Source: Planctomycetota bacterium (GTDB taxonomy: Bacteria > Planctomycetota > B15-G4 > SIAN01). From it: a stretch of DNA of 64,000 nucleotides. Below, in pieces: positions 1 to 64,000 of the stretch (position 1 is the first letter of the stretch; every line of letters starts with the position of its first letter). Location of the stretch: assembly GCA_009691715.1 (NCBI GenBank), contig SIAN01000004.1, positions 13,101 through 77,100 on the forward strand, written 5' to 3'. The translations under genes and the position numbers were made by a program. The notes beneath the pieces were generated by a model. It was not told the origin of the DNA and made no database searches. It worked only from the letters and a program-made list of their open reading frames with translations.

Positions 1-48
1 CCACGGCAAGGATTGCGCCCGCGCGCGCAGCACGGTTCGCCGCACCAC

Positions 49-1194
49 TCATGGCGCCCCCCCATCGCCTTCCGCTTCGTTTTCACCGCCCGCTTCGGGT
101 GCGGCGGCGGGCCGGATGCCGCGTTTGGTGAGATGGGCCTGCTCGCGCAAGTGCCAAGCGGGCGGCCACTCCGGCACGACGCTCAACAGTGCATCGCACA
201 GCCGGATCGCGGCGTCGGCATCTCCCAACTTCAATTCGAGCGCTGCGAACTGCAACCGATGCTCGACATCCAGCGGGTTCAGCTCGGCAAGCTCGCGCAG
301 GATCACGCGGCGTTCCTCGTCGTCGGGCGCGCTGGCGCTGGCGACGCTGTCGGTCAGGCGATTCAGCCGCTTCCAGATCTCCAGATGGCGGCGGGCCCCT
401 TCGCGATCACCGGTGCGTTGGCAGCAGACCCGCATCGCGGCGTGCGCGGCCTTGTGGCCCGGCGCGGCATCGATCGCCACGTTGAGGTCGGTGAGCGCCT
501 CTTTGTGCCGATCGGCGTGCATCAACGCCTCGGCCCGCATGACGCGCGCCGCGGCCGATCGCGGCGCGGCGGCGATCGCGCGATCGAGATCGCCGAGCAT
601 GGTCACGGTCGCCGCCGGGTCGCTTGCGCCGCGCTTGATCGCGATATCGGCGCGCAACACCAAGAGCTCGGCGAGCTTCGCTCCCGCGACCGGCGGCGGC
701 GCGCCATCGCACAGCTCGGCGATCAACGGCAACGCCTCGTCGAACTCGACCAGCCGGGCATGGGCCACCGCGAGCGCCGAGATCACGTCCGGACGGCGGC
801 CGAGCACCTTGAGCGCGCGCGTCGCCGCCGACTTGGCGCGTGCGTCGCGCCGGAACGGCCAATCCGGCGACAGGTGCACGTAGGCGAGCGCGAGCCACGC
901 TTCGCCGTCGTCGGGCTGCTTCTTCACCAGTGCCTCGCCGGCCTTCGCGGCATCGATGAAGCGGCGTTGCTCGACCAGGGCGCGCAGCCCGCGGATCGCC
1001 TCGCTCTCCCCTCCAATCGGGCGCACGACTGGAGCGCTGCTCGCTTGCAGCGACGCGCGCGGCGTTGCGCTCGCCGAAGCACGCTGCGCGGCGGCGGCGC
1101 AGAGGCCGGACGAACCGGTCGCGCCGACCAGGAACGCCACGACCGCCGCGCAGAGTGGCACGAGTAAGACGCGCGCGCGTGGACGAGACACCAT
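49..1194 (-). CDS. Secreted TPR-like repeat protein
   Basis: The 381-aa ORF has an N-terminal signal peptide (RVLLVPLCAAVVAFLVGATGSS) followed by repeated Ala/Leu-rich helical TPR-like units. The overlapping + strand ORF 13..1167 is Arg/Gly/Pro-rich junk. Confidence 0.55.
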   Translation of the reverse strand: MVSRPRARVLLVPLCAAVVAFLVGATGSSGLCAAAAQRASASATPRASLQASSAPVVRPIGGESEAIRGLRALVEQRRFIDAAKAGEALVKKQPDDGEAWLALAYVHLSPDWPFRRDARAKSAATRALKVLGRRPDVISALAVAHARLVEFDEALPLIAELCDGAPPPVAGAKLAELLVLRADIAIKRGASDPAATVTMLGDLDRAIAAAPRSAAARVMRAEALMHADRHKEALTDLNVAIDAAPGHKAAHAAMRVCCQRTGDREGARRHLEIWKRLNRLTDSVASASAPDDEERRVILRELAELNPLDVEHRLQFAALELKLGDADAAIRLCDALLSVVPEWPPAWHLREQAHLTKRGIRPAAAPEAGGENEAEGDGGAP

Positions 1195-1352
1195 CGAGAT
1201 TCCCTGAAGAGCGAGGAGACGATAGCCGCCGCGCGCAGCCGCGCCGCGCCCCGACGAACGCGCGCGCCGCGTCGCATGATCGCGGTACCATCGGCCGCCT
1301 GTTCGGCCTCACCCCACGCCGACGTCGACAGCAGGAGCGACGCACTCCACCC

Positions 1353-2633
1353 ATGGCGGCGACGACGCGACGGAAGATCCTTCTCGGCGCGGCTCTCTGG
1401 GTGGCGCTCATCGGTGCCGCCAGCCTTGCCGTGACGCAACTTCCGGCGGCGCAACGGATCAAGCTCGACTTGGTGCGTCTCGAACTGTCGCGCGCGCTGT
1501 TCGGCACGGCGCCCACCTACGACGCCGTTTTCGCCGGCGGCACGCTGATCGAGCGCGGCAATGGCGTGATGGCGCAGGTCGACGGCCGCCTCGAACGGGT
1601 GGGCGAGGTCGTGCGGGTGCGCACCGATCCGACCCGCCGCGCGGTCCGCGCGACCTTCGCACTCGACCGCCACAAGGTCGGTGTCGAAGAGTGGCGGCCG
1701 CGCTCCGGCGCCGTCGCCGTGCGCCGCTCGCAGGGTGCCTCGTTCCTGTTCGCGGTGAAGAAACTGCTCCCCAGCGGCCGCCTCGAGCGCGTGAAGCAGG
1801 AGTGGGCGATCTTCCGAACGCGCCATTCGCGGGAGCTCGCGCTCGAACTTCAACCCGTCGCGACCGAGCTGGCGAAGCAGGCGCTCGGCACCATCCTTGA
1901 CGAGCTGCCCGACGCGCTCGCCCGTCATCGCCGCGAGATCGATCTGCTCGGAACCGCGTTGCAGGGCGAGCTCGCCGGCGAGCCGATGAGCCGTCTGCTG
2001 GCCCAGGAACTCCTGCCCATCGTCGAGCGCCACGCCGCCGCGCCGGCCGAGGCGATCGGCCGCGAGCTGTGGGATCGCGTGCCGCTGATGAGCTTCGCGC
2101 TGCGCGCCGCCGCGGATCGGGTGCTGGAAGAACGGCCGGTGCGAGTCGAGGAGCGCTGGCGCAAGTTCGTCGACGAGGAGGCGCTGCCGGTCCTGCGCGC
2201 CCATCAGGCGGAGATCGAATCGGCGCTCGCGGCCATCGCGCGCGATGCCGCCGGCGATCCGGAACTTCGCGACGGCCTGAAGACGATCGCGGAGCGGGTG
2301 AAGAACGACCCGCTGGTGCAGGAGCTCTCACGCCGCCTGCTGCGCGAGCTCGTGACCGAGAATCCGCGCCTCGAGGCGTGGCTGCGCGAACTGCCTCAGG
2401 ATCCCGCATTGCGCGCGTGCCTCGAGCGGGCGTCGGCACAACTGCAGGAGTTCCTCGATCCGCTCGGCGACCTGCTGTTCCTCGACGCGACTGGACAAGG
2501 CATCAATCCCGACCTCGCGGAGCTGATTCGCCTGCTGCTGCTGCGCCGCGACGCGCAACTGCTCCACGTGGAGGGGAACGACGGCGAGCCGCTCGCGCCG
2601 GGCGGCGAGCTCGAAGGTCGCCATGACGGGTGA
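1353..2633 (+). CDS. Membrane-anchored hypothetical protein, possible ABC-transporter accessory
   Basis: There is an internal ATG at 1353 (MAATTRRKILLGAALWVALIGAAS) with a single N-terminal TM helix, and the ORF upstream of it is Arg-rich junk. The 3' end overlaps the ABC transporter start by 11 nt. Confidence 0.45.
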   Translation: MAATTRRKILLGAALWVALIGAASLAVTQLPAAQRIKLDLVRLELSRALFGTAPTYDAVFAGGTLIERGNGVMAQVDGRLERVGEVVRVRTDPTRRAVRATFALDRHKVGVEEWRPRSGAVAVRRSQGASFLFAVKKLLPSGRLERVKQEWAIFRTRHSRELALELQPVATELAKQALGTILDELPDALARHRREIDLLGTALQGELAGEPMSRLLAQELLPIVERHAAAPAEAIGRELWDRVPLMSFALRAAADRVLEERPVRVEERWRKFVDEEALPVLRAHQAEIESALAAIARDAAGDPELRDGLKTIAERVKNDPLVQELSRRLLRELVTENPRLEAWLRELPQDPALRACLERASAQLQEFLDPLGDLLFLDATGQGINPDLAELIRLLLLRRDAQLLHVEGNDGEPLAPGGELEGRHDG

Positions 2634-4248
2634 ACCGGTCGCAGCAGCGCTGGCGCCACCGGCGATCGAGGCGCGCGCGCTCACCCTCTCGATCGGCACG
2701 CATGTGCTCCTGCACTCCGCGTCGTTCGACGTGCGCCGGGGCGAGCTCGTGCTGCTGTGCGGGCCGTCGGGCGCCGGCAAGACGGTGCTGCTCAAGCTGC
2801 TGGCGGGCGTGCTGCGCGCGGGCACCGGCGCGTTGACTGCGGACGGCGAACTGCGCTTCGAGGCGACCGACCTGCTGGCGCAGCCGCCACCCCCCGGCCG
2901 GGTCGGCGTCCTGTTCCAGAACCACGCGTTGTTCGATGAACTCTCGCCCGAGGAAAACGTGCTCTTCGCGCTGCGCCATCGGGCGCCTCCACGCGCGGGC
3001 GCCGCGGCGGCCGGCACTTCGTCCGCGAGCACGCCGCCAACCGACCGCGAGCGCGCGCACGCGCTCCTCTCTGAGCTCGGCGTCGCGGGCATCGGCAAGC
3101 TGCGCCATCTGAGCGGAGGCCAGCTTCAGCGGGTGGCTCTGGCGCGCACGCTCGCGCTCGATCCCGACCTGCTGCTCTACGACGAGCCAACCACCGGCCT
3201 CGATCCCGCCAACGCGAAGAACGTCGCTGCGATGATTCAGTCCGCGCACGCCGCGCGGCCGCGCACCACCGTGATCGTGACCCACGACCTCGCCGCGTTC
3301 CGCGGCATCGCGCGCGAGGTGCTCTGGCTCGCGCCGGAAGAGCGGGCGCTGCTCCGCCTGCCGCTCGACCGCGCAGTCGAGCGTGCCGAGACCCGGCATC
3401 GGACCGAAAAGCCCGCCGCCGATGAGGCGCTCCCGTTCTGGATCATCCGGTTCCTGGCGAAGAGCGGCGAGGCGCTCGAGGCGTTCGCGACCGCGTTGCT
3501 GCGCCTCCTCCCGACCTGGCCGCGCGCGCGCTACGGGGTGCGCTACCTGCTGCACTACCTGCGCATCGCCGCCTCGCCGGGCGCGTTCCTCTACGTGGGC
3601 GCGGCCGGTCTGCTGCTCGGGTTCGTCGCCACCTACTTCGCGTTCGAGAAGATGCCCAAGCGCGGGTTCATCGAACCGCTCTTCGTCGACGACGTGCTCT
3701 CCGCGCTCGGCTTCATGATGTTCCGCGTGCTCGCGCCACTGCTGGTCACGTTGCTGATCGCCGCGCGCACCGGCGCCGCATTCGCCGCGGACATCGGCGG
3801 CAAGGTCTACGCCCGCCAGTTCGACGCGCTGCGCTCGTTCGGCGTCGACCCGTCGCGCTACCTGCTGACCGCGCTCTCCTGGTCACTGCTGCTGGCGATG
3901 CCGCTCTTGGTCTGGACCATGTGGTGGACAGCCGAGATCTCAAGCCTCGGCGTCTTCCTCTGGAGCCATCCAGAACGCAACGCCTTCTATTGGGAACGCG
4001 CCTTCACCCGCGGACTGGTGAACGAAGACTTCCCGCTGCATTGGGGTTGGGACTGGGTGGTGGCGAAAACCGAGGTCTGCGCGCTCGGGATCGCGGCCGC
4101 CGCGTGGTTCATCGGCTCGCGGGAGAAGCTCGCAGCGGACGACGTGAGCCGTTCGGTCACGCGCACCGTGATCGGCGCGTCGCTGTGGGTCCTCTTCGTC
4201 CACTTCCTGTTCGCGTTCGTCGAGTTCAAGAGCAACAACACGACCTGA
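2623..4248 (+). CDS. Fused ABC transporter ATP-binding protein / MlaE-family permease
   Basis: The N-terminal part has a Walker A motif (GPSGAGKT), the ABC signature LSGGQLQRVALAR and a Walker B motif (LLLYDEPTTGLD). The C-terminal part is a TM domain with clear MlaE/Ttg2B-type motifs (LAPLLVTLLIAARTGAAFAADIGGKVYARQFDALRSFGVDPSRYL). Confidence 0.8.
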   Translation: MTGEPVAAALAPPAIEARALTLSIGTHVLLHSASFDVRRGELVLLCGPSGAGKTVLLKLLAGVLRAGTGALTADGELRFEATDLLAQPPPPGRVGVLFQNHALFDELSPEENVLFALRHRAPPRAGAAAAGTSSASTPPTDRERAHALLSELGVAGIGKLRHLSGGQLQRVALARTLALDPDLLLYDEPTTGLDPANAKNVAAMIQSAHAARPRTTVIVTHDLAAFRGIAREVLWLAPEERALLRLPLDRAVERAETRHRTEKPAADEALPFWIIRFLAKSGEALEAFATALLRLLPTWPRARYGVRYLLHYLRIAASPGAFLYVGAAGLLLGFVATYFAFEKMPKRGFIEPLFVDDVLSALGFMMFRVLAPLLVTLLIAARTGAAFAADIGGKVYARQFDALRSFGVDPSRYLLTALSWSLLLAMPLLVWTMWWTAEISSLGVFLWSHPERNAFYWERAFTRGLVNEDFPLHWGWDWVVAKTEVCALGIAAAAWFIGSREKLAADDVSRSVTRTVIGASLWVLFVHFLFAFVEFKSNNTT

Positions 4249-4284
4249 CGCGGGGCAGCCGGAAGCGGTTCATCCGGACGTAGC

Positions 4285-5466
4285 TCAACGGCCCGCGGCC
4301 CGCGTGCGACCGCGAGCGCGCGCGACGATCCAGTCCCGCATCGCGGGCACCGTCTGGCGCTCGAACTCGGCGGAGAGGCGCAGTTCGAGGAACGTCGCGA
4401 ACAGCCCGTCGACGACATCGCACAACTCGAACAGCCAGCCGGCGCGCTGCTCGTCGCCGGCGCGCAGGTTCTCGTCGGTGATCTCCTCCGCCTCGGCCTC
4501 GATCTTGATCGACTCAAGGTCGAGGGTCGCACCACTCAACGAGACGTTGAAGCTCTTCTCACCGCGGGCGATCACCAGGCGCGCCTTCTGCGGCAGCTTT
4601 CCGGCAAGGAGGGCCGATCCCGCTTCCGCCGCGCGCGTCGGCGTCTCACCGCGCACGGTCACGCGCCCGCCACCCTCGCCGCCGCCGAGCTCGAGCAGCG
4701 AATCGAACGCGACGCCGACTTCGCCGAGGTCTTGCAGCTCGAACTTTCCGCCCGCCGCTTCACACTGGTGCCAGAGCCAGAGCAGGAACTCGGCGCCAAG
4801 GAACGCCGGCGAGTCGGGGACCGCGACCACGCCGCCATCGATGAAGATTGCTGGGCTGACTTCGGCGATCTTTTTCGCAGCCCCTTTCGAGGCGCCCGCC
4901 AGCTGCACGGCCAGCGCCGCGGTCGGCAACGGCTCCGGTGAAGTCCCAAAAGTCTCGTTGAACAACGCACGGAAGGCGACGTTGGCGCCATCGGCGGTGG
5001 TGTTGAGCAGCAGCCGGCCGCGCTCCGGCTCGAAGAACATCGCGTAGAGCGCGGTCGCCGGGACGACGCGGGCCATCAGCTCGCTCTCGAGCTTTTCGAC
5101 GATCTCGCGCCGACGGGCCGGTGCGATCCGCTCGCCCGCCTCGCGCCGCTCGCCCGCCTCCGCCTCCATGCGCCGCACGCGAAGCGCGCCCGCCGGGAGC
5201 TTCTTCTGGTCGATGCGGACCGCCGCGCCGAGGACCTTCCCGAGCCAGTGATCCTCGGCCACGAAGCCGCGCGGCGTGGTGCCATCGGGGCGGCACCAGC
5301 CGACCGAACTCACCTCGCTACCGGCCGCGTCGATCGAGCGGAAGCGGTTCGACTGCAGCCGCTTCTCGAGCGCTTCGCCGTCGTCGCGTAGTCGGCGCGC
5401 ACCGCCTTCGAGCGCCTTCGAGTCGAGCAGGTAGCGGCGGAACGAGCCGGAAGCGCGGACACGCAT
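4285..5466 (-). CDS. RdgC-like recombination-associated protein
   Basis: The reading begins at the internal ATG MRVRASGSFRRY. At about 390 aa, its size and conserved segments (GWCRPDG, acidic C-terminus) resemble the RdgC family. The upstream part of the listed ORF is low complexity. Confidence 0.5.
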   Translation of the reverse strand: MRVRASGSFRRYLLDSKALEGGARRLRDDGEALEKRLQSNRFRSIDAAGSEVSSVGWCRPDGTTPRGFVAEDHWLGKVLGAAVRIDQKKLPAGALRVRRMEAEAGERREAGERIAPARRREIVEKLESELMARVVPATALYAMFFEPERGRLLLNTTADGANVAFRALFNETFGTSPEPLPTAALAVQLAGASKGAAKKIAEVSPAIFIDGGVVAVPDSPAFLGAEFLLWLWHQCEAAGGKFELQDLGEVGVAFDSLLELGGGEGGGRVTVRGETPTRAAEAGSALLAGKLPQKARLVIARGEKSFNVSLSGATLDLESIKIEAEAEEITDENLRAGDEQRAGWLFELCDVVDGLFATFLELRLSAEFERQTVPAMRDWIVARARGRTRAAGR

Positions 5467-5750
5467 GGGGCAGGGTGCCGATGGAGCAGCGGAAGAGCAG
5501 CGCTGCAGTGCGGGCCGAGGCGCGACCGCCATCCGGCGCATCTCGGCCCGCATGCAGCGGCGCGGAGTTGTAGCGAGGACGCGGACGGTGAAAAGAGGGT
5601 CGCGGAATTCGGCCGCAATCGCGCGACGACCGCGAGCGGTTCGATGCGCGCGTTGGTCAACACTTGTCCACAGCTTCGGCAACGCGGCGCGAGGCTCGCG
5701 CGGCGCGCCGCGCTTGCAACGGCGCCGCGCCCTGCTCTAGAAACGGCGCC

Positions 5751-6317
5751 GTGAATCCGTCACCCACGCGCGTGCTCGTGCTGTTCGCCACCGGTTTCGA
5801 GGAGATCGAGACCATCACGATCGTCGACGTGCTGCGGCGCGCCGACCTCGAGGTGGTGACCGCGAGTCCGGGCGGCGGACTCATCACCGGCAGCCACGCG
5901 ATCGCAGTCGAGAGCGAGCGGCGTTTCGCCGAGCTTTCGGCGCGCGACTTCGCAGCGGTGGTGCTGCCGGGAGGGATGCAAAACGCGCGCACGCTGTCGA
6001 CCGATCGCGAGGCACAACGGCTGATCCGCGAGGCGCGTGATCTCGATCGCGTCGTCGGCGCGATCTGCGCTGCACCGATCGCGCTCAAGACCGCGAACGT
6101 AATCCGCGGTGCACGCATCACCAGCCATCCGGGGGTCGCGAGCGAGCTCGCCGGCGAGCGCTACGGCGAAGAGCGCGTCGTGCGCGACGGCAAGCTCATC
6201 ACCAGTCGCGGCCCCGGTACGGCGCTCGAATTCGCGCTGGCACTGGTCGCCGAGCTGTGCGGCCCTGAACACGCCGCCGCGGTCGCCGCGCCGATGGTGC
6301 TACTACCGAGGGCGTGA
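5751..6317 (+). CDS. DJ-1/PfpI (ThiJ) family protein
   Basis: It contains VLVLFATGFEEIE and AICAAPIALK with a nucleophile-elbow cysteine, and has the typical ~190 aa length. A GTG start at 5751 is proposed, but the ATG at 5664 is also possible. Confidence 0.75.
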   Translation: MNPSPTRVLVLFATGFEEIETITIVDVLRRADLEVVTASPGGGLITGSHAIAVESERRFAELSARDFAAVVLPGGMQNARTLSTDREAQRLIREARDLDRVVGAICAAPIALKTANVIRGARITSHPGVASELAGERYGEERVVRDGKLITSRGPGTALEFALALVAELCGPEHAAAVAAPMVLLPRA

Positions 6318-6318
6318 C

Positions 6319-6633
6319 ATGCATGCCGCCGCCCGCTTCGAATGCACGCTCTGCGGCAATCCGCTCGGGGCGCGGCGCGTCCGACAGGGAGTGACCACCC
6401 ATCCCGGTTGCCGTCGCGCCTTGGCCCCCACCGAGGTCGAACGAGCGCTGGCCGTGGCCCAGGCGACGCTCGAACGGCTGAGCGTGCCGGGAGTCGCCGT
6501 CGATGCCGACGCCGAGCTCGGACGCCTGCTGAAGCTGGCGACGCGCCAGGCGGCAGAGCTGATCGGCGACTTGAAGCAGTTGCGCAGCTACGTCGGCGGT
6601 GCGCCCGACCATACTTCCCCGCGACCGCGGTGA
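6319..6633 (+). CDS. Small zinc-ribbon-like hypothetical protein
   Basis: The 104-aa ORF starts with ATG directly after the DJ-1 stop. A CTLCGN...HPGC pattern suggests a zinc ribbon. Confidence 0.3.
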   Translation: MHAAARFECTLCGNPLGARRVRQGVTTHPGCRRALAPTEVERALAVAQATLERLSVPGVAVDADAELGRLLKLATRQAAELIGDLKQLRSYVGGAPDHTSPRPR

Positions 6634-6674
6634 ACTCGACCACGCACTCGGGAATGAGATCGGAGCAGAGCCTC

Positions 6675-7418
6675 ATGATGCGATCGAACCTGCGACTCGA
6701 TGCGGAGCGCGCCACGGCGACGTGTCTCCGCGGAGTCCTCCTGACCGCCGCGCTCGCGCTCGCAGCGTGCGCAGCCGCTGGCGCAGACGCGCTGGTGGAC
6801 GAAGATGCCGAGCAGCCTTCGATCGCGGGCTGCGAGCGCGCGCTCGAAGCGGCGCGCGCCGAGTTCGACAAGTGCGCGGTCGATCTCGTGGCGCAACAGC
6901 GCGCCGCGATCGCCGCTGCCGGCGAGGCGCAGGATGAACTCGCCGACGCGCAGCGCGCCCGGGCTGCGTTCGAGCGATCGCGTCCACTCGCGCAACGCAA
7001 GGCCGCGCTCGAGGTCGACACCGCGCGCACCGCGCTGGCCGAGAACGAGGAGGAGCTGGTTCAGCTCGAATTGATGTACGCCGAGCAGGACCTCGCGGAC
7101 AAGACCCGCGAGCTGGTGCTGGCACGCACGCGGCGACGGCTCGAGCAGAGTCGCGCGGAGCTCGCGCTGGCGATCGACCAGCTGGCACTGCAGGCCGCGG
7201 TCGCGCACCCGGCGGAGCAGGCGACGCTCGACGCCGCCGTCGAAGCGAAACAGCGCGCGGTCGACGGCGCGGCAGCCGGCAGCTTGGCGGCGTCGCGAGG
7301 ACAGCAGATCGCCGAGCTCAAGGCGCGCCACGCCGTCGCGGATGCCGAGGAGGCGCTGGCGAAGGCGCGGGCCGCACTCGAAAAGAGCAGGGAAAGCAGC
7401 CCGGGCGATCGGAAGTGA
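6675..7418 (+). CDS. Coiled-coil lipoprotein
   Basis: The start ATGATG follows a GGAG SD. A lipoprotein signal with lipobox (LALAAC) is followed by a long Ala/Glu/Gln-rich coiled-coil region. Confidence 0.5.
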   Translation: MMRSNLRLDAERATATCLRGVLLTAALALAACAAAGADALVDEDAEQPSIAGCERALEAARAEFDKCAVDLVAQQRAAIAAAGEAQDELADAQRARAAFERSRPLAQRKAALEVDTARTALAENEEELVQLELMYAEQDLADKTRELVLARTRRRLEQSRAELALAIDQLALQAAVAHPAEQATLDAAVEAKQRAVDGAAAGSLAASRGQQIAELKARHAVADAEEALAKARAALEKSRESSPGDRK

Positions 7419-8656
7419 GCGGGATGCGGCCGCTGCGGGCGCCGCGACGGGTCGTGATCGCGGTTGCGGCGATCTGCGCGGTGGTTTTCGGCGCGAGCGC
7501 GAACGCAACGCAGGAGGCGCCCGCCGCTCCAACGAGCCGCGCGGTGCCGCCGCTCGCCATCCGCAGCGCGCCGCCATCGCTCACCGAAATCGATGCCGGA
7601 TTGGCTCGCGCGATCGCGTGGCTGCGCCCCGCGCAGAAGCCGTGCGGAGCGTGGGGCGGCGCCGGCAACACGCTGGCGCATGAGGTCTGGCCGAACGTCG
7701 AAGCGCACCGCTCATGGCAGGTGGCGACCACGGGACTGGTGGTCGAGACGCTGCTGCGGCATGGCGGCGCAGAGGACGCCGAATGCCGGGCGCAGGTGGA
7801 GCGCGCGGTCGACTGGATGGTGGCGAACCACGACTTGCGCCGCTGCGACGACTGGGACATCGACAACGTCTGGGGCTTCGTCTACGGGCTCGAGGCGCTC
7901 GCCGTCGCAAAGGTGCACCCTTGGTTCGCCGACTCGCCGCGCCGTCCCGCGATCGACGCGGCGATCGCCAAGCTGCTCGTGCGGATCGCGGCCTACCAGT
8001 CGCCCAATGGTGGGTTCGGCTACTACGCCAACGCGATTGACGCTTGGCGGCCGCAATGGGCAACCTCGTTCACCACCGCGGCGATGGTGCTGGCGATCGA
8101 GAAGGCGCGCGCGGCAGGCGCCACGTTTCCGCCGGAGCCGCTCGCAGCCATGCGCCGCGCCGTCGCCCGCAGCCGGCTCCCGAGCGGCGCCTTCACCTAC
8201 GACGTGATGGCGCTGCCGGCTCCCGACTCGGTCGACGGGATCAACGATCCGCGCGGTTCGCTCGGCCGGATCGCCGTGTGCGACCTGGCGCTTCTCAACT
8301 CGCGAAGCGCGCCGTCCGCGGCAACGCTCGCGCGCGGCGTCGACCTCTTCTTCCGCCACCACGCGTATCTCGACATCGCGCGGATGCGGCCGATGCCGCA
8401 CGAGGCCTTCCACTTCAACTCCGGCTACTTCTATTGCTTCGGCCACCACTACCTCGGCGAGCTCCTGCCGCAGTTGCCGCCGGCGCTGAAGCGCGATGCC
8501 GCCGGCAAGCTCGCCTTCGAGGTGCTGAAGACGCAGGAGCGCGATGGCGCCTGCTGGGATTACTACTTCGCCGACCACTCCAAGGCCTACGCGACCGCCT
8601 TCTCGGCCATGGCGCTCGGCAGCGCGCGCAGGGCGCTGTCCGTTGCCGGCGACTAG
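7415..8656 (+). CDS. Secreted alpha/alpha-toroid (prenyltransferase/terpene-cyclase-like) repeat protein
   Basis: It has a signal peptide. Repeats such as QSPNGGFGYY and CGAWGG resemble the prenyltransferase/squalene-oxidase repeat. The start overlaps the stop of the upstream lipoprotein gene (GTGA). Confidence 0.5.
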   Translation: MSGMRPLRAPRRVVIAVAAICAVVFGASANATQEAPAAPTSRAVPPLAIRSAPPSLTEIDAGLARAIAWLRPAQKPCGAWGGAGNTLAHEVWPNVEAHRSWQVATTGLVVETLLRHGGAEDAECRAQVERAVDWMVANHDLRRCDDWDIDNVWGFVYGLEALAVAKVHPWFADSPRRPAIDAAIAKLLVRIAAYQSPNGGFGYYANAIDAWRPQWATSFTTAAMVLAIEKARAAGATFPPEPLAAMRRAVARSRLPSGAFTYDVMALPAPDSVDGINDPRGSLGRIAVCDLALLNSRSAPSAATLARGVDLFFRHHAYLDIARMRPMPHEAFHFNSGYFYCFGHHYLGELLPQLPPALKRDAAGKLAFEVLKTQERDGACWDYYFADHSKAYATAFSAMALGSARRALSVAGD

Positions 8657-10389
8657 CCCAACCGCCGTTCCGGATCGAGCCGCTCGATCTTGTGCCGACG
8701 CGCCGGGTACTTGCGGTGCGTCAGGTCGTGCGCCAGCTCGACCTCGACCTGCGCGTCGCGCCCCCGACCGGTCACGCGCGTGACGCGGCCGAGCCAGCGG
8801 CCGTCAATGCGGACGAAATCGCCGCGGGCAATCTCGATGCGGACGGCAGCGTCGCGCAGGGCAGTGTCGCGCTCCGTCGCGCGCGCGGCCGTTGCCGGTG
8901 GATCCGCCGCATGGCTCGCCGCCGGCAGGTTGCGCGCCAGCCAGTCCTCGCGGTCGACGCAGTTGTCGCACGCGTCGCAGCGCGTGGCCGGCGCCGCGAT
9001 CCCAAAGTAGCGGTTGAAGAACGCGCGCCGACACTCCTTCGTGCGCACATAGTCGACGACCTTCTGCAGCCGCTCGAGATCGCGCTGCTGCTTCTCGGGC
9101 CCTAGCTCCTCGGGCTCCTCGTCCGGCGCGATCGGTCGCACCAGCCGCGCCTTCCCGCGCTCGAGATCGCCCTCGAGCAGGCCAAGCGCGGTGAGCCAGG
9201 CGAGGCAGGTGTCGATCCGGCCATCGGGACCGCCCTTGCCGGCGATGGCACGTTGCAGCGACTCGCGGTCGAAGCTCTCGCCGCGCGCCCCCCACTCGGC
9301 GAGGCGCTGCGCGACTTCGCGGAACAGTCGCCGATCGGGATTGGCGGTGCGGACGAACTGCATCTGGATCGCCAGATCGTCCGGTGAATAGAGCAGCTCG
9401 CACCAGGACGGCTGGCCGTCGCGTCCGGCGCGACCGATCTCCTGCCAGAGTTCCTCGAGACTGCCCGGCAACTGATGGTGCAGCAGGAAGCGCAGGTCCG
9501 GCTTGTCGATGCCCATGCCGAAGGCGCGCGTGGCCAGCACGCGTTGCGCACCTGGCGCCTGGAACTTCCGGTGCATCGCGCGCCGCTCGTCGCGCGAAAG
9601 ATCGCCGTGGTAGACGAGCAGGCGCTGGCCGCCGCGCAGCAGCTCGTCCTCGAGCCGGTGAAGATCGCGGATCAGCGCGCCGTAGACGATTCCCGCGCCA
9701 GGGATGCGTCGCAGCAGCGTGGCGATGCGCGCCCACTTCGCCGCTTCGTCCACCGGCTCGGTCGCGGTGAGAAAGAGGTTGTCGCGCGCGAGACCCTGGT
9801 GATCGATTCGCGGATCGCGCAGCGCGAGGCGTTCGCGGATCTCCGCCATCACCGCAGGCGTCGCAGTGGCGGTGAGCGCGATCGTCGGCGGCATGCCGAG
9901 CCGCTCGCGGATCTTGCCGACGCGGCCGTACTCGGGCCTGAAGTCGTGGCCCCATGAAGAGATGCAGTGCGCCTCGTCGACGGCGAGCAGGCCGACCCGC
10001 GTCCCGGCGATCGCGGCGAGGAACGGCTCGCTGCGAAAGCGCTCGGGCGTGACGTAGAGCAATGGCACGCGCCCGGCGGCGAACGCGGCCGCGCGCCGCT
10101 CGCGTTCGCCGCGATCGAGCATCGAGTGCAGGCAGCTCGCCTCGATGCCGCGCGCGCGCAGCGCCGCGACCTGGTCCTCCATCAACGCGATCAGCGGCGA
10201 CAGCACGAGCGTCGGCGACGCCTGGACCTGCGCGGGGAGCTGGTAGAGCAGCGACTTCCCGCTGCCGGTCGGCCAGACGACCAGCGCGTCGCCGCCGGCG
10301 AGCAGATGCTCGACGATCGGCCGTTGCCCCGGCCGGAAGCCGGGGACGCCGAAACGATCGCGAAGGGTGCGCAGCAGTCGGTCGTCCAT
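8653..10389 (-). CDS. recQ: ATP-dependent DNA helicase RecQ
   Basis: It shows a DEAD/DEAH helicase (TGSGKSL, DEAH box LAVDEAHCISSWGHDFR), a helicase C domain, and a Zn/RQC region (CRRAFF...CDACDNC). The start is taken at MDDRLLRTLRDRFG. Confidence 0.85.
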   Translation of the reverse strand: MDDRLLRTLRDRFGVPGFRPGQRPIVEHLLAGGDALVVWPTGSGKSLLYQLPAQVQASPTLVLSPLIALMEDQVAALRARGIEASCLHSMLDRGERERRAAAFAAGRVPLLYVTPERFRSEPFLAAIAGTRVGLLAVDEAHCISSWGHDFRPEYGRVGKIRERLGMPPTIALTATATPAVMAEIRERLALRDPRIDHQGLARDNLFLTATEPVDEAAKWARIATLLRRIPGAGIVYGALIRDLHRLEDELLRGGQRLLVYHGDLSRDERRAMHRKFQAPGAQRVLATRAFGMGIDKPDLRFLLHHQLPGSLEELWQEIGRAGRDGQPSWCELLYSPDDLAIQMQFVRTANPDRRLFREVAQRLAEWGARGESFDRESLQRAIAGKGGPDGRIDTCLAWLTALGLLEGDLERGKARLVRPIAPDEEPEELGPEKQQRDLERLQKVVDYVRTKECRRAFFNRYFGIAAPATRCDACDNCVDREDWLARNLPAASHAADPPATAARATERDTALRDAAVRIEIARGDFVRIDGRWLGRVTRVTGRGRDAQVEVELAHDLTHRKYPARRHKIERLDPERRLG

Positions 10390-10427
10390 CACGTCCGATA
10401 TGGTGCGGCAGCGAGGATGCCGCGTCC

Positions 10428-11450
10428 ATGAGCGAGTCAAACTACGAGATCCGTCCCTACCTCCCCGGCGACGAAGCGGGCCTCATCGAGCTCTGGAACG
10501 CGGTCTTCGGCGAAGGCGCTGCCGACTTCGCGCCGCGCACCCTCGCGCAGTGGCGCTGGCTGTGGGCCGACAACCCGATGGGCCGCCAGATCATGGTGGC
10601 GGCGGCGGAGTCGGGGCAGCTCATCGCCCACTACGGCGCGATCCCGGCGCGCATCCAGATCGGTACCGAGGTGCACGTGTCGGCGCAGATGATCGACTCG
10701 ATGGTGCACCCGGAATGGCGGCGCGGACTCCAGCGCGAAGGGGTGTTCCTGAAGACGGCGCGCACCTTCTTCGAAAAGTGGGGCCATCTGCCGGAGAACG
10801 GCGTCCACTACGGCTTCCCCAACAAGCGCGTCTACCCGATCGGACGGCGCTACCTGAAGTACTCCTCGTTCATCGAGCCGGTGCCGGTCGTCCATCGCAA
10901 CTTCTTCGAGGACGGCGACGACGACGCCGTCGGGCGCGCGCATGCCGATGCCGCGGAGGCGGTCGCGATCGAACGGTTCGGACCCGAGTTGAACGAGCTC
11001 TGGGAGCGCCTCGCCCCGGCCTACCCGTTCGCCCACGTCCGCGATCTGGCCTACCTGCGCTGGCGCTACGACGGCTGCCCCTGGCTCCCCTACCGCCGTT
11101 TCCTGATCCGCGGGCGCGGCGGCGAACTGCGCGGCTACTTCGTGCTGCGGGAGAAGTGGCAGAACCTGCCGATCCTCGCGCTGACCGACCTTTTCGTCGC
11201 GCCCGACGACGCGGCGGCGGTCGCGGTGGCGCTGCGGGCGGCAACCCGCCACGCGCGCGCCACCGGCCACGCGCGGATCGAGGGGTGGCTGCCGGAACGC
11301 CATCCGACCTTCGCGCACGCGCTCGCCGCGGGATTCCGGACCGAGCCCGGGCTCTACGTGATGTGCATGAACCTGTTCGTCCCGACGCTGTCACGCGAAC
11401 AGGCGCTGGCGCAGTGCTACTACACGATCGGCGACAGCGACGTCTGGTAG
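10428..11450 (+). CDS. GNAT-family N-acetyltransferase
   Basis: The start is the internal ATG MSESNYEIRPYLPGDEAG. It has an acetyl-CoA binding motif (QIMVAAAESGQLIAHYG...RRGLQREG). Confidence 0.65.
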   Translation: MSESNYEIRPYLPGDEAGLIELWNAVFGEGAADFAPRTLAQWRWLWADNPMGRQIMVAAAESGQLIAHYGAIPARIQIGTEVHVSAQMIDSMVHPEWRRGLQREGVFLKTARTFFEKWGHLPENGVHYGFPNKRVYPIGRRYLKYSSFIEPVPVVHRNFFEDGDDDAVGRAHADAAEAVAIERFGPELNELWERLAPAYPFAHVRDLAYLRWRYDGCPWLPYRRFLIRGRGGELRGYFVLREKWQNLPILALTDLFVAPDDAAAVAVALRAATRHARATGHARIEGWLPERHPTFAHALAAGFRTEPGLYVMCMNLFVPTLSREQALAQCYYTIGDSDVW

Positions 11451-11629
11451 CGCGGCCGGCGGAATACAGCGCGACTTGGTGCTGATTCGGTCGCACGCTC
11501 CGCGCCGCACCGCAGGCTGGAGTCGCTAAAGCTCGCCAGTATCATCCGCCGACCTTTGGCCAAAGGCGGGTGCCCCACGAGGGCGCCAGGCGAAAGAGGC
11601 TCGACTCACCAGAACGAGGAGATTCGTCC

Positions 11630-11929
11630 GTGACCTACGTCGTCGGCAAGCCGTGCGTGAAGTGCAAGTACGGGGACTGCGTCGAGGTGTGCCCCGTCGA
11701 GTGCTTCTTCGAGATGGAAGACATCCTGATCATCGAGCCGGCCACCTGCATCGACTGCAGCGCGTGCGAGCCGGTCTGCCCGCCGCAGGCGATCACCGCG
11801 GGCGATCGCGCCGACGCGGAGTACACGGCGCTGAACGCCGCGGGGCCGTTCCCCGAGGACAAGAAGCGCAACAAGAAAGACCAGGTCACCCACGGTCCGA
11901 ACTGGGACGCGGGATTGGCTGGCGGCTGA
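11630..11929 (+). CDS. fdxA: 7Fe ferredoxin ([3Fe-4S][4Fe-4S])
   Basis: A GTG start follows a GGAG SD. The N-terminus [27 protein letters not shown] is the canonical FdxA sequence, and a second cluster motif [12 protein letters not shown] is present. Confidence 0.85.
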
Positions 11930-11998
11930 GCGCGCCTTGATCGTCGAACGATCCGACTGCGGCCTCGCGCGGGGTTCCTGCGCGGGGCCGCGCGCGTC

Positions 11999-12562
11999 TC
12001 AGCCGCGTTCGATGTCGGTCAGCAGAGCTGCGATCGCGGCGGTGAGCGGGTGCGGGAAGCAACTCGCGAGTCGTTCGTGGACGCGGCGGTAGTAGTCGAG
12101 CGTCGGCTCGCGGCCGCGGCGGAAGAGCCTCCAGACCTCGGCGCCATTCGTTGCCAGCAGTTGGCGCAGATCCGCGAGGTTGTGGACCTTGTCAGCGGCG
12201 GTCACGGCGCGTGCGCCAAGGCTCATCGAGCAGATCGCGTCGATCGTGTGCTGTTTGCGTTGCTCCCACGTGAGCGACTTTTCCTCGCTCACCTCGGCCA
12301 CCAGCGCCGCGACCGTCGAGCCGAGCAGAGTGGCGATCTCCGGCAGCCCGATCCCGCTGTCCTCCACCACGTCGTGGAGGATGCCGGCGGCGACCACGTC
12401 GACCTCGAAGCCGTGCCGCGCCAGCAGCACGCCGACGTGCAGCGGGTGAACGACGTAGGGCACTCCCGCCTGGCCTTTCCGTTCCTGACCGGCGTGAGCG
12501 CGCAGCGCCAGCGCGATCGCCAAGTCGAGACGCGGATCGCAGCCGTCAGGAAAGATCGTCAT
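11999..12562 (-). CDS. HD-domain phosphohydrolase (RelA/SpoT-HD-like)
   Basis: It contains the HD motifs LRAHAGQERK, HPLHVG and ILHDVVED. The start is at MTIFPDG. Confidence 0.7.
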   Translation of the reverse strand: MTIFPDGCDPRLDLAIALALRAHAGQERKGQAGVPYVVHPLHVGVLLARHGFEVDVVAAGILHDVVEDSGIGLPEIATLLGSTVAALVAEVSEEKSLTWEQRKQHTIDAICSMSLGARAVTAADKVHNLADLRQLLATNGAEVWRLFRRGREPTLDYYRRVHERLASCFPHPLTAAIAALLTDIERG

Positions 12563-12575
12563 CGCGGTTCGCCGG

Positions 12576-13421
12576 TCAGATCGTGACGCCGAAAACGCCC
12601 TTGAGACCGAAGGCTGCGACGATGGTGAGCACCACGAAGACGAGGACCAGGCCGGCCTCGCTGCCGAAGCTGAGATCGAGCCCAAAGCAGGGGAGCGGCC
12701 GGACTGGATACGACGTGAGTGCGATCTTCTGGAACCGCGAATCGGCGCCGAACGAGTTCTCACCGGGGTAGAGCAGCTGGTCGAGGAAGCCGTTCGAGCG
12801 GACCGGCGCGACCATCGGCGTGCCGGGAAGCGGGCCGACGTGGATCAGCTTCGTGACCGTCTCGCCGCCGCTGGTGAACTTCAGCGTGTGGACGCCCGGC
12901 AAGGTGGCCGCCAGCTTGAACGCCACATGGCCGCGTGCCGGCAGATGCACGACCCGGGAGCGCAGCTCAAGCCCGGGCGGCAGCTCGACGGCGGTGTCGG
13001 CGCCATCGCCCTTCGCGAGATCGAGCTCGGCGCGAACATCAACCACTGCGCCAACGTCGAGGGGCCGGATCCCCAGTCGCATCTGCATCTGCGCGAACAG
13101 CAGCACGAACGGGATCAGCATCACGAACATCGGCTTGAACTGCTCGCCGACGTAGCCGCAGAGCCAACCAAGAGTCTTGCCGAGCGAGCTGAAGACGACG
13201 CCGATGCTGTCACGGAAGAGCAGGATCGCGATGATGTTGCCCATGCAGCGATCCTTGAAGACCGCGACACGCTTCGCATTGGTGGTCCACTTCATCGCCA
13301 GCAGGGCCATCACGCCGAACAGCGCGCCGAGCACCAGCAAGCCGACCCACTCCGGCAGCGCCGCGAACGGCGCCCAGATCAGGTCGAACACCACCGCCAT
13401 CGCCGAATTGACCGCGTCCAT
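12576..13421 (-). CDS. Hypothetical membrane protein
   Basis: It has hydrophobic helices at both termini with a central soluble region. It lies in an operon-like arrangement downstream of the RHH gene. No recognisable family was found. Confidence 0.4.
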   Translation of the reverse strand: MDAVNSAMAVVFDLIWAPFAALPEWVGLLVLGALFGVMALLAMKWTTNAKRVAVFKDRCMGNIIAILLFRDSIGVVFSSLGKTLGWLCGYVGEQFKPMFVMLIPFVLLFAQMQMRLGIRPLDVGAVVDVRAELDLAKGDGADTAVELPPGLELRSRVVHLPARGHVAFKLAATLPGVHTLKFTSGGETVTKLIHVGPLPGTPMVAPVRSNGFLDQLLYPGENSFGADSRFQKIALTSYPVRPLPCFGLDLSFGSEAGLVLVFVVLTIVAAFGLKGVFGVTI

Positions 13422-13463
13422 CTCGCTTCGCACTCCGCGCAACGTGTCGCACCAAGCGTCCGC

Positions 13464-13667
13464 TCAGGAGATGTAGCCGAGCCCGCGCAGCTTCTCGCGC
13501 ATCTTCTCGGGGTCCTCGGTCCCGCCGGTGTCCATCGATGCCAGCTCGCGCTCGAGGATGTGGTTCACGAACTCGTCGAGCGAGCTGTAGCCCGCCGCCT
13601 CGGCGAACTTCTTCAGTTTCTCGAACACGTCCTTCTCGAGCTTGATCTTGTTGCCGCCGAACATGTC
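13464..13667 (-). CDS. Ribbon-helix-helix (CopG-like) small DNA-binding protein
   Basis: The 67-aa sequence MFGGNKIKLEKDVFEKLKKFAEAAGYSSLDEFVNHILEREL follows the RHH beta-alpha-alpha pattern. The C-terminus ...KLRGLGYIS is shared with the paralog at 20329..20589. Confidence 0.5.
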   Translation of the reverse strand, partial: DMFGGNKIKLEKDVFEKLKKFAEAAGYSSLDEFVNHILERELASMDTGGTEDPEKMREKLRGLGYIS

Positions 13668-13753
13668 TTGTCTCCATCGAGGCCGACCTCGCGCGGTGCG
13701 CGCGGCCGGAAGTGGTTGTGGGTGTCGCGAGGTCGTCGCCCCGCCATCGCTGC

Positions 13754-15685
13754 TCAGTAGAGGCTCTTGCCGCGCATGTCGGCCGTCGGCTTGACGCTGA
13801 AGTGATCGAGCAGGGTCGCCGTCACGTCGTAGAGGCACGGTTCAGTCGGCGACAGCTTGCGGCTCGACAAGAAGACGCCAGGGACGACTTCGGGCGCCAT
13901 CAAGTGGTTGCCGCTCCAGCGCAGTTTGTTGTCCTCGACGATCGGATCCTTGGGCTGCACCTGACCGAGCGCGGCGGTGTCGGACGCGCCGTATCCGCGG
14001 TCGTATCCGACCACGAGATCGGGTGCATGCTCGAGCTGTCCGCCGTGATAGGCCTCCTCGCGGAGGTCGACCCGGCGCACGACCTTCGCGCCGGTCTTCG
14101 GATCAACCAGCGCGAGCAGCTTGCCGCGGATCTCCGTGAGCAGCGCTAGGCGCTCCCCCTGAACGACGGAGCCTTCCTTCTCCCGCCCCTTCAGGTTCAC
14201 GTAGATGCCGTTGAAGCCCACGGCATAGGCACGGGTGGTGGCGCGGTCGATGCCGCCCTTCTCTGCGAGGGAGTAGACGCCTCGTGGACTCGCGGCCGCC
14301 TCCGCTGTGACCTGGAGATACCCCTCCTGCAACAGCCAGTTATTGAGGTTCACCTTGCGCAGGAACGGTGAGAAGCCGTGATCGGAGAGCACGACCAGCT
14401 CGGTCTCCATTCCGATCTTCTCGCGCAGGTGGCCGAGCGCCTGGTCCATCAGGACATAGGAGTCCTCGATCGACTTCGAGTACTTCGTCGCCAAGACCTC
14501 GTCGCGCGCCGGATGGCCGGGCTCGATGTGGCGCCACATCATGTGGCTGCGCAGATCGATGGTGGAGAAATAGAAGAACAGCAGCCCGCGGTCGAAGCGC
14601 TGCACCGCGTAGTCGAGCATCTTCATCCGCTCGTGATGGATGTCGTCGCAGTTCGAGATGAACTCGCGGTCGTCGAGCGTCCCTTCATCGAGCGCCTTGG
14701 TCTCTTCGGCCAGACCCTGGGTGTAGAACGGCCCGATCGCCTCGGCGAGATCGATCACCGCGGCGTCGTCCGGCGTCGAGATCGACATGCATGGGTTGCG
14801 CGGATCGATGTTGACCGGTGAGCAGTAGAGGCGCAGCTCCGGGTGCACCTGCTGCAGATAGAATTTCACCATGCCGTTCATCGATTCGGTGTAGAGCGGC
14901 AGGAAGGTCTCGAGCTCGAACGAGCAGGCGAGCCACTCGCTCCACTGCCCTTCTTCGAGCAGGCACGACTCGCCGTCCGCGATCTCGATCTCGACGATCG
15001 GCTGGTCGGGATCGATGAAGACCGAGAACGCACACTCGCTCTGCGGCACGACGTTCTTGCCCTCCGGCGGCGAAGCATGCGGGCTCGCCGGGCCGAAGAG
15101 CGTGGCGTCGACGCGCCCCTTCAGGTTCCTCACCTTGCTCCACTTGCCGCCGTGGATCTTGTCGAAGTTGTCCGGCACGTCGGTCGTGTAGTAGACGTAC
15201 ATGCCGTCGATGCCGCCCTGCAGGTCGGGCGTGCCCATGTCGGAAAGCGTCAACTGCTCGCTCGGCTGGATCGGGTAGGCCGCCGGCATCCGGTAGACCT
15301 CGCACTTCACGCCTGTCTCGCCGAGCAGATCCCAGAACGGCCGGCGCTCCTCCATCGCTCCCGACGAGCTGACCGGCAGGTAGGTCTGCGGATCGCGGTG
15401 CAGGAAGTCGAACACGCCGTGGCCGCCCGGATCCATGCCGGTGATGAAGTTCGACCAGGCGACCGGCGACTGCGGCGGGTTGCTGGTGCAAAGCGGCACG
15501 AAGGTGCCGGCATCCGCCAACGCCTTGAAGTTCGGCATCCGGCCGGCGTCCATGTACTCGCGCAGCAGGTTCGGATCCATCCCGTCGATGCCGACCACGA
15601 CCAGCTTTCTGCCGTCCTGTGCGACCGTTTCGCTGCACGAAACGAACGAGAGCGCAGCGGTCGCGGCCGTCGCAGCCGCCAGCAT
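13754..15685 (-). CDS. Alkaline-phosphatase-superfamily phosphodiesterase (type I phosphodiesterase/nucleotide pyrophosphatase-like), paralog 1
   Basis: It has VVGIDGMDP, TSNPPQSPVAWS and SDHGF motifs, and a lipoprotein-like N-terminus (MLAAATAATAALSFVSC). It is paralogous to 15747..17930 and 21664..24168. Confidence 0.7.
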   Translation of the reverse strand: MLAAATAATAALSFVSCSETVAQDGRKLVVVGIDGMDPNLLREYMDAGRMPNFKALADAGTFVPLCTSNPPQSPVAWSNFITGMDPGGHGVFDFLHRDPQTYLPVSSSGAMEERRPFWDLLGETGVKCEVYRMPAAYPIQPSEQLTLSDMGTPDLQGGIDGMYVYYTTDVPDNFDKIHGGKWSKVRNLKGRVDATLFGPASPHASPPEGKNVVPQSECAFSVFIDPDQPIVEIEIADGESCLLEEGQWSEWLACSFELETFLPLYTESMNGMVKFYLQQVHPELRLYCSPVNIDPRNPCMSISTPDDAAVIDLAEAIGPFYTQGLAEETKALDEGTLDDREFISNCDDIHHERMKMLDYAVQRFDRGLLFFYFSTIDLRSHMMWRHIEPGHPARDEVLATKYSKSIEDSYVLMDQALGHLREKIGMETELVVLSDHGFSPFLRKVNLNNWLLQEGYLQVTAEAAASPRGVYSLAEKGGIDRATTRAYAVGFNGIYVNLKGREKEGSVVQGERLALLTEIRGKLLALVDPKTGAKVVRRVDLREEAYHGGQLEHAPDLVVGYDRGYGASDTAALGQVQPKDPIVEDNKLRWSGNHLMAPEVVPGVFLSSRKLSPTEPCLYDVTATLLDHFSVKPTADMRGKSLY

Positions 15686-15746
15686 CGCCAGTCGAAGATC
15701 TCGCGAGTTCACCGATCCGTCTCCGATCACCGTTCCGTCTCCAATT

Positions 15747-17930
15747 TCAGCGGGCGGCAGGAGCCGGAACACGTTTCCGCGGCGCCGCGGCAGCAGGCGC
15801 ACCACCCGGCGGCGAACTGCGCTCGCCGAAGAGGCGCTGCCCTTGCATGTAGGTCGGCGGCTTAATCCCAAACAAGTCGAGCACGGTCGGCGCGAGGTCG
15901 AGGATGTTCGGCGTCGCGGTGTTGATCTTGCGGTTGCAGAAGAAGACGCCCGGCACGATGCGCGGGTCCATGCAGTGATCGCCGCTCCAGCTCTTGGTGT
16001 TGTCGCTGAAGACGTTCTCGCTGGTGCAGCCGACCGCGCAGTCCCACGAGTGGCGATAGCCCGCCTCGTAGCCGATCAACAGGTCGGGCGCCTCGTAGCT
16101 ATAGGGCCCGGCGAAGTTGGCCTGCGTGTCGAACACCTCGCGGATCGCGCGAATGCCGTCTCGCTTGCTGTCGAGAAGGTGGCGCAGCTTGTCGGCGATC
16201 TCGTTCTTCAGGCGGTGGAGCTCGTCGCCGTCATCGACGATGCCCTTCACCTCGCGGCCCTTGCGATTGATGAAGACGCCAGTGAGGCCCATCGAGAACG
16301 CCTTGGTCTTGCTCCAGTCGACGCCTTCGAACCAGTCACCGCCGGTTCGCTTGCCGTCCTTCAAGACGAGATAGCCCTCGTCACGCAGCCACGCATTCAA
16401 GTTGACGCCGCGCTGGAACTGCTTGAAGCCGTGGTCCGACATCACCACGAACACCGTGTTCTTGTCGGCGCACTTCGCGCGCGCGCGTCCGACGAACTCG
16501 TCGCACCAGCGGTAGACGTCCTCGACCGCGTTCTTGTGCAGCACCGTGTCCTTGCCGACGTTCGCCGGGTGCTTCGGGTCGAGGTAGCGGAAGAACATGT
16601 GCTGGATGCGGTCGGTCGTGTCGAAGACCGTCGTGATGAAGCCGTTCTTGGTCTTCGCCACGGCGTCCCAGAACATCGCCTCGCGTTCCTGTCCGTAAAG
16701 GTACGCCTGCTTCAGGAACGCCGCTTCGTCGATGCGCCGTTCGTTCAGCGCCCAGGTGTCCTCGGCGAGGCCAAGCGTGCCGAACGGGCCGATGATCTTG
16801 GCGAGGTAGGCCGAATAGACCTGCGGCTCGCTGATCGGGAGGATCGGATTGGCCGGATCGATGTGGACCGGCGTGACGTAGAGCTCGACCTCGGGATCAG
16901 CCTTCTGCAGATAGAAGCGGGCGATGCCGTTCATGCCCGGAAAATCGACGCGCAGCCACGGCGAGTAGTCGCCGAGCTTGAGCTCGACCGTCTCGCGCCC
17001 GATCTTGAGCTTCGCGCCCTTGCGATCCGCGGCGAGCGTCAGCTTGAACGGGCAGGAGAGCTTCTGACTGCCGATCGACGGACCTTCGATCGCTGCCTCG
17101 ATCACGTCGCCGACGCGGCGCACCTCGGTCTCGGTGCCGCCGGCGTTTTCGGCACCCATCCCGGCCGTCTCGTCCTGGATGCGGCCGCTCAACTTCGTGG
17201 TGAAGAACGAAAAGCTGCCCTGCGAGCCCTTCAAGTCGGGCACACACATGCCGGAGAGCAGCACGCCGTTCTTGAACTTCTCCGGCGGGAAGGTGATCGG
17301 CACGCGCTGGATCGCGCTGCTCACCCAGTTGTCGCCGAGGATCTTCCAGAACGGCTGGCTGCGTCGCAGCATGCGATAGAACGACTTGTGGAAGGTCTTC
17401 TTGAAGATGCCGAAGCCGAAGGTCGTCTCGCTCTCCGCGATCTTGGCCGACGACAGGACCGGCATGTAGGTGCAGACGTCGCGCGTGATGAAATCGAAGA
17501 TCCCATGCTTGCCGGGATCGACGCCGGTCATGAAGCTCGACCACGCGACCGGCGACATCGACGGCGTCGCCGTCGTCAGCGGCAGGAAGATCCCGTCGTC
17601 GGCGAGACGCTTCAGGTTCGGCAGCTTGCCCTCGGCCATGAAGCGGTTCGCGAGCTCCGGATCCATGCCGTCCATGCCGACGATCACGACCCGCTTCGCC
17701 TTCTGCCGCGAGCGCCGGTCCGCCGTCTTGAACCAGCGGATCGTCATGCGCACCGGCAGGATCAAGAGCGCGCCGAACGCCGCCAGCAGCGCGAACGCCA
17801 CGACGAACACGGCACCGGCGGCCGCAATGCCCGCGCCCGGCCCGATGTAGCCGTAGGCCGTAGTCGGCCCGAAGCAGACCACCGCGAACAGGGTGGCAGC
17901 GATCAGTCGGAGCTTCAGCGAACGGGCCAT
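15747..17930 (-). CDS. Alkaline-phosphatase-superfamily phosphodiesterase, paralog 2 (N-terminal TM anchor)
   Basis: It has VIVGMDGMDP, TTATPSMSPVAWS and SDHGF motifs. The N-terminus has a signal/TM segment containing AYGYIGPGAGI. The start was verified at MARSLKL. Confidence 0.7.
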   Translation of the reverse strand: MARSLKLRLIAATLFAVVCFGPTTAYGYIGPGAGIAAAGAVFVVAFALLAAFGALLILPVRMTIRWFKTADRRSRQKAKRVVIVGMDGMDPELANRFMAEGKLPNLKRLADDGIFLPLTTATPSMSPVAWSSFMTGVDPGKHGIFDFITRDVCTYMPVLSSAKIAESETTFGFGIFKKTFHKSFYRMLRRSQPFWKILGDNWVSSAIQRVPITFPPEKFKNGVLLSGMCVPDLKGSQGSFSFFTTKLSGRIQDETAGMGAENAGGTETEVRRVGDVIEAAIEGPSIGSQKLSCPFKLTLAADRKGAKLKIGRETVELKLGDYSPWLRVDFPGMNGIARFYLQKADPEVELYVTPVHIDPANPILPISEPQVYSAYLAKIIGPFGTLGLAEDTWALNERRIDEAAFLKQAYLYGQEREAMFWDAVAKTKNGFITTVFDTTDRIQHMFFRYLDPKHPANVGKDTVLHKNAVEDVYRWCDEFVGRARAKCADKNTVFVVMSDHGFKQFQRGVNLNAWLRDEGYLVLKDGKRTGGDWFEGVDWSKTKAFSMGLTGVFINRKGREVKGIVDDGDELHRLKNEIADKLRHLLDSKRDGIRAIREVFDTQANFAGPYSYEAPDLLIGYEAGYRHSWDCAVGCTSENVFSDNTKSWSGDHCMDPRIVPGVFFCNRKINTATPNILDLAPTVLDLFGIKPPTYMQGQRLFGERSSPPGGAPAAAAPRKRVPAPAAR

Positions 17931-18086
17931 GCATTCCTCGGCGGGCCTTCGATGCCAACGAAACAAGCGGCGGCGCCGGCCGGCGCGAGCCGCAGGAACG
18001 TGGAAGCAGCGATCGTCGGAACAGTGAACGTCAGATTCAACCCTCGGGCTTGAGCCCCCTGCGGCCGGTGGCGAAGCGACACCGCG

Positions 18087-18476
18087 TCAGCGGGCCGTAC
18101 CGTCCACCCGACGCGCGCCTCGATCCGGAAAAGTCGGCCGGAAGCAGCACTCGAAGACGAACACCATGGCGATCGCGGCCGCCACGGCACCCACAAGCGC
18201 CCCGTGCTCGGTGAGCCATTGGACGAGGGTCTCATCCCAGGTTGGGGTGCGGATCCCGATGCCCGGTGGGATGTAGGCCTGCGCTTGCGGCGCCCCCAGC
18301 GACGCGGCCCCGGCGACGCACAACAGCCACAGAGCCTGCAACCGACGCCGCCGCGGGCCATGCGACGGAAACGGAAGCGGCGGGGCGTTCGGTCGCGCGA
18401 TGAACGGCATGACCTGGCTCCTTGGCGCCCCGGCCGGCGCAGACGGCTTCGACGGAGTCGCCGTCGAGCCGTCCAC
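18087..18476 (-). CDS. Possible small membrane protein resembling the N-terminal module of phosphodiesterase paralog 2
   Basis: It contains AQAYIPPGIGI followed by a TM helix and a basic tail, the same architecture as the first 80 aa of 15747..17930. It could be a remnant or leader-like ORF. This call is weak. Confidence 0.2.
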   Translation of the reverse strand: MDGSTATPSKPSAPAGAPRSQVMPFIARPNAPPLPFPSHGPRRRRLQALWLLCVAGAASLGAPQAQAYIPPGIGIRTPTWDETLVQWLTEHGALVGAVAAAIAMVFVFECCFRPTFPDRGARRVDGTAR

Positions 18477-18495
18477 GTCAGCGAGTCCGAGCGGG

Positions 18496-19101
18496 TCAGA
18501 TGAAGCCCTTGGCCTTCAGCGAGCGCATCGCCGCGGCCTCGGCGGCCTGATCGACGCCGTCGCCGCCGCCCTGCTTGATCAGGCCGCGCGCCTCGAGCGC
18601 TGCCAGCACGCGCTCGTAGCTCACGTCCTGGCTTTCGCTCGCGGTGTTGCACTTCACTTCGGGGCTCGTCGGCGGCTCGTACGGATCGTCGACGCCGGTG
18701 AAATTCTTGATCTGGCCGGCGCGCGCCTTCTTGTACAGGCCCTTCACGTCGCGCGCTTCGAGCGTGTCGAGGTCGCACTCGGTGTAGACCTCGAAGAAGC
18801 GCCCGATCTTCTGGCGCTGCTCGTCGCGCGTGTCGCGGTAGGGCGAGATCGCGGCGGTGATCGCCACGACGCCGTTGCGCGTCAGCAACTTCGCGACGTA
18901 GCCGATGCGGCGGATGTTGGTGTCGCGGTCTTCCTTGCTGAAGCCGAGACCCTTGCTGATCGTCGTGCGGAACTCGTCGCCGTCGAGCAGTTCGACCTTC
19001 ATGCCGCGCTCGAGCAGCTCATTCTTGATGCGTTCCGCGAGCGTGGACTTGCCCGAGCCCGAAAGCCCGGTGAACCAGAGCGTGAAACCTTCCATGTCCA
19101 T
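18496..19101 (-). CDS. cysC: Adenylylsulfate (APS) kinase
   Basis: It contains [22 protein letters not shown] (P-loop) and is a canonical 201-aa APS kinase. It lies 8 nt downstream of sat. Confidence 0.9.
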
Positions 19102-19109
19102 CGTTCCTT

Positions 19110-20264
19110 TCACTTGGCCTTGAGGGCGTTGATGAGAATCTGGGCGATCTCGGGGCGGGTGAACTCGACCGGCGGGATGGTGCCGGCACGCAGCATGTCG
19201 CGCACCTGCGTACCGGAGAGGTTGATGCGCTCTTCCGGCGTGGCCGGGCTCGACTTGGTCGACGCCATGCCGTTGGTGCGCTTGCACCAGAACGAGTTCT
19301 CGAACTTGAGCAGGTTGATCCCGATCTCGCCGGGCGAGTACTCGTCGAAGATCTTCTGCGCGTCGTAGCTGCCGTAGTAACTGCCGACGCCGGCATGGTC
19401 GCGACCGACCAAGAAGTGGCTGACGCCGTAGTTCTGGCGGCAGATCGCGTGCAGGACCGCTTCGCTCGGCCCGCCGTAGCGCATCGCCTGCGGATAGACG
19501 ACCAGCGCCGTGCGCTCCTTCGGGTAGTAGCTGGCCAGAAGCGCCTCGTAGCACTGCATGCGGACATCGGCCGGGACGTCGTCGCTCTTGGTCTCGCCCA
19601 TCAGCGGGTGGAGCATCAAGCCGTCGACGATCTCGAGCGCGACCTTGGTCAGGTACTCGTGCGCACGGTGGATCGGGTTGCGCGTCTGGAACGCGGCGAC
19701 CGTCTTCCAGCCCTTCTGCTTGAACAGCACGCGCGTCTCGACCGGGTCGAGGCGGCGGTTGTTGTACTTGTCGTACTTGAGGCGATTGACGACCGAGATC
19801 CGGCCACCGAGGTAGGTGTCGCCGATCGAATCGAGGTAGCCGACGCCCGGGTGCGCCTTGTCATCGGTGCGCAGGACCTTCCGCGCTTCGTCGCCCTTGT
19901 CCATCTTCCACTTCGCCGCGAGGTGGAGCACGGCGAGAAGTTGCCCGTCCTGCGTCTCGAGCGCGACGTCACTGCCTTCCTTGAACTGACCCGCGTCGTC
20001 ACCCGGCTTGACCGAAAGGACGATCGGCACCGTCCACGGCAGGCCGTTCTTCAAGCGGCGCGTTGCAAGCACGGCCGCGTAGTCGGCCTGCTCCATGAAG
20101 CCCTCGAGCGGGCTCATGGCACCGACGGCGATCATGTCGACGTCGGCCATTTCGCGCGCGTTCAACACGACCTTGTGGAGCTTCGGCGCCAGGCCGAGGA
20201 GGCGGTCGCGCTCGCCACCTTCCACCACGCGATTCACCAGCCGTCCACCATGCGGTGCGATCAT
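19110..20264 (-). CDS. sat: Sulfate adenylyltransferase (ATP sulfurylase)
   Basis: It contains [11 protein letters not shown] (HxxH motif) and the GRDHAG motif, with length and fold consistent with single-chain Sat. Confidence 0.9.
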
Positions 20265-20328
20265 CGATGTCCTCTTCGCTGTCCTGGTTGCTGCCTTGGG
20301 TCACGAAACGCCGCGGGATCGCGGCGCG

Positions 20329-20589
20329 TCACAGGTATCCGAGATTCTTCAGCTTCTGCTTCACGGCCGCGAGGTCGCTCGCGTTGAAGTCCTCGGCCGC
20401 CTCGATCGCGCTCGCCGACGCGCCAGCGGCCGCTGCGGCTGCGCCCTTCAGCTCCGCTTCGCCGAGCAGGTCGCGCAGGACGAACACAATGAAGTCGGTC
20501 GGCGACGAGAAGCCTGAGTTTTCGATCACCAGCTGGACCTTGCGGTAGAGCGGGCGCGGGATTTTGACCGTGACCTTGCTCTCTCGCAT
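20329..20589 (-). CDS. Ribbon-helix-helix (CopG-like) small DNA-binding protein
   Basis: The 86-aa sequence MRESKVTVKIPRPLYRKVQLVIENSGFSSPTDFIVFVLRDLL is a clear RHH. The C-terminus ...KLKNLGYL is shared with the paralog. It is the first gene of the RHH-sat-cysC arrangement. Confidence 0.55.
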   Translation of the reverse strand: MRESKVTVKIPRPLYRKVQLVIENSGFSSPTDFIVFVLRDLLGEAELKGAAAAAAGASASAIEAAEDFNASDLAAVKQKLKNLGYL

Positions 20590-20644
20590 CGGACCCTCAC
20601 GTGGGATTGCGGGCATCTCGACACACGCTGGGGTGCGGGAGGAA

Positions 20645-20688
20645 CGCACTCCAATCGCACTCCAATCGCACTCCAATCGCACTCCAAT
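20645..20688. repeat. Perfect tandem direct repeat, 4 x 11 bp (CGCACTCCAAT)
   Basis: Read directly from the sequence: cgcactccaat cgcactccaat cgcactccaat cgcactccaat. It lies in the divergent intergenic region 56 bp upstream of the RHH gene start and 175 bp upstream of the lipoprotein gene. Confidence 0.9.
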
Positions 20689-20861
20689 AAGGCGCCATCT
20701 AGATACCGCCCGTTTTCTTGATGTCAAGCCGTCGGTCGCCCGCTGAGCCGCCGCCATGAACTGAGGTACGGTTCCCCGCCGCTGCCGGCGTTGACGGGTG
20801 CGATGGGTCGCCGTCGAACGCCCGGTACCCTCGCGCCCCCGAATCCCCCAGGAGCCTGCCC

Positions 20862-21437
20862 GTGATGCGTAGGTCGATCGCTGTCTCCCTCCTCCTTGCG
20901 TTTGCTGGGTGCGGTGACAAACCAGAATCGGGAGGCAACACTGCCTCCGCCCCTACCGCCGGTAAATCCGCTGCGCAGCTCCTGAGCGACGCCGAAACTG
21001 CGGAGCAGGCGCAGGATTGGAAGGCGATGCTTGCCTGCGCCGACGGCGCGCTTGCCGACGCCAAGGCGACCGGCGAAGAGAAGCAGCAGGCGTGGCTGAT
21101 CAAGATCGCCGCGACCGCCCACACGAACGGCGGCGATGCCGCGAAGGGTGCGATCACGGCAATGAGCGCGTCGAGCGACGTTCCGTCGGCGTCGAAGCTG
21201 GTGAGCCTTGCGACCGATCTCGTCGAAGCGGACCTCGCCGCCGTCGCCGTTGACGTTGTGGCGGCGGCTGACGCGAAGTACGGCAGCGACCCGGACGCGA
21301 AGAAACACCTCAAGAAGGTCGCCAAGATGTGCAAGGCGAAGCTCGAGGAGAGCGGCGACGCCGGCGCGCTCGCGCAACTGCAGGCCCTCGGCTACCTGAG
21401 CGCGTCGGACGACGAAGAAGAGATCGAGGACAGTTGA
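20862..21437 (+). CDS. Lipoprotein, Ala-rich helical
   Basis: It has a signal peptide with lipobox LLAFAGC. The C-terminus ALAQLQALGYLSASDDEEEIEDS contains the same LGYL motif as the two RHH proteins. Confidence 0.55.
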   Translation: MMRRSIAVSLLLAFAGCGDKPESGGNTASAPTAGKSAAQLLSDAETAEQAQDWKAMLACADGALADAKATGEEKQQAWLIKIAATAHTNGGDAAKGAITAMSASSDVPSASKLVSLATDLVEADLAAVAVDVVAAADAKYGSDPDAKKHLKKVAKMCKAKLEESGDAGALAQLQALGYLSASDDEEEIEDS

Positions 21438-21663
21438 GCCGGCTGCGGCACTTCGCCGTGCCACGCATCCGATCCTGACGCAACGATCGCGGGCGGCCCC
21501 TCGCAGCCCGTTGGCGCAGTCGCCGCGAGTCCGGCGAGTGGATTTCGAGTCGGGACGAGGAGGAGGTTCGAAGCCAACTCCCCAGAGAGTTGTCGAGAAT
21601 CTCCGACGAAGTCCCGGCTTGAAAGACGCCGCCCGCGCTGCTTTCCGATGCTTCGCCTGTCAG

Positions 21664-24168
21664 CTACTCCGGCGCCACCAGCGACTCGCGGTTCGCGCGA
21701 CCGCCGACGTGCGCCTTCGCCTTCGCTTCGAGCCCGGCGAGCGGGATCACGTGGCCGTCCATGTCGTCCGGTACCGGCACGCCGTGGATCGCAAGAATCG
21801 TCGCCGCGAGGTCCTGGAGGTGTGGCGCCGCGCCGGCCGCGACCTTCTTGTTGCTGAAGAAGATGCCACGCACGAGGTACGGGTGCACCGAAGTGTGGTC
21901 GCCCGACCAGCGGTTCTTGTTCGGGAAGACGATCGCTTCCTTGCTGCGATCGCCCATCGCCGTGCCCCAACCGACGCGGTAGCCGAAGTTGAATCCGACC
22001 TGAATGTCGGCCGCGCCTTCGGTGCATCGGCCCTTCGCGTCGCGCAGGTCGGTGGCGAACGGTCCGGCGAGGTAGTCGCCGCGCTTCCACGCGCCCTTGA
22101 ACACCTGACGATCGTTGGACGTGGTCTCGTTGGGATTCCGGTAAGCCAGCATCTTCGCGATCATCTGGTCGCAGACGGCGTCGTAGTCCGCAGCGTCGAC
22201 GCTTCCGTTCGGCTCACGGCCCTTCAAGTTGACGTAGATGTTCCCGATCCCGACCGAGTAGGCCTTGGTCTTTTCCCAATCGACGTACATCAGGAACTGC
22301 TTGTTCGTCGTCGGCTTGCCGTCCGGCTCCTTGCGCAGCGTCATGAAGCCCTGGTCGATCAGCCAGGCGTTCAGCTCGACCTCTTCGCGGAACGGGCTGA
22401 AGCCGTGGTCAGAGCAGACCATCAGCGTGCAGTCGCCGAGGCTTCCTGACTCGATGCGCTGCATGACGATCCCGATGGTCTTGTCGACCTCCGCGTAGAT
22501 CGCCGGGATCGCGTCCTTGGCCAAGATCGTCTGCGGGCCGAAGCGGATGGTCTTGTTGGCCTCTTCGGCCTTCCACTGCGGGTGCTTCTCATCGAAGAAG
22601 CGATACATCATGTGGCAGACGCGATCGGTCTCGCCGAAGACCTGGAACAGCGTGGTCCAGTCGTTCTTGTCGAGCTGCGCCTCGAGCATCTTGCGGCGCC
22701 ACTGGATCGTGTCCCAGATCGCCGACATGAACGACAGATCACCGATCTCATCGTCCTTGAGCGCGTGCGTCTGGCACGACCAGCCGATGGTGTCGAAGTA
22801 GCCGACGTCCTTCACCAGCTCGGCGCCGAACGCGACCGGCGAAGTGACCGGCATGTTGGGCGGCATGCCATCGGTCGCGACCGTGATCGCCGGCAAATAG
22901 AACTTCACGTCCTCGGCGTCGGGATTGCACTGCGATACGTGCAGGTGAGCGGTCGCCTTCATCGCGAAGGCATTCTCGATCTCGAACGTGACCGGGATGT
23001 AGGGCGCCCACTCGCCCTCGGCCAATGTCACTTCGCGCCCAGCCAGCGCGAACTTGATCGTCTTGTTGGCCTTGTCCACCCAACCAACGAGCGGGACGGA
23101 AGCGTTGCCCTTCTCCCCTTCCCACTTCTTCTTGTCGTTCTTGGCGGTGTTCAATTCCTTGGTCAGCGTCTGGTGCTCCGCCGTTCCCGGCTCGACGGCC
23201 TTCCACTTGTCCTCGATCTCCTTCACCTTGCGCGCCCACTTCTGCGCCTCGACGAAGTTCTCGGGCCCGGAGAGCTTGGTCTCGAAGTAGCCGATTTTGT
23301 TGCCGTCGGCGCACTTCGAGCAGCCCTTGGTGAACGTGAAGCTCTTGTTCTTGCACTTCGGGCAGATCGTCCTGAACTTCATCACCTGCCCGCCGTTCCC
23401 GGTCGGGCGCGGGAAGTCCCACTCGCTGTTGGTGTAGACGAGGTACGTGCCCGGTCCGCCGCGCACGTCGGGAACCGACAGTCCGGCGAGGAGCTTCGTG
23501 TTCGGGCCGGCGGCCGCCGGGTAATTGCACGCCACCTGCAGAACGCGTGACGACAGGTTCGCCGCGTCGAGCAGGTCCCAAAAGTTCTTGACCGCGAGGT
23601 CGTTCTGGTGCGACGGCATCGTGAAGCCGTCTTTCCACGGCAGGTCCGCTTCGCGCGAGTAGCCGATGGTCGGGATCACGCTGCCGATCAACTTCGGCTG
23701 CTTTTGGTCGTCCATGATCTCGGACCATCGGAACGTGCGGCGGATGAAGCCGAAGATGTTGGTCTTGCCGGGATTCTGGCCGCTGTTGACCGACGCCCAC
23801 GCGACCGGCGACTCGGCCGGGTTGGCGGAGCCGAGCGGCAGGAACGATCCCTGCTCCATCAGCTTCTTCGCCCATGGCATCCGCCCTTCGGCGATGAACT
23901 GCTCGGCGAGATGGTGCGACGCGCCGTCGAAGCCGATCATCACGACCCGCGGTGCGGCGACCGCTGTCGCTTTCGCTGCCGGCGCCGTCACTGCCGTCGG
24001 CACCGCCGCGTTCGCCGGCGCGGGATCCCCGGACAGCGCCGTCACTGGCGCCGCGGAGAACGGCGCGGCCGCGAGCGGTAGGGCGTTCTGTGGCCAGCAC
24101 GCCACCGCCGCGCTCGCCAGCGCCACCGTCGCCAGCAGTCCACCCACGAACCAGTGCATCGCTCGCAT
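21664..24168 (-). CDS. Alkaline-phosphatase-superfamily phosphodiesterase, paralog 3 with zinc-ribbon insertion
   Basis: It has VVMIGFDGASHH, GSANPAESPVAWAS and CSDHGFSPF motifs. An inserted C4 segment (ICPKCKNKSFTFTKGCSKCADG) is absent from paralogs 1 and 2. It has an N-terminal TM anchor, and a GGAGA SD precedes the start at M47. Confidence 0.7.
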   Translation of the reverse strand: MRAMHWFVGGLLATVALASAAVACWPQNALPLAAAPFSAAPVTALSGDPAPANAAVPTAVTAPAAKATAVAAPRVVMIGFDGASHHLAEQFIAEGRMPWAKKLMEQGSFLPLGSANPAESPVAWASVNSGQNPGKTNIFGFIRRTFRWSEIMDDQKQPKLIGSVIPTIGYSREADLPWKDGFTMPSHQNDLAVKNFWDLLDAANLSSRVLQVACNYPAAAGPNTKLLAGLSVPDVRGGPGTYLVYTNSEWDFPRPTGNGGQVMKFRTICPKCKNKSFTFTKGCSKCADGNKIGYFETKLSGPENFVEAQKWARKVKEIEDKWKAVEPGTAEHQTLTKELNTAKNDKKKWEGEKGNASVPLVGWVDKANKTIKFALAGREVTLAEGEWAPYIPVTFEIENAFAMKATAHLHVSQCNPDAEDVKFYLPAITVATDGMPPNMPVTSPVAFGAELVKDVGYFDTIGWSCQTHALKDDEIGDLSFMSAIWDTIQWRRKMLEAQLDKNDWTTLFQVFGETDRVCHMMYRFFDEKHPQWKAEEANKTIRFGPQTILAKDAIPAIYAEVDKTIGIVMQRIESGSLGDCTLMVCSDHGFSPFREEVELNAWLIDQGFMTLRKEPDGKPTTNKQFLMYVDWEKTKAYSVGIGNIYVNLKGREPNGSVDAADYDAVCDQMIAKMLAYRNPNETTSNDRQVFKGAWKRGDYLAGPFATDLRDAKGRCTEGAADIQVGFNFGYRVGWGTAMGDRSKEAIVFPNKNRWSGDHTSVHPYLVRGIFFSNKKVAAGAAPHLQDLAATILAIHGVPVPDDMDGHVIPLAGLEAKAKAHVGGRANRESLVAPE

Positions 24169-24396
24169 GCGCAGTCTCTCCAGGCGCGCCCGAGATGAAG
24201 CGGCGCAATGGGTTGCTCTTTCGGGCTTGAGGCGGCGCAGAGTAAAGCGACCCGTGTCCGGACGATCGCGCGCTCCTGCGTCGATTCGGCACAAGGGGCG
24301 CGCCACGCTGCGCCGCCGGCCCCGTGGCGCAATGGGACGAAGCTCGGGGACCGATGTTTGCGGTGGGCCGCCGCTTTCCTCCCGGAGGCTCGATTG

Positions 24397-27300
24397 ATGA
24401 AGCGACTTGGGCCTTGGCTCGTGGCCACGATCGTTGCGATCGGGTGTTTCGCCTGGTGGAGTTCACGCAAAGGCGACCCGCCACGACTCGCCCCGGCCGC
24501 TCCGCTCACCGCTGCCGACGCCGCCGCAGATTCGACCGCCGACTCGACCGCCCCCTCGATCGCGCCTGCTGCCGACCGCGCCACCGACCCGGCCCCCACC
24601 TCGAGCGACGCCATCGTCGCGGACGTGATCGGCACCGGGAGCCTGCGGATCGAAGGGCAAGTGGTCTTCGCCGCCGATGGACGCCCCGCCGCTTTTGCGC
24701 GGGTCCGCGCGTTCGACCGTTTCCCGGCCTTGACGCCACGCTCGATGCGCGGCGGCGCGGATGGCGTCGAGTCGGAACCGACGACGCACCGGCACTCCGG
24801 ACAAGCGGTCCACGACCTCGCCGAACGAGACGCCTCGAACTTCGCTCGGAACGAGGACTTCGACGACGCCACCGACGATGCGGAACGCACGCCGAAACCA
24901 CCCGCCGAGGCGCTCGCTGAAACGACCGCCGACGCGACCGGCGCTTTCGTCCTCGCCGGCCTCACGCGCGGCACGGTGCACGTCGATGCGATCGCCGAAT
25001 TTGCGTCGTGCGAACAGCCGCAGGTCATTTCGCTCACGGACGAGTCGACCGTCGACTCGATCCGGCTCCTGCTCACCGATGGAGCCGCGCTGCGCGGGCG
25101 CGTCGCCGATCCGTCCGGCGCGCCGGTCGCCGGAGCGCGCGTGGTCGCCACACCGCCCTTCGATCCATTCGCAATGTTCGCCGCCGGCGGAATGCAGATG
25201 CGCGAGCCGTGGATCGCGCTGACCGACGCATCCGGTCGCTTCGCGCTGCCGGGACTCGCGGCGGGTCTCACGCTCGACCTCACGGCCACCGCCACTGGCT
25301 TCGCACCATCGGCACACCAGAAGGTCGTGACGGCGCTGCGCCAGACCGTGCAAGCGGATCTGATCCTGCAGAAGAGCGGGCGCATCGACGTGATCGTGCA
25401 CGACTCTTCAGGCCAGCCGCTCACCAACGTTGCCTGCACGCTCGGCGCAGCCGAACTCAAGCTCGATGAGCTCGCGACCAGCGCGGAGTCGTTTCGCGGC
25501 ACGCGACGCCAACTGGACCCGCAGGGGCGTGCGACCTTCGAGGGACTCGCCGTCGGCAAGTGGCAGATCCGCATCGATCGCGCGCCATGGCTCGAAGCCA
25601 AGCGCGCGGTCGAACTGCGCGAGACGGGCGAGACGGCGACGGTCGAGTTTGTGGTCGAGCTCGGCAAGGAGCTGCAAGGGCGGGTCGCCGCCCGTGACGG
25701 CACTCCGCTCGCCGGTGCGCGCGTCACGGCCGTCGAGCCGCCCTCGATCATGAACGTGATGCGCGCCGCGCGCGGTTCTGGCCGCCGCCAGGCCACGACT
25801 GACGCCGACGGGCGCTTCCTCCTTTTGGGACTCGGTGCCGGGCAGTTCGACGTGACCGCTCGCGCCATCGGCTACGACGAGGCAACGGTCAGTGCAGCAG
25901 CCGGCGGCCCGCCGATCGAGATCGTGCTGCCGACGCGCGGCGCGTTCGAGGGCATCGTCATCTCGCAACAGTCGGGAAAGCCGCTCCACGAGTTCACGCT
26001 CCACCTCGAGCGCAAGAGCACCGGCGGTGGCGGCATGTTCGACGTCGCCGACATGCAGCGCACCGTGCCGCTCTCGCTGGCGTTCGCCCATGAGCAGGGC
26101 AAGTTCCGCGTCGCCGGTGTCGCGCCCGGCGAACTGCGCATCGCCATCACGGCTGCCGGCCACGGCCGCTGGCAGGGCGCCTGGTTCACGCTCGCGGACG
26201 GCACCACGCGCAAGGGGATCATCGCGACGCTTGGTCCGGAGGCCGTCATCGAGGGCATCGTCGTCGCCGCCGCGGACGGCGCCCCCATCGCCGGCGCGCA
26301 ACTGCGCCTCGTCGCTGCGGACCAGGCGATGATGCAGAAGCTCATCGCAGGCATGCTCGGCGACACCGCCGCCACCAGCGGCGCGGACGGCCGGTTCCGC
26401 ATCGGCGAGCTCGGCGCTGGATCGCACAAGCTCGCGGTGAAGAAGGACAGATTCGTCGAGACCGAGCCGCCTGCGATCACGCTCGCGGAGGGCGAGACTT
26501 CGGCGCTGCTGCGCATCGAGCTCGCGTCGGGTGCCGAGATCTTCGGCAACGTCGTCGACGCCGACGGCCACCCGCTCGCCGGCGCGAGCCTGATGTGCCA
26601 GGACATTGCACGCATGGCGATCCGATCGGCCAAGAGCGATGCCGCCGGCAACTACCGGTTCGAGGGTCTCGCGCCCGGCAACTTCGCGCTCACCCGCATG
26701 CCAGCGGAGATGGCGATCGGGAGCGACAAGTTCTTCGAGCAGATGCAGGGGCAGATCGAGACGCGCACGATCAAACTCAGCGCGGGCGAATCACTGCGCG
26801 TTGATTTTGGGGCGCAGATCAAAGGCAGCGCCGTCCTGGTCGGACGCGTCGTCTCCGGCGGAGCGCCCGTCCCCGACGCGCTGGTGCAGGTGATCGCCAG
26901 CGAGCAGGGCGGCAAAGTCGGCAGCGTGGGTGGCGGGGTGGCGATGGGCACGTGCGACCACGACGGTCGTTTCCGCGTCGAGCGCTTGCACGCCGGCCGA
27001 GCGTTCGCGCAGGTGAATCTCGGCGATCCAGGCGGCGGTGGGATGAACGCGGTGCTGGTGCCGGTCCTGCTGGAAGCTGGCGCTACGACCGAGGTGACGC
27101 TCGAGGTGCCGGCGGCGAGCGTCTCCGGCGAAGTCCTCGAGGTAGGAAGCCGCAAGCCGTTGGCCGGAATCGCGGTTTACGTTGGAGCAGCGCCCGACGC
27201 ACCGACGGCCGGCATCGAGATGGCGATGCGCCGCTCGCTTGCGGTGCGCACCGACGCGAACGGCAAGTTCCGCCTCGACCACGTGCGGCCGGGCCGCTGC

Positions 27301-27972
27301 CGGGTCGTCGCCGGCGCGGGCGATCTGCTCGGAGGCGGATCGAGCGATTACGGCGTGGGTTCGTCGCCGATCGTGGTTCCGGCCGTGGGCGCGGTCGATG
27401 CCGGCACGTTGCTGCTCGCACCCGCGGCTCGCATCAGCGGACAACTCGTCGACGGCACCGGCAAGCCACTCGCGCAAGGCTCGATCTTCCTGCGCGATGC
27501 TGCAACCGGCGGATACCTCGAGGAATGGAGCAGCACCTCGAGCGACGAGAACGGCGAGTTCGAGTACGCGGGCGTCCCCGAAGGCAGCTGGGATGTCGTC
27601 GCGCGCGCGCCGGGCTACGCGACGGCGGTGGCACGCGGGATCTCGGCGCGTCCAGGTGGAATCAATCGAACCCGCATCAAGCTTGTCGGCGGGACCGAGG
27701 TCTTCGCGCTCCTGAACGCGGTCCCGTTCGCAGACCTGTTGACGCTGTCGGCGGCAGTCGATGGGCCCGACGGAGCGATCCCGCTGACGCTGTTCGGACT
27801 CTCCGAGCTGGCGGATGCGATGCAGCAGCCATGGCAGCCCGATGTGGTGCGGCTCGGACGCTTCGGGCCGGGCCGCTACCGCGTTCACGGCCAGCTCCGC
27901 GGCACTCCTTTCGAGCAGACATTCGAGCTCGCTGGCGAGCCGGAACTGCGGATCCCGATCCGCTTCGATTGA
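24397..27972 (+). CDS. Large secreted protein with >=10 carboxypeptidase-regulatory-like (CarbopepD_reg) beta-sandwich repeats
   Basis: A GGAGG SD precedes the start. An N-terminal TM/signal segment is present. The motif ...G.V.D..G.PLAGA.V... recurs about every 90-100 aa (ALRGRVADPSGAPVAGARV, ELQGRVAARDGTPLAGARV, EIFGNVVDADGHPLAGASL, ARISGQLVDGTGKPLAQGSI). Confidence 0.7.
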   Translation: MKRLGPWLVATIVAIGCFAWWSSRKGDPPRLAPAAPLTAADAAADSTADSTAPSIAPAADRATDPAPTSSDAIVADVIGTGSLRIEGQVVFAADGRPAAFARVRAFDRFPALTPRSMRGGADGVESEPTTHRHSGQAVHDLAERDASNFARNEDFDDATDDAERTPKPPAEALAETTADATGAFVLAGLTRGTVHVDAIAEFASCEQPQVISLTDESTVDSIRLLLTDGAALRGRVADPSGAPVAGARVVATPPFDPFAMFAAGGMQMREPWIALTDASGRFALPGLAAGLTLDLTATATGFAPSAHQKVVTALRQTVQADLILQKSGRIDVIVHDSSGQPLTNVACTLGAAELKLDELATSAESFRGTRRQLDPQGRATFEGLAVGKWQIRIDRAPWLEAKRAVELRETGETATVEFVVELGKELQGRVAARDGTPLAGARVTAVEPPSIMNVMRAARGSGRRQATTDADGRFLLLGLGAGQFDVTARAIGYDEATVSAAAGGPPIEIVLPTRGAFEGIVISQQSGKPLHEFTLHLERKSTGGGGMFDVADMQRTVPLSLAFAHEQGKFRVAGVAPGELRIAITAAGHGRWQGAWFTLADGTTRKGIIATLGPEAVIEGIVVAAADGAPIAGAQLRLVAADQAMMQKLIAGMLGDTAATSGADGRFRIGELGAGSHKLAVKKDRFVETEPPAITLAEGETSALLRIELASGAEIFGNVVDADGHPLAGASLMCQDIARMAIRSAKSDAAGNYRFEGLAPGNFALTRMPAEMAIGSDKFFEQMQGQIETRTIKLSAGESLRVDFGAQIKGSAVLVGRVVSGGAPVPDALVQVIASEQGGKVGSVGGGVAMGTCDHDGRFRVERLHAGRAFAQVNLGDPGGGGMNAVLVPVLLEAGATTEVTLEVPAASVSGEVLEVGSRKPLAGIAVYVGAAPDAPTAGIEMAMRRSLAVRTDANGKFRLDHVRPGRCRVVAGAGDLLGGGSSDYGVGSSPIVVPAVGAVDAGTLLLAPAARISGQLVDGTGKPLAQGSIFLRDAATGGYLEEWSSTSSDENGEFEYAGVPEGSWDVVARAPGYATAVARGISARPGGINRTRIKLVGGTEVFALLNAVPFADLLTLSAAVDGPDGAIPLTLFGLSELADAMQQPWQPDVVRLGRFGPGRYRVHGQLRGTPFEQTFELAGEPELRIPIRFD

Positions 27973-28056
27973 CCGGGCGACGGCGTTGGAACCGGCGCGT
28001 CGGTGAGTCGTGTTCGGTAGTCTCCCTGCCCCGTCCTGCTCTGGATCCAAGGAGGA

Positions 28057-29217
28057 TTGTCGATGTTGTCGCGTTCCGCGAGCGCAGCCCTGATCCTGTC
28101 CCTAGTCGGCGCCACGATCGCGTCGGCCCAGACACCCGCCCCGACCGATCAGGGCACGCCACCGGCCGCACCGGCCGCGGCGCCAGCAGCAGCAGCGCCG
28201 CAGGCCGCGCCGCAAGGCTCCCCGCGCCACACCGCGACGGTCACGCTCGGAACGGCGACGCTCACGCTCGAGCACGGCCAGCCGCCATGGAACGATCAAC
28301 GACTCGGCCAGATGGCGCAGATGGCGCAGCAGGGTCAGGCGTGGCGCATGGGCTCGGAGGGTGCGACGACCCTCGAAGTGACCGGCGGGCCAGTCTTCTT
28401 CGGCGACGAGCTGGTCCAGCCAGGTCGCTATGGCATGAACCTGCAGCCGGCGGGCGAAAACGCCTTCAGCTTCGTCGTGTTCGAGCCGCTCCACCTCGAT
28501 CAATCGCCGCAGATGCTCGGCGATGAGCCGAACCAGCTGATTCCGACCGTGTTCAAGGGCGACGCGGCCGATCTCACGCCAGCGCTGGTGCTCGACTTCG
28601 TCGCGGCCGGTGATACCGCGGCCTGCACACTGTCGTGGGGCCCGCTGCGTGCGAGCGCGCCGTTGGCGGCCGCCGGCATCTCGACGGCCGAGATCGAGCT
28701 GAACGGCAACCCGACGGACACCACTTGGTACCGCCGCGCGCTCGCCGAGGGCTTCGACTGCTCCAAGCCGATGATCGCCGGCAAGATCGACTTCGCGATC
28801 GACGAGCAGGATTGCTCGATGAACGTCTACGTCATGCTCGAAGGCGACCAACTCGTCGCCGTCATGCGCAATCGCGAACGCGAACAGGCCGAGGCGCAGA
28901 CCCTGTCGCTCGAAGAAGGCATGAAGCGATTCGACGCGGCGATCCAGCAGTTCGGCGAGCTGGCGGCGGCGCAGATCGCGCCGTTGAAGCGGCAGGCACA
29001 GCGTCAGCTCGTGAAGAACGAGCTGACGCTCGAGGACACCGTGAACCTCCCCGACAACTTGAAGTTCTCGGCACCGTGCGAGGCCGGCAAACCGGGCGCA
29101 CTGGCCTGCGAGATCTTCCAGACGCGCCGTTCGATCAATCTCGAGGTGCTGCTCGGCGGAAAGAAGGGCGTGATCCGGATCGACGAGAGCCTGTTCGCGC
29201 TGAAGAGCTCGTCCTGA
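28057..29217 (+). CDS. Secreted hypothetical protein
   Basis: A strong AAGGAGG SD precedes the start. It has a signal peptide (AALILSLVGATIASAQ) and a Pro/Ala-rich linker, with no recognisable domain. Confidence 0.55.
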   Translation: MSMLSRSASAALILSLVGATIASAQTPAPTDQGTPPAAPAAAPAAAAPQAAPQGSPRHTATVTLGTATLTLEHGQPPWNDQRLGQMAQMAQQGQAWRMGSEGATTLEVTGGPVFFGDELVQPGRYGMNLQPAGENAFSFVVFEPLHLDQSPQMLGDEPNQLIPTVFKGDAADLTPALVLDFVAAGDTAACTLSWGPLRASAPLAAAGISTAEIELNGNPTDTTWYRRALAEGFDCSKPMIAGKIDFAIDEQDCSMNVYVMLEGDQLVAVMRNREREQAEAQTLSLEEGMKRFDAAIQQFGELAAAQIAPLKRQAQRQLVKNELTLEDTVNLPDNLKFSAPCEAGKPGALACEIFQTRRSINLEVLLGGKKGVIRIDESLFALKSSS

Positions 29218-29240
29218 ATTGACGCTCCGAACGGCCGGAG

Positions 29241-30215
29241 TCACTCCGCCGGGTCGGTGGGTCCGTCGATCGCGCGCTCCTCGCGTGCGAGCAGATCGGG
29301 GCGCACGAGGCGCCAGAAGGTGGCCGGGACGTGGCGGAGCTTCCGCCGCAGCCCGGCCATCTGCGCTTTCAGGCGCGCCACGGCCAGCTGCGACGGCGTC
29401 GCCAGCGGACCTGCGGGCACATATCCGTGCTGCGAAAGCGCCTTGCCAGCAACGTGCTCGACCACCGCGATTTCGTCTTGCGTGAGCTCGCTGCGCCAGC
29501 GTTCGACACGGGACTTCTCAAGCGCGCCCTGCGCCCGGTCAAACCACCAGCGATCGGTCTTCTTCGCACTCGTCTCGAGCATCGCGGGCTCGAAGGCGAC
29601 ACCGACGAAGGCGCAAAGTCGTTCGAGTGCGCTGTCCGGCGCCGCGACCACGTCTTCGTAGCGGACGCGCAGAAAGCGCGGGTCGGCGGAGCACGCCTCG
29701 GCTCCCATGACGCAGGCGTTCCACGTCTGCGCATCTCCGAGCCGGCTGCCGCTGCCCCATGGCATGCGCTTCAGCGATGCGACGACGTCACGCGGATCGC
29801 GAACCAGATGGATCAGCCGCGCTTCGGGATACCAGTCGAGCAGCGTCCTGCTGGAGAGCGCGTGCTGCGGCGTCTTCTCGCCGCCGATCGGCTTGCCCTG
29901 CGCGCGCGAATAGAAGCGCAGCAGCGCCGCGAAAAACGCCGGATAGCTCACCGCCTCTTGCTGCAGGCAACCGCGCAACGCAGCGAGGTCGAGGCCGAGG
30001 CGGAGGATCCGGCGCGTCTCCAAGAACCGGTCGATTGCCCGCGCGCGACGCGCCGGATCGGCGAGGTCGCCGAAGACGCGCTGCCGTTGCGCCACCCAGT
30101 AGACGAAAAACGTCTCGTCGCAGAGCCCGATGCGCGAATGACGGTTCAGCATCGCCCGCAGCAGAGTCGTCCCGCTGCGCGGTGCGCCGACCACGAAGAG
30201 CAGCGGCTCGGCCAT
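29241..30215 (-). CDS. PAPS-dependent sulfotransferase
   Basis: The 5'-PSB motif FVVGAPRSGTT and the 3'-PB motif LIHLVRDPRDVVAS are present. The start ATG overlaps the stop of the upstream flippase gene (ATGA). Confidence 0.8.
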   Translation of the reverse strand: MAEPLLFVVGAPRSGTTLLRAMLNRHSRIGLCDETFFVYWVAQRQRVFGDLADPARRARAIDRFLETRRILRLGLDLAALRGCLQQEAVSYPAFFAALLRFYSRAQGKPIGGEKTPQHALSSRTLLDWYPEARLIHLVRDPRDVVASLKRMPWGSGSRLGDAQTWNACVMGAEACSADPRFLRVRYEDVVAAPDSALERLCAFVGVAFEPAMLETSAKKTDRWWFDRAQGALEKSRVERWRSELTQDEIAVVEHVAGKALSQHGYVPAGPLATPSQLAVARLKAQMAGLRRKLRHVPATFWRLVRPDLLAREERAIDGPTDPAE

Positions 30216-31486
30216 CACGCGCCTCCCGCGACTCGTCGCACCGGCAATGCCCGGTCGCGCCACGCCGCCGCGAATGCGGCGAGCGTCAGCAGCAGTCCAA
30301 ACCCTTCGGCCACAAGCAACGCCATCGCCGCACCGGCGACCCCAGACTGCCGCGTCCACCACGGGATCAGCGCCGCCAACGCGAGCGTGCCCGCCACCGA
30401 GCAGACGAGCTCGAGCCGGCTGCGACCGAACGCCAACAGCGTCATGCGCGCGTGGCCGCGGCAGGCCAGCAGGGGCAGCACCGCGACCAGCAGTCGCAGG
30501 CAGCTCGCGCTCTCCGCGTCGCAGAGCTCGGGCCGGAACAGGAGCCGCAGCAAGCCGTCGGCGTTCGCCGCGACGCAGAGCGCCAGCGCCAGCGTGCCGC
30601 CGACCGCGATCGCGGTCGACCGCAGCAGCAGCGGCTTCAGGATCGCGCGCGGACCGCGGGCAGCGCGCGAAAGACCGGGAAAGAGATTGGTGAAGTACAT
30701 GGTGAGAACCGCCTGCAGCACCATCATCACGCGGTGCGCGACGGCATATCGGCCCACCGCCTCCTTCGGAACGAGGTGCCAGAGCAGCAGCGTCGCCAGG
30801 AACATGCGCAGCGCCCAGAGCAGCTGCGACACTCCCATCGGCGCCGCCTCGCGCAGCATGGCCGTCGCTCCAGGCGCAGGACCGATCGCAGATCGGCCGC
30901 CGATGCGCCCGCGGCGCCACGCCCACTGCGCCAGCAGCGCCGCACCGCCGACCGCCACCACTTCGAGCCACGGCAATCGAGCGAGGTCGCCGCTGCTGCG
31001 GACGAGCGCGGCGGTGAGCAGCAGGAAGAGCCCCTGGCGCAGGACGCCGGGCGCCGCGATCCAGTGCATCGCACCGCGTCCCTGGAACGCCCACGGCACC
31101 AGCCACGGCAGCAGAAGCAGGGAGGCGGCGTAGACCGGGAGCAACGTGCCAAGCTCCGGCCCCAGCCAGCCAGCGGCGCGCGCCAACCATGCGAGCGCAA
31201 CGAGCAGCACGGCCGCGCCGCACTGCAGACGCAGCACCGTCGGCGCGAGGCGCTGCTCCGCCGTCGGATCGCGCGCCACCTCGCGCGCCGCCAGCAGCGG
31301 AAAGCCGAGCTCGACGAAGAGCGCGGCGAACATCATGGCCGACAGCGACACCTCGACAGCGGCGTAGTCCGCAGGCGCGAGCCGGTTCGAGAGCAGCCAG
31401 ATCGCCACGAACGACAGCAGCCGCTGCGCTCCCTCGCCGGTCAGCAGCACGAAGAGCCCGCGCATCGATGCGAAGCGGGGTTGCAT
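30215..31486 (-). CDS. Polysaccharide flippase (Wzx/MOP-family polysaccharide biosynthesis protein)
   Basis: It has about 12 predicted TM helices. The layout is typical of oligosaccharide-unit flippases. Confidence 0.6.
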   Translation of the reverse strand: MQPRFASMRGLFVLLTGEGAQRLLSFVAIWLLSNRLAPADYAAVEVSLSAMMFAALFVELGFPLLAAREVARDPTAEQRLAPTVLRLQCGAAVLLVALAWLARAAGWLGPELGTLLPVYAASLLLLPWLVPWAFQGRGAMHWIAAPGVLRQGLFLLLTAALVRSSGDLARLPWLEVVAVGGAALLAQWAWRRGRIGGRSAIGPAPGATAMLREAAPMGVSQLLWALRMFLATLLLWHLVPKEAVGRYAVAHRVMMVLQAVLTMYFTNLFPGLSRAARGPRAILKPLLLRSTAIAVGGTLALALCVAANADGLLRLLFRPELCDAESASCLRLLVAVLPLLACRGHARMTLLAFGRSRLELVCSVAGTLALAALIPWWTRQSGVAGAAMALLVAEGFGLLLTLAAFAAAWRDRALPVRRVAGGA

Positions 31487-31489
31487 CGC

Positions 31490-32632
31490 TCAGCCGGAGC
31501 CGGCGCGGCCGGTGATGAGCGCGCGAGCGACGGGGGACTTCAGCAGCTCGTCCTTGAACCGCTCGAACAGCAGTTGGTAGCCCGCTGGATTCGGATGGTG
31601 GTCGATGTCGCTCACGCGCAGCGGGCGCAGATCAGGTACGTCGGCGAAGGTCGACACCAAGTCGAGCGTCACGATCCCGCGCTCGCCCAGCGCCGCGCGC
31701 GCGGGCTCGAAACGCGCCTCAAGCCGCGCCACCTCGCCGACCGCCGGCAGCAGCACGACCGCCAGCTCCGCCCCACCCGCGCGGCAGCTCTGCTGCATGG
31801 TTGCGAGCGCCCAGCGCACGAACTCGTCGCTGAAGGGAGCCAGCTTGGCGTCGGTCACGGTCGGAGCGTCGTCCTGCTTCAGTGCGGCACGCGCCGCCAG
31901 TTCGCGCAAGTACGGGTATTCGAGGTCGATGCCGTCGTGCACGAGGCACGCCAGATGGTGGCCCCAGATGCGCGTGACCGACAGGTCGGAGAGGCCGACC
32001 ACCACGACGTCGGGATGGAACCGCGGCAACGCCTCCTCGACCACCTTCACGAACTGCGTGGTGCGGTAGCCCTCGACCGCGAGGTTCATCAGCTCGAAGC
32101 CGACGACACCGTCGCCGACCTGCGACTCGTTCAACCACCGCTCCACGTTGGGCTCGAGCGCCTGGCCGAACGGAGCACCGAGTCCGCGCGACAGCGAGTC
32201 GCCGACCCAGACGAGGCGGCGCACGCCCGGCGTGCGCGCCTCAGGGTAGTCGCGATCGAAGAGGCCGGCGCGGTTGGTCACGACCGTCGCCGTCGGATCC
32301 GCGGGATCACCCAGCGAAGGCTTCGGCCGATAGAGCAGGAACGACTCGAGCCGCTCCTGCGTCGACCCGCGTGCCAGCGCCTTGTCCCACAGATCGTCGG
32401 TGTTGCCGGCGTGGATCGTGTCGCGGCTCGCGTTCAGCAGTTCGTCGTAGTAGCCGGCCAGCAGCCCGAGTTCGTCGTCGGCATTCGCGCCGTGGTAGAC
32501 CCACTCGCGCACTTCGCGCTGGATCGCCTTCGGGATCGCGGTGATTCCATTGGCGGGGTGCGCGCGCTCCACCGCAAGCAACGCCAGCAGCGTGGCCGTC
32601 GAGGCGACCACCGACTTCGCGAACGGCGTCAC
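31490..32632 (-). CDS. SGNH/GDSL hydrolase-fold protein (DltD/AlgX-like transferase/esterase)
   Basis: It has a GDSL block VWVGDSLSRGLG and a distal catalytic block DHHPNPAGY. A GTG start overlaps the stop of the adenylating enzyme (GTGA). An N-terminal signal/TM anchor is present. Confidence 0.6.
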   Translation of the reverse strand: MTPFAKSVVASTATLLALLAVERAHPANGITAIPKAIQREVREWVYHGANADDELGLLAGYYDELLNASRDTIHAGNTDDLWDKALARGSTQERLESFLLYRPKPSLGDPADPTATVVTNRAGLFDRDYPEARTPGVRRLVWVGDSLSRGLGAPFGQALEPNVERWLNESQVGDGVVGFELMNLAVEGYRTTQFVKVVEEALPRFHPDVVVVGLSDLSVTRIWGHHLACLVHDGIDLEYPYLRELAARAALKQDDAPTVTDAKLAPFSDEFVRWALATMQQSCRAGGAELAVVLLPAVGEVARLEARFEPARAALGERGIVTLDLVSTFADVPDLRPLRVSDIDHHPNPAGYQLLFERFKDELLKSPVARALITGRAGSG

Positions 32633-34242
32633 GGCGACGGCTCCGACGACTTGGCCTTGAGCGCCTGGTAGTCGACTTTTTCGGTCGAGGTGCGCGGCAG
32701 CGTGGCGTGGAACACGAAGCGATCGGGGCTCATGTAGGGCGGCAGCGCGTCGGCGCACCACTTCTTCAGCGCGATGATCGACAGCGGCGGCGTGACCGGC
32801 GCGACGTGGGCGTCGATGCGGACGCCAGCGGCCGAGTCGGGCAGGGAGATCACCGCGGCCTCGCGTAGAGCTGGATTGCGTTGCAGCGCCGATTCGACCT
32901 CGCCGAGCTCGATCCGGTAGCCGCGCCGCTTGACCATGCGATCGCGGCGGCCGACGTAGACGAAGCCCTCGCCATCGACGTGACGGACGACATCGCCGGT
33001 GTTGTACCAGCGCCGACCCGCACGGGTCTGGAACACGTTCGCGTCGAGGTCGGGCCGCCCGAAGTAGCCCTGGAACAGCGACGGTCCCGCGATCCAGAGC
33101 AGCCCCTCCGCGCCCTTCGCGACCTCGACCTGCTGTTCGTCGAGGACCAGCCCATCGCAGTGCGAGCAGAGCGGCCCGATCGGGTAGGGCCGCGTGCGCT
33201 CGTCGGGTACCGGCAGCGGGATCTCGGCGTAGTTGCAGACGTTGGTCTCGGTCGGTCCGTAGAGATTCCAGTAGCGCGGTCGCGGAAGGAGTCGCGTCAG
33301 CCGGCGCAGTCCCGGCACCGGGAAGACCTCGCCCGCGAAGAGCACGTGGCGCAGCGCCGAGAGATCGAGCGTGTCGAGCTGCCCGAACTCCGCCATCAAC
33401 GACAGCACCGACGGCGTCGAGTACCAGATCGTGAGGCGCCGGTCAGCGGCGAAGCGCGCCAGCGCCTTCGGGTCCTTGCCGAGCTCCTCGCCCACTAGAT
33501 GGAGCGTCGCGCCGTGCTTCAGCGCCACGTAGAGGTCGAAGATCGACAGGTCGAAATGGAACGGCGCGTGGCTGGAGAAGCGATCGTCCGCGGTCGGCGC
33601 GTAGAGCTCGCTGCACCAATCGACGAACGAAAGCGCGTTCTCGTGGGTGAGCGTCACGCCCTTGGGCACGCCGGTCGAGCCGGAGGTGTAGAGGATGTAC
33701 GCGAGGTCGTCGCGGCGGCGAGGGGATGCCAGCTCGGCGAGCGGCGCGTGCGCCAGCGCGGCGGCGAAGTCGTGCGCGCCTAGCGGGAACGGATGCATGA
33801 CGTTGGCGTGCGCCGCGGCGGAGCCCGTGGCGCTCATCGGCACGCGCACGAGCAGTTTCGGCAGCGTTCCAGCCGGCCACTCCGCGAGCACGTCGTGGCG
33901 CGCCTCGCCGAGGAACAGCGCCGCCACCTTCCCATCGCGGTGAATCGTCGCGTTGCGCGCGGCCGGTCCGTGCCAGTCGACCGGCACGTAGCCGGCGCGC
34001 GCCTTCATCGCACCGAACAGCACCGTGACGCTCGCCAGGCCCTTCGGCAGGCAGAAACCGACACGATCGCCTGGCACCACGCCGTGCGCGCGCAGGAACC
34101 CCGCGACTCGCGAGGCCGCAAGGTCGAGCTCGCCGTAGGTGAGCGTGCGGCCGTCGGGCGCGACGATCGCGATGCGTCCTGGGTCGCGCCTTGCGGACGC
34201 CTCAAGCAGGTCGGCGAGGCTCGCAGTGGCGGCGCCGGCCAT
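32629..34242 (-). CDS. Carrier-protein-dependent adenylating enzyme (DltA-like AMP-binding ligase)
   Basis: It contains the A-domain core motifs LAYILYTSGSTGVPKGV (A3), NLYGPTE (A5), YNTGD and GRRDRMVKRRGYRIELGEVE (A8). The start was verified at MAGAATAS. Confidence 0.8.
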   Translation of the reverse strand: MAGAATASLADLLEASARRDPGRIAIVAPDGRTLTYGELDLAASRVAGFLRAHGVVPGDRVGFCLPKGLASVTVLFGAMKARAGYVPVDWHGPAARNATIHRDGKVAALFLGEARHDVLAEWPAGTLPKLLVRVPMSATGSAAAHANVMHPFPLGAHDFAAALAHAPLAELASPRRRDDLAYILYTSGSTGVPKGVTLTHENALSFVDWCSELYAPTADDRFSSHAPFHFDLSIFDLYVALKHGATLHLVGEELGKDPKALARFAADRRLTIWYSTPSVLSLMAEFGQLDTLDLSALRHVLFAGEVFPVPGLRRLTRLLPRPRYWNLYGPTETNVCNYAEIPLPVPDERTRPYPIGPLCSHCDGLVLDEQQVEVAKGAEGLLWIAGPSLFQGYFGRPDLDANVFQTRAGRRWYNTGDVVRHVDGEGFVYVGRRDRMVKRRGYRIELGEVESALQRNPALREAAVISLPDSAAGVRIDAHVAPVTPPLSIIALKKWCADALPPYMSPDRFVFHATLPRTSTEKVDYQALKAKSSEPSP

Positions 34243-34246
34243 CGCC

Positions 34247-34534
34247 TCACGTCCCCCGCTTGCGCCGCACCAGCGCCGCGATGTCGGCGATGCGGTCGAA
34301 GTGCTCGACGCCGGCTTCATGCGCCTCGACTTCGATCGAGAAGCGTTGCTCGACGAACGACACGACCTTCAGCGTCGCCACCGAATCGAGGATGCCGCCG
34401 GTGCGCAGCGGCGTGTCGTCGCGCAGATTGGCGGCGCTCTCGCCCGGCAGGAACTCCGCCAAGATGAAGCGCCGCAGCTCGTCGGCGATCTCGACGGATG
34501 GGTCGCCGGGCTGATTCTTGTTGGTCGTGTTCAT
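34247..34534 (-). CDS. Acyl/aminoacyl carrier protein (DltC-like)
   Basis: The 95-aa protein carries the phosphopantetheine attachment motif GGILDSVATLKVVSFVE. It lies 4 nt upstream of the adenylating enzyme. Confidence 0.75.
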   Translation of the reverse strand: MNTTNKNQPGDPSVEIADELRRFILAEFLPGESAANLRDDTPLRTGGILDSVATLKVVSFVEQRFSIEVEAHEAGVEHFDRIADIAALVRRKRGT

Positions 34535-34609
34535 GGGGCGGTGATTCTGCGGGTTGGTGGTGGCGCGGGCAATCGTCGTCCCGCGCTGCGTCGCCGTCCG
34601 CGGCCGCGG

Positions 34610-35923
34610 TCAGCCGACCTTCCACCAGGTCAGCAGCTCGATCCAGGCCGCGAACGACTGCGCGTTCCACATCGACCAAAGGACGGTCAGGAGTGTGAGC
34701 GTGCCGGCGATTCCGAGCGCCCGGCGCACTCCGGTCGGCGCCGCGGCTCCGCTGCCGCGGCGCAGTTCGAACGCGAGGTTCACCATCACCAGCACGCCCA
34801 AGATCGACCAGAAGGCGACGTCGGTCGAGCGCAGCAGGAACCTGCCGGTCAGGAAGAAGGTCTGCGCCGCATGCAGGAACCAGGTGACGACGAAGACCAG
34901 CGCGGTGGCCTGGATCTGCGCCCGCTTGTCGCCCAACTTGCGCCAGCGGAAGTAGGCCGGGAACCAGACCAGCTTCACCATGAAGTCCTTCCAGTAGATG
35001 TTGATCCGGCGCCAGAAGTCGGTCAGCGATGACGAAAGCAGCCAGCTCCGATGCGTCGGCGGCAGGTCGTAGCCGAACAGATGCAGCAGCCCGATCACGA
35101 AGTGGAAGGTGCCCGACAGGCGCAGGTAGAGCAGGTAGACCCGTGCCATGCAGACCAGCAGCGCGCCGAGGCTGGTGATCTCGTACGGATCGGCGTTCCA
35201 TTCGGTCGCGTTGTAGAGACGCAGGTAGATCAGCAGTTGCACCAGCCCGCGCGTCATCGAGGCGACGCCCTCCTGCGCGATCAGGTTCTGGTCGCGAGCC
35301 AGGAAGCTCTTCTTCAGCGTGTGGAAGTCCACGACCGGGAAGAGCAGGCAGCCCCAGTTCGGCAGCATGAAGCAGTAGGCGAGGAACTCCGAGAGCGCCG
35401 GCGGCTCCTTCATGTGGCGCCGGTCGTAGAGCCAGATCGGCAGCCGGAACAGGAACAGCGAACCGACCAGCGGCCAGAGTTCGTCGGGCAGGCCGGGCAG
35501 CCAGGCGGCGCGGCCGGCGACACAGGGAGCCGCAAGCAGCAGCGTCCACGTCACGCGCCAGCGCTGCGGCATCGCGCTGCGGCCGATCGCAAAGAAGCCG
35601 AGGCCGAGCGCAATCAGCAGCGCACCCGTCAGCGGTCCGGCGATCCACGGCAGCGCCGCCAGCGACAGCAGAACCCAGAACGGCTCCTTAAGCCGCAACG
35701 GCAGCCAATAGTGCAGCGCGAACCCGCCGGCCGATGCGACGCTCACGCGCCAGAAGCCTTCGCCGAAGAGCTCGTGCAGCTTGAACGCGCGAAACACCAC
35801 GAGCAGCAGCGCGATCTCGGCGACGAGGACGGCGAACGTGCGCGGATCGCGGCGGCAGCGCTGAGCGCGCGCGATGTCCAACGCGCTCGCGCTGGCGTCG
35901 ACCGAACCGGTCGCCACACTCAC
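34610..35923 (-). CDS. MBOAT-family membrane-bound O-acyltransferase (DltB/AlgI-like)
   Basis: It is a multi-TM protein with the FWRRINIYWKDFM motif characteristic of MBOAT (cf. FWRRWHISL) and a conserved His. A GTG start overlaps the acyl-CoA dehydrogenase stop (GTGA). Confidence 0.75.
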   Translation of the reverse strand: MSVATGSVDASASALDIARAQRCRRDPRTFAVLVAEIALLLVVFRAFKLHELFGEGFWRVSVASAGGFALHYWLPLRLKEPFWVLLSLAALPWIAGPLTGALLIALGLGFFAIGRSAMPQRWRVTWTLLLAAPCVAGRAAWLPGLPDELWPLVGSLFLFRLPIWLYDRRHMKEPPALSEFLAYCFMLPNWGCLLFPVVDFHTLKKSFLARDQNLIAQEGVASMTRGLVQLLIYLRLYNATEWNADPYEITSLGALLVCMARVYLLYLRLSGTFHFVIGLLHLFGYDLPPTHRSWLLSSSLTDFWRRINIYWKDFMVKLVWFPAYFRWRKLGDKRAQIQATALVFVVTWFLHAAQTFFLTGRFLLRSTDVAFWSILGVLVMVNLAFELRRGSGAAAPTGVRRALGIAGTLTLLTVLWSMWNAQSFAAWIELLTWWKVG

Positions 35924-37065
35924 AGACCGAGCCCGCGGGCGATCAGGTTGCGCTGGATCTCGCTGGTCCCGGAATAAAGCGTGCTGCCGACCGCGTCGCG
36001 CAGCTCGCGCTCGAGCTCGTACTCGGTCATGTAGCCGTAGCCGCCGAAAACCTGGATCGCGTCGAGGCCATTCTTCACGAAGCAGTCGGAGACGTGCAGC
36101 TTGGCCAGCGCCGCCTCAACCGTGCAGTCGCGCCCCGCCTCCTTCATCCGTCCGATCCGGTAGACGAGCGGGCGGCAGGTGTCGATCCGCAGGCGCATGT
36201 CGACCATCCGGTTGGCGACCGACTGGAACTTGCCGATCGCCTGGCCGAACTGCCGGCGCTGGCGGGCGTGGGCCACGCAGCGCTCGAGCTGGCGACGCAT
36301 CACGCCGAGGCAACTGGCGAGGATGCAGCCGCGCTCCCACTCCATCGACGACTCGAACACCGCGACGCCACGCCCTTCGCGGCCGAGCCGGTCGGCGACC
36401 GGCACGCGCACGCCTTCGAACACGACTTCCGCCATCGGCGAGGTGCGCAGCCCCAGCTTCTCGATCTTCTTGCTGATCGTGACCCCCTTCGCATGGGCGT
36501 CGACGATGAAACCGGTCACCCCCATCGCGCCAAGCTTCGGGTCGATCGTGGCGTAGGCGACGATCACGTCGGCGACCGGCGCGTTGGTCACGAACATCTT
36601 GGTGCCGTCGAGCACGTAGACGTCGCCGTCGCGCCGCGCACGCGTCCGCATCGCGAAGACGTCGGAGCCGGAGTCGGGCTCGCTCGCACCATTGGCGCCG
36701 ACCTGCGAGCCGTCGATGAGGCCGGGCAGCCAGCGCGCGCGCTGCTCGGGCGTGCCCCACTGCACCAACGGCATCGTGTTGGTCCAGAGGTGCGCGTTCA
36801 ACGAGAACAGCAGCCCCTGATCCTTGGCACCGTAGCCGAGTCCCTCCATCACCGCGATCACCTCGGTGATCGGCAGCCCGAGCCCGCCAAGCTCCTTGGG
36901 CACCGGCATCGCCAGCACGCCGAATCCGGCGGCCGCCTTCCACGCCGCGCGATCGAACGTCTCGTCACGGTCGGCCGCGATCACGTCGCCCGCGAGGTGG
37001 CGGCGCGCGAAGTCGGCCGCGGCGTCGTGCCACTCGCGCTGCGCATCGTTGAATTCGAGGTCCAA
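35920..37065 (-). CDS. Acyl-CoA dehydrogenase family protein
   Basis: All three ACAD domains are recognisable: N-terminal helical, middle beta (GSDV...) and C-terminal helical (QVFGGYGYMTEYELERELRDA, SGTSEIQRNLIAR). Confidence 0.85.
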   Translation of the reverse strand: MDLEFNDAQREWHDAAADFARRHLAGDVIAADRDETFDRAAWKAAAGFGVLAMPVPKELGGLGLPITEVIAVMEGLGYGAKDQGLLFSLNAHLWTNTMPLVQWGTPEQRARWLPGLIDGSQVGANGASEPDSGSDVFAMRTRARRDGDVYVLDGTKMFVTNAPVADVIVAYATIDPKLGAMGVTGFIVDAHAKGVTISKKIEKLGLRTSPMAEVVFEGVRVPVADRLGREGRGVAVFESSMEWERGCILASCLGVMRRQLERCVAHARQRRQFGQAIGKFQSVANRMVDMRLRIDTCRPLVYRIGRMKEAGRDCTVEAALAKLHVSDCFVKNGLDAIQVFGGYGYMTEYELERELRDAVGSTLYSGTSEIQRNLIARGLGL

Positions 37066-37326
37066 GGGCGCTCCTCGGGCACAAGCGGTTCGTTCCCGCC
37101 ACGACCGGATGGGCGCCGCGTTTTAGCCGCAGCGGCGCCGCTTTCCCCGATCGGCGGGCCGGGTACCACGACTGCAGACGGCCGCGCCACTTCCGGGTGA
37201 AGGTCCGCATCGGCGTCGGTAACGAGCCCCCGAGTCGCCCGCAGCGTCTCGCGCCACCCGCCGTGCGGTCACGGTCGACAGGCGGCACGCCCGTTGCCGA
37301 CTGTCGCGAAACCCCGAGGCCCGATC

Positions 37327-38943
37327 ATGACCGCCAAGACGCTCCACTTCCGTTCCGAGGCGCGCGAGAAGCTCCTCCGCGGCACGACCGCGCTGACGAA
37401 CGCCATCCGCGTGACGCTCGGTCCGCGCTCGAAGTGCGTGCTGATCGAGCGGAAGTGGGGCGCGCCGCTGGTCTGCAACGACGGCGTGACGATCGCCAAG
37501 GAATTCGAGCTGCCCGATCCCGAGGAGAACCTCGGCGTCCGCGTCCTCCGGCAGGCGGCCGAGCGGACCGGGGACGCCGTCGGCGACGGGACCAGCACCG
37601 CAACCCTCCTCGCCCATGCCATCTACTCGGAGGGGGTGAAGAACGTCGCCGCCGGCGCGAACGCGATCGACCTGAAGCGCGGCATCGACCGCGGTCTCGT
37701 CGCGGCCATCGCCGCGCTCAAGGCGCTGTCGCGGCCGGTGAAGAGCCGGAAGGAGAAGGTCCAGGTCGCCACGATCTCGGCCCACAACAACCCGCGCACC
37801 GGGGAACTCGTCGCGGATGCCGTGGAGAAGGTCGGCGGCGAAGGCGTCATCACGGTCGAGGAGGCGAAGGGCACCGAGACGACGTTGGAAGTCGTCGAGG
37901 GCATGCAGTTCGACCGCGGCTGGCTCTCGGGTTACTTCGTCACCGACGCGGAGAAGCCGGACGTCGTGCTCGAAGATCCTCTGATCCTGCTGCATGAGAA
38001 ACGGATCACCTCGGTGAAGGACCTGCTGCCCCTCCTTGAACAGGCGGCGAAGAGCGGCCGGCCGTTCCTGATCATCGCGGAGGATGTCGAAGCCGAGGCT
38101 CTCGCAACGCTGGTCGTGAACCGGATCCGCGGGACGCTGGCCTGCGCTGCCGTGAAAGCGCCAGGATTCGGCGATCGCCGGCGCGAACTGCTCGAGGACA
38201 TGGCGATCCTGACCGGCGCGCGCATGGTCTCCGCCGATCTCGGCATCGCGCTCGAACACGTCAAGCTCGGCGAGCTCGGCAAGGCGCGCCGCGTCCTCAT
38301 CTCCCGCGATCACACCACGATCATCGGCGGCGCCGGGAAGCGGTCCGCGATCGACGCGCGCGCGCAGCAGCTGCGGACGCAGTGCGAGGAGGCGACCAGT
38401 GACTGGGACAAGGAGAAGCTGCGCGAGCGGCTCGCGAAGCTGGCCGGCGGCGTCGCCGTGATCCGCGTCGGTGCCCCGTCCGAAACCAAGATGAAGAGCC
38501 TGAAGGAGGTGTTCGAGGATGCGATCAGCGCGACCAAGGCGGCGGTCGCCGAGGCCATCGTCCCTGGCGGCGGACTCGCCCTGATCCGGCTCCAGGAGAC
38601 CGTCCTGCGCGAGGCCGTCGCCTGCGATGGCGACGAGCGCACCGGCGTACGGATCCTCGCGAAGGCGCTCGAAGCGCCAGCACGGCAGATCGCCGAGAAC
38701 TCCGGCGTCGAGGCCGGCGTGATCGTCCAGGAGATGCGCACCGGATGCGGCGGTCGCGGCTTCGATGCGGCGCGCTGCGAATGGGTCGATCTGTTCGAGG
38801 CCGGGATCATCGACCCGACCAAGGTGCTGCGCATTGCGCTCGAGAACGCCGCCTCGGTCGCCGGCGTGCTGCTGCTGACCGAGGCAGTCCTGACCGAGAT
38901 CCCGGAGCAGAGGCAAGAGCCGGTCGCCGCACCCACTGACTGA
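37327..38943 (+). CDS. groEL: Chaperonin GroEL (Hsp60)
   Basis: It has the canonical MTAKTLHFRSEAREKLLRG N-terminus and the motifs GDGTSTATLLA and IVPGGG. A Gly/Met-rich tail is absent, and no groES is adjacent. Confidence 0.95.
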   Translation: MTAKTLHFRSEAREKLLRGTTALTNAIRVTLGPRSKCVLIERKWGAPLVCNDGVTIAKEFELPDPEENLGVRVLRQAAERTGDAVGDGTSTATLLAHAIYSEGVKNVAAGANAIDLKRGIDRGLVAAIAALKALSRPVKSRKEKVQVATISAHNNPRTGELVADAVEKVGGEGVITVEEAKGTETTLEVVEGMQFDRGWLSGYFVTDAEKPDVVLEDPLILLHEKRITSVKDLLPLLEQAAKSGRPFLIIAEDVEAEALATLVVNRIRGTLACAAVKAPGFGDRRRELLEDMAILTGARMVSADLGIALEHVKLGELGKARRVLISRDHTTIIGGAGKRSAIDARAQQLRTQCEEATSDWDKEKLRERLAKLAGGVAVIRVGAPSETKMKSLKEVFEDAISATKAAVAEAIVPGGGLALIRLQETVLREAVACDGDERTGVRILAKALEAPARQIAENSGVEAGVIVQEMRTGCGGRGFDAARCEWVDLFEAGIIDPTKVLRIALENAASVAGVLLLTEAVLTEIPEQRQEPVAAPTD

Positions 38944-38954
38944 ACGAAACGGTC

Positions 38955-38972
38955 TCCGCGCAACCGCGCGGG
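38955..38972 (+). terminator. GC-rich hairpin downstream of groEL
   Basis: The hairpin tcCGCGCaaccGCGCGga lies 12 nt after the groEL stop, with no U-tract. Confidence 0.3.
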
Positions 38973-39021
38973 ACTGGAGCACGGTGCCCGCGCAACTGCG
39001 TGGGCTACAAGGAGGAATCCC

Positions 39022-39489
39022 ATGCTGCCGACGTTGTTCCGTGAGACCGAGCGTTCACCGCTGTTCGGACTGCGCAACCGGATCGACCGGGTGTTCGAGG
39101 AACTTTTCACGCATCAAGGTAACGGGAACGAGTGGGTCGACCCGTGGGCGGGCGGCGCCAACTTCCTGCCCGCGCTCGACCTGCGCGAGACCGATGACGC
39201 GCTGATCGCCGAGGTCGAACTGCCTGGCCTGAAGAGCGAGGACGTCCACGTGCAGGTGCAGGACGACATGCTCGTGCTGCGCGGTGAGCGCAAGCAGGAG
39301 AAGACCCTAGAAGACCAAGGGCTGGCACCGGACGGAGCGCAGCTACGGCCGCTTCGAGCGCCGGATCGCCCTGCCGAGCTCGGTCGATGCCGAGAAGATC
39401 GAGGCGTCGTTCAAGGACGGGATGCTCACCGTCACGATGCCGCGCGCGGTGAGCGCGAAACCGAAGACCATCCCCGTCAAGGTCCGCTG
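39022..39489 (+). pseudogene. Hsp20/alpha-crystallin small heat-shock protein with apparent +1 frameshift near 39316
   Basis: A strong GGAGG SD precedes the start. The N-terminal frame gives ...LVLRGERKQEKTLEDQ. The canonical continuation GWHRTERSYGRFERRIALPSSVDAEKIEASFKDGMLTVTMPRAVSAKPKTIPVKVR* is in the +1 frame ending at 39489. One extra C around 39316 separates the frames. Confidence 0.6.
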
Positions 39490-39532
39490 AAGTGGTTCGC
39501 CGCGCTCAGGCGACTGGTCGCAGCAGACCCAC

Positions 39533-40573
39533 TCACTGCGATCGGCGCTCGAGCGGCGGCAGCGTCCCGCGCGGCGGCTCGGGCGCGAATCGCAGCTTTC
39601 GCTCCACGACGCACCAGACGAAGGTGGCGGCGCCGTAGGCGAAGTAGAGCTGGTGCAGGAACAGGCCGGCCAGCGCCGTCGCCAGGCCGGCCGCGCGCCA
39701 CAGCACGACGTAGAACGGCGCGCTGACCAGCGCCGCCACCAACAGGAGCCCGAGCGCCGCACCGAGAAACGGTCGATGCATCAGGCCGAGCGCCGCCGTC
39801 GCGAAGAACGCGCCTGCAATCAGCGCTTTCAGCCGCTCGGCGTTGCTGACGTTCAGCACGGCACCGGCGAGCTCTGGATGCTGCAGCAGCCGGCCCCACG
39901 GCAGCGCGCGGCGGAAGACGTCGGTGTGGAGCATGCTCCGAAGCGTCCAGCGCTTGAGGTGGGTGCCCTGCACCTCGGGCGCGAGCAGGATCTTTCCACC
40001 GGCGCGTCGCAGCCGGTAACCGAGCTCGATGTCCTCAATCGATGGGACGGTGTAGTAGTCGGCGTCGAAGCCCCCCGCCGACAAGAACGCGTCGCGTCGC
40101 ACCGCGCCGCAGCCGGCCCAGAAGGTCGACGCCTCGCCGGCGTGCGTCGTGTGGGTGTGGTGGTGCAGCAGGTTGCGGTAGCGCGAGACGACGCCGGGAG
40201 CGTTCGGCTGCTCGTCATAGGCGCCGAACAGGGCGACGATGTCGGCGCGCCGCGCGAAGTGGCGCGCGACCAGCTCCGGCACGTCGTCGTGCATCACGAC
40301 GTCGGAATCGACGAACAGCAGGATCGCGCCGCGCGCCGCGAGTGCACCCTGGTTGCGGCAGGCGCCGGGCCCCTTGCGCCCACCGGACGGGATGACGGTG
40401 AAGCCCGCGGCCTGGCACTGCCGTGGCCCATCATCGGTGCAGCCATCGTCGACGACGATCACTTCGGCGACACGGCCCGCGGCGAGCGCGCGCTGAAGCG
40501 GCGGCGCCACCCGCGTGAGGTAGCTCGCGGCGTTGTACATCGGCACGACGATGCTGATCGCGGCGCTGCTCAT
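39533..40573 (-). CDS. Family 2 glycosyltransferase
   Basis: It starts ISIVVPMYNAASYL and has the VVDDGCTDD DxD region. Its start overlaps the deacetylase stop (ATGA). Confidence 0.75.
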   Translation of the reverse strand: MSSAAISIVVPMYNAASYLTRVAPPLQRALAAGRVAEVIVVDDGCTDDGPRQCQAAGFTVIPSGGRKGPGACRNQGALAARGAILLFVDSDVVMHDDVPELVARHFARRADIVALFGAYDEQPNAPGVVSRYRNLLHHHTHTTHAGEASTFWAGCGAVRRDAFLSAGGFDADYYTVPSIEDIELGYRLRRAGGKILLAPEVQGTHLKRWTLRSMLHTDVFRRALPWGRLLQHPELAGAVLNVSNAERLKALIAGAFFATAALGLMHRPFLGAALGLLLVAALVSAPFYVVLWRAAGLATALAGLFLHQLYFAYGAATFVWCVVERKLRFAPEPPRGTLPPLERRSQ

Positions 40574-41322
40574 GCGCCGTACGCCGCGCCCTTGACGCGT
40601 CGCAGGAGACGCCGCCACGCGATCCATGCACGCGTGCGCGGCGCGAAGAGCGGTAGCCGGCGCGCCGGATCGCGCAGGTACCAGCTGTCGAGCCGAGGCC
40701 ATTCGTGGACGCGAGCGGCACGCCTGGCCGCAACCTCGGGCAGATAGTCGAGCAGCGTCGTGACCGCGCTCGACCAGTGCAGAGCGACCTCTGCGCGGCT
40801 CGCGGCGTCATGCCAGCCGTAGGGATAGGCGAAGTGGCTCACCCGCGAGCCAAACCGCTGCTCGAGCGCGGCCTTGCTGTCGACCAGTTCGCGGCGCGCG
40901 GCATCGGGGGCGAGCGCACGGCAGTCGACGTGGTTGGCGGTGTGGCCGCCGATCGTGCCACCGGCGGCGAGCAGTTCCTGCAGTTCCGTCTGGCCCATCA
41001 GCTCGAACCGCGGGATGGCCGCCGTCTGGCCAGGCCAGCGGTTGTCGCGGCCGATCCAGTCGGAGACGACATAGGCCGTGAACGGCAGTCCGCGCCGCGC
41101 GAGTCGCGGCAGCGCGTCGGCATGCACGGAGCGAAAGCCGTCGTCGAAGGTGAGCGCCACGCGCGGCGCGGCTCCCGTTGACGGCACCCGCAGCGCGTCG
41201 AGCGCGACGATCGCGACTCCCTCCGCCTGCAGGCCATCGAGCAGCCGCTCGAAGTCTTCCGGCGAGTAGGAGAGCACCGAGCCGCTGCGGTCGATGCCAT
41301 GGAAGGTGAGGAGCGCGTCCAT
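40570..41322 (-). CDS. Polysaccharide deacetylase (NodB-homology domain)
   Basis: It contains LTFDDGFRSV (the TFDDG motif) and a His-rich metal site. Its start overlaps the GT4 stop (ATGA). Confidence 0.75.
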   Translation of the reverse strand: MDALLTFHGIDRSGSVLSYSPEDFERLLDGLQAEGVAIVALDALRVPSTGAAPRVALTFDDGFRSVHADALPRLARRGLPFTAYVVSDWIGRDNRWPGQTAAIPRFELMGQTELQELLAAGGTIGGHTANHVDCRALAPDAARRELVDSKAALEQRFGSRVSHFAYPYGWHDAASRAEVALHWSSAVTTLLDYLPEVAARRAARVHEWPRLDSWYLRDPARRLPLFAPRTRAWIAWRRLLRRVKGAAYGA

Positions 41323-42527
41323 CAGCGCGCCTCCGTGGCGACCGCGCGCCGGAAGCAGGCGACCGCGTCGGCGGCGCCGCGCTCCCAGGTGAAACGGCGC
41401 GATCGGGCAAGCGCTTTCGCGGCGAGCAGCGCGCGCTGCTGCGGCCGACCCAGCACTTCCGACAGCGCCGCCTGCAGCGCCATCGCATCGAGCGCGGGCA
41501 CCAGCAGGCCGCCGTCGCCCACCACCTCCGGCAGCGAGCCGGCGTCGCTCGCCACCACCGGCGTCGCGCAGCTCATCGCCTCGAGCGCCGGCAAACCGAA
41601 GCCTTCGAGCAGCGACGGCAGGACCAGCGCGCACGCTCCTTGATAGAGCGGCACGAGATCGTCGTCGGCGACGAAGCCGGTCCAGTGGACGCGCGCGGCG
41701 AGCCGCGCATCGGCGGCGATCTGCTGGCGCAGCGGAGCGGCGCTGTCGAGGAAGCCGTCCGCCTTGGGATCGCCCACCAGCACGAGCGTTGCGTCGCCGC
41801 TTGCGCCATTGCTTGCGTTGGCGAGCAAGCGCGAGAACGCCGTGAGCAGCGTCGCAAGGTTCTTGTGTGGGCTGATGCCGCCGACGAACAGGAAGTAGGG
41901 TCGATCCTCCGGGATTCGCAGTCGTCGCAACGCCGCCGCGAGCGCCGCGTGATCGGTCGGCGGCCGGAAGCGCGCGTCGGCGCCCTCGCTCACCACGTCG
42001 ATCCGATCGGCGGCGATCCCGTAGACGCGGCCGACGTCACGCCTCGACGCCTCGCTCACCGTCATCACGCGCGTCGCCTGACGCGCCGCGAGCCACGATT
42101 TCGCCCGCCAGAACCACTCGCTCTTCCGATCGGGGAAGACCATCCTCGGGAAGGTCTCGGCGATCGCGTCGTGGAAGCAGACGACCGCGCGCGTGCCGGG
42201 CCAGAGCGGGAAGGCGCTGTAGACGGCCGGCAGGAACAGCAGGTCGGCCTGGCAACGACGAGCCGCGCGCGTGAACGCAAACAGCTCAGCGGGGCGACGC
42301 GCATCGCCGGCGACGGCAGCGTCGGTCACGCTGCGGCCGGGTTGCGCGTTCAAGCGCGGCAGCGCCAGGAGCGGTTCCGGCAGATCGCCCGGCGCGGCGT
42401 CACGGTCGACCAGAAGCACGAAGTCGAAGCCGTCGCTGCGGCGCGCCAGCGCGGCCAGCAGCTCGCGCGCGAAACGCCCGAAGCCGCGGCGGTTGAAGCA
42501 GCAGGAGGCGTCGACGGCGATGCGCAA
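41322..42527 (-). CDS. Family 4 (GT-B) glycosyltransferase
   Basis: The C-terminal EGFGLPALEAMSCATPVVASDAGSLPEVVGDGG is the canonical GT4 E-X7-E region. Confidence 0.8.
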   Translation of the reverse strand: MRIAVDASCCFNRRGFGRFARELLAALARRSDGFDFVLLVDRDAAPGDLPEPLLALPRLNAQPGRSVTDAAVAGDARRPAELFAFTRAARRCQADLLFLPAVYSAFPLWPGTRAVVCFHDAIAETFPRMVFPDRKSEWFWRAKSWLAARQATRVMTVSEASRRDVGRVYGIAADRIDVVSEGADARFRPPTDHAALAAALRRLRIPEDRPYFLFVGGISPHKNLATLLTAFSRLLANASNGASGDATLVLVGDPKADGFLDSAAPLRQQIAADARLAARVHWTGFVADDDLVPLYQGACALVLPSLLEGFGLPALEAMSCATPVVASDAGSLPEVVGDGGLLVPALDAMALQAALSEVLGRPQQRALLAAKALARSRRFTWERGAADAVACFRRAVATEAR

Positions 42528-42699
42528 CCGGAGCGACCTCAGAGTGCCTGACAGAATGGACGCGTGACGCCGAGGCCAAGCGAGGGCACCTGGGGCGAGG
42601 AGACCGAAGCAGGCGACTCTGAAGAGTCGCCGATGGAGGTCGACGAAGTCCTGGGTGACCGCAGCCAGCCAAACGTAGTGGACCTTCTGTCAGGCACTC

Positions 42700-44154
42700 T
42701 CAGTCCTCGACCACGTGGGTCGCGAAGACCGCACGATGCTTCGCCCACGCGGCGCGGTCGAACTCGGCGCCGGTGAGGCAATCGACTGCTGCCCATGCCA
42801 TCGCCAGCGCGTGGTGGGTGTTGTCGTGGGCGAAGAGTCCCTGCCGCCCGTAGGTGAGGAAGCGCGGCAGCGTGTCGCAGAAGCGATCGACCTGTTCGAG
42901 CGGCTGCTCGTAGCCGTTCAGGTAGATCGGATAGGCCTGCGGCAAACGCATCACCTTCACCGCAGTCGGCGGCGCCGGCAGCGGCAGGCCGGCGCGGGCG
43001 AGATCGGCCGCAACGACCGCACCGAGCTCCGCCTCGCTCATCTTCCAGAAGCGATCGCCAGCGTCGCACGGCAGCTCGGCGCAGAGCGTGGTCGCGCCCG
43101 CGGGTGCGCCGAGGTCGCCGTAGTTCTTCGGTTCCGACAGGCGCGTAATCGTGATCTCGGCTTCGGGGAAATAGTGGGCGTCGTACTCGGTGAACTGCGC
43201 CACTGGGAGGCGCAGGTAGACCAGCAGCATCGCGCGGTAGCTCACCTGCGCCGCTGCCGCGAACACCGGCGCGGGCGGCGGTTCCGTGAGCAGTTTCGGG
43301 ACGAGCGTGACCGGCAGCGTCGACCAGACGTGGTCGGCTTCAAGCACGGACTCGCGGCCGCCACGATCGATCGCGATCCGCCACGGCGCGTCTCCACGCG
43401 GCGCTTGCAGCGACTTCACCCGATGTTCGAGCAGCAGCTCGGCGCCTGAGGACTGCGCGGCGCGCGCCAAGGCGTCGGAAAGCTGTCCGTAACCGTGGCG
43501 CGGGTACCAGAACCGGCCGCTGCCGGGCTTTTTGAAGCCGGGAACCGCGTTCAAGACCTTGCGCACCAGCTTCAGCACGGTGCCGGCGGAGACGCGACGA
43601 CGCGCCTGGATGCCCGACAGCTGTTCCGGTCCGCGGCCCCAGATCTTGCGCGCGTACGGAAAGTAGAAGCGATCGCACATGGTCGGTCCGAGGTTCTGGC
43701 TCAGGACCGATTCAAACGTGTCCGGCGTGCCGGGCGCGGGACGCCGCAGTCGCTTGGTCGCGCCGTCGTAAGCGAGCGACACGCCGAAACTCGGCGGCAG
43801 TCGCGTCAGCAGATCGAGCGGCTTCAGCGGAAAATGGATGAAACGGCCGAGCAATCGGATGCGGCCGTGGCGCGGGCGGTCGAGCAGATCGGCGCCCAGC
43901 AGCTGCTTCAGATCGGCGAGGATCGACGGCTCGCAGGCGGGATGGAGCCGATGGCTGCCGAAGTCGAGCTTCTGGCCTTCCCACTCGAAGCTGCCGGCAT
44001 TGCCGCCGAACCACGGATTCTGTTCGACCAGCGTGACCGACGCCTTCTTCTGCAACGCGAGCTGCCACGCGCCACCGAGTCCGGCCGGGCCTCCGCCGAG
44101 CACGACCACGCGTGGGCGCCCCGCACTGCCAACGCGGTCATTCGTGACGCTCAT
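42700..44154 (-). CDS. FAD-dependent oxidoreductase (amine-oxidase/UDP-galactopyranose-mutase-like Rossmann fold)
   Basis: It has an N-terminal dinucleotide-binding motif VVVLGGGPAGLGGAWQLA followed by FGGNAGS. Its start overlaps the upstream membrane protein stop (ATGA). Confidence 0.65.
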   Translation of the reverse strand: MSVTNDRVGSAGRPRVVVLGGGPAGLGGAWQLALQKKASVTLVEQNPWFGGNAGSFEWEGQKLDFGSHRLHPACEPSILADLKQLLGADLLDRPRHGRIRLLGRFIHFPLKPLDLLTRLPPSFGVSLAYDGATKRLRRPAPGTPDTFESVLSQNLGPTMCDRFYFPYARKIWGRGPEQLSGIQARRRVSAGTVLKLVRKVLNAVPGFKKPGSGRFWYPRHGYGQLSDALARAAQSSGAELLLEHRVKSLQAPRGDAPWRIAIDRGGRESVLEADHVWSTLPVTLVPKLLTEPPPAPVFAAAAQVSYRAMLLVYLRLPVAQFTEYDAHYFPEAEITITRLSEPKNYGDLGAPAGATTLCAELPCDAGDRFWKMSEAELGAVVAADLARAGLPLPAPPTAVKVMRLPQAYPIYLNGYEQPLEQVDRFCDTLPRFLTYGRQGLFAHDNTHHALAMAWAAVDCLTGAEFDRAAWAKHRAVFATHVVED

Positions 44155-45176
44155 CCGTGGCGCACCTTCATCTCCGGGTTGATCTTTGGAGTCGCCAGCG
44201 GCGAACGGCGCCGGAGCACCAGCCACACCGCGCCGCAAAACAGGCTGCCGACGATCAGCACGCCTTGCCACAAGAACGACGCGGCCAATGCGCGCGCCTT
44301 CACCTCATCGAACGGCAGCGCGGTGGCGACGACCAGCGGCGCGAACAGCACCGCGAACACGCCATCGCGCACGCCGATGCCGTTGAAGCTCGCCGGCGCC
44401 AGCCCCGCCAGCTTGGCGAGCGACCAGGCGAATACCCACGCGGCCGCGCTCGCCTCGAGCCCGAGCGCGCGGCCGAGCACCGCATTCAGCGCGATCAACG
44501 AGCCCTGCATCGCCACTCCGCCCGCGAGCGAGAAGAACAGCACCTTCGGTCGGCGGCCCTGTCGACGCAGCGCGATCAGCAGTTGCGCGATCCGCCGGCG
44601 CCAACGCGGCGGCCAGCGTTTGAGCGGCCGTCGCACCAGCACCAGCAGCGCGACGACGCCAGCGGCAGCAGAGAGCGCGACGACCAGCACCAGCAGCGTC
44701 CCCGCGGTTCCTTGCCGATCGAGGCCGACGAACGCACCCGCGGCCACCACCAGCACGCCAAGCGCCATCAGATCGAGCAGACGGTCGGCCACGCCGCCGA
44801 GCACGGCACCTTCCATCCGGCCGCTCTTCCTCCCCGCGAGCAGCGCGCGCAGCACGTCGCCGCCGACGATGCTCGGCAGGAACAGGTTCGAGAACAGGCC
44901 GGCGCAGTAGCACTCGACCGACTGCCGCAGCGTGAGGCGCGCGCCGGCTTGGCCAATCACCATCCGCCATTTGAAGACGCCAAACAGGTGGCAGGCGACG
45001 AAGCCAAGGACCACCAGGAAAAACGTCGACGGCGGGACACTCGCGAGCGCGGCGCGCAGTTTCTGCCATGGCACCATGCGCACCAGCAGCGCCAACACCA
45101 GCGCGCTCGCGGCGAGCCGGAAGGCGAGCTTGCGCCGACTCGATGCGGCGACCGGGCCTGGCGGCGCGCGGTTCAT
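44151..45176 (-). CDS. Multi-TM membrane protein, lysylphosphatidylglycerol-synthase-TM-region (MprF flippase-like, UPF0104) family
   Basis: It has about 8 TM helices with basic loops. It resembles the flippase-like TM domain found with GtrB-type enzymes. Confidence 0.55.
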   Translation of the reverse strand: MNRAPPGPVAASSRRKLAFRLAASALVLALLVRMVPWQKLRAALASVPPSTFFLVVLGFVACHLFGVFKWRMVIGQAGARLTLRQSVECYCAGLFSNLFLPSIVGGDVLRALLAGRKSGRMEGAVLGGVADRLLDLMALGVLVVAAGAFVGLDRQGTAGTLLVLVVALSAAAGVVALLVLVRRPLKRWPPRWRRRIAQLLIALRRQGRRPKVLFFSLAGGVAMQGSLIALNAVLGRALGLEASAAAWVFAWSLAKLAGLAPASFNGIGVRDGVFAVLFAPLVVATALPFDEVKARALAASFLWQGVLIVGSLFCGAVWLVLRRRSPLATPKINPEMKVRHG

Positions 45177-45180
45177 GCGA

Positions 45181-46074
45181 TCAGCGCTTCATCGCCATCC
45201 GCGCGTTCTGGTCGGCGAGGAGGCCCACGGACCAGACGACGAGCGCACCGAGCAGCGCCAACACGGCACTCTCCGACAAGTTGTCGAGGAAGCAGTCGTA
45301 GGCGAACTTCGCGGTGCCGGCGGCGAACAGCAGCGCACCCACCGGCAGGAAGAACTTGAGCGGGTGGAACAGCACCACCGTCCGCAGGATCAGCAGCAGG
45401 AAGTCCCACGCGTGGCGCGGCCGGATCTTGCTGGCACCGTGCCGCTTGCCGTAGTCGATCGCCACGAACTTGATCGGGTGCCCGTTGCAGGCGCACGACA
45501 GCGTGATCGTGGTGGTGAAGGAGAAACCTTGCGGCAGCAGGTGCTCGTAACGCTTGACCAGCGACTTGCGCATGAGCCGCATGCCGGAGTTTAGATCGGG
45601 GATGCGCAGTCCCGAGAGGTAGCTCGCCAATCGGGTGAGCACCCACTTGGCCGGCCGGCGCACCAGCGGGATGTTCACGTTGGCACCGATGCGGGCGCCG
45701 ACGACCATCTCGTGCTGTGCCGCCTGTTCGAGGAGTTGCGGGATCGCGGCCGACGGGTACGTGCCGTCCGCGTCGGTGATCAGGATCCAACCATGCTTCG
45801 CGGCGTTGATGCCGGTCTTCAAGGCCGCGCCGTAACCCTCGTTGCGGACCTTGCGCAGCACGCGCGCGCCGGCAGCGGATGCCTCTTCGGCGGTCGCGTC
45901 GCGCGAACCGTCGTCGACGACGATCAGCTCCCATTCCCAGCCGCTCTTCGCCATCGCCTCGGCGACGGCGCGAACCTGTGCCGCGACGTGCGGCCCCTCG
46001 TTGAACGCGGGGATCACGACGCTGACGGCGCGCTCTTTCGCGCCCAATGCCGGTTCGCCGACCTCCTCGATCAA
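45181..46074 (-). CDS. GT2 polyprenyl-phosphate sugar transferase (GtrB/ArnC/DPM1-like)
   Basis: It contains VVIPAFNEG...LIVVDDGSRD...ITDADGTYP and two C-terminal TM helices. A TTG start after a G-rich SD is proposed. Alternative starts exist up to 46233. Confidence 0.7.
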   Translation of the reverse strand: MIEEVGEPALGAKERAVSVVIPAFNEGPHVAAQVRAVAEAMAKSGWEWELIVVDDGSRDATAEEASAAGARVLRKVRNEGYGAALKTGINAAKHGWILITDADGTYPSAAIPQLLEQAAQHEMVVGARIGANVNIPLVRRPAKWVLTRLASYLSGLRIPDLNSGMRLMRKSLVKRYEHLLPQGFSFTTTITLSCACNGHPIKFVAIDYGKRHGASKIRPRHAWDFLLLILRTVVLFHPLKFFLPVGALLFAAGTAKFAYDCFLDNLSESAVLALLGALVVWSVGLLADQNARMAMKR

Positions 46075-46239
46075 GAGCCGCCCCCCGCCTTGCCGCCGTG
46101 GACCGCCGTCTGCACTGCCCTGCCACTGCCTGCCGCCTCTTCGGTGGCGCCGCAGTCGGAGCTTGACCGCGGATTGTAGGGCGCCGGAGCGGAAGGCCGT
46201 TCCGCATCGCGCGACGCGGCGTCGGCTGCTCACTCCAGT

Positions 46240-47763
46240 TCAGTGACCCGCGCGCGCCACGAAAACCGTCCCGCCCCCCATCGATCCGGGCAGCTCGGCG
46301 ACGACCTCGAAGTCGCGCTGCACCACCTCCCAGACATCAGGTCGCGCGGCCGCGAGCTGTTCGGGCAACGTGTAGACCAGCCAAGTCGTTGCGGCAGCGG
46401 CGCGGATCGCGGCGAGATCGGCCGCCGTGTCGGCCTTCGTCCAACTCGGCGCGTAGTAGTCGGGCAACGCCCGCTTCGCCGGCCCGACCGCAACCCGGGC
46501 GTCGTTCGGCTTCGCGCGCGCCTCGACCAAGTCGCGCGCGCCGACGAAATCCTGCTTCGGGTGGGCATAGACCCGTTCGAGCGAGAGCGAGGATGCCGCC
46601 GCCACCGCGAGCACGACGGCGATCCCCCACAGCTCGGTCCGGCGCACCTTGCAGCCCGGCAGGTTGCACGACAGCCAACCGCCGCTGATGCGCGCGCCGC
46701 GCACGACGACGATCGCCACGAAGCCGGCCTCGAAGAAGAAAAAGCGCGGATAGAGGTGGCGATGGAGCGTGAGCAGGACCGCAAGCGCGAGCGGCGGCGC
46801 CAGCAGGTGCATCAGCACGAAGGCGCGCCGGCCGTTGCGCCAGAGCGAAACCGTGCCGATCAGCGCCAGCACGCCGGCGGCAGCGATGCCGATCAGCGCG
46901 AACGGCGATACGCCGAGGCTTTCGATCATTTGGCGCACGGCCCACAAGGGGCTCGTCCACGGCTCGACCTTGGCAACGGTGACGCTCGCGCCGCTGGCGC
47001 GCGCGGTGAACGCAGCGACCAGATCGCCGGCGAGTGGCGCGTAGAGCAGCAGCGCCAGGGCCGCCGCGCCGCCCATCGCGGCGAGGGCCGTCGCGGTCGC
47101 ACGCGGCAGCGGTGCTGGGGCGCAGTCGACCAAGGGTCGCACCGGTCCCGTCGCCGTCGTCTGCGCCGGCCAGAACCGGAGCCCGGCCCACACAAGCGCG
47201 TGGCCGACGAATGCGAACACCGCCGTCAGGTGGGTGTACGCGGCAAGAGCGGCGAACAGCGCGTAACGCCACGCACCACGGCGCGTCGGCGCCGACAGGA
47301 GGCGCAGGAACTCGCTGGTCGCCAGCACCGTGAACAGCAACATTCCGGTGTAGCCGCGCGCGTTCTGCGAGAACCAGACATGGTGCGCCGAGACCGCGAG
47401 CAGGAGCGCTGCCAGCAGTCCGGTCGTCTCGTCGATCAGTTGCCGCCCGAGTCGGGCGACGGCGAACAACGACGCCACGCCGAAGAGCAGTGCCGGCAGG
47501 CGGACGATCGCCTCGCTCTCGCCGAACGCGACCACTGCCAGACGCGCCAGCACTGAATAGAGCGGGTGCTGGTTCTCGCTGCCGTAGCTAATGACGATCG
47601 TCGCAAGCGGCTGGCGCACGATTGCGACCAGAGTGTCGACCTCATCGATCCAGAACGACGACGACAGGCCGACGAGACGCAGCCCGAGGCCGAGCACGAG
47701 CAGCGCCGCCAAGAGCAGCATCCCGCGCCGACCGAAGCCGGCCGTCGGCGCTGCTTCGGTCAC
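46240..47763 (-). CDS. GT-C family glycosyltransferase (ArnT/PMT, family 39/83-like)
   Basis: It has about 12 TM helices and an N-terminal DE motif region (FWIDEVD), typical of lipid-linked sugar transferases. A GTG start overlaps the stop of the small ORF upstream (GTGA). Confidence 0.7.
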   Translation of the reverse strand: MTEAAPTAGFGRRGMLLLAALLVLGLGLRLVGLSSSFWIDEVDTLVAIVRQPLATIVISYGSENQHPLYSVLARLAVVAFGESEAIVRLPALLFGVASLFAVARLGRQLIDETTGLLAALLLAVSAHHVWFSQNARGYTGMLLFTVLATSEFLRLLSAPTRRGAWRYALFAALAAYTHLTAVFAFVGHALVWAGLRFWPAQTTATGPVRPLVDCAPAPLPRATATALAAMGGAAALALLLYAPLAGDLVAAFTARASGASVTVAKVEPWTSPLWAVRQMIESLGVSPFALIGIAAAGVLALIGTVSLWRNGRRAFVLMHLLAPPLALAVLLTLHRHLYPRFFFFEAGFVAIVVVRGARISGGWLSCNLPGCKVRRTELWGIAVVLAVAAASSLSLERVYAHPKQDFVGARDLVEARAKPNDARVAVGPAKRALPDYYAPSWTKADTAADLAAIRAAAATTWLVYTLPEQLAAARPDVWEVVQRDFEVVAELPGSMGGGTVFVARAGH

Positions 47764-47963
47764 TTGTCGGCGATGTCTTCCGAGCCGTACGGCAGACGCG
47801 TCTGGATGTCGCCGACGTCGAGGTCAAGTTCACCGTCGCCATCACGACGGACCGCCGCGGTCTCCCCTGGCTTGCCCATCGGCAAGGTCGCGTCGAACTG
47901 CGATCCCGGCACGGGCTTGCCCGGCTCGATCTCGCCGGCAGCCTTCTGATCCTTCGCTTCCAT
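47760..47963 (-). CDS. Small acidic protein (67 aa), candidate modified peptide/substrate
   Basis: An AGGGAGAG SD precedes the start, and the ORF is translationally coupled to the GT-C gene. The product is hydrophilic and Asp/Glu/Gly-rich (…DGDGELDLDVGDIQTRLPYGSEDIADK). Confidence 0.4.
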   Translation of the reverse strand: MEAKDQKAAGEIEPGKPVPGSQFDATLPMGKPGETAAVRRDGDGELDLDVGDIQTRLPYGSEDIADK

Positions 47964-48023
47964 CGCGGCGCTCTCCCTGTCAGCACGCAGCCTGTCAGCG
48001 CGAAGCTGAGCCGCGCGCGAAGT

Positions 48024-48239
48024 TCAACGCTCCTGGCCCGTGAACCCTTCCTTCAGCCGATCCGTCGGCGCGATCTCCTCGATCGCGAAGTCGAATCCGT
48101 CCGCTGCCACCGCCGCCGGCAACCCGGTCGCGGCGGCGGTCGGCGCGGAAGGCGACGGCGAACCTGCTGGCGCAACGGTCGAGTCGCGCGACGGTCGAAC
48201 CGCGTCGCCATCCGCCATCGGTCGGTTGTCCATCGTCAT
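48024..48239 (-). CDS. Small Ala/Pro/Ser-rich acidic protein (71 aa), candidate modified peptide/substrate
   Basis: A GGAG SD precedes the start, which is 25 nt after the rSAM stop. The C-terminus DGFDFAIEEIAPTDRLKEGFTGQER loosely resembles the C-terminus of the next small ORF. Confidence 0.35.
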   Translation of the reverse strand: MTMDNRPMADGDAVRPSRDSTVAPAGSPSPSAPTAAATGLPAAVAADGFDFAIEEIAPTDRLKEGFTGQER

Positions 48240-48264
48240 CGTGGCGCTCCGCCTGAAAGGGCCG

Positions 48265-50769
48265 TCAAACCGCCGACGGCTTGCAGTAGAGGTGCATCGT
48301 TTCGGCGACTCGCACCGGATCGGCGGCAGCCGGAGCGACGGTGAGATCGCCCGTCCCGTTCGCCGCCGATGCCGAAGACGCCAACGACGACGCCAACGAC
48401 GACGCCGAAGGCGACGCCGCAGTTCCTCGCGGCCGCTCGCTGACGCCGAACGGTCGCGCCGTGACCAGCCCGCGCACCAACAACTCGCCGAGGAACTTCT
48501 CGACCTTGGGCTGCTGCGCTGCAGTGAAGCCGCCGACGATCTCCGCCACCGTCTTGCGCCCATCGCACGCCTCGAGCAGGCGCGCCGCATCCTTGCCGAC
48601 GTGCAGCAAATCGCTTGAACGCGCGCGGTAGACGGCGAAGTTGCGCGCCGGTGGCGCGGCCGGTACTTGGCTCGACATCTCCTCGAACAGCTTTTCCTTG
48701 AAGTTGCCCGACTGGTAGCGCGGCTTGAGGACGGCGCATTCCGCCTCGTTCAGCTTCTCCGCGATCGTGCGCAGGTCGTAGGGCATCTCGACCAGCCGGT
48801 TGCCATCGGGCAGCCGCAGGCGAGCGGTGGCGAGCTCGGCGGGTGCCGTCTCGGCGACCGTGACCTCGCTCTTGCCGTGCAGGAACGACAGATCCCCGTA
48901 ACGGCAGAGGTAGAGGAAGTAGTGGCTCTTCAGCTCGAAGAGCAGCAGGTTGTCGCCGCGGAAGAGCGGGAACTCCTCGCGCAGCACCTTCATGAAATCG
49001 AAGAAGAGCTCGCGTGCTTCGCGCCGCGACATGCCGCCGTCGACGATCTGCGTCGCGGAGCCGCTGCTGCCGTCCTGGCAGGAGGCGCCGTCGGGATGGC
49101 CGTGGTCGTCGCCGTGGGTCTTGCCGTACTGCTTCACCACCGGCAGCGTCGTGCCGGCGCGCGCCGGAATCCAGTCGTAGTAGACCTGCAGATCCTTCTC
49201 GGGATCGATCAGGATGCGCTCGACGCCGTAGGTCTGCGGGTGCTCGAAGACCTTGCTCAGGTGGTCGACATAGAAGATCCGCAGCGACACCTCGTCGACG
49301 CAGTCCTTGTGCGAACGCAGCCAGGCGAGCGTCTCGAGCGCTTCCTCGCGCGTCTCGGTCGGGAAGCCGATCATCGTGTAGAGCGTGTTGCTGATGCCGA
49401 CCTTGGCGAGCCGGCGCAGGATCCCCTCCGCCTCTTCGATCGCGGTGCCCTTCTCCATCAGGTCGAGCAGGCGTTGCGAGCCACTCTCGAAGCCGAACGC
49501 GATGCGCCGGCAACCGGACGCGTAGAGGTCGCGGCAGAGCTCGTCGGTGAAGAGGTTCTTCTCCAGGCGCGCGTCGGTCCACCACTTGATGGCCAGGTCG
49601 CGCTTCTTCAGTTCGATCGGGAGCTGCTTGAAGACCGGTGGCGGCATGTCCTCGACGACGAAATAGATGACGTCGCTGTTCCAGAGCTTCGTCACCTTCG
49701 CGATGTCGTCCATCACCTTGTCGAGTCGACGCTGGCGGAAGCCGGGGCCGATCACCTTGTACAAGGTGCAGAAGGCGCATTTCTCCCAGTAGCAACCGCG
49801 CGTGATCGCAAGCGGCAGCGCCAGCTTCGGCGAGTAGTAGCGCTCCATCGGCATGCCGTCGAACTCGGGCGTCGGCAGCGAGTCGATCGAGAGCGGGCTC
49901 GCCGGCGCATTGACGACGACCTTGTCGCCGTCCTTCCAGATCGCGTTGCCGACCCCGTCAGCGGGATTCTCCTTGCCGGCCGCGACGTTCTTCGCCAGCT
50001 CGAGCAGCGGCCCTTCGCCTTCGAGCACGATCGCACTGTCGATGGCGGCGAAGACCTTTCCGCTGCGGGTCGCTTTCTCCCCGATGTAAGCGAGCAGTCC
50101 GCCGCCGACGGTCACATGCACGTTCGGCAGCGCCTGCTTAATCATGCGGGCAAGTGCCAAGCCCGGAATCACCTGGCTGGTGTAGGTGAGCGAGATCCCG
50201 ACCAGGTCGGGCTTCATCGCGATGATCTCGGGCAACGCCTTGTCGCGGAAGTATTCGCAGAAGAAGTTGGCCTGCTCGTCGAAGACGGCGGCGAGAACCT
50301 CCGCCTCCTTCTCGATCGACCACGACAGCGTGTAGTTGTGCGGCGTGAGCGAACTCGGGTAGTGCTCGGCCGAGATCAGGCGGAACGCGCGGTCGAGAAG
50401 CTTCACTGCGCGCAGGTAGCGGTCGTAGTCGTAGAACGCCTCGTCGTTGCGCAGCGTGAAGAGCGCCTCGTCGATCCCCTCCACCACCGAGTCGGCCGAA
50501 GCGTGCGCCTCGGCCAGCACGCGGAAGCGGTCCATCTGCGGCAGCGGCAGCGGCCGATCGACCGGGTGCGCGGCGAACGCGGTCGCGACCCGATCGCGCG
50601 CCAGCGCGAGACGCTCCTTGGCCAGGAACCACTCGTGCGCTTCGAGGTTGAGATCGCGCTGGTGGCTGTCGGCGAAACCGTTCGCGCGCAGGAAGGCGAC
50701 CAGTGACGGCAGGGCGAGGTACGGTTGCGTCGGGTGAGCCTGCGGCGGGAAGAGCAGAAGAGTGCGCAA
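48265..50769 (-). CDS. B12-binding-domain radical SAM enzyme with long C-terminal extension (possible PqqD/RRE-like segment)
   Basis: It has an N-terminal B12-binding-like domain (LLLFPPQ...). The rSAM cluster LAITRGCYWEKCAFC is a Cx4Cx2C spacing variant. It is 834 aa long, and the C-terminus contains LLEACDGRKTVAEIVGGF...FLGELLVRGLV. A TTG start follows a GGAGGA SD. Confidence 0.75.
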   Translation of the reverse strand: MRTLLLFPPQAHPTQPYLALPSLVAFLRANGFADSHQRDLNLEAHEWFLAKERLALARDRVATAFAAHPVDRPLPLPQMDRFRVLAEAHASADSVVEGIDEALFTLRNDEAFYDYDRYLRAVKLLDRAFRLISAEHYPSSLTPHNYTLSWSIEKEAEVLAAVFDEQANFFCEYFRDKALPEIIAMKPDLVGISLTYTSQVIPGLALARMIKQALPNVHVTVGGGLLAYIGEKATRSGKVFAAIDSAIVLEGEGPLLELAKNVAAGKENPADGVGNAIWKDGDKVVVNAPASPLSIDSLPTPEFDGMPMERYYSPKLALPLAITRGCYWEKCAFCTLYKVIGPGFRQRRLDKVMDDIAKVTKLWNSDVIYFVVEDMPPPVFKQLPIELKKRDLAIKWWTDARLEKNLFTDELCRDLYASGCRRIAFGFESGSQRLLDLMEKGTAIEEAEGILRRLAKVGISNTLYTMIGFPTETREEALETLAWLRSHKDCVDEVSLRIFYVDHLSKVFEHPQTYGVERILIDPEKDLQVYYDWIPARAGTTLPVVKQYGKTHGDDHGHPDGASCQDGSSGSATQIVDGGMSRREARELFFDFMKVLREEFPLFRGDNLLLFELKSHYFLYLCRYGDLSFLHGKSEVTVAETAPAELATARLRLPDGNRLVEMPYDLRTIAEKLNEAECAVLKPRYQSGNFKEKLFEEMSSQVPAAPPARNFAVYRARSSDLLHVGKDAARLLEACDGRKTVAEIVGGFTAAQQPKVEKFLGELLVRGLVTARPFGVSERPRGTAASPSASSLASSLASSASAANGTGDLTVAPAAADPVRVAETMHLYCKPSAV

Positions 50770-50782
50770 GGATGTTCCTCCG

Positions 50783-51133
50783 TCAGTTTGGCGAGGTGAA
50801 GCTATCGGCCGGCAGCGCCAGAATCACGCTGGCGATCGCACCGCGCGCCTCATGGAGACGGAAACCGCGTGCCGCCAGTTCCCGCTTGGCTTCGCCGCTG
50901 AAGGCGAGCGCGATGACCCAACCGCAGTCGGCGACGAGGTTTGCCAGGGCCAAATAGTCCCGGAACACCCGGCCGGGCGATGCCGGCAACGCGCGCCGAT
51001 CGACGAAGCGGACTTCGTTCCCGTGCCGCTCCCAGACGACGCAGTCGGCGGCGCGATGGAAGCGCTCGTTGACGCCGATGCCGTCGCGCGAGATGACGGC
51101 GATCCGTCGCGAGGGCCGTGCGTCGTGCGACAC
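50783..51133 (-). CDS. NifX/NifB-type (dinitrogenase FeMo-cofactor-binding domain-like) small protein
   Basis: The 116-aa sequence RIAVISRDGIGVNERFHRAADCVVWE...VRFVDRR matches the Nitro_FeMo-Co domain pattern. The GTG start is 2 nt after the upstream stop. Confidence 0.45.
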   Translation of the reverse strand: MSHDARPSRRIAVISRDGIGVNERFHRAADCVVWERHGNEVRFVDRRALPASPGRVFRDYLALANLVADCGWVIALAFSGEAKRELAARGFRLHEARGAIASVILALPADSFTSPN

Positions 51134-51135
51134 CG

Positions 51136-53157
51136 TCAGTAGCCCGCGGCCGGGTCGACGACGGACAGGAGCTGCTCGCCCGCGGCGAAGCGCCGCAAGT
51201 TCTCGCGGTAGAGCAGGAACTGCCGCTCTGCCGCGCTCGCGCTGTCGGCCGCGACGTGCGGGGTGATGACGACCTGCGGGAAGCGCCAGAGCGGGTGGTC
51301 GGGCGGCAGCGGCTCGGGATCGGTCACGTCGAGCGCGGCACCAGCGAGCCGCCCCGACTCGAGCGCGGCGATGAGCGCGGCGGTGTCGACGCACTTCCCG
51401 CGCGCGACGTTGCAGAGCCGAGCGCCCGGCTTGAGCGCGGCGAAGAAGCGCTCGTCGCAGAGCCGCGTCGTCGCGGGGGTGAGCGGCACGCAGATGAAGA
51501 CGATGTCGGCGAGCGGCGCCAGCTCGAGCAGCCGATCGGGCGGCTCGACGCGCTCGACTTCGGAGGAGACGCCGCGACCGGAGGGGGTGGTCGCGATCAC
51601 TCGCGCGCCGAAGGCCGCGGCGCGCCGCGCGATCTCGCGGCCGATGCCGCCGAGGCCAGCGATCAGGACCGTCTTGCCGCGGAGCTCGTCCATGCCCGCG
51701 GGCGCGACGTCGCGCCATTCGTGCGCGCCGCGCTGGTTCTCGCCAAAGGCCGGCAGCCCGCGCATCAGCGCCAGCATCATCCCGAGCGCGTGATCGGCGA
51801 TCTCCGGGCCGTAAAGCCGCTGCGCGTTCGTGAGCGCGACGCGACGCTGCGCGATCGCCGGAATCCCGACGTAGCGCTCGACTCCCGCGGAGCCGACCTG
51901 CGCCCAGCGCAGCATCGTTCCGCGCGCCAGCAGCTCGGCACTGCAGGCACCGATCAGCCCGTCAGCATCGACGACGTGCGCCAGCGCGGCGGCCGGGTCG
52001 ACTGCGGCGACCAGCTCGAGTTCGGGGACGGCAAGGCGCAGCCGCGCGACCAACGCATCATCGCTGTCGACGACCAAGACCTTGCGCGGCGCCTTCCAGC
52101 CGGGCGCTTCGCGCGACGGCGATGGGCCCGGCACGAGGCCGAGCTCTTCAGTGAGCAGCAGTGGCGGTCGGCGCCCGGTGAACTCGCCGAAGACGTGAGC
52201 GACGTTCTCTGCGCGCGAACTCGCCGCGACACCGGTCCATTCCTGGTACCACGGCAGGTCGAGCCCCGACAGGATCCCGCCTTCGTCCTGTCCCGTCGCG
52301 ATGCCGACGGCGACCGCGTCGCGCAGATCGATCAACCAGCGTCGCTGGCGGAGGAGCAGCTCGGGCCCACCCTCCGCGCCGTGCCCCGGACAGACGATCC
52401 GAGGTCGCAGCGCGATCAGCCGGTCGAGCACTGCAATCCAGTTCTCGCTGTCGCTGTCGCCGAGGAAGTTGTGCGCCCCGTTGACACAGAGGTCGCCGGT
52501 GAAGAGCACGCGTTCTTCCGGCAGCCACGCGACGGCGTCGCCGCGAGTGTGGCCGCGGCCGTAGTGCAGGAACTCGACGCGGCGGGCGCCGCTACCGACG
52601 ACCAGTCGCTCGTCGAATCGGAGCGATGCGCCGACGAAGCGGGTGCCGGCGAGCTGCGTGCGCTCGGCCGCGTCGGTCGACTGCTCGATGCGGCGGAACG
52701 CGGCGAGGCCGCGCGTTTCGAGCAATTCGGCGCACCGCGAATGGGCGGCGACCAGTGCGCCGCCGTCGGCGTGGACGGCGTTCCCGAAACTGTGGTCCCA
52801 GTGGTCGTGGGTGTCGAAGACCAGCCGCACCGGCAACGCGCTCCGTTGCGCGATCTCCTCGCGCAGCGCGCGCGCGACCACCGGCATGCTCGCCTCGATC
52901 GCGACGATCTGGTCGTCCTGAAGGACGAAGCCGCTGTTCGCGCCCTCGAACACCGGCGCGATCGACGCCTCGGCGAAGAAGACGCCGGGCGCAACTTCGC
53001 GGACGGTCGGCCGCGAAGTTGCGGCAAGTGGCGCAGTTGGCGCAGCTACCGCGGCAGCGGCAGCCGGCGCGTGCGCAGCCGTCGGATCTGGCAGCGGCCA
53101 GCAGAACGGTGCCGCAGCCAACACCGCGACGATCGCGATCCTCGTGCTCGAAACCAT
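51136..53157 (-). CDS. Fusion protein: secreted metallo-beta-lactamase-fold hydrolase + D-isomer-specific 2-hydroxyacid dehydrogenase (NAD-binding)
   Basis: The N-terminus has a signal peptide (MVSSTRIAIVAVLAAAPFCWPLP) and MBL motifs (VFDTHDHWDHSFGN, CPGHG). The C-terminus has GKTVLIAGLGGIGREIARRAAAFGARVI and ITPHVAADS. The + strand ORF 51118..53226 is Arg-rich antisense junk. Confidence 0.75.
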   Translation of the reverse strand: MVSSTRIAIVAVLAAAPFCWPLPDPTAAHAPAAAAAVAAPTAPLAATSRPTVREVAPGVFFAEASIAPVFEGANSGFVLQDDQIVAIEASMPVVARALREEIAQRSALPVRLVFDTHDHWDHSFGNAVHADGGALVAAHSRCAELLETRGLAAFRRIEQSTDAAERTQLAGTRFVGASLRFDERLVVGSGARRVEFLHYGRGHTRGDAVAWLPEERVLFTGDLCVNGAHNFLGDSDSENWIAVLDRLIALRPRIVCPGHGAEGGPELLLRQRRWLIDLRDAVAVGIATGQDEGGILSGLDLPWYQEWTGVAASSRAENVAHVFGEFTGRRPPLLLTEELGLVPGPSPSREAPGWKAPRKVLVVDSDDALVARLRLAVPELELVAAVDPAAALAHVVDADGLIGACSAELLARGTMLRWAQVGSAGVERYVGIPAIAQRRVALTNAQRLYGPEIADHALGMMLALMRGLPAFGENQRGAHEWRDVAPAGMDELRGKTVLIAGLGGIGREIARRAAAFGARVIATTPSGRGVSSEVERVEPPDRLLELAPLADIVFICVPLTPATTRLCDERFFAALKPGARLCNVARGKCVDTAALIAALESGRLAGAALDVTDPEPLPPDHPLWRFPQVVITPHVAADSASAAERQFLLYRENLRRFAAGEQLLSVVDPAAGY

Positions 53158-53323
53158 GGCCTGCGCGCCTCCTCCGACCCGAACACTCGATCCGTCGCGC
53201 ATCGGCGGCGCAATGAGGTGGGATGAGGGTCGTACTGCGCCGAGCACGTCGCAAAGATTCGCCGGTATCACCCGCAAACGACAGTCGGAGGACCTGCCTG
53301 CGCGCGGCGAAAACCGGGGTCGG

Positions 53324-53400
<77 letters not shown>

Positions 53401-53476
53401 CGTTCCGATCGGGAAGGGCTAAGAAGCTAGGAGCGCTCCGCTCAGGAATCAAGACCGCGGCCAAGCAGACTGGGCT

Positions 53477-53995
53477 TCACGGCAAGTGATTCCGCTCGCC
53501 CACTTGCCACCAGTCGAGCCGCGAATCGCGGCAGAGCGCGTCACGCAGCAGCTTGAGGTCGGCCGCCCAGGTGATCACCGTCCCGGCGATTCGCGGTCGC
53601 AGGACGAACCAGAGCCGCCCCTGGTGCACCGCCTCGATGATCCAGAGCGACGAGGTGCGGCGCCCGGCGATCAGCAGCGTGCGCGCGAGCCGGTCGAGCC
53701 ACTCGAGCGGCTGGCGGGACAACGCGAAGTAGATCGCGGGCGGGGCGGAATGACCGGCGGCGGTAGAGAGCGAGCGCTCGACCACGATGCCACCGGTTGC
53801 CTCGAGCGCCGTGAACAGGCCGACGAGCTCGGGCGACACACTGAGCGATTCGGCTTCGCGAATCTCCCGCACGCGCTCGACCGCCGCCGGATCGCCCTGC
53901 AGTTCGCCGCATAGCCCACACTCCTCGACCAGCAGGCCATAGAGGTGCTGGCGCCGCAGGTCGTGGCTGCCGCATTCGTCGCAGGTCGAAACCAT
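53477..53995 (-). CDS. Hypothetical protein with N-terminal C4 zinc ribbon
   Basis: It contains MVSTCDECGSHDL...CGLCGEL. No family was assigned. Confidence 0.4.
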   Translation of the reverse strand: MVSTCDECGSHDLRRQHLYGLLVEECGLCGELQGDPAAVERVREIREAESLSVSPELVGLFTALEATGGIVVERSLSTAAGHSAPPAIYFALSRQPLEWLDRLARTLLIAGRRTSSLWIIEAVHQGRLWFVLRPRIAGTVITWAADLKLLRDALCRDSRLDWWQVGERNHLP

Positions 53996-54096
53996 CCCGC
54001 CTTGATGCCGGCGGCGCACCGTGCGGTCAAGGGATCGCCGGCGCGCGCGGCGGCATCGCCCCGGTCGCAGGCACGTCGTTCGCTACATTCACCGCG

Positions 54097-54789
54097 ATGA
54101 AAGGGCTCTGGATCCTCGCTGGCCTCGCGGCGGCCGCAGTCGTTCTCGCGGTCTTCCTCATGCGCGACTCGACTGCTGACGTCGAGCGCCTCTACATCGA
54201 CACGGTGCGGGAACGCGCGACGATCCGCGATGCGCTCGAAGAGTGCGGCGACCTCGTGCGCTACTTCAACGAGATCAAGCCGACGGAACGCAAGAAGAGC
54301 GAGCTCGAGACGCTGCGACGGAAGTTCGAGACGCTCGAGCAGGCGGCGAGCTCGGCGCGTGATGACGAGGCGCTGCCGCGTGAGGAGCGCCGGAAGTCGC
54401 TTTCACGGATCGAGGAGGATTTCTGGGAGCTGAAGCGCGACGCCGAGGATCTGCGCGCACGGCTGACGGAGATGAAGAACTACGAGGCGGCGCTGCGCCC
54501 GGCGATCGCGCGACTTGGCGAGCTGACCCAGAAGCTGCTGGCCGTGCAGTCGGGCGCGCCACCCGACTTCCAGCAGCGGTCGAGCCACTTGATCGAAGAG
54601 GGCCGCAAGTACCGCAGCCTCGCCGAGAACGCGCTGCGAACGCTGTCGGTCAAGATCGGCGAAGGGCGGACGATCGGGGTCGCGGCCCTGAAGGAGCTCG
54701 ACGCGGTCCTCGGCAACATGGCCGAACTGCTTGCGACTCGCGAAGCGAAGGCAGAGCCGGAGGCGACCGGAGCGCGCGGCGGCGACTGA
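54097..54789 (+). CDS. Membrane-anchored coiled-coil hypothetical protein
   Basis: It has an N-terminal TM helix (LWILAGLAAAAVVLAVFL) followed by Glu/Arg/Lys-rich helices. Confidence 0.5.
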   Translation: MKGLWILAGLAAAAVVLAVFLMRDSTADVERLYIDTVRERATIRDALEECGDLVRYFNEIKPTERKKSELETLRRKFETLEQAASSARDDEALPREERRKSLSRIEEDFWELKRDAEDLRARLTEMKNYEAALRPAIARLGELTQKLLAVQSGAPPDFQQRSSHLIEEGRKYRSLAENALRTLSVKIGEGRTIGVAALKELDAVLGNMAELLATREAKAEPEATGARGGD

Positions 54790-54813
54790 CGGCGGCGACG
54801 GGCGACCGCCGCG

Positions 54814-56769
54814 TCAGCCACCCTTCCCAGCAGCGATCTTGCTTTCGCGCACGAATCGCTTGTCCCCGCTGCGCACCGTGAGTCCGCTGCCGTCGAAGTG
54901 CTCAAGCAGCGGGATCATGAACTTGCGCGACGTCTTGAGCGCGTCGCGCAGCTCCGGGATCACGACCTCGCCGGCGTGCGCCTTCGCGATCCGGATCAGT
55001 TCGCTGCGCGCGCGTTCGTAGGCGGCCTGCACGAAGAACAGCGGTCCGACCCGCATGACCTCGCCCTCGTCGGCCAGTAGCGCGAGCAGGCTCGCAACTT
55101 TCTTGTGCAGCGCGTGGAGCTTTTCGGCGGCCTCCTCCGCGAGCGGAGGCTGCAGATCGGCGGCCGCGTACAGGGCGCGCAGTTCACCCAACAGTCGCTC
55201 GTCGTCGGCGGAGATGGCGGGCCGATGCGATGTGAGGCGGAGGTGACCGGGCAGCCCCTCCTCGATCACCGCACCGCGCTTGATCAGCAGCTCCCGCGCA
55301 AGCGAAAGCGTCGACTCCGGCAGATCGGCGCTGGCGCGAAGCTCGCGGATCTCGACCAGCTTCTTCAGCGGATGGGCCTTGTGCAGCTTCTTGAGCGCGG
55401 CTTGCACCGCCTCGGTGGCCTCGTCGGCGAACTTCTTCGACAGCAACTGCCCGCGCCCGACGTCGACCAGCGCGCCCGCCGACTGCAGTTCGCGCGCAAG
55501 ACCCTGCGCGTCGGCGAGCGTCAGCGCGACGTCGGTCGCGAGGTCGCGCAGCTCGAAGGGCTCGAATCGGCGCTGCTCGGCGGCGAAGCGCAGCGCCAGC
55601 GACGGGTCCGCCAGCGCCTGCTCGCGCTGCTCGAGCGCCTCGATGTGCCATTCCTTGAGCCGCCGCCGGTGGGTGCGCGCGGCGCCGAACAGAGTTCCGC
55701 CGCCGAGCGTCACCATCGGCGACACCTGGCGCACTAGGAAGCGGTCGCCGGCGCAGGCGACCACCGGTTGCTCGACCTCGATCTGAACGAGGCCCTCCTC
55801 GCCGGGCCGCAGCATCGGCTTGTCGACGATGCGGACGCGCCCGATCACCTCCGAGGTGCCGACGTGGAGCCGGATCGGCGTGCGATGTTCGACGGGCTGC
55901 TCGCGCCCGCCGAGGACGCGCAGACGCGCTTCGAACAGGGTCGCCGCCTGGAAGAAGCCGGGCTCTGCCGCGACCATCCCGCGTGTCAGCTCGCGGTAGT
56001 CGACGTCGGACAGATTGAGAGCGCAGGAGTGGCCCGCGGTCGCGCGCTCGCGCGATTCGCCGTAGGCGTGGATGCCGCGGATGCGCGCCCGCTTGCCAAG
56101 CGGCAGCAGCTCGATCTCGTGTCCGATCTCGACCGTCCCGGAGAGCGGCACGCCGGTGATCACGGTGCCGTGGCCCTTGGCCGAGAAGACGCGCTGGATC
56201 GGCAGGCGGAACAGTCCGTCGGGCGGGCGCGGCCGGACGGCGGCGACGCGGCGTTCGAGCTCCGCCTTCAGCTCGGGGATGCCGGCCCCGGTCACGTTGC
56301 TCACCGGGAGGATCGGCTGGCCGTCGAGGAAGGTGCCGCGGATCAGCGTCTGCACGTCGTCGACGGCAAGCTCGCGCAGGTCGTTGTCGACGAGGTCGAT
56401 CTTGGAGAGGACCACGAATCCGCTCTGCACGCCGAGCAGGCCGAGGATCTCCAAGTGCTCGCGCGTCTGCGGCATCACGCCGTCGTCGGCGGCGATCACC
56501 AACATCACGATGTCGAGCGAGGTGGCGCCCGCCACCATGTTCTTGACGAAGCGCTCGTGGCCGGGCACGTCGATGATCCCGACCAACCGTCCGTCGGCGC
56601 CGCGCATGCGCGCGAAGCCGAGGTCAATGGTCATGCCGCGCTCCTGCTCCTCGGGCAGGCGGTCGGGGTCGATGCCGGTGAGCGTGCGCACCAGGCTCGA
56701 CTTGCCGTGGTCGATGTGGCCGGCGGTGCCGACGATGACGTTGGCGATGCCGGACACGGGCGGCGTCAC
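54814..56769 (-). CDS. selB: Selenocysteine-specific translation elongation factor SelB
   Basis: It has the GTP-binding domain [21 protein letters not shown]...[12 protein letters not shown]...SKIDL, EF-Tu-like domains II/III, and C-terminal winged-helix repeats, and is about 650 aa. A GTG start overlaps the upstream stop (GTGA). Confidence 0.85.
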
Positions 56770-57503
56770 CAGCTCGCCGCAGTCGTCTCGGCGAGGTAGA
56801 GGATCCGCTCGCAGCTCCGGCAGAGCACCAGCTCGTTGCCGGTGTGGAGCCGGGCGTAGTCGTTGGCGGTGATGCTCATCGAGCAGCCGCCGCAGATGCG
56901 TGAATCGGCCGGCACCATCGCCTTGCCGTCGCGCACGCGCAGCACACGGTCGTAGACCGACAGCGGCCCCGCCGGGATCGACTTGGCTTGCTCGGCGCGG
57001 TGCTTCGCCCGCTCGGCCAGTTCGGCGCGGTATTCGGCCTCGTCCTTCTTCCACTGGACGAGGTCGACGTCGACCTCCTTCTGCAGCGCGGCGCGCGTCG
57101 ATTGGAGGTCGATCAGTTCGCGCTCGATCGACTCGACCTGCGTCAGGTGCTCGAGAATCCGGTCCTCGATCGCCCGCGTGTCCTTCTTCAGGCGGGTCAC
57201 GTGCTCACCGAACGCCCGAAACTCCTCGTTCGTGCGTGACTGCCCCTGCGCGCCCTGGATCTTCGCGATCTCGGCATCCTTGCCCTTGACCTCGAGCTCG
57301 GCCAGGCCGGCCTGCTTCTTCAGGTCCAGGATCCGGGCCAGCGCCGTGGCGACCCGCGCCTCGCTCTGCCGGAAGCGCTCGCCGCGCCGCTCGAGGATCT
57401 GCGGCATCTCCTGGATGCGCTGCTGGATGCGCCGCGTCTCCTGGTCGACCTTCTGCAGCGCGAGCAACCCCGCCAGAGTCACCTTCAGGTCTGCCGTCGC
57501 CAT
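56766..57503 (-). CDS. Coiled-coil protein with C-terminal C4 zinc ribbon (COG1579/DUF164-like)
   Basis: It has a long coiled coil and a C-terminal CGGCSMSI...CRSCERILY zinc ribbon. Confidence 0.6.
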
Positions 57504-57572
57504 CCATCCCTCCGCGCTTCCTGCATGTCCCGTTCGCGTCCGGCCGTCCTGTCGCTGGCGCTCACGGAGGCG

Positions 57573-59240
57573 TCAGCTCGCACCACCTTCGCGCTCGAGG
57601 AATCCCTCGAGTAGGCGGCTGCGGATCGGGTGCTGCAACTTGCGCACGGCCTTCGCCTCAATCTGGCGCACGCGTTCACGCGTGACCTTGAAGATCCGGC
57701 CGACCTCCTCAAGCGTGTAGGTGTACCCGTCGCCGATGCCGTAACGAAGCTTGATGATCTCGCGCTCCCGGAACGACAGGGTCTGCAGCACCGAGGAGAT
57801 GCGGTCCTTCAGCATCTCCTGGCCAGCGCCCTCGACCGGCGACTCGACCGTCTCGTCCTCGATGAAGTCGCCGAAGTAGCTGTCCTCGCCGTCGCCGATC
57901 GGGCGGTCGAGCGAGATCGGATGGCGGGCGATTTTGGTGACGCGCTTGGCCTCTTCGAGCGGCACCTTGGCCTCGCTCGCGACCTCCTCGATCGTCGGCT
58001 CGCGGCCCATCGACTGGACCAGCTTCTTCTGCACGTTCCGCAGCTTGCTCATCGTCTCGATCATGTGGACCGGGATGCGGATGGTCCGCGCCTGGTCGGC
58101 GATCGAGCGGGTGATGGCCTGGCGGATCCACCAGGTGGCGTAGGTCGAGAACTTGTAGCCGCGGCGGTACTCGTACTTCTCAACCGCCTTCATGAGGCCG
58201 GTGTTGCCTTCCTGGATCAGGTCGAGGAAGGAGAGGCCGCGGTTGCGGTACTTCTTCGCAATCGACACGACCAGGCGGAGATTGCCCGACGACAGCGCGC
58301 GCTTGGCGTAGTCGTAGCCCTTGTAACGCGTCTCGATCACGGAGAGGCGGCGCTCGAGACGGTCCGGCGACTCCATCGCGCGGAGCGCCCATGCCTCGTA
58401 GTTGGCCTGCGCCTCCGCGGCGGAGTCGCTCTCACGCGACTTGAGCCGCTTCCACTTCCGCTGCAGCTCGCGTCCCTTCTCCCACTCGTCCTTCAGGATC
58501 TCGATCAGCGGCTTCACCTTCTTCAGCTGGATTTGCAGCTCTTCGAGCAGGCGCGCGCACTTGCGGCGGCGACGCACCATCCGGCGAACCAACGCTTTGC
58601 GCTCCGACGCCGGCACCTCGCCGCGAAGCTGCAGCTCGAGCTCCGACTGGTTCTTCAGGTAGAGCTTGCGCAGCGTGAGCAGGTTTTCCTGGAGCCGCTC
58701 CTGGATTTCGCTCTTCGCCGGCTCGGTGCCGCTGGTCGGAACCTTGAGCGTGCGGTCGAAGGCGAGCTTGCCGTCCTTCACATCCTCGAGGATCTGGATG
58801 CCCTGGCGGATGCCGAAGCCGGCGGCCAGCAGCATGCGTCGGAATGCCGCGCGCGTCTCCTCGATCTGGCGCGCCAAGTTGATCTCCTGGTCGCGCGTGA
58901 GCAGCGGGATCTCGCCCATCTGGGTGAGATACATGCGCACGGGATCATCGATCTTCTCGCTGGTGCCGGTCTTGGCGAGCTTGCGCGGAACCGCCTCCTC
59001 TTCCTCGACTTGGCGGACGCGCCGGGTGTCGTCCTCGATCTCGGACTCGTCGACCAGCTCGATGCCGTTCTCTTCGAGCGTCGACAGGACGTGATCGATG
59101 TTGTCGACCGCATCCTCCGGAAGCTCCTGATTGAGCTCGTCGTAGGTGAGGTAGCCCTTCTTGCGCGCATTGTCGATCAACGCGCGCACGTAAGGGTCCA
59201 TGCGGTCGCGATCGCGGGTCTCAGTCGAGTCCTTGCCCAT
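57573..59240 (-). CDS. rpoD: RNA polymerase primary sigma factor (sigma-70)
   Basis: It has region 1.2-4.2 motifs ([61 protein letters not shown], and the region 4 [31 protein letters not shown]) and an acidic region 1.1. The start is at MGKDSTE. Confidence 0.9.
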
Positions 59241-59308
59241 CCGTTTCCGTTCTCCGTCGGAGCGCACGCGCCCCGTTCTGTTCCGATCTCGAATCTGATT
59301 TCGAGGCT

Positions 59309-61213
59309 CTAGCGAGTGCCGCTGCCCTTGCGCACCTGGTCGTACTGCCGCAGAAATTCCGTCGCGGCGTTCGGATCTCCGGCGCCGATCGCGCTCTTGA
59401 AACGTTCGAGGAGTTCGTCCGCCCGCAACTTGCGACGGCGTTCGCCGAACCAGCGCCACGCCCCGTCGAACAACTCTCCGGGGTCCGCAGAAACGGGTCG
59501 GCTTAACAGATCCGCGAGCGTTTGTTGAGCCTCCGGCTCCGCGACGAGTTTCCCGAGCAGTACCTCTACCAGTGCGCCAGGGTCAGTGACGCTCTCTTCC
59601 ACGAGGCAGTGGAATAGCCGAGCTCTTCGAGGATCACCAAACTCCAGGGGACAATCGTGTTGGCGCGCGGCCGCTCGCAGGGTCGGCTGACGCAGCAGTG
59701 CCGTCAGAACGTCTTCTTCTGCAAGGACTTGCGCCATCGGGAGCAAAACGCCGGCGGTGACGGCGGGCGGAACTTTCCTGTCCAACGAGGCCGGAACCGG
59801 CGGCGAATCGCCCGCGCCGGCACCGACTCCCTGGCGGCGGTCGACCTCAGACCAGGGTGCGCGGCGACCGCCCCCCACCGCGATGGCAGCGTCGAGGTTT
59901 TCCGCTGGCAGATCGAGCGTGCGTGCAAGGTGTTCGATCAGCGCAGTTCGGACCAGCGGGTCGCGCACATCAGCGAACGCGGCACCGACCTTCCGGGCGA
60001 CCGCGATCCGCTCGTCGATTCCGCCACCCCCGCGCGCCGCCTTGCCGCCGGCACGCGCGATCAGGAACTCGATCGCGGCGACGCCTTCCCGCTGCAGCAG
60101 TCCATCAAATCCCTCGCGGGTTGCGCCGCGAGCGAAGAAGTCACCCGGGTCCTTGTCCTCGCGCAACACGAAAACGCGCACATCGATCTTCTCCGCCAGC
60201 AGGATCGGCACGGCGCGTTCGGCGGCACGTTGGCCCGCCTCGTCGCTGTCGAGGAAGAGCACCGCTTTCGGTGCCATCCGACCCAACGCCTTCGCATGCT
60301 CCGGCGTCACGGCGGTGCCGAGTGCCGCGATCGCGGAAGTTAGCCCGCCCTGATGGGCGAGGATCACGTCCATGTAGCCCTCGACCAAGACGACCTGCCC
60401 CTCCTTCAGGATCTGCGGTCGCGCCCGATCGAGTCCGTAGAGCACTCGGCTCTTGCTGAAGAGCAACGTCTCGCGCGAGTTGATGTACTTCGCCTCGCGC
60501 GAGTCGGGCAGGTCGCGCAGACGCCGACTGCCGAAGGCGATGATGCGACCGCGTTCGTCGCGGATCGGGAAGGTCACGCGATCGCGCACCAGCGGCGCGT
60601 CGATCGTCGGTGCGGCTTCGCCGTCGGCGCCGCCGCCTTCCGTGATCGACACGCCGATCCCGGCCGCGACGATGTCCTCGCGCCGATGCCCCGCCTTCAC
60701 CAAACGGTCTGTAATCACGGTCGAGTGGAAGCGGTCGTTCGGGTTCGCCGGCGCGAAGCCGAGCCCGAAGGCCTCGATGATGGCTGGCGTCAGCTTCCGT
60801 CGCACAAGAAGTTCGCGCGCCTCATTCCCAAGCGGGCTGACAAGAGCGCGGCGGAACAGCTCCTGCGCCTCCGCCAGGACCTTCAGCGCACGATCCCGCG
60901 CCTCGCGCGCCACGCCTTCGCCAGAGAGGTCACGTGACAACGTGATCCCGCGCTCTTCCGCGAGCTGGCGCAACGCCTCACCGCGCGAGATGCGCAGGTG
61001 TTCCGACAAGAAGGTGAAGACGTCGCCGCCTTTGCCGCAGCCGAAGCACTTGAAGAAGCTCTGCCCGATCGGGATGCCGAACGACGGCGACTTCTCGGCA
61101 TGGAATGGGCAGCAACCGACCATGCGCGCGCCGGCACGCTTGAGCTCGACGCCGTTGCGCGACACGACGTCGACGAGGTCGACGGACTCGCGGACGCGGG
61201 TGAAGTCATCCAT
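59309..61213 (-). CDS. dnaG: DNA primase
   Basis: It has a CHC2 zinc finger ([12 protein letters not shown]...[13 protein letters not shown]), a TOPRIM domain (VLVEGYMDV) and a C-terminal helicase-interaction domain. It forms the classic dnaG-rpoD pair. Confidence 0.9.
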
Positions 61214-61225
61214 CCCGGCGGAAGC

Positions 61226-62146
61226 CTATCCGGGCGTGGAAGGCGTGGCGGCGGTCGCTGCCGGGGACGCCGCAGGCGGTACCGCTTTCCCGGCAGCGGC
61301 GAGCGCGTCGGCCAAGGCGAACCAATCGTCGAGCGACAGTTCCTCTGCCCGCCGCTTCAACATCGCGGCGTCGACCATCGAAAGCGCTTCGGCGCCAGCG
61401 ACCTCGAGCAGGCCGTTCCGAAGCGTCTTGCGTCGCGCCTGGAAGGCGGCGCGCACCAGTGGCTCGAGCTGCGGCCGCCGCTGGAGCGCGGCGCTTCGGC
61501 CGGCGTCAGGCACGATCTCGACCACCGCGCTCTCGACCTTGGGCGGTGGCGCGAACGCGCCGGCCGGCACCAGGAACTTTCGTTTCGCGGTCGCGCGGAG
61601 CTGGATCAGGAAGGTCAGCAGACCGACTTCCGGCGATCCAGGGCCGGCGACGATGCGGTCGGCCACCTCGCGCTGCACCATGACGATCATCCGCTCAGGC
61701 GGCAACCCGGCACGGACCATGTCGACGAGCAGTGGAGACGCGACCCCATACGGCAGATTGCTGACGACGATCGGTGCGTTGCTGCTTCGCTCCGACAGGC
61801 GCGCGACGACCTGCGTCGCCGTCGCCATCGCGTCCTCGACCCGCAAGTCGAGCGAGCCGCGCCCCACCAGAGCCAGAGCGGTCGCACGGGCCCACTCTGG
61901 GTCAAGCTCGATGGCGGTCACATGCGCGCCCGCCTCGAGCAAAGCCGCCGTCAGACCCCCTGGCCCCGGCCCGATCTCGACGACGTCGCGACCGCGCAGG
62001 TCGCCCGCCAACGCGACGATCCGGCGCAAGAGCCCTGCGTCGAGGAGGAAGTGCTGGGACATACGCTTTCGCGCCACGAGGGCGCGCGAGCGCAGCGCCG
62101 AGCGCACCGCTGCCAGGTGGCGCTCAAGGAAACCGTCGGCGACCAT
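61226..62146 (-). CDS. rsmA: 16S rRNA (adenine1518/1519-N6)-dimethyltransferase
   Basis: It contains RKRMSQHFLLD, VVEIGPGPGGLT (the SAM motif) and VVSNLPYGVASP. The start is chosen at MKMVADG after a G-run SD. Confidence 0.8.
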   Translation of the reverse strand: MVADGFLERHLAAVRSALRSRALVARKRMSQHFLLDAGLLRRIVALAGDLRGRDVVEIGPGPGGLTAALLEAGAHVTAIELDPEWARATALALVGRGSLDLRVEDAMATATQVVARLSERSSNAPIVVSNLPYGVASPLLVDMVRAGLPPERMIVMVQREVADRIVAGPGSPEVGLLTFLIQLRATAKRKFLVPAGAFAPPPKVESAVVEIVPDAGRSAALQRRPQLEPLVRAAFQARRKTLRNGLLEVAGAEALSMVDAAMLKRRAEELSLDDWFALADALAAAGKAVPPAASPAATAATPSTPG

Positions 62147-63818
62147 CTTCATCCCCCCCATCGCGCAGCACCTCTCGGCGCCGCACCGCAAATTCGAAAT
62201 CCTCGACCAGGCGAGCACTCCCCGGTTCGGGCGGCGCGAGCCGCACCAGCCGTCCATCCTGCAGCGACAGCCACGGCTCACCGACGCCATCGCGATCCGC
62301 ATCGAGGACGAGCACGCTGCGGATCGGCGTCCGTTCCAGACCGATGGCATCGACCGGCGCGCCTTCTGCAAATCGCCAAATGCGCGCCACATAAGTCGAC
62401 GGACGGCTCACGACGACAGCGTCATCAGCGACGGCGAAGAGTTCGACGTCGATCGTCGCCTCTCCTCGCGAATCACGTTCGAACACAACCTCGCGTCGCG
62501 TGAGCGACCAGCCGACCCACTTGCCACCGCGCGTTCCAAGCAGCAGGTTGCCGGCGCCCGGATCACACGCGGCGAACGTCGGCGCCTCGTCGAGCGCGAG
62601 CGCTCCAGTGAGCCGTTCCGGAGCTTCCGCCGGGTCGATCCGCCACAGTTGGTTCCCGTCCAGACTGACCAGAAAGGGCGCCGCGATTTGTCCGCCGCAG
62701 ATGGGCGCGACGGCGGTCGCCACCGACTTCCCGGCATGCACCGTCGCCAGCTGACGGGGCGCGTCGATCCGCCCCTCCGCGGCATGGATGAGCCACGGAG
62801 CTCCGCCGCCGTCGTCGAGCACATACGCGTTCGCCAGATCGAGCGGGACGACGTAGCGCTGGGCACCTGCCGCGGTGTCGATCTCGGCGGCTGCGACCTG
62901 TTCGCCGCGTGCGACGAATCGCCAAATGAGCCGCTCCCCACCGTCACAGAGTCGCAGGTCGTCGGCGATCAGCCACTCGTCTCGCGTCGTCAGATCCGGC
63001 GCAAGAAGCTGCGCCGCGACCCACGCGAACGCGGAGCTGGTGCGTTGCACTCCGTCGCGGTCTCCGATCGGCAGCTTGATGTCCAACCGATCGATGGTCA
63101 GCAGCAGGAGTCCGTCCGCGCCGGCGCGCGGCGGCGTGACGTAGCGCTCGCCGGATAGCGTCCGTTGTCCGATCTCGCCGCCGCGACCGAAGCGGACGAC
63201 CCGCGTGAACGGCAGCGGCGCGCGCGCATTTCCTGCGTCCGCATCTGAGTTTGCGGCGTCGAGTTCGCGTGGCAACTGCTGCACGAACCAGACGGCGCCG
63301 TCTGCGCGAGCGTCACTCACCAGATCCGTCGACACGTCGAGCTCGACCGATCCTTCGGGCGCCGGTGCGATGGTTGCGCGGCCACTCGCGAGGTCGACCA
63401 GCGCGATCTCACCGCGAGGGCCGACGACCCACGCGCTGTCGCCGCCGTCCGGCGCCGTCAACCAAGGCGAACGCGCCGTCTCCGTCGCGAACGGCAACCC
63501 GATCGTGCGCGTCGGCGTGCCGTCACGGCCATCGAGGAATCGAAGCTTTCCGGGTTCGCACACCACCAGCGCCTTGCCCCCAGGAGCCACGCGGACATCG
63601 CCGCGAAATCCATCGCCTTCGCCGCTCGCGAGCGTCCGCGTCACCGCGATTCGCCGCTCGAACGCGCGCGTGCGCAGACGCGCCAGCATCCGATTGTCGT
63701 CGGAATCCGACTCATCGACTGCGACCAATTCGTGGAGCGCCGTCGCTCGCGCGTCTCCGACCAACGACTCGACGCGTCCGGCCGCGGCTTCGAGCACGGC
63801 GCGAGCGTCCCTAATCAC
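62124..63818 (-). CDS. Hypothetical protein (possible beta-propeller)
   Basis: The 564-aa ORF has Gly/Asp-rich repeats and no assigned domain. Its upstream context is cut by the window end. Confidence 0.4.
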   Translation of the reverse strand: MIRDARAVLEAAAGRVESLVGDARATALHELVAVDESDSDDNRMLARLRTRAFERRIAVTRTLASGEGDGFRGDVRVAPGGKALVVCEPGKLRFLDGRDGTPTRTIGLPFATETARSPWLTAPDGGDSAWVVGPRGEIALVDLASGRATIAPAPEGSVELDVSTDLVSDARADGAVWFVQQLPRELDAANSDADAGNARAPLPFTRVVRFGRGGEIGQRTLSGERYVTPPRAGADGLLLLTIDRLDIKLPIGDRDGVQRTSSAFAWVAAQLLAPDLTTRDEWLIADDLRLCDGGERLIWRFVARGEQVAAAEIDTAAGAQRYVVPLDLANAYVLDDGGGAPWLIHAAEGRIDAPRQLATVHAGKSVATAVAPICGGQIAAPFLVSLDGNQLWRIDPAEAPERLTGALALDEAPTFAACDPGAGNLLLGTRGGKWVGWSLTRREVVFERDSRGEATIDVELFAVADDAVVVSRPSTYVARIWRFAEGAPVDAIGLERTPIRSVLVLDADRDGVGEPWLSLQDGRLVRLAPPEPGSARLVEDFEFAVRRREVLRDGGDEDGRRRFP

Positions 63819-64000
63819 GCAGCGGAACCCGACGTCGCTGCGCCGCAGTTCGGGCGACAGACGATCCAGCCACGGATCGAGACGATCCTCGAAGGCGTCT
63901 GGACGTGTGGAGACGGCCGTGGCGAAGCGGGAGTTCTCGTCGCTGTCCGCGGCGACGCAATGGCGTAGGAACGACCCGCCGAGCAGGAAGCGCGTTTCGG

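Follow-up and report, generated by a model that had tools for sequence, protein, structure and literature searches.

The window, a 64,000-nt stretch of contig SIAN01000004.1 from a Planctomycetota bacterium, carries a row of genes on its minus strand that starts just downstream of a tRNA-Pro(CGG) gene. Between 42700 and 53157 this row is confirmed as it was first described: nine ORFs lie in the order given by the earlier note, with the domains it named, and nearly all junctions agree with the sequence and with gene calls made independently for this contig. The row does not stop at 42700, where the earlier note ended it, and continues with three further glycan genes. From upstream to downstream, the features are:

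53325-53402: tRNA-Pro(CGG)
51136-53157, minus strand: Lactamase_B and 2-Hacid_dh_C fusion (MBL/D-2-hydroxyacid dehydrogenase), 673 aa; PF00753, PF02826
50783-51133, minus strand: NifX-like Nitro_FeMo-Co protein, 116 aa; PF02579 at 27.3 bits (cutoff 26.3)
48265-50769, minus strand: B12-binding radical-SAM enzyme (rSAM), 834 aa; PF02310, PF04055
49768-49794, minus strand: radical-SAM cluster motif C326-x4-C331-x2-C334 (RGCYWEKCAFC) of the rSAM, spacing seen in sequence
48430-48648, minus strand: PqqD-like RiPP recognition element (RRE), residues ~708-780 of the rSAM; PF05402 and domain model
48268-48429, minus strand: C-terminal tail of the rSAM, disordered: low-complexity linker, then the conserved end DLTV...RVAETMHLYCKPSAV
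48024-48239, minus strand: peptide D, 71 aa, acidic
47760-47963, minus strand: peptide E, 67 aa, acidic
46240-47763, minus strand: GT-C, PMT_2/ArnT-like, 507 aa; PF13231 at 32 bits
45181-46074 (ORF to 46233), minus strand: GT2, polyprenyl-phosphate sugar synthase-like, 297 aa from its likely start; PF00535 at 99 bits
44151-45176, minus strand: LPG_synthase_TM, "flippase-like domain" membrane protein, 341 aa; PF03706 at 99 bits
42700-44154, minus strand: FAD amine-oxidase-fold oxidoreductase, PRK07208-like, 484 aa; PF01593 (Amino_oxidase), PF01266 (DAO)
41322-42527, minus strand: GT4 (Pfam), ~172 nt past the FAD gene
40570-41322, minus strand: CE4 polysaccharide deacetylase (Pfam)
39533-40573, minus strand: second GT2 (Pfam)

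The spacings first read from the sequence are matched: 2 nt between the fusion and NifX-like genes, 13 nt with a GGAGGA between the latter and the TTG start of the rSAM, 25 nt between the rSAM and peptide D, a GTGA shared by the end of peptide E and the start of the GT-C gene, 4 nt between GT2 and LPG_synthase_TM, and an ATGA overlap of the latter with the FAD gene. Peptides D and E are separated by 60 nt. A GT2 gene does follow the GT-C gene, as described, but its start is most likely the TTG at 46074 because its homologs measure 297 aa, which leaves ~163 nt after the GT-C gene.

The rSAM consists of an N-terminal domain of ~170 aa, a B12-binding domain (residues 176-258), a radical-SAM core (residues 322-484), helical linkers, the C-terminal RRE, and the disordered tail. 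Its AF2 model (pLDDT 87.6) matches TsrM, OxsB, MgmA, TokK, and CysS in Foldseek searches with E-values of 1e-13 to 5e-16. All five share with it the B12 Rossmann domain and the partial TIM barrel at a sequence identity of 14-20 %; their matches stop short of the RRE-like domain, that domain matches RRE structures only when it is searched separately, and none of the five is known to contain an RRE. The canonical cysteine spacing of the radical-SAM superfamily is CX3CX2C, whereas the window enzyme has CX4CX2C; R324, G325, C326, Y327, C331, F333, and C334 are unchanged across 101 aligned homologs. The 312 homologs recovered come, where organisms are named, almost exclusively from Planctomycetota.

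No close characterized relative of this enzyme emerges, in keeping with the earlier note's reading: the BchE, HpnJ, and HpnR models reach only 48-66 bits where their cutoffs are 481-650, and the top NCBIfam matches are TIGR03975 (105 bits, cutoff 282, E=3e-30) and PhpK (103 bits, cutoff 600). A methylase reading is favored because most of the closest solved structures are methylases (TsrM, MgmA, TokK, and CysS, besides OxsB) and the nearest curated families are TIGR03975, a RiPP C-methylase family, and PhpK. The best sequence-level PDB match is OxsB, which is similar in length and is not a methylase; this counts against the methylase reading. Ring contraction, cyclization, and the formation of C-P or C-S bonds are further reactions of B12-dependent radical-SAM enzymes (PMC11117315).

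The C-terminal part of the rSAM had been singled out as a place to look for a PqqD-type RRE, and one is present. PF05402 matches the window enzyme at E=5.8e-4 and 20.6 bits, just under its cutoff of 23.4, and passes that cutoff in the homologs P0057 and P0070 (25.5 and 26.1 bits). The ten best PDB matches of the isolated domain model (pLDDT 89.4) are all RREs, including PqqD, TbiB1 (probability 0.93, TM 0.60), CteB, and TfuB1, with Foldseek E-values that are weak (0.3) for so small a domain; a profile of the domain matches PbtF at E=0.026. The tail that follows has a pLDDT below 50. Its end motif is kept in 23 of 23 aligned homologs from ~64 % identity upward and is missing from the clade at 55-59 % identity, and the rSAMs of homolog groups 2 and 3 in the alignment have no extension comparable to the window tail.

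Peptide D comprises a variable N-terminal part, a strand motif FDFAIEEI, and an invariant tail RLKEGFTGQER, while peptide E carries an FDATLPMG motif, a strand motif ELDLDLGDIQ, and an invariant tail RLPYGSEDIADK. Both are acidic, as first noted (pI 4.3 each), and contain no Cys. Chance ORFs are plentiful in DNA of 70 % GC, with 117 of at least 50 aa within 16 kb. The two peptides are nevertheless taken as real genes because of their GC3 of 0.79, the GGAG-type motifs upstream of both starts, the homologs called in other assemblies (35 for peptide E and 10 for peptide D), and the invariant tails, whose codons vary mostly synonymously (in peptide D, the last 10), a pattern of purifying selection. 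In an alignment of 36 peptide E sequences, 14 of the 16 invariant columns fall within the last 22 residues. Peptide D is 100 % identical to the NCBI entry "hypothetical protein EXS13_03020", and a peptide E profile run against 1.84 billion representatives retrieves ~15 small proteins, 33-73 aa long, as its only credible matches. Neither peptide is covered by a model in Pfam or NCBIfam, the other tail types that were tried have none in NCBIfam, and the tail motifs were not found in the literature searched. Both peptides are probable precursors.

The enzyme and the peptides travel together, a co-occurrence for which the earlier note had proposed a search. In 67 of 80 related genome loci, the rSAM is followed on the same strand by a small ORF whose C-terminus is near-invariant, and 6 further loci of the 80 have too little DNA past the rSAM; for 69 of 76 peptides, the stop codon is no more than 600 nt from where the rSAM match ends. 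The tails are of three types, namely GFTGQER plus YG(S/R)EDIADK, FEDVADK, and SPSETNVFDK, and remain near-invariant even where rSAM identity drops to 34-40 %. The RLKEGFTGQER type follows the rSAM at the scanned loci L001-L007, L027, L053, and L081-L083. In P0047, an assembly product, the rSAM reading frame is fused to a peptide ending in DRLKEGFTGQER. The minimal unit is seen in L090, which keeps only the rSAM and two peptides. Together with the RRE, the wide conservation of the peptides beside the enzyme in Planctomycetota supports the idea of a RiPP-like unit.

Other neighbors are less constant. A NifX-like gene lies upstream of the rSAM in L001, L003, L081, L086, and L088; L090 lacks it, and none was seen in L083. 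The MBL fusion, which has a hydrophobic N-terminus and an MBL half resembling SoxH-related hydrolases (TIGR04559, 97 bits, cutoff 280), is found ahead of the NifX-like gene in L003, L086, and L088 alone. Neighbors elsewhere vary by group: FG-GAP/ASPIC genes in group 2, and in group 3 a second rSAM, cytochrome genes, and NADH-dehydrogenase genes. A protease or exporter conserved with the rSAM-peptide pair was not found at the loci examined.

The products of the glycan genes resemble those of polyprenyl-phosphate-sugar pathways (ArnC/ArnT, GtrB/Gtr, PpgS/Rv3779, and the archaeal AglJ/AglD/Agl23), in that a Dol-P/Und-P-type GT2 is combined with a flippase-like membrane protein and a PMT_2/ArnT-like GT-C. 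Every equivalog model, however, stays far below its cutoff. The GT-C scores 33 bits against TIGR03663 (Agl23), under the cutoff of that model, the GT2 falls under the cutoffs of the AglJ, Dol-P-hexose transferase, PpgS, and ArnC-like models, and the FAD oxidoreductase reaches 234 bits against NF005547 (cutoff 380). The membrane protein matches TIGR00374 at 44.2 bits (cutoff 43.2) and is of the LPG_synthase_TM type rather than GtrA or ArnE/F. The cluster further differs from those pathways by its PRK07208-type flavoprotein, GT4, CE4 deacetylase, and second GT2.

The proposed coupling of the rSAM and peptides to the GtrB/flippase-like/GT-C trio, the feature that had made the row seem unusual, is not supported, the adjacency being confined to the closest relatives. 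The glycan cluster adjoins the rSAM only where the latter is at least ~75 % identical (L001, L003, L086, and L088); these four loci also contain GT-C orthologs. L086 and L088 share the order of the GT4, CE4, and second GT2 genes with the window, and the window CE4 has 58 % identity to its L086 counterpart, a Polysacc_deac_1 gene. Even among these, L086 has a reverse-strand sulfatase-family gene between the rSAM unit and the cluster, and L088 has AhpC inserted within the cluster. Beside the rSAM of the sampled relatives L090 (71 %), L081 (60 %), and L083 (53 %) the cluster is absent, and in tblastn searches of remoter loci it is mostly not found there, with at most isolated weak GT2/GT4 matches. 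A PMT_2 gene occurs near the rSAM in one remoter sub-lineage only and is unrelated to that of the window. The contiguity whose loss, according to the earlier note, would refute its reading is therefore seen for the rSAM and peptides, while the glycosyl genes are patchily linked, against that reading. In L090, an acyl-CoA dehydrogenase gene begins 3 nt after the second peptide. In the window, the 73 % identical ortholog of this gene is found on the far side of the glycan cluster, which suggests that the cluster was inserted between peptide E and the dehydrogenase gene in this lineage.

Among characterized enzymes, the closest analogue in architecture and logic is ApyD of the aminopyruvatide pathway of Burkholderia thailandensis, a B12-rSAM with an RRE whose reaction is the beta-methylation of the penultimate Tyr of its precursor (PMC11117315). 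The resemblance lies in a cobalamin-dependent radical-SAM enzyme with an RRE, a short ribosomal precursor, and a presumed action near the C-terminus. The NCBIfam ApyD model, however, scores the window rSAM at 58.6 bits against a cutoff of 750, the window row lacks the MNIO, P450, and O-methyltransferase of apy clusters, the apy precursor motif is GYLYD, against ...EDIADK and ...GFTGQER here, and the host phyla differ. PoyB/PoyC-type enzymes (TIGR03975, rSAM_ocin_1, of the proteusins) form the best-scoring curated family and are class B radical-SAM methylases that act on unactivated carbons of ribosomal peptides. Besides its score below their cutoff, the window rSAM differs from them by its C-terminal RRE and its extra N-terminal domain, and the peptides differ by having neither an NHLP nor a Nif11 leader (no Pfam/NCBIfam match) and one short conserved core instead of a long, heavily modified one.

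The best explanation, with a probability of about 0.68, is that a RiPP-like rSAM/peptide unit, the enzyme probably being a C-methylase, lies head to tail with an independent envelope-glycan module. The first module (47760-50769, with lineage-specific helpers up to 53157) would be a maturation unit in which the RRE binds the two co-encoded acidic peptides, probably via the strand motifs FDFAIEEI and ELDLDLGDI, in which hydrophobic and acidic residues alternate. The rSAM would then alter at least one residue in the two invariant tails, the putative modified core. Our guess at the site is thus the tail, and at the chemistry a methyl transfer from methylcobalamin to an unactivated carbon, which is the likeliest reaction by analogy with ApyD, PoyC, MgmA, TokK, and CysS. 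The NifX-like protein and the MBL fusion would be accessories of this sub-clade only. The second module (39533-47763), comprising the GT-C, GT2, LPG_TM, flavoprotein, GT4, CE4 deacetylase, and second GT2, would be a conventional envelope-glycan pathway built on a polyprenyl-phosphate sugar; it may share a transcript with the first module and probably stands outside the peptide pathway. Most antimicrobial RiPP clusters differ from this one in having a conserved protease or exporter, which counts against the RiPP reading, as does the invariant core, which is atypical for RiPP natural products.

A joint pathway, in which the GT-C would glycosylate the modified and exported peptide with a polyprenyl-phosphate sugar made by the GT2 and flipped by LPG_TM, or in which the peptide primes a glycoconjugate, appears quite unlikely. 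It draws on the 4-nt overlap of the peptide E and GT-C genes, on the adjacency of the modules in all sampled relatives above the ~75 % mark, and on the Ser, Thr, or Tyr present in the conserved tails. A precedent is mycofactocin (MftA/B/C and MftF), where a radical-SAM-modified, RRE-dependent peptide has a short conserved C-terminal core and a GT2 later glycosylates the product. Its MftC, however, is a SPASM and not a B12 enzyme, the MftF model is matched only weakly here (42.5 bits, cutoff 280), MftB, MftD, and MftE are absent from the window row, and the glycosyl genes are not conserved with the rSAM-peptide system. The joint pathway is further opposed by the loss of linkage in the 71 %, 60 %, and 53 % relatives and in most remoter loci, by the genes intervening in L086 and L088, by the gap behind the GT-C gene, and by an acyl-CoA dehydrogenase/AMP-ligase backbone that points to insertion. 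The peptides also have neither a signal sequence nor a conserved exporter, so a periplasmic GT-C would have no obvious access to them.

It is unlikely, too, that the peptide is a scaffold whose C-terminal (D/E)(K/R) is elaborated by the rSAM and enzymes encoded elsewhere and released as an intracellular small molecule or redox cofactor, as for PQQ, mycofactocin, or pearlins. Tails that are near-invariant over very divergent enzymes are typical of cofactor-type precursors, the cluster conserves no exporter, immunity gene, or protease, the system is spread widely within one phylum, and the NifX-like and dehydrogenase neighbors here and the cytochrome and NADH-dehydrogenase neighbors in group 3 also count in its favor. 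A cleavage or release enzyme is not conserved, however, no dependent enzyme family has been identified, the neighbor sets vary, and three tail types together with a two-peptide version fit a single cofactor poorly. Very improbable is a role of the peptides as small regulators or chaperones docking onto the winged-helix domain, with the rSAM acting on a lipid, sugar, or tetrapyrrole. JGI homolog names such as anaerobic Mg-protoporphyrin cyclase and YgiQ, automatic "BchE"/"YgiQ" annotations, the match to the small-molecule enzyme OxsB, and the lipid and glycan genes adjoining in this lineage would agree with such a role, but the BchE, HpnJ, and HpnR scores are far too low, the docking domain matches RREs, which are the peptide-binding modules of RiPP pathways, no partner but the peptide is kept across the loci examined, and no small-molecule pathway is conserved nearby.

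In the lineage of the window, peptide E overlaps the GT-C gene, as it also does in L088 and probably does in L001; this speaks for co-expression here and leaves room for a lineage-specific functional link. Given the adjacency, the peptide might be glycosylated in this one lineage. The conserved unit is the B12-rSAM with its small peptides, a pair that is common in Planctomycetota and apparently undescribed so far, and in which the peptides are probably modified by the enzyme.

The radical-SAM enzyme of the window combines a B12-radical-SAM fold with a C-terminal RiPP recognition element (RRE), and in the loci examined the sole partner kept with it is a short peptide whose C-terminal tail is fixed. 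In the window, two such peptides, designated D and E, are encoded in the following row, shown with two genes that lie past its end:

53325-53402 (-), tRNA-Pro(CGG), directly upstream of the MBL/2-hydroxyacid-dehydrogenase gene and marking the upstream end of the row
51136-53157 (-), MBL-fold/D-2-hydroxyacid-dehydrogenase fusion
50783-51133 (-), NifX-like protein
48265-50769 (-), B12-binding radical-SAM protein, 834 aa
48024-48239 (-), peptide D, 71-aa ORF
47760-47963 (-), peptide E, 67-aa ORF
46240-47763 (-), PMT_2 GT-C (PF13231 PMT_2, 32.2 bits, cutoff 26.1)
45181 to ~46074 (-), GT2 (PF00535), with a probable TTG start
44151-45176 (-), LPG_synthase_TM protein (TIGR00374, "flippase-like domain")
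42700-44154 (-), FAD amine-oxidase-fold protein
row extending to 39533 (-), GT4, CE4 polysaccharide deacetylase, and second GT2
35923-37065 (-), acyl-CoA dehydrogenase, beyond the glycan cluster
32656-34254 (-), AMP-dependent ligase (AMP-ligase), beyond the glycan cluster

The window has a GC content of ~70 %, and chance ORFs are abundant in it (117 ORFs of at least 50 aa per 16 kb). Because long chance ORFs are common, genes were picked by third-position GC and domain content. The junctions quoted in the earlier note are all correct (2 nt, 13 nt with GGAGGA, 25 nt, GTGA, 4 nt, and ATGA), and the stored gene calls of the same contig reproduce them as far as the GT-C start. The accompanying description of the row as tightly coupled applies to these junctions and has to be relaxed at two others, namely the ~163 nt from the GT-C gene to the probable TTG of the GT2 gene and the ~172 nt before the GT4 gene. 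Spacing alone suggests co-transcription along the row; promoter and terminator scans returned nothing exceeding the shuffled expectation, and the tRNA-Pro was the sole find when a cobalamin riboswitch or other RNA element was sought in 42-55 kb. Peptide D is identical to the NCBI entry "hypothetical protein EXS13_03020" of a Planctomycetes MAG. Further upstream of the tRNA lie genes for SelB, a CT398-like zinc-ribbon protein, and a long RpoD. The MBL fold of the fusion protein resembles SoxH-related "quinoprotein relay" hydrolases, and its partner is an NAD-type D-2-hydroxyacid dehydrogenase. The fusion has a hydrophobic, signal-like N-terminus; true export would place its NAD-dependent domain beyond the cytoplasm, which would be unusual.

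The enzyme contains a PF04055 radical-SAM core (61.9 bits) preceded N-terminally by a PF02310 cobalamin-binding Rossmann domain (35.8 bits). The canonical spacing of the radical-SAM cluster motif is C-x3-C-x2-C. The motif of the window enzyme, RGC326-YWEK-C331-AF-C334 (49768-49794, -), departs from it with the spacing CX4CX2C (CYWEKCAFC), and C326, C331, and C334 are invariant in 101 homologs. No curated NCBIfam family claims the enzyme at its cutoff. The best match is the RiPP C-methyltransferase family TIGR03975 (rSAM_ocin_1, PoyB/C-like) with 105.3 bits against a cutoff of 281.85, followed by the PhpK P-methylase family with 103 bits against 600, while the ApyD family NF050148 scores 58.6 bits against 750. 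A close characterized homolog such as BchE, which would have spoken against the earlier reading of this gene, did not emerge: BchE (65.8 bits against 481), HpnJ (65.9 against 578), and HpnR (48.1 against 650) all fall far below their cutoffs. Homologs are automatically labelled "hypothetical", "YgiQ", or "BchE" (anaerobic Mg-protoporphyrin IX monomethyl ester cyclase); the latter two names are unsupported by the family scores. A hopanoid-type assignment, in which an HpnI/J/K/L-like GT2 would act with the B12-radical-SAM and LPG_TM proteins, was likewise rejected, because HpnJ, HpnR, and HpnB score far below cutoff and the GT genes are unlinked to the radical-SAM gene in most relatives.

A 14-homolog profile gives OxsB as the nearest solved sequence (E=2e-13). 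The confident AlphaFold model, computed from 101 homologs (pLDDT 87.6, pTM 0.87), finds its structural matches in TsrM, OxsB, MgmA, TokK, and CysS at 14-20 % identity. The modelled fold is thus that of a cobalamin-dependent radical-SAM enzyme, and most of its structural neighbours are methylases. OxsB and BchE-type enzymes, however, share the fold of class B methyltransferases and are not methylases. The window enzyme carries a His/Gly/Asp-rich insertion, KTHGDDHGHPDGASCQDGS, at residues ~548-568 (nt ~49066-49128, -), which is shared only with the closest relatives and is disordered in the model; the homolog P0004 has a longer, more His-rich form.

The earlier note had proposed a check for PqqD or an RRE in the enzyme C-terminus, and this proved positive. 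Residues ~708-780 match Pfam PqqD (PF05402) with 20.6 bits, slightly below the cutoff of 23.4, and the corresponding region exceeds that cutoff in the homologs P0057 (25.5 bits) and P0070 (26.1 bits); a precomputed PF05402 match is present in 10 of the 120 homologs listed. Modelled alone (pLDDT 89.4), the domain has three helices after an initial pair of strands. All of the top ten PDB matches are RREs, among them PqqD, TbiB1 with its leader peptide, the CteB RRE, and TfuB1, with a probability of 0.93 and a TM of 0.60 for TbiB1. The sequence profile of the domain adds weak matches to PbtF and TfuB1.

Past the RRE, the enzyme tail (residues 781-834; 48268-48429, -) begins with a low-complexity linker, which is disordered, and closes with a conserved end, (D/E)L(T/A/E)(V/I)...R(V/A)AE(T/A)(M/L/I)HL(Y/H)CKPS, which reads DLxV...AETMHLYCKPS in the window clade. 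This end is present in 23/23 aligned homologs from ~64 % identity up and missing in the 55-59 % clade; no comparable extension occurs in the group-2 and group-3 members of the enzyme alignment (groups defined below). The tail is laid out like the free peptides, a strand motif coming first and a fixed core at the C-terminus, and its end is found in the same clade as the NifX-like gene. Judged from this sequence, the tail could be a cis-fused substrate or an autoinhibitory pseudo-substrate.

A scan of species-representative genomes yielded 520 candidate loci, and at least 80 species-level genomes carry the enzyme family. The 80 loci retained have a full-length enzyme 34-81 % identical to that of the window and come almost exclusively from Planctomycetota MAGs, together with the cultured Engelhardtia mirabilis Pla133 and two MAGs labelled Gemmatimonadota. 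A same-strand small ORF with one of four C-terminal tails lies 3' of the enzyme gene in 67/80 loci; 69/76 peptide stops are no more than 600 nt from the point where the enzyme match ends. Among the 13 other loci, 6 have <400 nt of DNA past the enzyme and 7 lack any tail motif.

Peptide tails by enzyme group (enzyme identity to the window enzyme; loci; peptides and tails)
Group 1 (the window's): >=52 %; 9 loci; two peptides. First peptide, ...(F/L)D(F/L)x(I/V/L)EE....RLKEGFTGQER; second peptide, ...LDLDLxxxQ(T/S)RLPYGSEDIADK, or ...DEFEGDRRYGREDIADK in the 52-55 % clade
Group 2: ~38-43 %; 18 loci; one peptide, ...FKIxPADPKNxFDFEDVADK
Group 3: ~34-39 %; 40 loci; one peptide, ...LDLxxLDLxVExVEERISPSETNVFDK

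In every group, the N-terminal two-thirds vary freely, and it is the final 8-12 residues that are near-invariant. Three of the tail types share the end (I/V)(A/F)DK, and the fourth ends in -ER. Over the last ten codons of both peptides in 11 group-1 loci, each position uses 2-7 codons and almost always encodes one amino acid. Since the tail codons vary mostly synonymously, selection acts on the protein in the window-type peptides; together with the alignments of peptide E (A2) and peptide D (A3) homologs, this identifies the small ORFs as conserved genes and not chance frames. The kinship of the tail types rests on position and the shared C-terminal pattern, not on statistical alignment, because the group-2 and group-3 peptides were not among the matches when 1.84 billion representatives were searched with a peptide E profile. 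Engelhardtia mirabilis Pla133 encodes a peptide ending ...ERISPRETNVFDK and has two radical-SAM genes. The homolog P0047 is a metagenome gene call that merges the radical-SAM frame with a peptide ending DRLKEGFTGQER; an assembly error or a frameshift is the probable cause.

The window peptides are acidic (pI 4.3), hydrophilic, and devoid of Cys. Neither has a Pfam family match, and NCBIfam gives only a spurious E=0.007 match for peptide D; five representatives drawn from the four tail types have no NCBIfam match. Unlike the precursors of TIGR03975 enzymes, the window peptides and five relatives show no NHLP or Nif11-type leader by Pfam or NCBIfam. No description of the tail motifs or of the system was found in the literature searched. 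The tail-less loci with a full-length enzyme and ample flanks (L022, L028, L030, L035, L036, L045, and L047) may use a fifth, unrecognised peptide type; a search of these 7 loci for a further type returned low-complexity noise only. Five of the seven share at least one of three downstream gene clusters (~1020, 238, and 281 aa).

Neighbouring genes were established from tblastn of all window proteins against the 80 loci and from stored gene calls; automatic neighbour clustering was set aside, as it was confounded by shadow ORFs in the high-GC DNA. Groups 2 and 3 have recurrent neighbours of their own. In group 2, an FG-GAP/ASPIC (UnbV) repeat protein of ~600 aa is encoded directly upstream of the radical-SAM gene, with a 4-nt overlap in locus L084 (8223-10004) and the same placement in 15 other group-2 loci (e.g., L009-L014 and L016-L024); a related FG-GAP protein lies directly 3' of the peptides in the group-1 locus L081. 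In group 3 (L026-L080), a second, paralogous B12-radical-SAM gene of ~600-680 aa is situated directly upstream of the RRE-bearing one (e.g., L085, 7500-9284; L046, ~8040-9902). Group 3 also has a divergently transcribed 624-aa protein lacking any Pfam domain (26 loci) and, downstream, a multihaem cytochrome c (18 loci) and a VWA protein (17 loci). Two candidates for a recurring GT-C partner were discarded: the 624-aa protein has no similarity to the window GT-C (hhalign probability 0.2 %), and the L085-type PMT_2 occurs only in L026, L033, and L085 (L033 being the L085 contig) and is unrelated to the window GT-C.

The proposed coupling of the radical-SAM gene and its peptides to a GtrB/flippase-like/GT-C trio does not extend beyond one lineage. 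By tblastn of the 80 loci, the cluster of GT-C, GT2, LPG_TM, FAD, GT4, and second GT2 genes adjoins the enzyme only in L003 (enzyme 81 % identical) and L001 (79 %, short contig), whereas groups 2 and 3 give at most isolated weak GT2 or GT4 matches. In L088, whose peptide E is 76 % identical to that of the window, the peptide E/PMT_2 overlap is kept, an AhpC gene stands between PMT_2 and GT2, and the acyl-CoA dehydrogenase gene lies directly 3' of the last GT2. In L086/L087 (peptide E 67 % identical), a reverse-strand DUF3413/sulfatase gene separates the peptides from PMT_2. Linkage is thus confined to L001, L003, L086, and L088, and the cluster is missing in L090, L081, and L083. Locus L090 (enzyme ~71 %) has only an opposite-strand sigma-54 activator, the enzyme, two peptides, an acyl-CoA dehydrogenase, and an AMP-dependent ligase, with 3 nt from the second peptide to the dehydrogenase (pair at 9081-11931). 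Locus L081 (60 %) has the NifX-like gene, enzyme, two peptides, and the FG-GAP protein, and L083 (53 %) has the enzyme, two peptides, and a gene of no known identity. The NifX-like gene is limited to relatives of at least 60 % identity, and the MBL/dehydrogenase fusion to the closest ones (~75 % or more).

The acyl-CoA dehydrogenase and AMP-ligase of the window are 73 % and 65 % identical to the L090 genes, and the simplest history suggested by these gene orders is an insertion, in one sub-lineage, that brought the glycan cluster in between the peptide E and dehydrogenase genes. In the window, a plus-strand groEL also lies between the cluster and the dehydrogenase/ligase pair. The dehydrogenase and ligase act as the backbone marker of this proposed insertion, and in L090 they could be functionally linked to the peptides. 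L081 and L090, both without the cluster, have a common flank of POR, Rieske/cytochrome b, epimerase, and transketolase genes. Tight gene packing in one MAG does not by itself show a shared pathway.

By domain content, the glycan module looks like a standard route comprising a polyprenyl-phosphate sugar synthase, a membrane protein, a GT-C, cytoplasmic GT4/GT2 enzymes, and a deacetylase, and an envelope polymer or lipid is its probable target. No equivalog score in the module reaches its cutoff; for the window GT2, the best NCBIfam matches are AglJ, Dol-P-hexose transferase, PpgS, and ArnC, which score 57-99 bits where 325-529 would be required. GtrB/ArnT-type systems use a GtrA or ArnE/F flippase, whereas the window membrane protein is of the LPG_synthase_TM/TIGR00374 type, and no GtrA or EamA-type protein is present.

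The proposed action of the enzyme begins with the RRE, which would take up the alternating hydrophobic/acidic segment of the peptide (LDLDL, FDFAI, YVFKI, or LDLTVETV) as an added β strand, as in TbiB1 and other RREs. Docking of this strand would place the tail, 10-20 residues downstream, in the active site, where it would be modified, most probably by methylation of an unactivated carbon. Methylation is proposed because the nearest curated families, most structural neighbours, and ApyD are methylases. ApyD, an RRE-bearing B12-radical-SAM enzyme, β-methylates the penultimate Tyr of ApyA (PMC11117315) and is the only characterized enzyme of this kind in the literature searched. The (I/V)(A/F)DK end common to three tail types is an obvious candidate region for modification. 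The window system would therefore work like known RRE-guided radical-SAM peptide maturation, although it lies below the thresholds of every curated family tested. From sequence comparison, the system appears to combine a new enzyme family, which bears a C-terminal RRE and an additional N-terminal domain, with four new types of precursor tail; it is widely conserved among Planctomycetota and is accompanied by no protease or transporter.

A more far-reaching reading, with a probability of roughly one in four, is that the peptide-derived product of the system is of a housekeeping type, such as a cofactor, signal, or envelope factor, and widespread in Planctomycetota. It would have a core of fixed sequence and be matured by the B12-radical-SAM enzyme with its built-in RRE, joined in the window clade by the enzyme's own precursor-like tail. 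A cofactor or carrier-peptide product overlaps the maturation model set out above, differing only in the fate of the peptide; the invariant cores and the lack of protease, exporter, and immunity genes agree with it, yet as a separate outcome it is rather improbable. The overlap of the peptide E gene with the GT-C gene would fit a glycosylated RiPP particular to this lineage, but the comparative data go against linkage and the peptides lack any export signal, leaving this explanation unlikely. That the peptides are partners but not substrates, with the enzyme acting on some small molecule, is very improbable given the RRE.

Should the housekeeping-product reading be true, the system would represent a new RiPP class with an unusual enzyme-substrate logic. 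If the peptides are modified as the maturation model proposes, the enzymes would form a large uncurated family of peptide-modifying B12 radical-SAM proteins. The tail types, with their cleanly defined cores, would then offer a useful set of natural variants from which to learn how such enzymes act on peptides, and a cultured carrier exists in Engelhardtia mirabilis Pla133. The near-invariant cores and the lack of export and immunity genes hint at a physiological role in Planctomycetota and not at an antibiotic.

Follow-up and report, generated by a model that had tools for sequence, protein, structure and literature searches.

Two small acidic proteins as proposed substrates of a neighboring cobalamin-dependent radical SAM enzyme in Planctomycetota

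Two small open reading frames (ORFs) separate the gene of a B12-binding radical SAM enzyme from that of a PMT_2-type (GT-C) glycosyltransferase in a 64,000-nucleotide stretch of a Planctomycetota contig, hereafter called the window. This arrangement raises the question of whether the two ORFs are genes at all and, if so, whether their products are substrates of the flanking enzymes, as an initial annotation made from the letters alone had suggested. Both ORFs are present on the minus strand, pepA at 48024-48239 (71 aa) and pepB at 47760-47963 (67 aa), and the flanking genes are those named by that annotation, the radical SAM gene upstream and the GT-C gene, followed by a GT2 gene, downstream. 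Its remark that gene callers tend to miss such ORFs is wrong for this record, since the source Planctomycetes MAG already lists both as hypothetical proteins (pepA, EXS13_03020/MSR46031.1; pepB, EXS13_03015/MSR46030.1). The two Shine-Dalgarno sites that it had pointed out, GGAG for pepA (48247-48250, minus strand) and AGGGAGAG for pepB (47971-47978, minus strand), each lie 7 nt before an ATG. The pepA start codon is 25 nt from the stop codon of the radical SAM gene, and 60 nt separate pepA from pepB. Short genes next to a radical SAM gene and in the same orientation, as found here, are one of the features by which a RiPP-class system is recognized. Further downstream, the pepB stop codon overlaps the GT-C gene by 4 nt at its GTG start codon (AAGTGA), as previously noted. 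The same overlap is called in locus L018 but is not universal, an opposite-strand sulfatase gene lying between pepB and the GT-C gene in locus L001. No promoter or terminator was found on scanning positions 47400 to 48500, and the predicted RNA folding of the pepA-pepB spacer was no better than that of shuffled sequences (z = 0.05).

An 8-kb stretch of this DNA (69% GC) is overlapped by 63 ORFs that are 40 aa or longer, and an open frame alone is therefore no evidence of a gene. The abundance of ORFs of this length speaks for pepA and pepB being chance, untranslated frames in GC-rich intergenic DNA, as do the unusually high GC2 of pepA and the outcome of Pfam and NCBIfam scans, which assigned neither peptide to a family (a spurious low-complexity FbpA match was the only hit). 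Against this, public data contain 35 pepB-like and 10 pepA-like small proteins of matching length, and a pepB profile run against 1.84 billion representatives retrieved about 15 small proteins, the remainder being only repeat-protein noise. The C-terminal tails are invariant while their codons change synonymously, the frames stay open through indel-rich N termini, and both ORFs have a Shine-Dalgarno site at the correct spacing. In pepB, pN/pS is 0.04 to 0.15 over codons 45 to 67, compared to about 0.6 over codons 1 to 44. The GC1/GC2/GC3 values (0.68/0.63/0.79 for pepA and 0.72/0.46/0.79 for pepB), a check that the initial annotation had proposed, also fit the claimed frames and not the overlapping alternatives. 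Conservation and frame thus show that pepA and pepB are real genes under protein-level selection; we consider the chance-frame explanation, which the conservation data already contradict, extremely improbable.

Synteny, the other check put forward at the outset, was likewise borne out. The order rSAM-pepA-pepB is found in every locus with enough DNA (L001 to L011, L016 to L019, and the P0019 contig), at radical SAM identities of 53 to 85%, and a pepA homologue sits between the radical SAM gene and pepB down to 53% identity wherever the DNA suffices. The trio is syntenic. Among the four loci sampled at 38 to 40% radical SAM identity, three (L020, L021, and L023) encode one translationally coupled peptide ending in FEDxADK, and the fourth (L022, 38%) has no peptide directly downstream of the radical SAM gene. 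A scan of metagenome contigs added four further short loci only.

The two peptides share a common plan: a variable acidic N terminus is followed by a strand-like ΦDΦxΦxxI motif, conserved in both, and then by a fixed C-terminal tail. From motif start to C terminus there are 20 to 23 residues in all subfamilies, as read from the sequences. The C termini had been described as loosely similar, which holds for the motif and not for the tails beyond it: hhalign of pepA against pepB aligned a 15-column motif only (eLDLdvgDIq/elDfaiEEI), with E = 0.003 from broadened alignments that include locus-derived sequences and a nonsignificant E = 0.17 from narrow ones. Both proteins had also been called strongly hydrophilic, rich in Asp and Glu, and free of transmembrane segments. 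This is accurate for pepB (GRAVY -0.80, 15 D/E, pI 4.3), but pepA, which is acidic and rich in A/P/S/T/G, is only mildly hydrophilic (GRAVY -0.38, 11 D/E). The N termini of both are acidic and hydrophilic, hydropathy over 19 residues peaks at 1.18 in pepA and at -0.15 in pepB, and inspection of the two sequences revealed no transmembrane-like segment, no cysteine, and no signal sequence in either. No NHLP- or Nif11-type leader was matched in pepA or pepB by Pfam or NCBIfam models at E ≤ 0.01.

In pepB, the acidic variable N terminus contains a semiconserved FDATLPMG motif (aa 23 to 30), and the conserved C terminus reads ELDLDVGDIQTRLPYGSEDIADK. Within the latter, alignments and comparison with pepA delimit the strand-like motif LDLDVGDI (47805-47828, minus strand), a candidate docking segment for the RiPP recognition element (RRE) of the enzyme, and the tail RLPYGSEDIADK (47763-47798, minus strand), which we propose as a putative core. 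This tail is invariant in 36 aligned sequences, and its EDxADK part persists in peptides encoded beside radical SAM enzymes of about 40% identity. Ser61 never varies within the RLPYGSEDIADK group and is encoded by codons from both the TCN and the AGY families. In pepA, a variable acidic, A/P/S/T-rich N terminus precedes the conserved C terminus FDFAIEEIAPTDRLKEGFTGQER. Its motif FDFAIEEI (48072-48095, minus strand; family pattern [FL]D[FL]x[ILV]xxI) is the corresponding candidate docking segment, and the tail RLKEGFTGQER (48027-48059, minus strand) is proposed as the putative core. The family consensus of this tail is ..LKEGFxGQER; K63, E64, G65, F66, G68, Q69, and E70 do not vary among 21 sequences, and the codons vary synonymously under constant residues.

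The adjacent enzyme (834 aa; 48265-50769, minus strand), the proposed maturase, is a class B radical SAM protein. It has an N-terminal B12-binding Rossmann domain (about 49996-50244, minus strand; PF02310, 8e-9), then a radical SAM core (about 49318-49806, minus strand; PF04055, 1e-16) with an invariant three-Cys Fe-S motif, C326-x4-C331-x2-C334 (spacing CX4CX2C). Foldseek searches with its AF2 model (pLDDT, 87.6) found TsrM, OxsB, MgmA, TokK, and CysS as the nearest folds (E, 1e-16 to 1e-12), and the nearest NCBIfam models are those of RiPP C-methyltransferases and PhpK. An RRE fold, a PqqD-like winged helix and another feature of RiPP-class systems, is present and fused to the C terminus of the enzyme (aa ~706 to 767; 48469-48654, minus strand); the PqqD match of the window enzyme (E = 0.015) falls short of the Pfam threshold, and Foldseek with the RRE alone returned weak E-values. 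RRE domains are known to bind peptides that are to be modified. A lipid- or hopanoid-type role, suggested by weak NCBIfam similarities to HpnJ, HpnR, and a ladderane-lipid family, was ranked low because the RRE is fused and the peptide genes are obligate; PhpK and BzaD are among the further weak similarities.

Taken together, these data suggest, with a probability of about 70%, that the cobalamin-dependent radical SAM enzyme acts on its neighbors pepA and pepB as ribosomally synthesized precursor or substrate peptides in a RiPP-like system. The proposal that the two peptides are the best substrate candidates is thus supported for the radical SAM enzyme, by the syntenic trio and the fused RRE. 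For the glycosyltransferases, whose module is missing beside the trio in some of the loci, it is only tentative; the peptides carry no signal sequence. Both peptide genes would be cotranscribed with the radical SAM gene, each being translated from its own Shine-Dalgarno site. The N-terminal 35 to 45 aa of each peptide, acidic and poorly constrained, are presumably disordered. The alternating hydrophobic and acidic residues of the ΦDΦxΦxxI motif could pair as a beta-strand with the C-terminal RRE of the enzyme, and the invariant 11- to 12-residue tail, ending 20 to 23 residues after the motif start, would then reach the active site, where the class B enzyme would perform radical chemistry on it. 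C-methylation would be the likeliest reaction, because most characterized class B enzymes are methylases. This is a guess by analogy, and several class B enzymes, such as OxsB, BchE, and HpnJ, are not methylases. How the peptides are bound, where and in what way they are modified, and what becomes of the product are all inferred here. The layout, with a variable N terminus and a recognition motif immediately before a very short core, is atypical of a RiPP, and the trio has no leader peptidase or exporter as a conserved companion: Pfam and NCBIfam scans found no peptidase or transporter family among the neighbors conserved with rSAM-pepA-pepB. A literature search (general RiPP, B12-radical SAM, and Planctomycetes terms, as well as "EDIADK") found no description of such a system.

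The locus shares a class B B12/radical SAM enzyme beside short ribosomal peptides with the proteusin-type and other RiPP C-methyltransferase pathways (PoyB/PoyC, TIGR03975 rSAM_ocin_1, clavusporins, and ApyD), and TIGR03975 is the best NCBIfam similarity of the enzyme (3e-30), although its score of 105.3 bits is far below the cutoff of 281.85. Unlike in proteusin-type pathways, an NHLP or Nif11 leader is lacking in both peptides, the enzyme itself carries the RRE at its C terminus, and the core would be a short, invariant, acidic C-terminal tail instead of a long variable one. The PQQ (PqqA/PqqD/PqqE) and mycofactocin (MftA/MftB/MftC) systems similarly pair a small peptide bearing an invariant C-terminal core with a radical SAM enzyme that uses a PqqD-type RRE, and there, as with the tails here, the core is conserved between distant lineages, as it should be if the product has a fixed cellular role. 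PqqB has a metallo-beta-lactamase (MBL) fold, and an MBL-fold protein is also encoded nearby here. The enzyme studied here differs from theirs in being a cobalamin-dependent class B protein with no match to a SPASM-type family; moreover, the peptides are unrelated in sequence, each locus encodes two different ones, and the family scan found no PqqB/C or MftD/E homologues among the neighbors. MgmA, the methyl-coenzyme M reductase glutamine C-methyltransferase (TIGR04014), has the same B12 and radical SAM folds (Foldseek E = 5e-14 with 9ccb; phmmer E = 4e-4). Like other polypeptide-acting B12-radical SAM enzymes, it acts on a polypeptide, at a side-chain or backbone carbon, which resembles the role proposed here. 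However, the TIGR04014 score of our enzyme is 49 bits (cutoff, 360), and MgmA carries no RRE, its substrate being a large folded protein instead of a dedicated small peptide.

The genes downstream of pepB invite another explanation, namely that the peptides are first modified by the radical SAM enzyme and then glycosylated, giving a glycopeptide. In the window, pepB is followed on the minus strand by a putative envelope-glycosylation module (39533-47763), identified by Pfam and NCBIfam scans and only uncertainly linked to the peptides. It comprises the GT-C/PMT_2 protein (46240-47763), a polyprenyl-phosphate-hexose-synthase-like GT2 (45181-46233), a flippase-like LPG_synthase_TM protein (44151-45176), an FAD amine-oxidase-like protein (42700-44271), a GT4 (41322-42527), a polysaccharide deacetylase (40570-41634), and a second GT2 that ends the module (39533-40702). 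The GT2, which resembles dolichyl/polyprenyl-phosphate hexose transferases, the flippase-like protein, and the PMT_2 GT-C directly after pepB recall the bacterial protein O-mannosylation pair of a polyprenyl-phosphate-mannose synthase (GT2) and a PMT-family GT-C. By analogy, a polyprenyl-phosphate sugar made by the GT2 would cross the membrane with the help of the flippase-like protein and be passed on by the GT-C, for example, to Ser61 of pepB, a residue that stays invariant in the RLPYGSEDIADK group while its codon family switches. The GT-C/GT2/flippase-like/FAD genes follow pepB in about nine loci (the window, L006 to L008, L016 to L018, L001/L002, and the P0019 contig), and this adjacency survives local insertions of a sulfatase and an AhpC gene and extends down to 62% radical SAM identity. 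The 4-nt overlap between pepB and the GT-C gene in the window and L018, and a PMT_2 gene near the distant L022 radical SAM gene, point the same way. Yet the peptides are kept without an adjacent module: scored next to the trio, the whole block is absent in L003, L009, and L010, where pepB is directly followed by an acyl-CoA dehydrogenase gene, and it is also missing beside the peptides in L011 and L019 to L023, while the tails remain unchanged. In addition, the periplasmic face is where GT-C enzymes work, and the known acceptors of PMT-type O-glycosylation are secreted, whereas neither peptide has a signal peptide or transmembrane anchor and the cluster lacks an exporter. In pepA, the equivalent hydroxyl position is occupied by T, S, V, or A, and the adjacency could merely reflect gene order inherited within one Planctomycetota clade. 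A glycosyltransferase link to pepA and pepB is thus not established, and we regard a glycopeptide product as unlikely.

The peptides might instead serve as adaptors or regulatory subunits, docking on the RRE to adjust the activity or the targeting of the enzyme, whose true substrate would be a lipid, a glycan, or another small molecule of the neighboring envelope pathway. The lack of a protease or exporter would fit such a role, as would neighbors that are envelope and redox enzymes and the weak similarity to class B enzymes that act on lipids or small molecules (the families listed above and the OxsB, TokK, and CysS folds). But what RRE domains are known to bind are peptides on their way to modification, the trio persists without the envelope genes, and the strongest constraint falls on the extreme C-terminal tail, past the docking-like motif, a pattern expected of a core and not of a simple tether. 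We therefore judge an adaptor function to be quite unlikely and favor the peptides as substrates of the radical SAM enzyme. The acyl-CoA dehydrogenase gene that follows pepB in L003, L009, and L010 corresponds to the gene beyond the glycosylation module in the window.

If the peptides are indeed substrates, the locus would represent an uncharacterized peptide maturation system, so far found almost only in Planctomycetota, in which a highly conserved cobalamin-dependent radical SAM enzyme of 740 to 830 aa with a built-in peptide recognition domain acts on dedicated peptides; it would also offer class B radical SAM enzymology a tractable new peptide substrate. The last 6 to 12 peptide residues are frozen across a divergence of the radical SAM enzyme to about 40% identity, which suggests that the cellular role of the product is fixed, as for a cofactor, a signal, or an envelope component, and that it is not a diversifying antibiotic. 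It is a speculative and in our estimate rather doubtful extension of this idea that the tails (RLPYGSEDIADK, LKEGFxGQER, and the deeper FEDxADK) are raw material from which Planctomycetota and their relatives make a conserved cofactor or other small molecule of peptide origin. The product could then be PQQ- or mycofactocin-like, made by way of a cobalamin-dependent radical SAM enzyme, and not a secreted antibiotic-type RiPP.

Possible partners might include the envelope-glycosylation enzymes and/or two accessory proteins encoded upstream of the radical SAM gene. One is a NifX-like small protein (50783-51130, minus strand; Nitro_FeMo-Co domain, Pfam E = 4e-6; start codon approximate), whose gene is found at this place in L001, L006 to L008, L011, and L016 to L018 and is absent from L003, L009, and L010. 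The other, recognized by Pfam and NCBIfam scans, is a fusion of metallo-beta-lactamase and D-2-hydroxyacid dehydrogenase domains (51136-53277, minus strand), whose gene is kept upstream in the loci with the glycosyltransferase module. For annotators, pepB and pepA define two small-protein families, neither of which is so far covered by a Pfam or NCBIfam model and for which we suggest the names "ADK-tail" and "GQER-tail."

Both small open reading frames reported between the radical SAM gene and the GT-C gene were confirmed. pepA (71 aa; 48024-48239, minus strand) and pepB (67 aa; 47760-47963, minus strand) are already annotated in the source Planctomycetes MAG as hypothetical proteins EXS13_03020 and EXS13_03015, respectively. 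Upstream of pepA lies the rSAM gene (48265-50769, minus strand), encoding an 834-aa protein with B12-binding and Radical_SAM domains, and downstream of pepB a PMT_2 (GT-C) protein (46240-47763), followed in order by GT2, flippase-like LPG_synthase_TM, FAD amine-oxidase-like, GT4, polysaccharide deacetylase, and second GT2 genes. Shine-Dalgarno sequences are present as proposed, GGAG for pepA and AGGGAGAG for pepB, each 7 nt upstream of the ATG, and the GTG start of the GT-C gene indeed overlaps the pepB stop (AAGTGA). Since a scan found no promoter- or terminator-like sites between the genes, we read them as one operon. The initial annotation described both peptides as strongly hydrophilic and Asp/Glu-rich. 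This holds for pepB (GRAVY -0.80, net charge of about -7.5), but pepA, rich in A/P/S/T/G, is acidic (about -5.5) and only mildly hydrophilic. Neither peptide has a TM-like segment, as had been stated, or any cysteine.

Counting ORFs of 40 aa or longer, 63 overlap one 8-kb stretch of this 69% GC DNA, and an open frame is therefore no evidence by itself; it is conservation that decides gene status. GC content by codon position agrees with the claimed frames (0.72/0.46/0.79 for pepB, 0.68/0.63/0.79 for pepA, and 0.65-0.73/0.43-0.53/0.82-0.90 for flanking genes), while overlapping alternative frames fail to match. We recovered 35 pepB homologues of 56 to 73 aa; a profile run against 1.84 billion representative proteins returned about 15 small proteins, the remainder being only repeat-protein noise. 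For pepA, 10 homologues came from the database and further ones were read straight from related loci. pepB ends in RLPYGSEDIADK throughout the 36-sequence alignment, a few members added by the profile search carry RLPFGSEDIADK, and pepA ends in [LM]KEGFxGQE[RM]. Third codon positions vary across loci while the tail residues stay constant, and for Ser61 of pepB, codons of both the TCN and the AGY type occur. In pepB pairs of equal length, pN/pS was 0.04 to 0.15 over codons 45 to 67 versus about 0.6 over codons 1 to 44. This pattern of substitutions indicates that both genes are translated, with selection concentrated on the C-terminal third, and we consider it virtually certain that pepA and pepB are real genes.

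The order rSAM, pepA, pepB is kept in every locus with enough DNA, namely in six Planctomycetota MAGs from a genome collection, metagenome contigs L001 to L005, L016 to L018, and P0019, and loci L011 and L019. The L011 pepA is divergent (ending in LDLELERIETEGVMKEGFTGQEM) and was spotted by eye, and L019 retains the order at an rSAM identity of only 53%. The peptide searches had greatly understated the size of the rSAM family, which has 302 hits below 1e-20. In three of four sampled homologues of 38 to 40% identity (L020, L021, and L023), a single translationally coupled peptide of 56 to 61 aa follows the rSAM and ends in FEDMADK or FEDVADK. As judged from these sequences, the deepest conserved unit is thus the rSAM plus an "ADK-tail" peptide, and pepA looks like a paralogue added in the clade with at least 53% rSAM identity. 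No peptide was found directly downstream of the rSAM in the fourth, L022 (38% identity). A 58-aa ORF of similar flavor, ending in LDFAKLDLRIEKIEERISPSETNVFDK, lies 2 kb from that rSAM in a neighborhood (1721-10570) that also holds a second B12-rSAM, ATP-grasp fragments, and a PMT_2 gene, and L022 may represent a related system whose tail differs.

Other neighbors recur as well. FG-GAP/UnbV_ASPIC beta-propeller genes are translationally coupled to the rSAMs of about 40% identity in L020 (6226-10417), L021 (6223-10375), and L023 (429-10784, several copies), and an FG-GAP-repeat protein immediately follows pepB in L011 (9913-11925). Upstream of the window rSAM (50783-53277, minus strand) are genes for a NifX-like (Nitro_FeMo-Co) small protein and a 713-aa metallo-beta-lactamase/D-2-hydroxyacid dehydrogenase fusion, kept in most loci with the glycosyltransferase (GT) module and absent from those of the L003 type, in which pepB has no adjacent GT module.

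The full-length AlphaFold model of the rSAM was confident (pLDDT 87.6, pTM 0.87), and the closest solved structures were the cobalamin-dependent rSAMs TsrM (6e-16), OxsB, MgmA (the MCR glutamine methylase), TokK, and CysS. The best family similarities were to RiPP C-methyltransferases (TIGR03975, 3e-30) and PhpK, but every score was far under its curated cutoff, which places the enzyme, by sequence, outside every curated family. Its cluster motif (C326-C334; 49768-49794, minus strand) is C-x4-C-x2-C (GCYWEKCAFC), with the three cysteines invariant in 115 homologues; the canonical radical SAM motif is C-x3-C-x2-C. The Pfam PqqD match in the C-terminal region is weak in the window rSAM itself (E=0.015), but 17 of 62 homologues match PqqD, the best at 2e-7, and the domain is modeled at pLDDT 93 to 98 as two strands followed by three helices, with a lone bridge residue after the first helix. 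Homologue matches and modeled fold together make a fused RiPP recognition element (RRE) well supported. At residues ~781 to 834 (48268-48430, minus strand; AF2 confidence below 50), rSAMs of the clade of at least 60% identity have an additional low-complexity linker and, at the very C terminus, a conserved tail, VAE[TA][ML]HL[YH]CKPS[AG][IV], which are missing from the 53 to 57% and ~40% groups.

pepA and pepB alike consist of a variable, indel-rich acidic N terminus, an alternating hydrophobic/acidic motif, and an invariant tail. The motif reads LDLDVGDI in pepB, FDFAIEEI in pepA (LDLSVDEI or LDLEVEEI in relatives), and FVFKF in the 40% group. The loose C-terminal similarity claimed for the two peptides is confined to this motif, which aligns at E=0.003 in hhalign (0.17 with narrower alignments); nothing beyond it aligns. 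From motif start to C terminus, every subfamily has 20 to 23 residues, read off the sequences. By analogy with the leaders in matched structures, the motif would join the RRE sheet as an added strand, and the constant spacing would position the tail at the cobalamin/Fe-S active site. Because most characterized class B enzymes are methylases, C-methylation is our default guess, although methylation specifically remains a tentative assignment, somewhat less than an even bet. Synteny of the three genes, tail conservation, and the fused RRE make it likely (roughly 70%) that pepA and pepB are substrates of the rSAM, as had been proposed. No peptidase or exporter conserved alongside the three genes was found, and the product may therefore remain inside the cell or depend on unlinked genes for its processing. 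Within the otherwise variable N-terminal half of pepB, residues 23 to 30 (47874-47897, minus strand) form a second semiconserved motif, [FW][DE][AS]TLP[MLI]G, whose sequence hints at a second binding partner.

In its logic, the system would resemble an RRE-dependent rSAM RiPP pathway. With their invariance, the tails recall the precursors of PQQ and mycofactocin, but the system belongs to neither of these families, the rSAM being of class B and not of the SPASM type. Nor is the system proteusin-type, since the rSAM scores under the TIGR03975 cutoff and neither peptide carries an NHLP or Nif11 leader. Pfam and NCBIfam scans assigned neither peptide to a family, and full-text literature searches with the tail sequence and with B12-rSAM/RiPP/Planctomycetes combinations found no description of the system. 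It is conserved, undescribed, and experimentally tractable, yet familiar in logic.

The initial annotation also proposed the peptides as substrates of the adjacent glycosyltransferases. The GT-C/GT2/flippase-like/FAD module follows pepB in the window, L001/L002, L006 to L008, L016 to L018, and the P0019 contig, with GT4, deacetylase, and GT2 genes next where loci extend far enough. This adjacency withstands local insertions (an opposite-strand sulfatase, an AhpC gene) and extends to a lineage in which rSAM identity is only 62%, which argues for more than accident. However, in L003, L009, L010, and L013, an acyl-CoA dehydrogenase and an AMP-binding enzyme come directly after pepB with no GT module between; their orthologues in the window, at 73% and 65% identity, lie beyond the module (35920-37065 and 32629-34320). 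Comparison of these loci with window 32629-47763 thus shows the ~11-kb stretch carrying the module (~37100-47760) to be either present in full or missing as one block, while the peptide tails are unchanged. The module is also missing from L011 and L019 to L023, and GT-C enzymes work at the periplasmic face, whereas pepA and pepB carry no export signal. The adjacency holds in many loci, but direct glycosylation of the peptides is unlikely, and modification by the rSAM remains our preferred reading.

Elsewhere in the window, a 619-aa ORF (37123-38982, minus strand) that separates the GT module from the acyl-CoA dehydrogenase gene had no Pfam match. A gene for SelB, the selenocysteine-specific elongation factor (54814-57054, minus strand), indicates that the organism probably makes selenoproteins.

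Follow-up and report, generated by a model that had tools for sequence, protein, structure and literature searches.

The window, which is the whole stretch of 64,000 nucleotides that was analysed, carries on its minus strand a gene for a predicted exported fusion of a metallo-beta-lactamase (MBL)-fold hydrolase and a D-2-hydroxyacid dehydrogenase (51136..53157), recognised from its open reading frame, ribosome-binding site (RBS), Pfam matches, homologues and an AlphaFold2 (AF2) model. It is followed on the same strand by a gene for a 116-residue NifX/NafY/NifB-C-type (PF02579) protein with a GTG start and no signal peptide (50783..51133), a gene for an 834-residue B12-binding radical SAM (rSAM) protein with a C-terminal PqqD/RRE-like segment (48265..50769; PF02310 and PF04055) and two small open reading frames. 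The first of these, PepA (48024..48239, minus strand), encodes 71 residues with the conserved C-terminus ...EEIxPTxxLKEGFTGQER and is a candidate rSAM substrate peptide; the second, PepB (47760..47963, minus strand), encodes 67 residues with the conserved C-terminus ...LDLDxGxIQTRLPYGSEDIADK and is a second candidate substrate. A tRNA-Pro(CGG) gene (53325..53402, minus strand) stands directly upstream of the fusion gene. It is syntenic in three related loci (L081, L083 and L085), where 1.9 to 5.3 kb of unrelated genes separate the tRNA from the fusion.

The fusion reading frame runs from an ATG at 53157 to a TGA stop at 51136-51138 and encodes 673 residues (674 codons including the stop), with GGAGGAGG upstream of the ATG. 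A TTG start at 53277 was dropped in favour of this ATG, which the RBS, the N-termini of homologues and a database protein (P0001) 100% identical to the 673-residue product all support. Comparison with database proteins gave about 95 full-length homologues, chiefly from Planctomycetota and 34-74% identical, which rules out a mis-assembly, a concern raised in the preliminary description of this locus. In the AF2 model (pLDDT 91.7, pTM 0.88), a helix at residues 3-18 and a disordered stretch at 19-50 precede the MBL domain (51-345) and the dehydrogenase (358-673); all MBL metal ligands are present and the dehydrogenase is complete. The earlier claim that a single polypeptide carries both an MBL domain and a complete dehydrogenase domain was borne out, and both domains are intact in the model. 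Full-length PDB sequence and Foldseek searches returned single-domain dehydrogenases only and no two-domain precedent for the fusion, and a literature search found nothing specific on an MBL-dehydrogenase fusion in Planctomycetes or on periplasmic 2-hydroxyacid dehydrogenases.

The MBL domain is SoxH-related, has a C-terminal helical extension and occupies 52123..53007 (minus strand). Its match to Lactamase_B (PF00753; 4e-14, 53.5 bits against a cutoff of 22.7) places it in the MBL superfamily, and the motifs HDHWDH (117-122), GHTRGD, TGDLC and PGHG are all present. The site combines HxHxDH and the Asp of the TGD motif with an extra Cys224, and every one of 94 homologues has H117, H119, D121, H122, H203, D222, C224 and H259. 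The profile of SoxH-type metallohydrolases (TIGR04559) covered the domain over its whole length at 97.3 bits, below its 280-bit cutoff, and the subclass B1 beta-lactamase profile (NF033088) gave 64.9 bits against a cutoff of 200 bits, so that the domain falls outside both families as defined by these scores. Neither SoxYZ, PQQ-dehydrogenase nor sox genes were found as neighbours in the window or in related loci. The MBL domain modelled alone had a pLDDT of 94.4, and its nearest structures were 8d2z, chlorothalonil dehalogenase, B1/B2 beta-lactamases and alkylsulfatases, which are exported hydrolases throughout. A coupling of glyoxalase II to D-lactate dehydrogenase was also considered. The MBL-type glyoxalase GloB yields D-lactate, and D-lactate dehydrogenase belongs to the 2-Hacid_dh family; the MBL domain of the fusion, however, resembles SoxH and B1 enzymes and not GloB, and export is predicted for the protein, so the analogy was set aside as unsupported.

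The second half of the protein is a complete D-isomer-specific 2-hydroxyacid dehydrogenase domain (51139..52086, minus strand; residues 358-673). The 2-Hacid_dh_C profile (PF02826) was covered in full (4.6e-54, 182.9 bits), and the profile of the split catalytic domain (PF00389) matched below threshold (19.9 bits against 24.6; residues 417-707 of the 713-residue reading frame). The fold is that of the D-isomer-specific 2-hydroxyacid dehydrogenases, with a Rossmann GxGxxG region inside a split catalytic domain. PDB sequence matches of this half were PGDH, D2-HDH and GRHPR (about 1e-41), and Foldseek placed it on Haloferax D2-HDH (5mh5) with a TM score of 0.85. GLGGIG (501-506) and the Arg-Glu-His triad of R586, E615 and H634 are all in place; of 94 homologues, 76 keep the Arg, 74 the Glu and 73 the His. 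From its intact motifs and modelled fold, the dehydrogenase half is predicted to be catalytically competent. It missed all NCBIfam equivalog cutoffs (best NF041369, 179 bits against 400). The Asp at the end of beta-B that specifies NAD is found in 66 of the 94 homologues; in the window protein it is replaced by Thr524, with Arg528 after it, and NADP(H) is therefore the likelier cofactor of the dehydrogenase in this clade, judging from these residues. About 20% of the fusion family has a degenerate dehydrogenase site, in some members with the site deleted, a sign that certain lineages may do without the redox step.

A signal-peptide-like N-terminus spans residues 1 to about 30 (53068..53157, minus strand) and reads MVSSTR / IAIVAVLAAAPFCW / PLPDPTAAHA; it contains the helix of the AF2 model, which leads into the disordered linker. 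A heuristic score of the n-h-c pattern was positive for the window protein and for 80 of 94 homologues, in agreement with the signal peptide reported in the preliminary description. The cleavage position in the window protein is unclear because the possible AHA site is followed by Pro. Among the homologues the hydrophobic run has a median length of 13 residues, with a net charge of +1.4 before it and -0.3 after it. The short h-region and the N-in charge bias point towards a cleavable Sec signal, which would leave the C-terminal part of the protein outside. The Tat motif (S/T-R-R-x-F-L-K) was not found in the window protein, which has a single Arg (MVSSTR), and the twin-arginine motif is not conserved in the family, only 7 of 94 homologues having an RR pair ahead of hydrophobic residues. 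A lipoprotein signal was ruled out: 'APFC' does not form a lipobox, and close relatives do not conserve its Cys. Two dehydrogenase-only relatives (P0099 and P0104) retain the signal peptide, and many MBL-only relatives of the fusion are exported. To our knowledge, all characterised D-isomer-specific 2-hydroxyacid dehydrogenases are cytoplasmic, and we know of no route by which NAD(P) is loaded after Sec export.

The dehydrogenase half could instead be a scaffold for dimerisation or ligand binding that has no NAD(P) activity in the periplasm and leaves the MBL domain as the sole catalytic activity. The MBL ligands, invariant in all 94 homologues against 73-76 for the dehydrogenase triad, would fit this explanation, as would the members with clearly degenerate or deleted dehydrogenase sites, the many exported MBL-only relatives and the question of how a Sec-exported protein would obtain NAD(P). 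However, GxGxxG, the triad and usually the NAD-specifying Asp are kept in about 80% of the family, and GxGxxG and the triad are kept in the window protein. The exported dehydrogenase-only relatives also have counterparts in P0075 and P0095, in which a degenerate MBL domain is joined to an intact dehydrogenase, and the existence of these four proteins is an argument for a dehydrogenase that can function by itself. On balance we consider a scaffold unlikely.

The fusion stop is followed by 'CG' and then by the GTG (51133) of the NifX-like reading frame, which ends at 50783. The spacing of 2 nt between the two genes, as first described, is correct because no other start codon precedes the conserved 'RIAVISRDG' N-terminus. 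The NifX-like protein belongs to PF02579 by a marginal score (27.3 bits against a cutoff of 26.3); five of five orthologues match the same family (best 4e-09), and a profile built from the orthologues had the NafY core (1p90) and TM1290 (1rdu) as its top PDB matches. The description of a free-standing NifX/NifB-type domain beside a B12-rSAM enzyme is upheld by these matches. Annotation of the window from 28 to 64 kb, and of related loci, turned up no nif genes, and the genomic context of NifX proper is thus lacking there. Orthologues of the NifX-like gene were located directly upstream of the rSAM gene in L081-L086, L089, L092-L094, L099 and L100. The gap between the two genes is 13 nt with an RBS in the window and a 4-nt overlap in L089, and at every locus that has a NifX-like gene the two abut or overlap. 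It was present in four of the 63 unbiased rSAM loci with enough upstream sequence. The NifX-like gene belongs with the rSAM unit, as a tightly coupled, optional accessory. Its product, which would be cytoplasmic, is probably an Fe-S or cofactor carrier or a chaperone for that unit.

The best NCBIfam match of the rSAM protein was TIGR03975 (RiPP rSAM C-methyltransferase), below its cutoff. Its C-terminal segment matched PqqD at 20.3 bits, and PF05402 is precomputed on homologues. PepA is conserved downstream of rSAM orthologues in L081, L083, L085, L089, L091 and L096. The conserved core is the B12-rSAM gene with its RRE-like tail and the two small peptide genes, which is a RiPP-like arrangement; the rSAM and peptide genes are kept, with the fusion absent, at the P0137, P0150, P0161 and L096 loci. 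Neither the rSAM protein nor the NifX-like protein has a hydrophobic signal-like N-terminus, PepA and PepB likewise lack an export signal, and the cluster has no transporter gene. Downstream of the module are genes for a periplasm-facing PMT_2 (GT-C) transferase, a GT2 polyprenyl-phosphate sugar synthase and a flippase-like protein. A literature search on planctomycete B12-rSAM RiPPs found nothing specific.

The preliminary description had proposed that accessory chemistry by the fusion feeds the rSAM pathway, and co-occurrence of the two was scored at 21 distant full-length fusion loci and 80 unbiased rSAM loci. In the window and at no fewer than eight related loci, the NifX-rSAM unit directly follows the fusion, with spacings from a 1-nt overlap to 45 nt or less, and the order of fusion, NifX-like gene, rSAM gene and two small open reading frames is shared by the window, L081-L086, L092-L094 and L099. 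The adjacency was found only in the narrow clade of the window (fusion at least 64% and rSAM at least 73% identical), across which the whole region is syntenic. In one relative (P0011), an opposite-strand SUI1 gene and an OMP gene stand between the fusion and the NifX-like gene. Neither a NifX-like gene nor an orthologue of the window rSAM was present at any of the 21 distant fusion loci, and both counts were also zero in a screen of 82 fusion or MBL-only loci; the sole rSAM-like reading frame among the screened fusion loci (L011) was distant and on the opposite strand. From the other side, the fusion was found at four of the 80 rSAM loci and was absent from 76, including loci of close rSAM orthologues (71-74% identity). 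All-vs-all clustering of the genes around 18 fusion loci gave no recurring neighbour other than generic response-regulator domains and genes of close relatives. A stand-alone dehydrogenase gene near distant, shorter rSAM genes (L159 and L165) was considered as an independent link and judged a coincidence: L165 was the one inspected, and there the dehydrogenase is a cytoplasmic protein, the organism has a low GC content and the rSAM is without an RRE.

With co-occurrence failing on both sides (0 of 21 and 4 of 80), the proposed role in the rSAM pathway did not hold across lineages. The distribution of the genes indicates that the fusion stands outside the rSAM pathway and that the adjacency is lineage-specific synteny. 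The predicted products would also not share a compartment, since the fusion is predicted to be exported and the rSAM and NifX-like proteins lack a signal-like N-terminus. In the window genome, the fusion is probably co-transcribed with the rSAM module, and given the tight spacing and the lack of a terminator-like site between the fusion and the NifX-rSAM unit, co-transcription and a clade-specific functional link may exist.

The reading that we prefer, with a probability of roughly 0.6 for the whole, is that the fusion is an autonomous, exported, bifunctional enzyme outside the rSAM pathway and that the NifX-like protein goes with the rSAM unit. The fusion would represent a family centred on Planctomycetota, exported by Sec to the periplasm, in which a SoxH-like di-metal MBL domain is followed by a D-2-hydroxyacid dehydrogenase. 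The MBL domain would hydrolyse a bond of the ester, amide or sulfate-ester type, and the dehydrogenase domain would then interconvert the released 2-hydroxy or 2-oxo acid with NAD(P)(H). The dehydrogenase may not work as proposed here, because a Sec-exported protein would have no known route to NAD(P).

Periplasmic tailoring restricted to the window's clade is quite improbable as an alternative. The exported fusion would then act on an exported mature peptide or an envelope glycoconjugate, together with PMT_2, GT2 and the flippase-like protein. GT-C enzymes act on the periplasmic face, the string of rSAM, peptides, PMT_2, GT2, LPG_synthase_TM, FAD oxidase and GT4 is conserved in the fusion clade, and envelope-modifying DUF3413-sulfatase genes are among the neighbours at L081 and L083. 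However, the candidate peptides have neither an export signal nor a transporter in the cluster, the P0137 locus has the NifX-rSAM-peptide genes with neither glycosyltransferase genes nor the fusion, and synteny of the whole region, from sigma-70 through SelB onward, accounts equally well for the co-linearity. Least probable, and in our view very doubtful, is a single operon in which the fusion, as a hydrolase and 2-hydroxyacid oxidoreductase, processes a substrate or intermediate of the B12-rSAM pathway and the NifX-like protein carries a cofactor: the kept gene order and the 2-nt distance free of a terminator-like site speak for it, but the mismatch of compartments, the fusion loci without the module, the module loci without the fusion and the intervening opposite-strand gene in the P0011 locus speak against it.

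If the autonomous exported enzyme is accepted, the apparent operon would be annotated as three things, namely an exported bifunctional enzyme, a NifX-like companion of the rSAM protein, and the rSAM and two-peptide core. Of these, the widely conserved, RiPP-like rSAM and two-peptide core holds more promise as a discovery target. The locus also cautions that tight spacing is no guide to function where the surrounding region is syntenic by descent. Should the export prediction hold, the fusion would be an uncommon nicotinamide-dependent dehydrogenase outside the cytoplasm without Tat, with a bearing on the chemistry that is possible in the large planctomycetal periplasm. A wider proposal, that a family of D-2-hydroxyacid dehydrogenases, MBL-fused or free-standing, leaves the cytoplasm through Sec and uses NAD(P) in this compartment, is tentative and in our judgement somewhat doubtful. 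If true, the nicotinamide cofactor would be supplied outside the cytoplasmic membrane by unrecognised means, or a tightly bound cofactor would be loaded after export and serve a redox-neutral reaction coupled to the hydrolase.

Among known systems, glucose-fructose oxidoreductase (GFOR) of Zymomonas mobilis is a precedent for the role proposed for the fusion, as a nicotinamide-cofactor enzyme that works in the periplasm. GFOR belongs to the Gfo/Idh/MocA family, holds its NADP tightly and is exported by Tat in the folded state with the cofactor aboard, whereas the fusion family has no conserved twin-arginine motif. Haloferax D2-HDH (5mh5), GRHPR, PGDH and phenylpyruvate reductase share the two-lobe fold, GxGxxG and the Arg-Glu-His triad with the window protein, which differs from these D-2-hydroxyacid dehydrogenases in standing behind a predicted Sec-type signal and in its fusion to an MBL domain. 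The best sequence match of the MBL domain (5e-22) and its best structural matches (TM 0.73-0.78) came from 8d2z, an MBL-superfamily protein of Burkholderia cenocepacia on which a literature search found no paper, and the chlorothalonil dehalogenase Chd (6uxu). Both have the C-terminal helical extension in common with it, but their identity is 17-23% and neither has a dehydrogenase domain. SoxH and the 'quinoprotein relay system zinc metallohydrolases' (TIGR04558/TIGR04559) are non-cytoplasmic, di-zinc MBL-fold hydrolases with an HxHxDH site, features that the window MBL domain has or is predicted to have; they differ from it in that the latter is fused to a dehydrogenase. SoxH-like hydrolases are described as non-cytoplasmic proteins of unknown function (PMC12997753). 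Like NifX, NafY and the C-terminal domain of NifB, the NifX-like protein has the PF02579 domain, and as in NifB this domain is tied to a radical SAM enzyme. In contrast to NifB, it is free-standing in the window and its partner is a class-B (B12) rSAM protein with an RRE-like tail rather than an enzyme of the NifB type, and this type of NifX-like protein is confined to a subclade of the rSAM family.

Every gene discussed here (the fusion, the NifX-like gene, the rSAM gene and their neighbours) is carried on the minus strand. The fusion ORF encodes 673 aa, with its best start at the ATG at 53157, which is preceded by GGAGGAGG, and its TGA stop at 51136-51138; a database protein (P0001) of equal length showed 100% identity to it. 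The NifX-like ORF (GTG at 51133 to 50783, 116 aa) starts 2 nt past the fusion stop, and this GTG is the sole possible start ahead of its conserved N-terminus, RIAVISRDG. The gene for the B12-binding radical SAM protein (rSAM; 48265-50769, 834 aa) begins 13 nt past the NifX-like ORF with a TTG start and GGAGGA ahead of it. The ORFs, their spacing and the Pfam matches agree with the preliminary description of a fusion, a 2-nt gap, a NifX-type gene and a B12-rSAM. A tRNA-Pro(CGG) gene (53325-53402) lies before the fusion ORF at a distance of 168 nt; tRNA and spacer together take up 53158-53402. This tRNA is syntenic in relatives, but 1.9-5.3 kb of unrelated genes separate it from the fusion there (L081, 4606-10000; L083, 8003-10000; L085, 5517-10000), including HisKA, a sigma-54 response regulator, a DUF3413-sulfatase and hypothetical genes. 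The interval between tRNA and fusion resembles a hot spot for variable insertions.

A protein search yielded about 95 full-length two-domain homologues with 34-74% identity. Where their source was named, it was almost always a Planctomycetota MAG, and they are labelled no more specifically than 'MBL fold metallo-hydrolase', 'NAD(P)-dependent oxidoreductase' or with a two-part COG name. The fusion is conserved in relatives, and these homologues exclude a mis-assembly as its origin. In nearly all of them, the N-terminus opened with one to three K/R residues, which led into a hydrophobic run and then an AxA-like site. The signal-peptide pattern, which had been proposed earlier, was accepted by a simple heuristic in 80 of 94 homologues, and most of those failing were gene calls truncated at a conserved MKFNEV or N-termini without a basic residue. 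A TM anchor that would leave the catalytic domains in the cytoplasm is disfavoured: the hydrophobic run had a median of 13 residues, the length of a signal peptide and not of a membrane anchor, and the net charge was +1.4 ahead of the run and -0.3 behind it, a bias that favours an N-in/C-out orientation, which would place the catalytic domains outside. A twin-arginine motif was found in just 7 of 94 homologues, which gives no indication of Tat export. Export of the fusion is a strong prediction from these N-termini.

Pfam searches matched Lactamase_B (4e-14) and the full profile of 2-Hacid_dh_C (4.6e-54) in the fusion, and the split 2-Hacid_dh catalytic domain covered the remainder of the C-terminal half with a sub-threshold score. 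An AlphaFold2 model was built from a 94-sequence alignment (mean pLDDT 91.7, pTM 0.88) and consisted of a helix (residues 3-18), a disordered Ala/Pro-rich segment (19-50), the MBL domain (51-345) and the dehydrogenase (358-673). The dehydrogenase half resembled complete D-2-hydroxyacid dehydrogenases, with a TM score of 0.85 to Haloferax D2-HDH (5mh5), further structural matches to GRHPR and PGDH, and sequence E-values of about 1e-41 against such enzymes. The MBL metal ligands H117, H119, D121, H122, H203, D222 and H259 were invariant in 94 of 94 homologues, as was an extra Cys224. The fusion of the window also retains GLGGIG and the catalytic residues R586, E615 and H634, which were kept family-wide in 76, 74 and 73 of 94 homologues, respectively. 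Both domains are therefore intact, as had been supposed. At the end of beta-B, an Asp normally specifies NAD. This Asp was present in 66 of 94 homologues, and in the window's clade it is replaced by Thr/Ser/Asn/Glu with Arg/Lys four residues on. Since the fusion has Thr524 and then Arg528 here (residues 520-528; window 51586-51600, minus strand), its clade may have switched to, or may prefer, NADP(H).

The fusion family is evolutionarily plastic, with domain fission and reciprocal domain decay. A signal peptide was followed by the dehydrogenase alone in P0099 and P0104, by a degenerate MBL domain and an intact dehydrogenase in P0075 and P0095, and by an intact MBL domain and a degenerate dehydrogenase in P0096, P0097, P0101 and P0102; many MBL-only relatives are also predicted to be exported. 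The signal was retained in each variant whose N-terminus was inspected. With this architecture, intact active sites and a conserved export signal, the fusion is most likely an autonomous, Sec-exported bifunctional enzyme, and we infer its compartment, substrate and cofactor as follows: the SoxH-like di-metal hydrolase domain may release, or act beside, a 2-hydroxy or 2-oxo acid outside the cytoplasm, which the dehydrogenase domain would then convert with NAD(P)(H). The main weakness of this reading is that we know of no route by which a Sec substrate acquires NAD(P). The dehydrogenase half could instead be a scaffold, in keeping with the degenerate dehydrogenase site of about 20% of family members, but exported dehydrogenase-only proteins exist and the catalytic residues are retained in the majority of the family.

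The preliminary description had further proposed the fusion as a source of accessory chemistry for the rSAM pathway, and co-occurrence was examined both ways, from fusion loci and from rSAM loci. The loci of P0003 (73% identity), P0005 (68%) and P0009 (64%) keep the order of the window, namely fusion, NifX-like gene, rSAM, two small ORFs, PMT_2, GT2, LPG_synthase_TM and FAD amine oxidase, and their entire region is syntenic, from sigma-70 through CT398 and SelB onward. At the P0011 locus (56%), an opposite-strand SUI1 and an OMP gene separate the fusion from the NifX-like gene, with the NifX-like gene, rSAM, small ORFs and PMT_2 still contiguous; no NifX-like/rSAM module was found near P0017 (47%) or P0066 (43%). 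HMM searches of these two loci and of 80 GTDB species-representative loci, of which 19 carry the full-length fusion and most others an MBL domain alone, detected no NifX-like ORF; their one rSAM-like hit was distant and lay on the opposite strand in L011. Neighbour clustering over 18 fusion loci gave no recurrent partner.

From the rSAM side, the family comprises more than 300 clusters. At the P0137 locus (60% identity), the NifX-like gene overlaps the rSAM start and two small ORFs come after, without the fusion or glycosyltransferase genes; P0150 (53%) has two small ORFs and P0161 (42%) has one, both without the NifX-like gene or the fusion. An unbiased metagenome scan gave 80 rSAM loci, 63 of them with at least 500 nt upstream of rSAM. 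The NifX-like gene was present in only 4 of these 63, the fusion in the same 4, and in each of them the rSAM is at least 73% identical; neither gene occurred in four loci with 71-74% identity (L095-L098; L096 checked by eye). The rSAM and the small ORFs form the conserved core, to which the NifX-like gene adds an optional accessory that is tightly coupled where present; the fusion is a neighbour in one narrow lineage only. Given this narrow adjacency and the mismatch of predicted compartments, a contribution of the fusion to the rSAM pathway is not supported. With the 2-nt gap and no terminator-like site found, the fusion is almost certainly co-transcribed with the NifX-like and rSAM genes in this genome, which leaves a small chance of a clade-specific functional link.

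Genes abutting more distant rSAMs upstream were not NifX-like. The abutting ORF ended in a PqqD-like segment in 21 loci (L117-L150), possibly a tandem rSAM paralogue, and was an FG-GAP/ASPIC-type protein in 12 loci (L101-L149). A stand-alone 2-Hacid_dh gene comes after a distant rSAM of shorter length (32-33% identity) in L165 (993-3807) and L159; this pairing was judged a coincidence, as the rSAM of L165, the one inspected, has no RRE, its dehydrogenase is cytoplasmic and the organism has low GC.

The NifX-like ORF scored 27.3 bits against PF02579 (Nitro_FeMo-Co; cutoff 26.3), a profile matched by all five extracted orthologues, and the profile of these five ranked the NafY core domain (1p90) and TM1290 (1rdu) top in the PDB. 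NifB has a NifX-like domain, and by this analogy the most likely role of the protein is that of a cytoplasmic PF02579-type carrier or chaperone that would serve the rSAM. The rSAM itself has a PqqD/RRE-like tail and, at residues 326-334, a Cx4Cx2C cluster-binding motif (C326-YWEK-C331-AF-C334) with the three Cys invariant in 25 homologues; the canonical motif is CX3CX2C. PepA and PepB, the two small ORFs, lie directly after it (47760-48239), as in L081, L083, L085, L089, L091 and L096. Their N-terminal halves are variable and their C-termini strongly conserved (...EEIxPTxxLKEGFTGQER and ...LDLDxGxIQTRLPYGSEDIADK, respectively). Together with the rSAM they resemble a conserved module, widespread in Planctomycetota, for a RiPP or a peptide-derived cofactor, and are of more interest than the nearby fusion. 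Downstream, 39533-47763 holds a run of envelope-glycosylation-type genes: PMT_2 (GT-C), GT2 (polyprenyl-phosphate hexose transferase-like), a flippase-like LPG_synthase_TM, an FAD amine-oxidase-family gene (PRK07208-like), GT4 and a second GT2, with 40703-41321 left out of the annotation. A polysaccharide deacetylase comes after this run in relatives.

The pathway hypothesis that made the fusion attractive is thus unsupported, and the predicted exported dehydrogenase stays a real but unexplained oddity. Each domain is a member of a well-known superfamily; neither reached a curated equivalog cutoff. The solved structures, curated families and literature searched contained no match to the MBL and 2-Hacid_dh architecture and no exported 2-Hacid_dh enzyme. 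The MBL domain aligned end-to-end with the SoxH-related TIGR04559 at 97 bits, well under the 280-bit cutoff. The structures nearest to its separate model (pLDDT 94.4) were 8d2z (uncharacterised), chlorothalonil dehalogenase, B1/B2 beta-lactamases and alkylsulfatases, all of them exported hydrolases. For periplasmic nicotinamide chemistry, the nearest functional precedent is the Tat-exported GFOR, which differs from the fusion in both family and export route.
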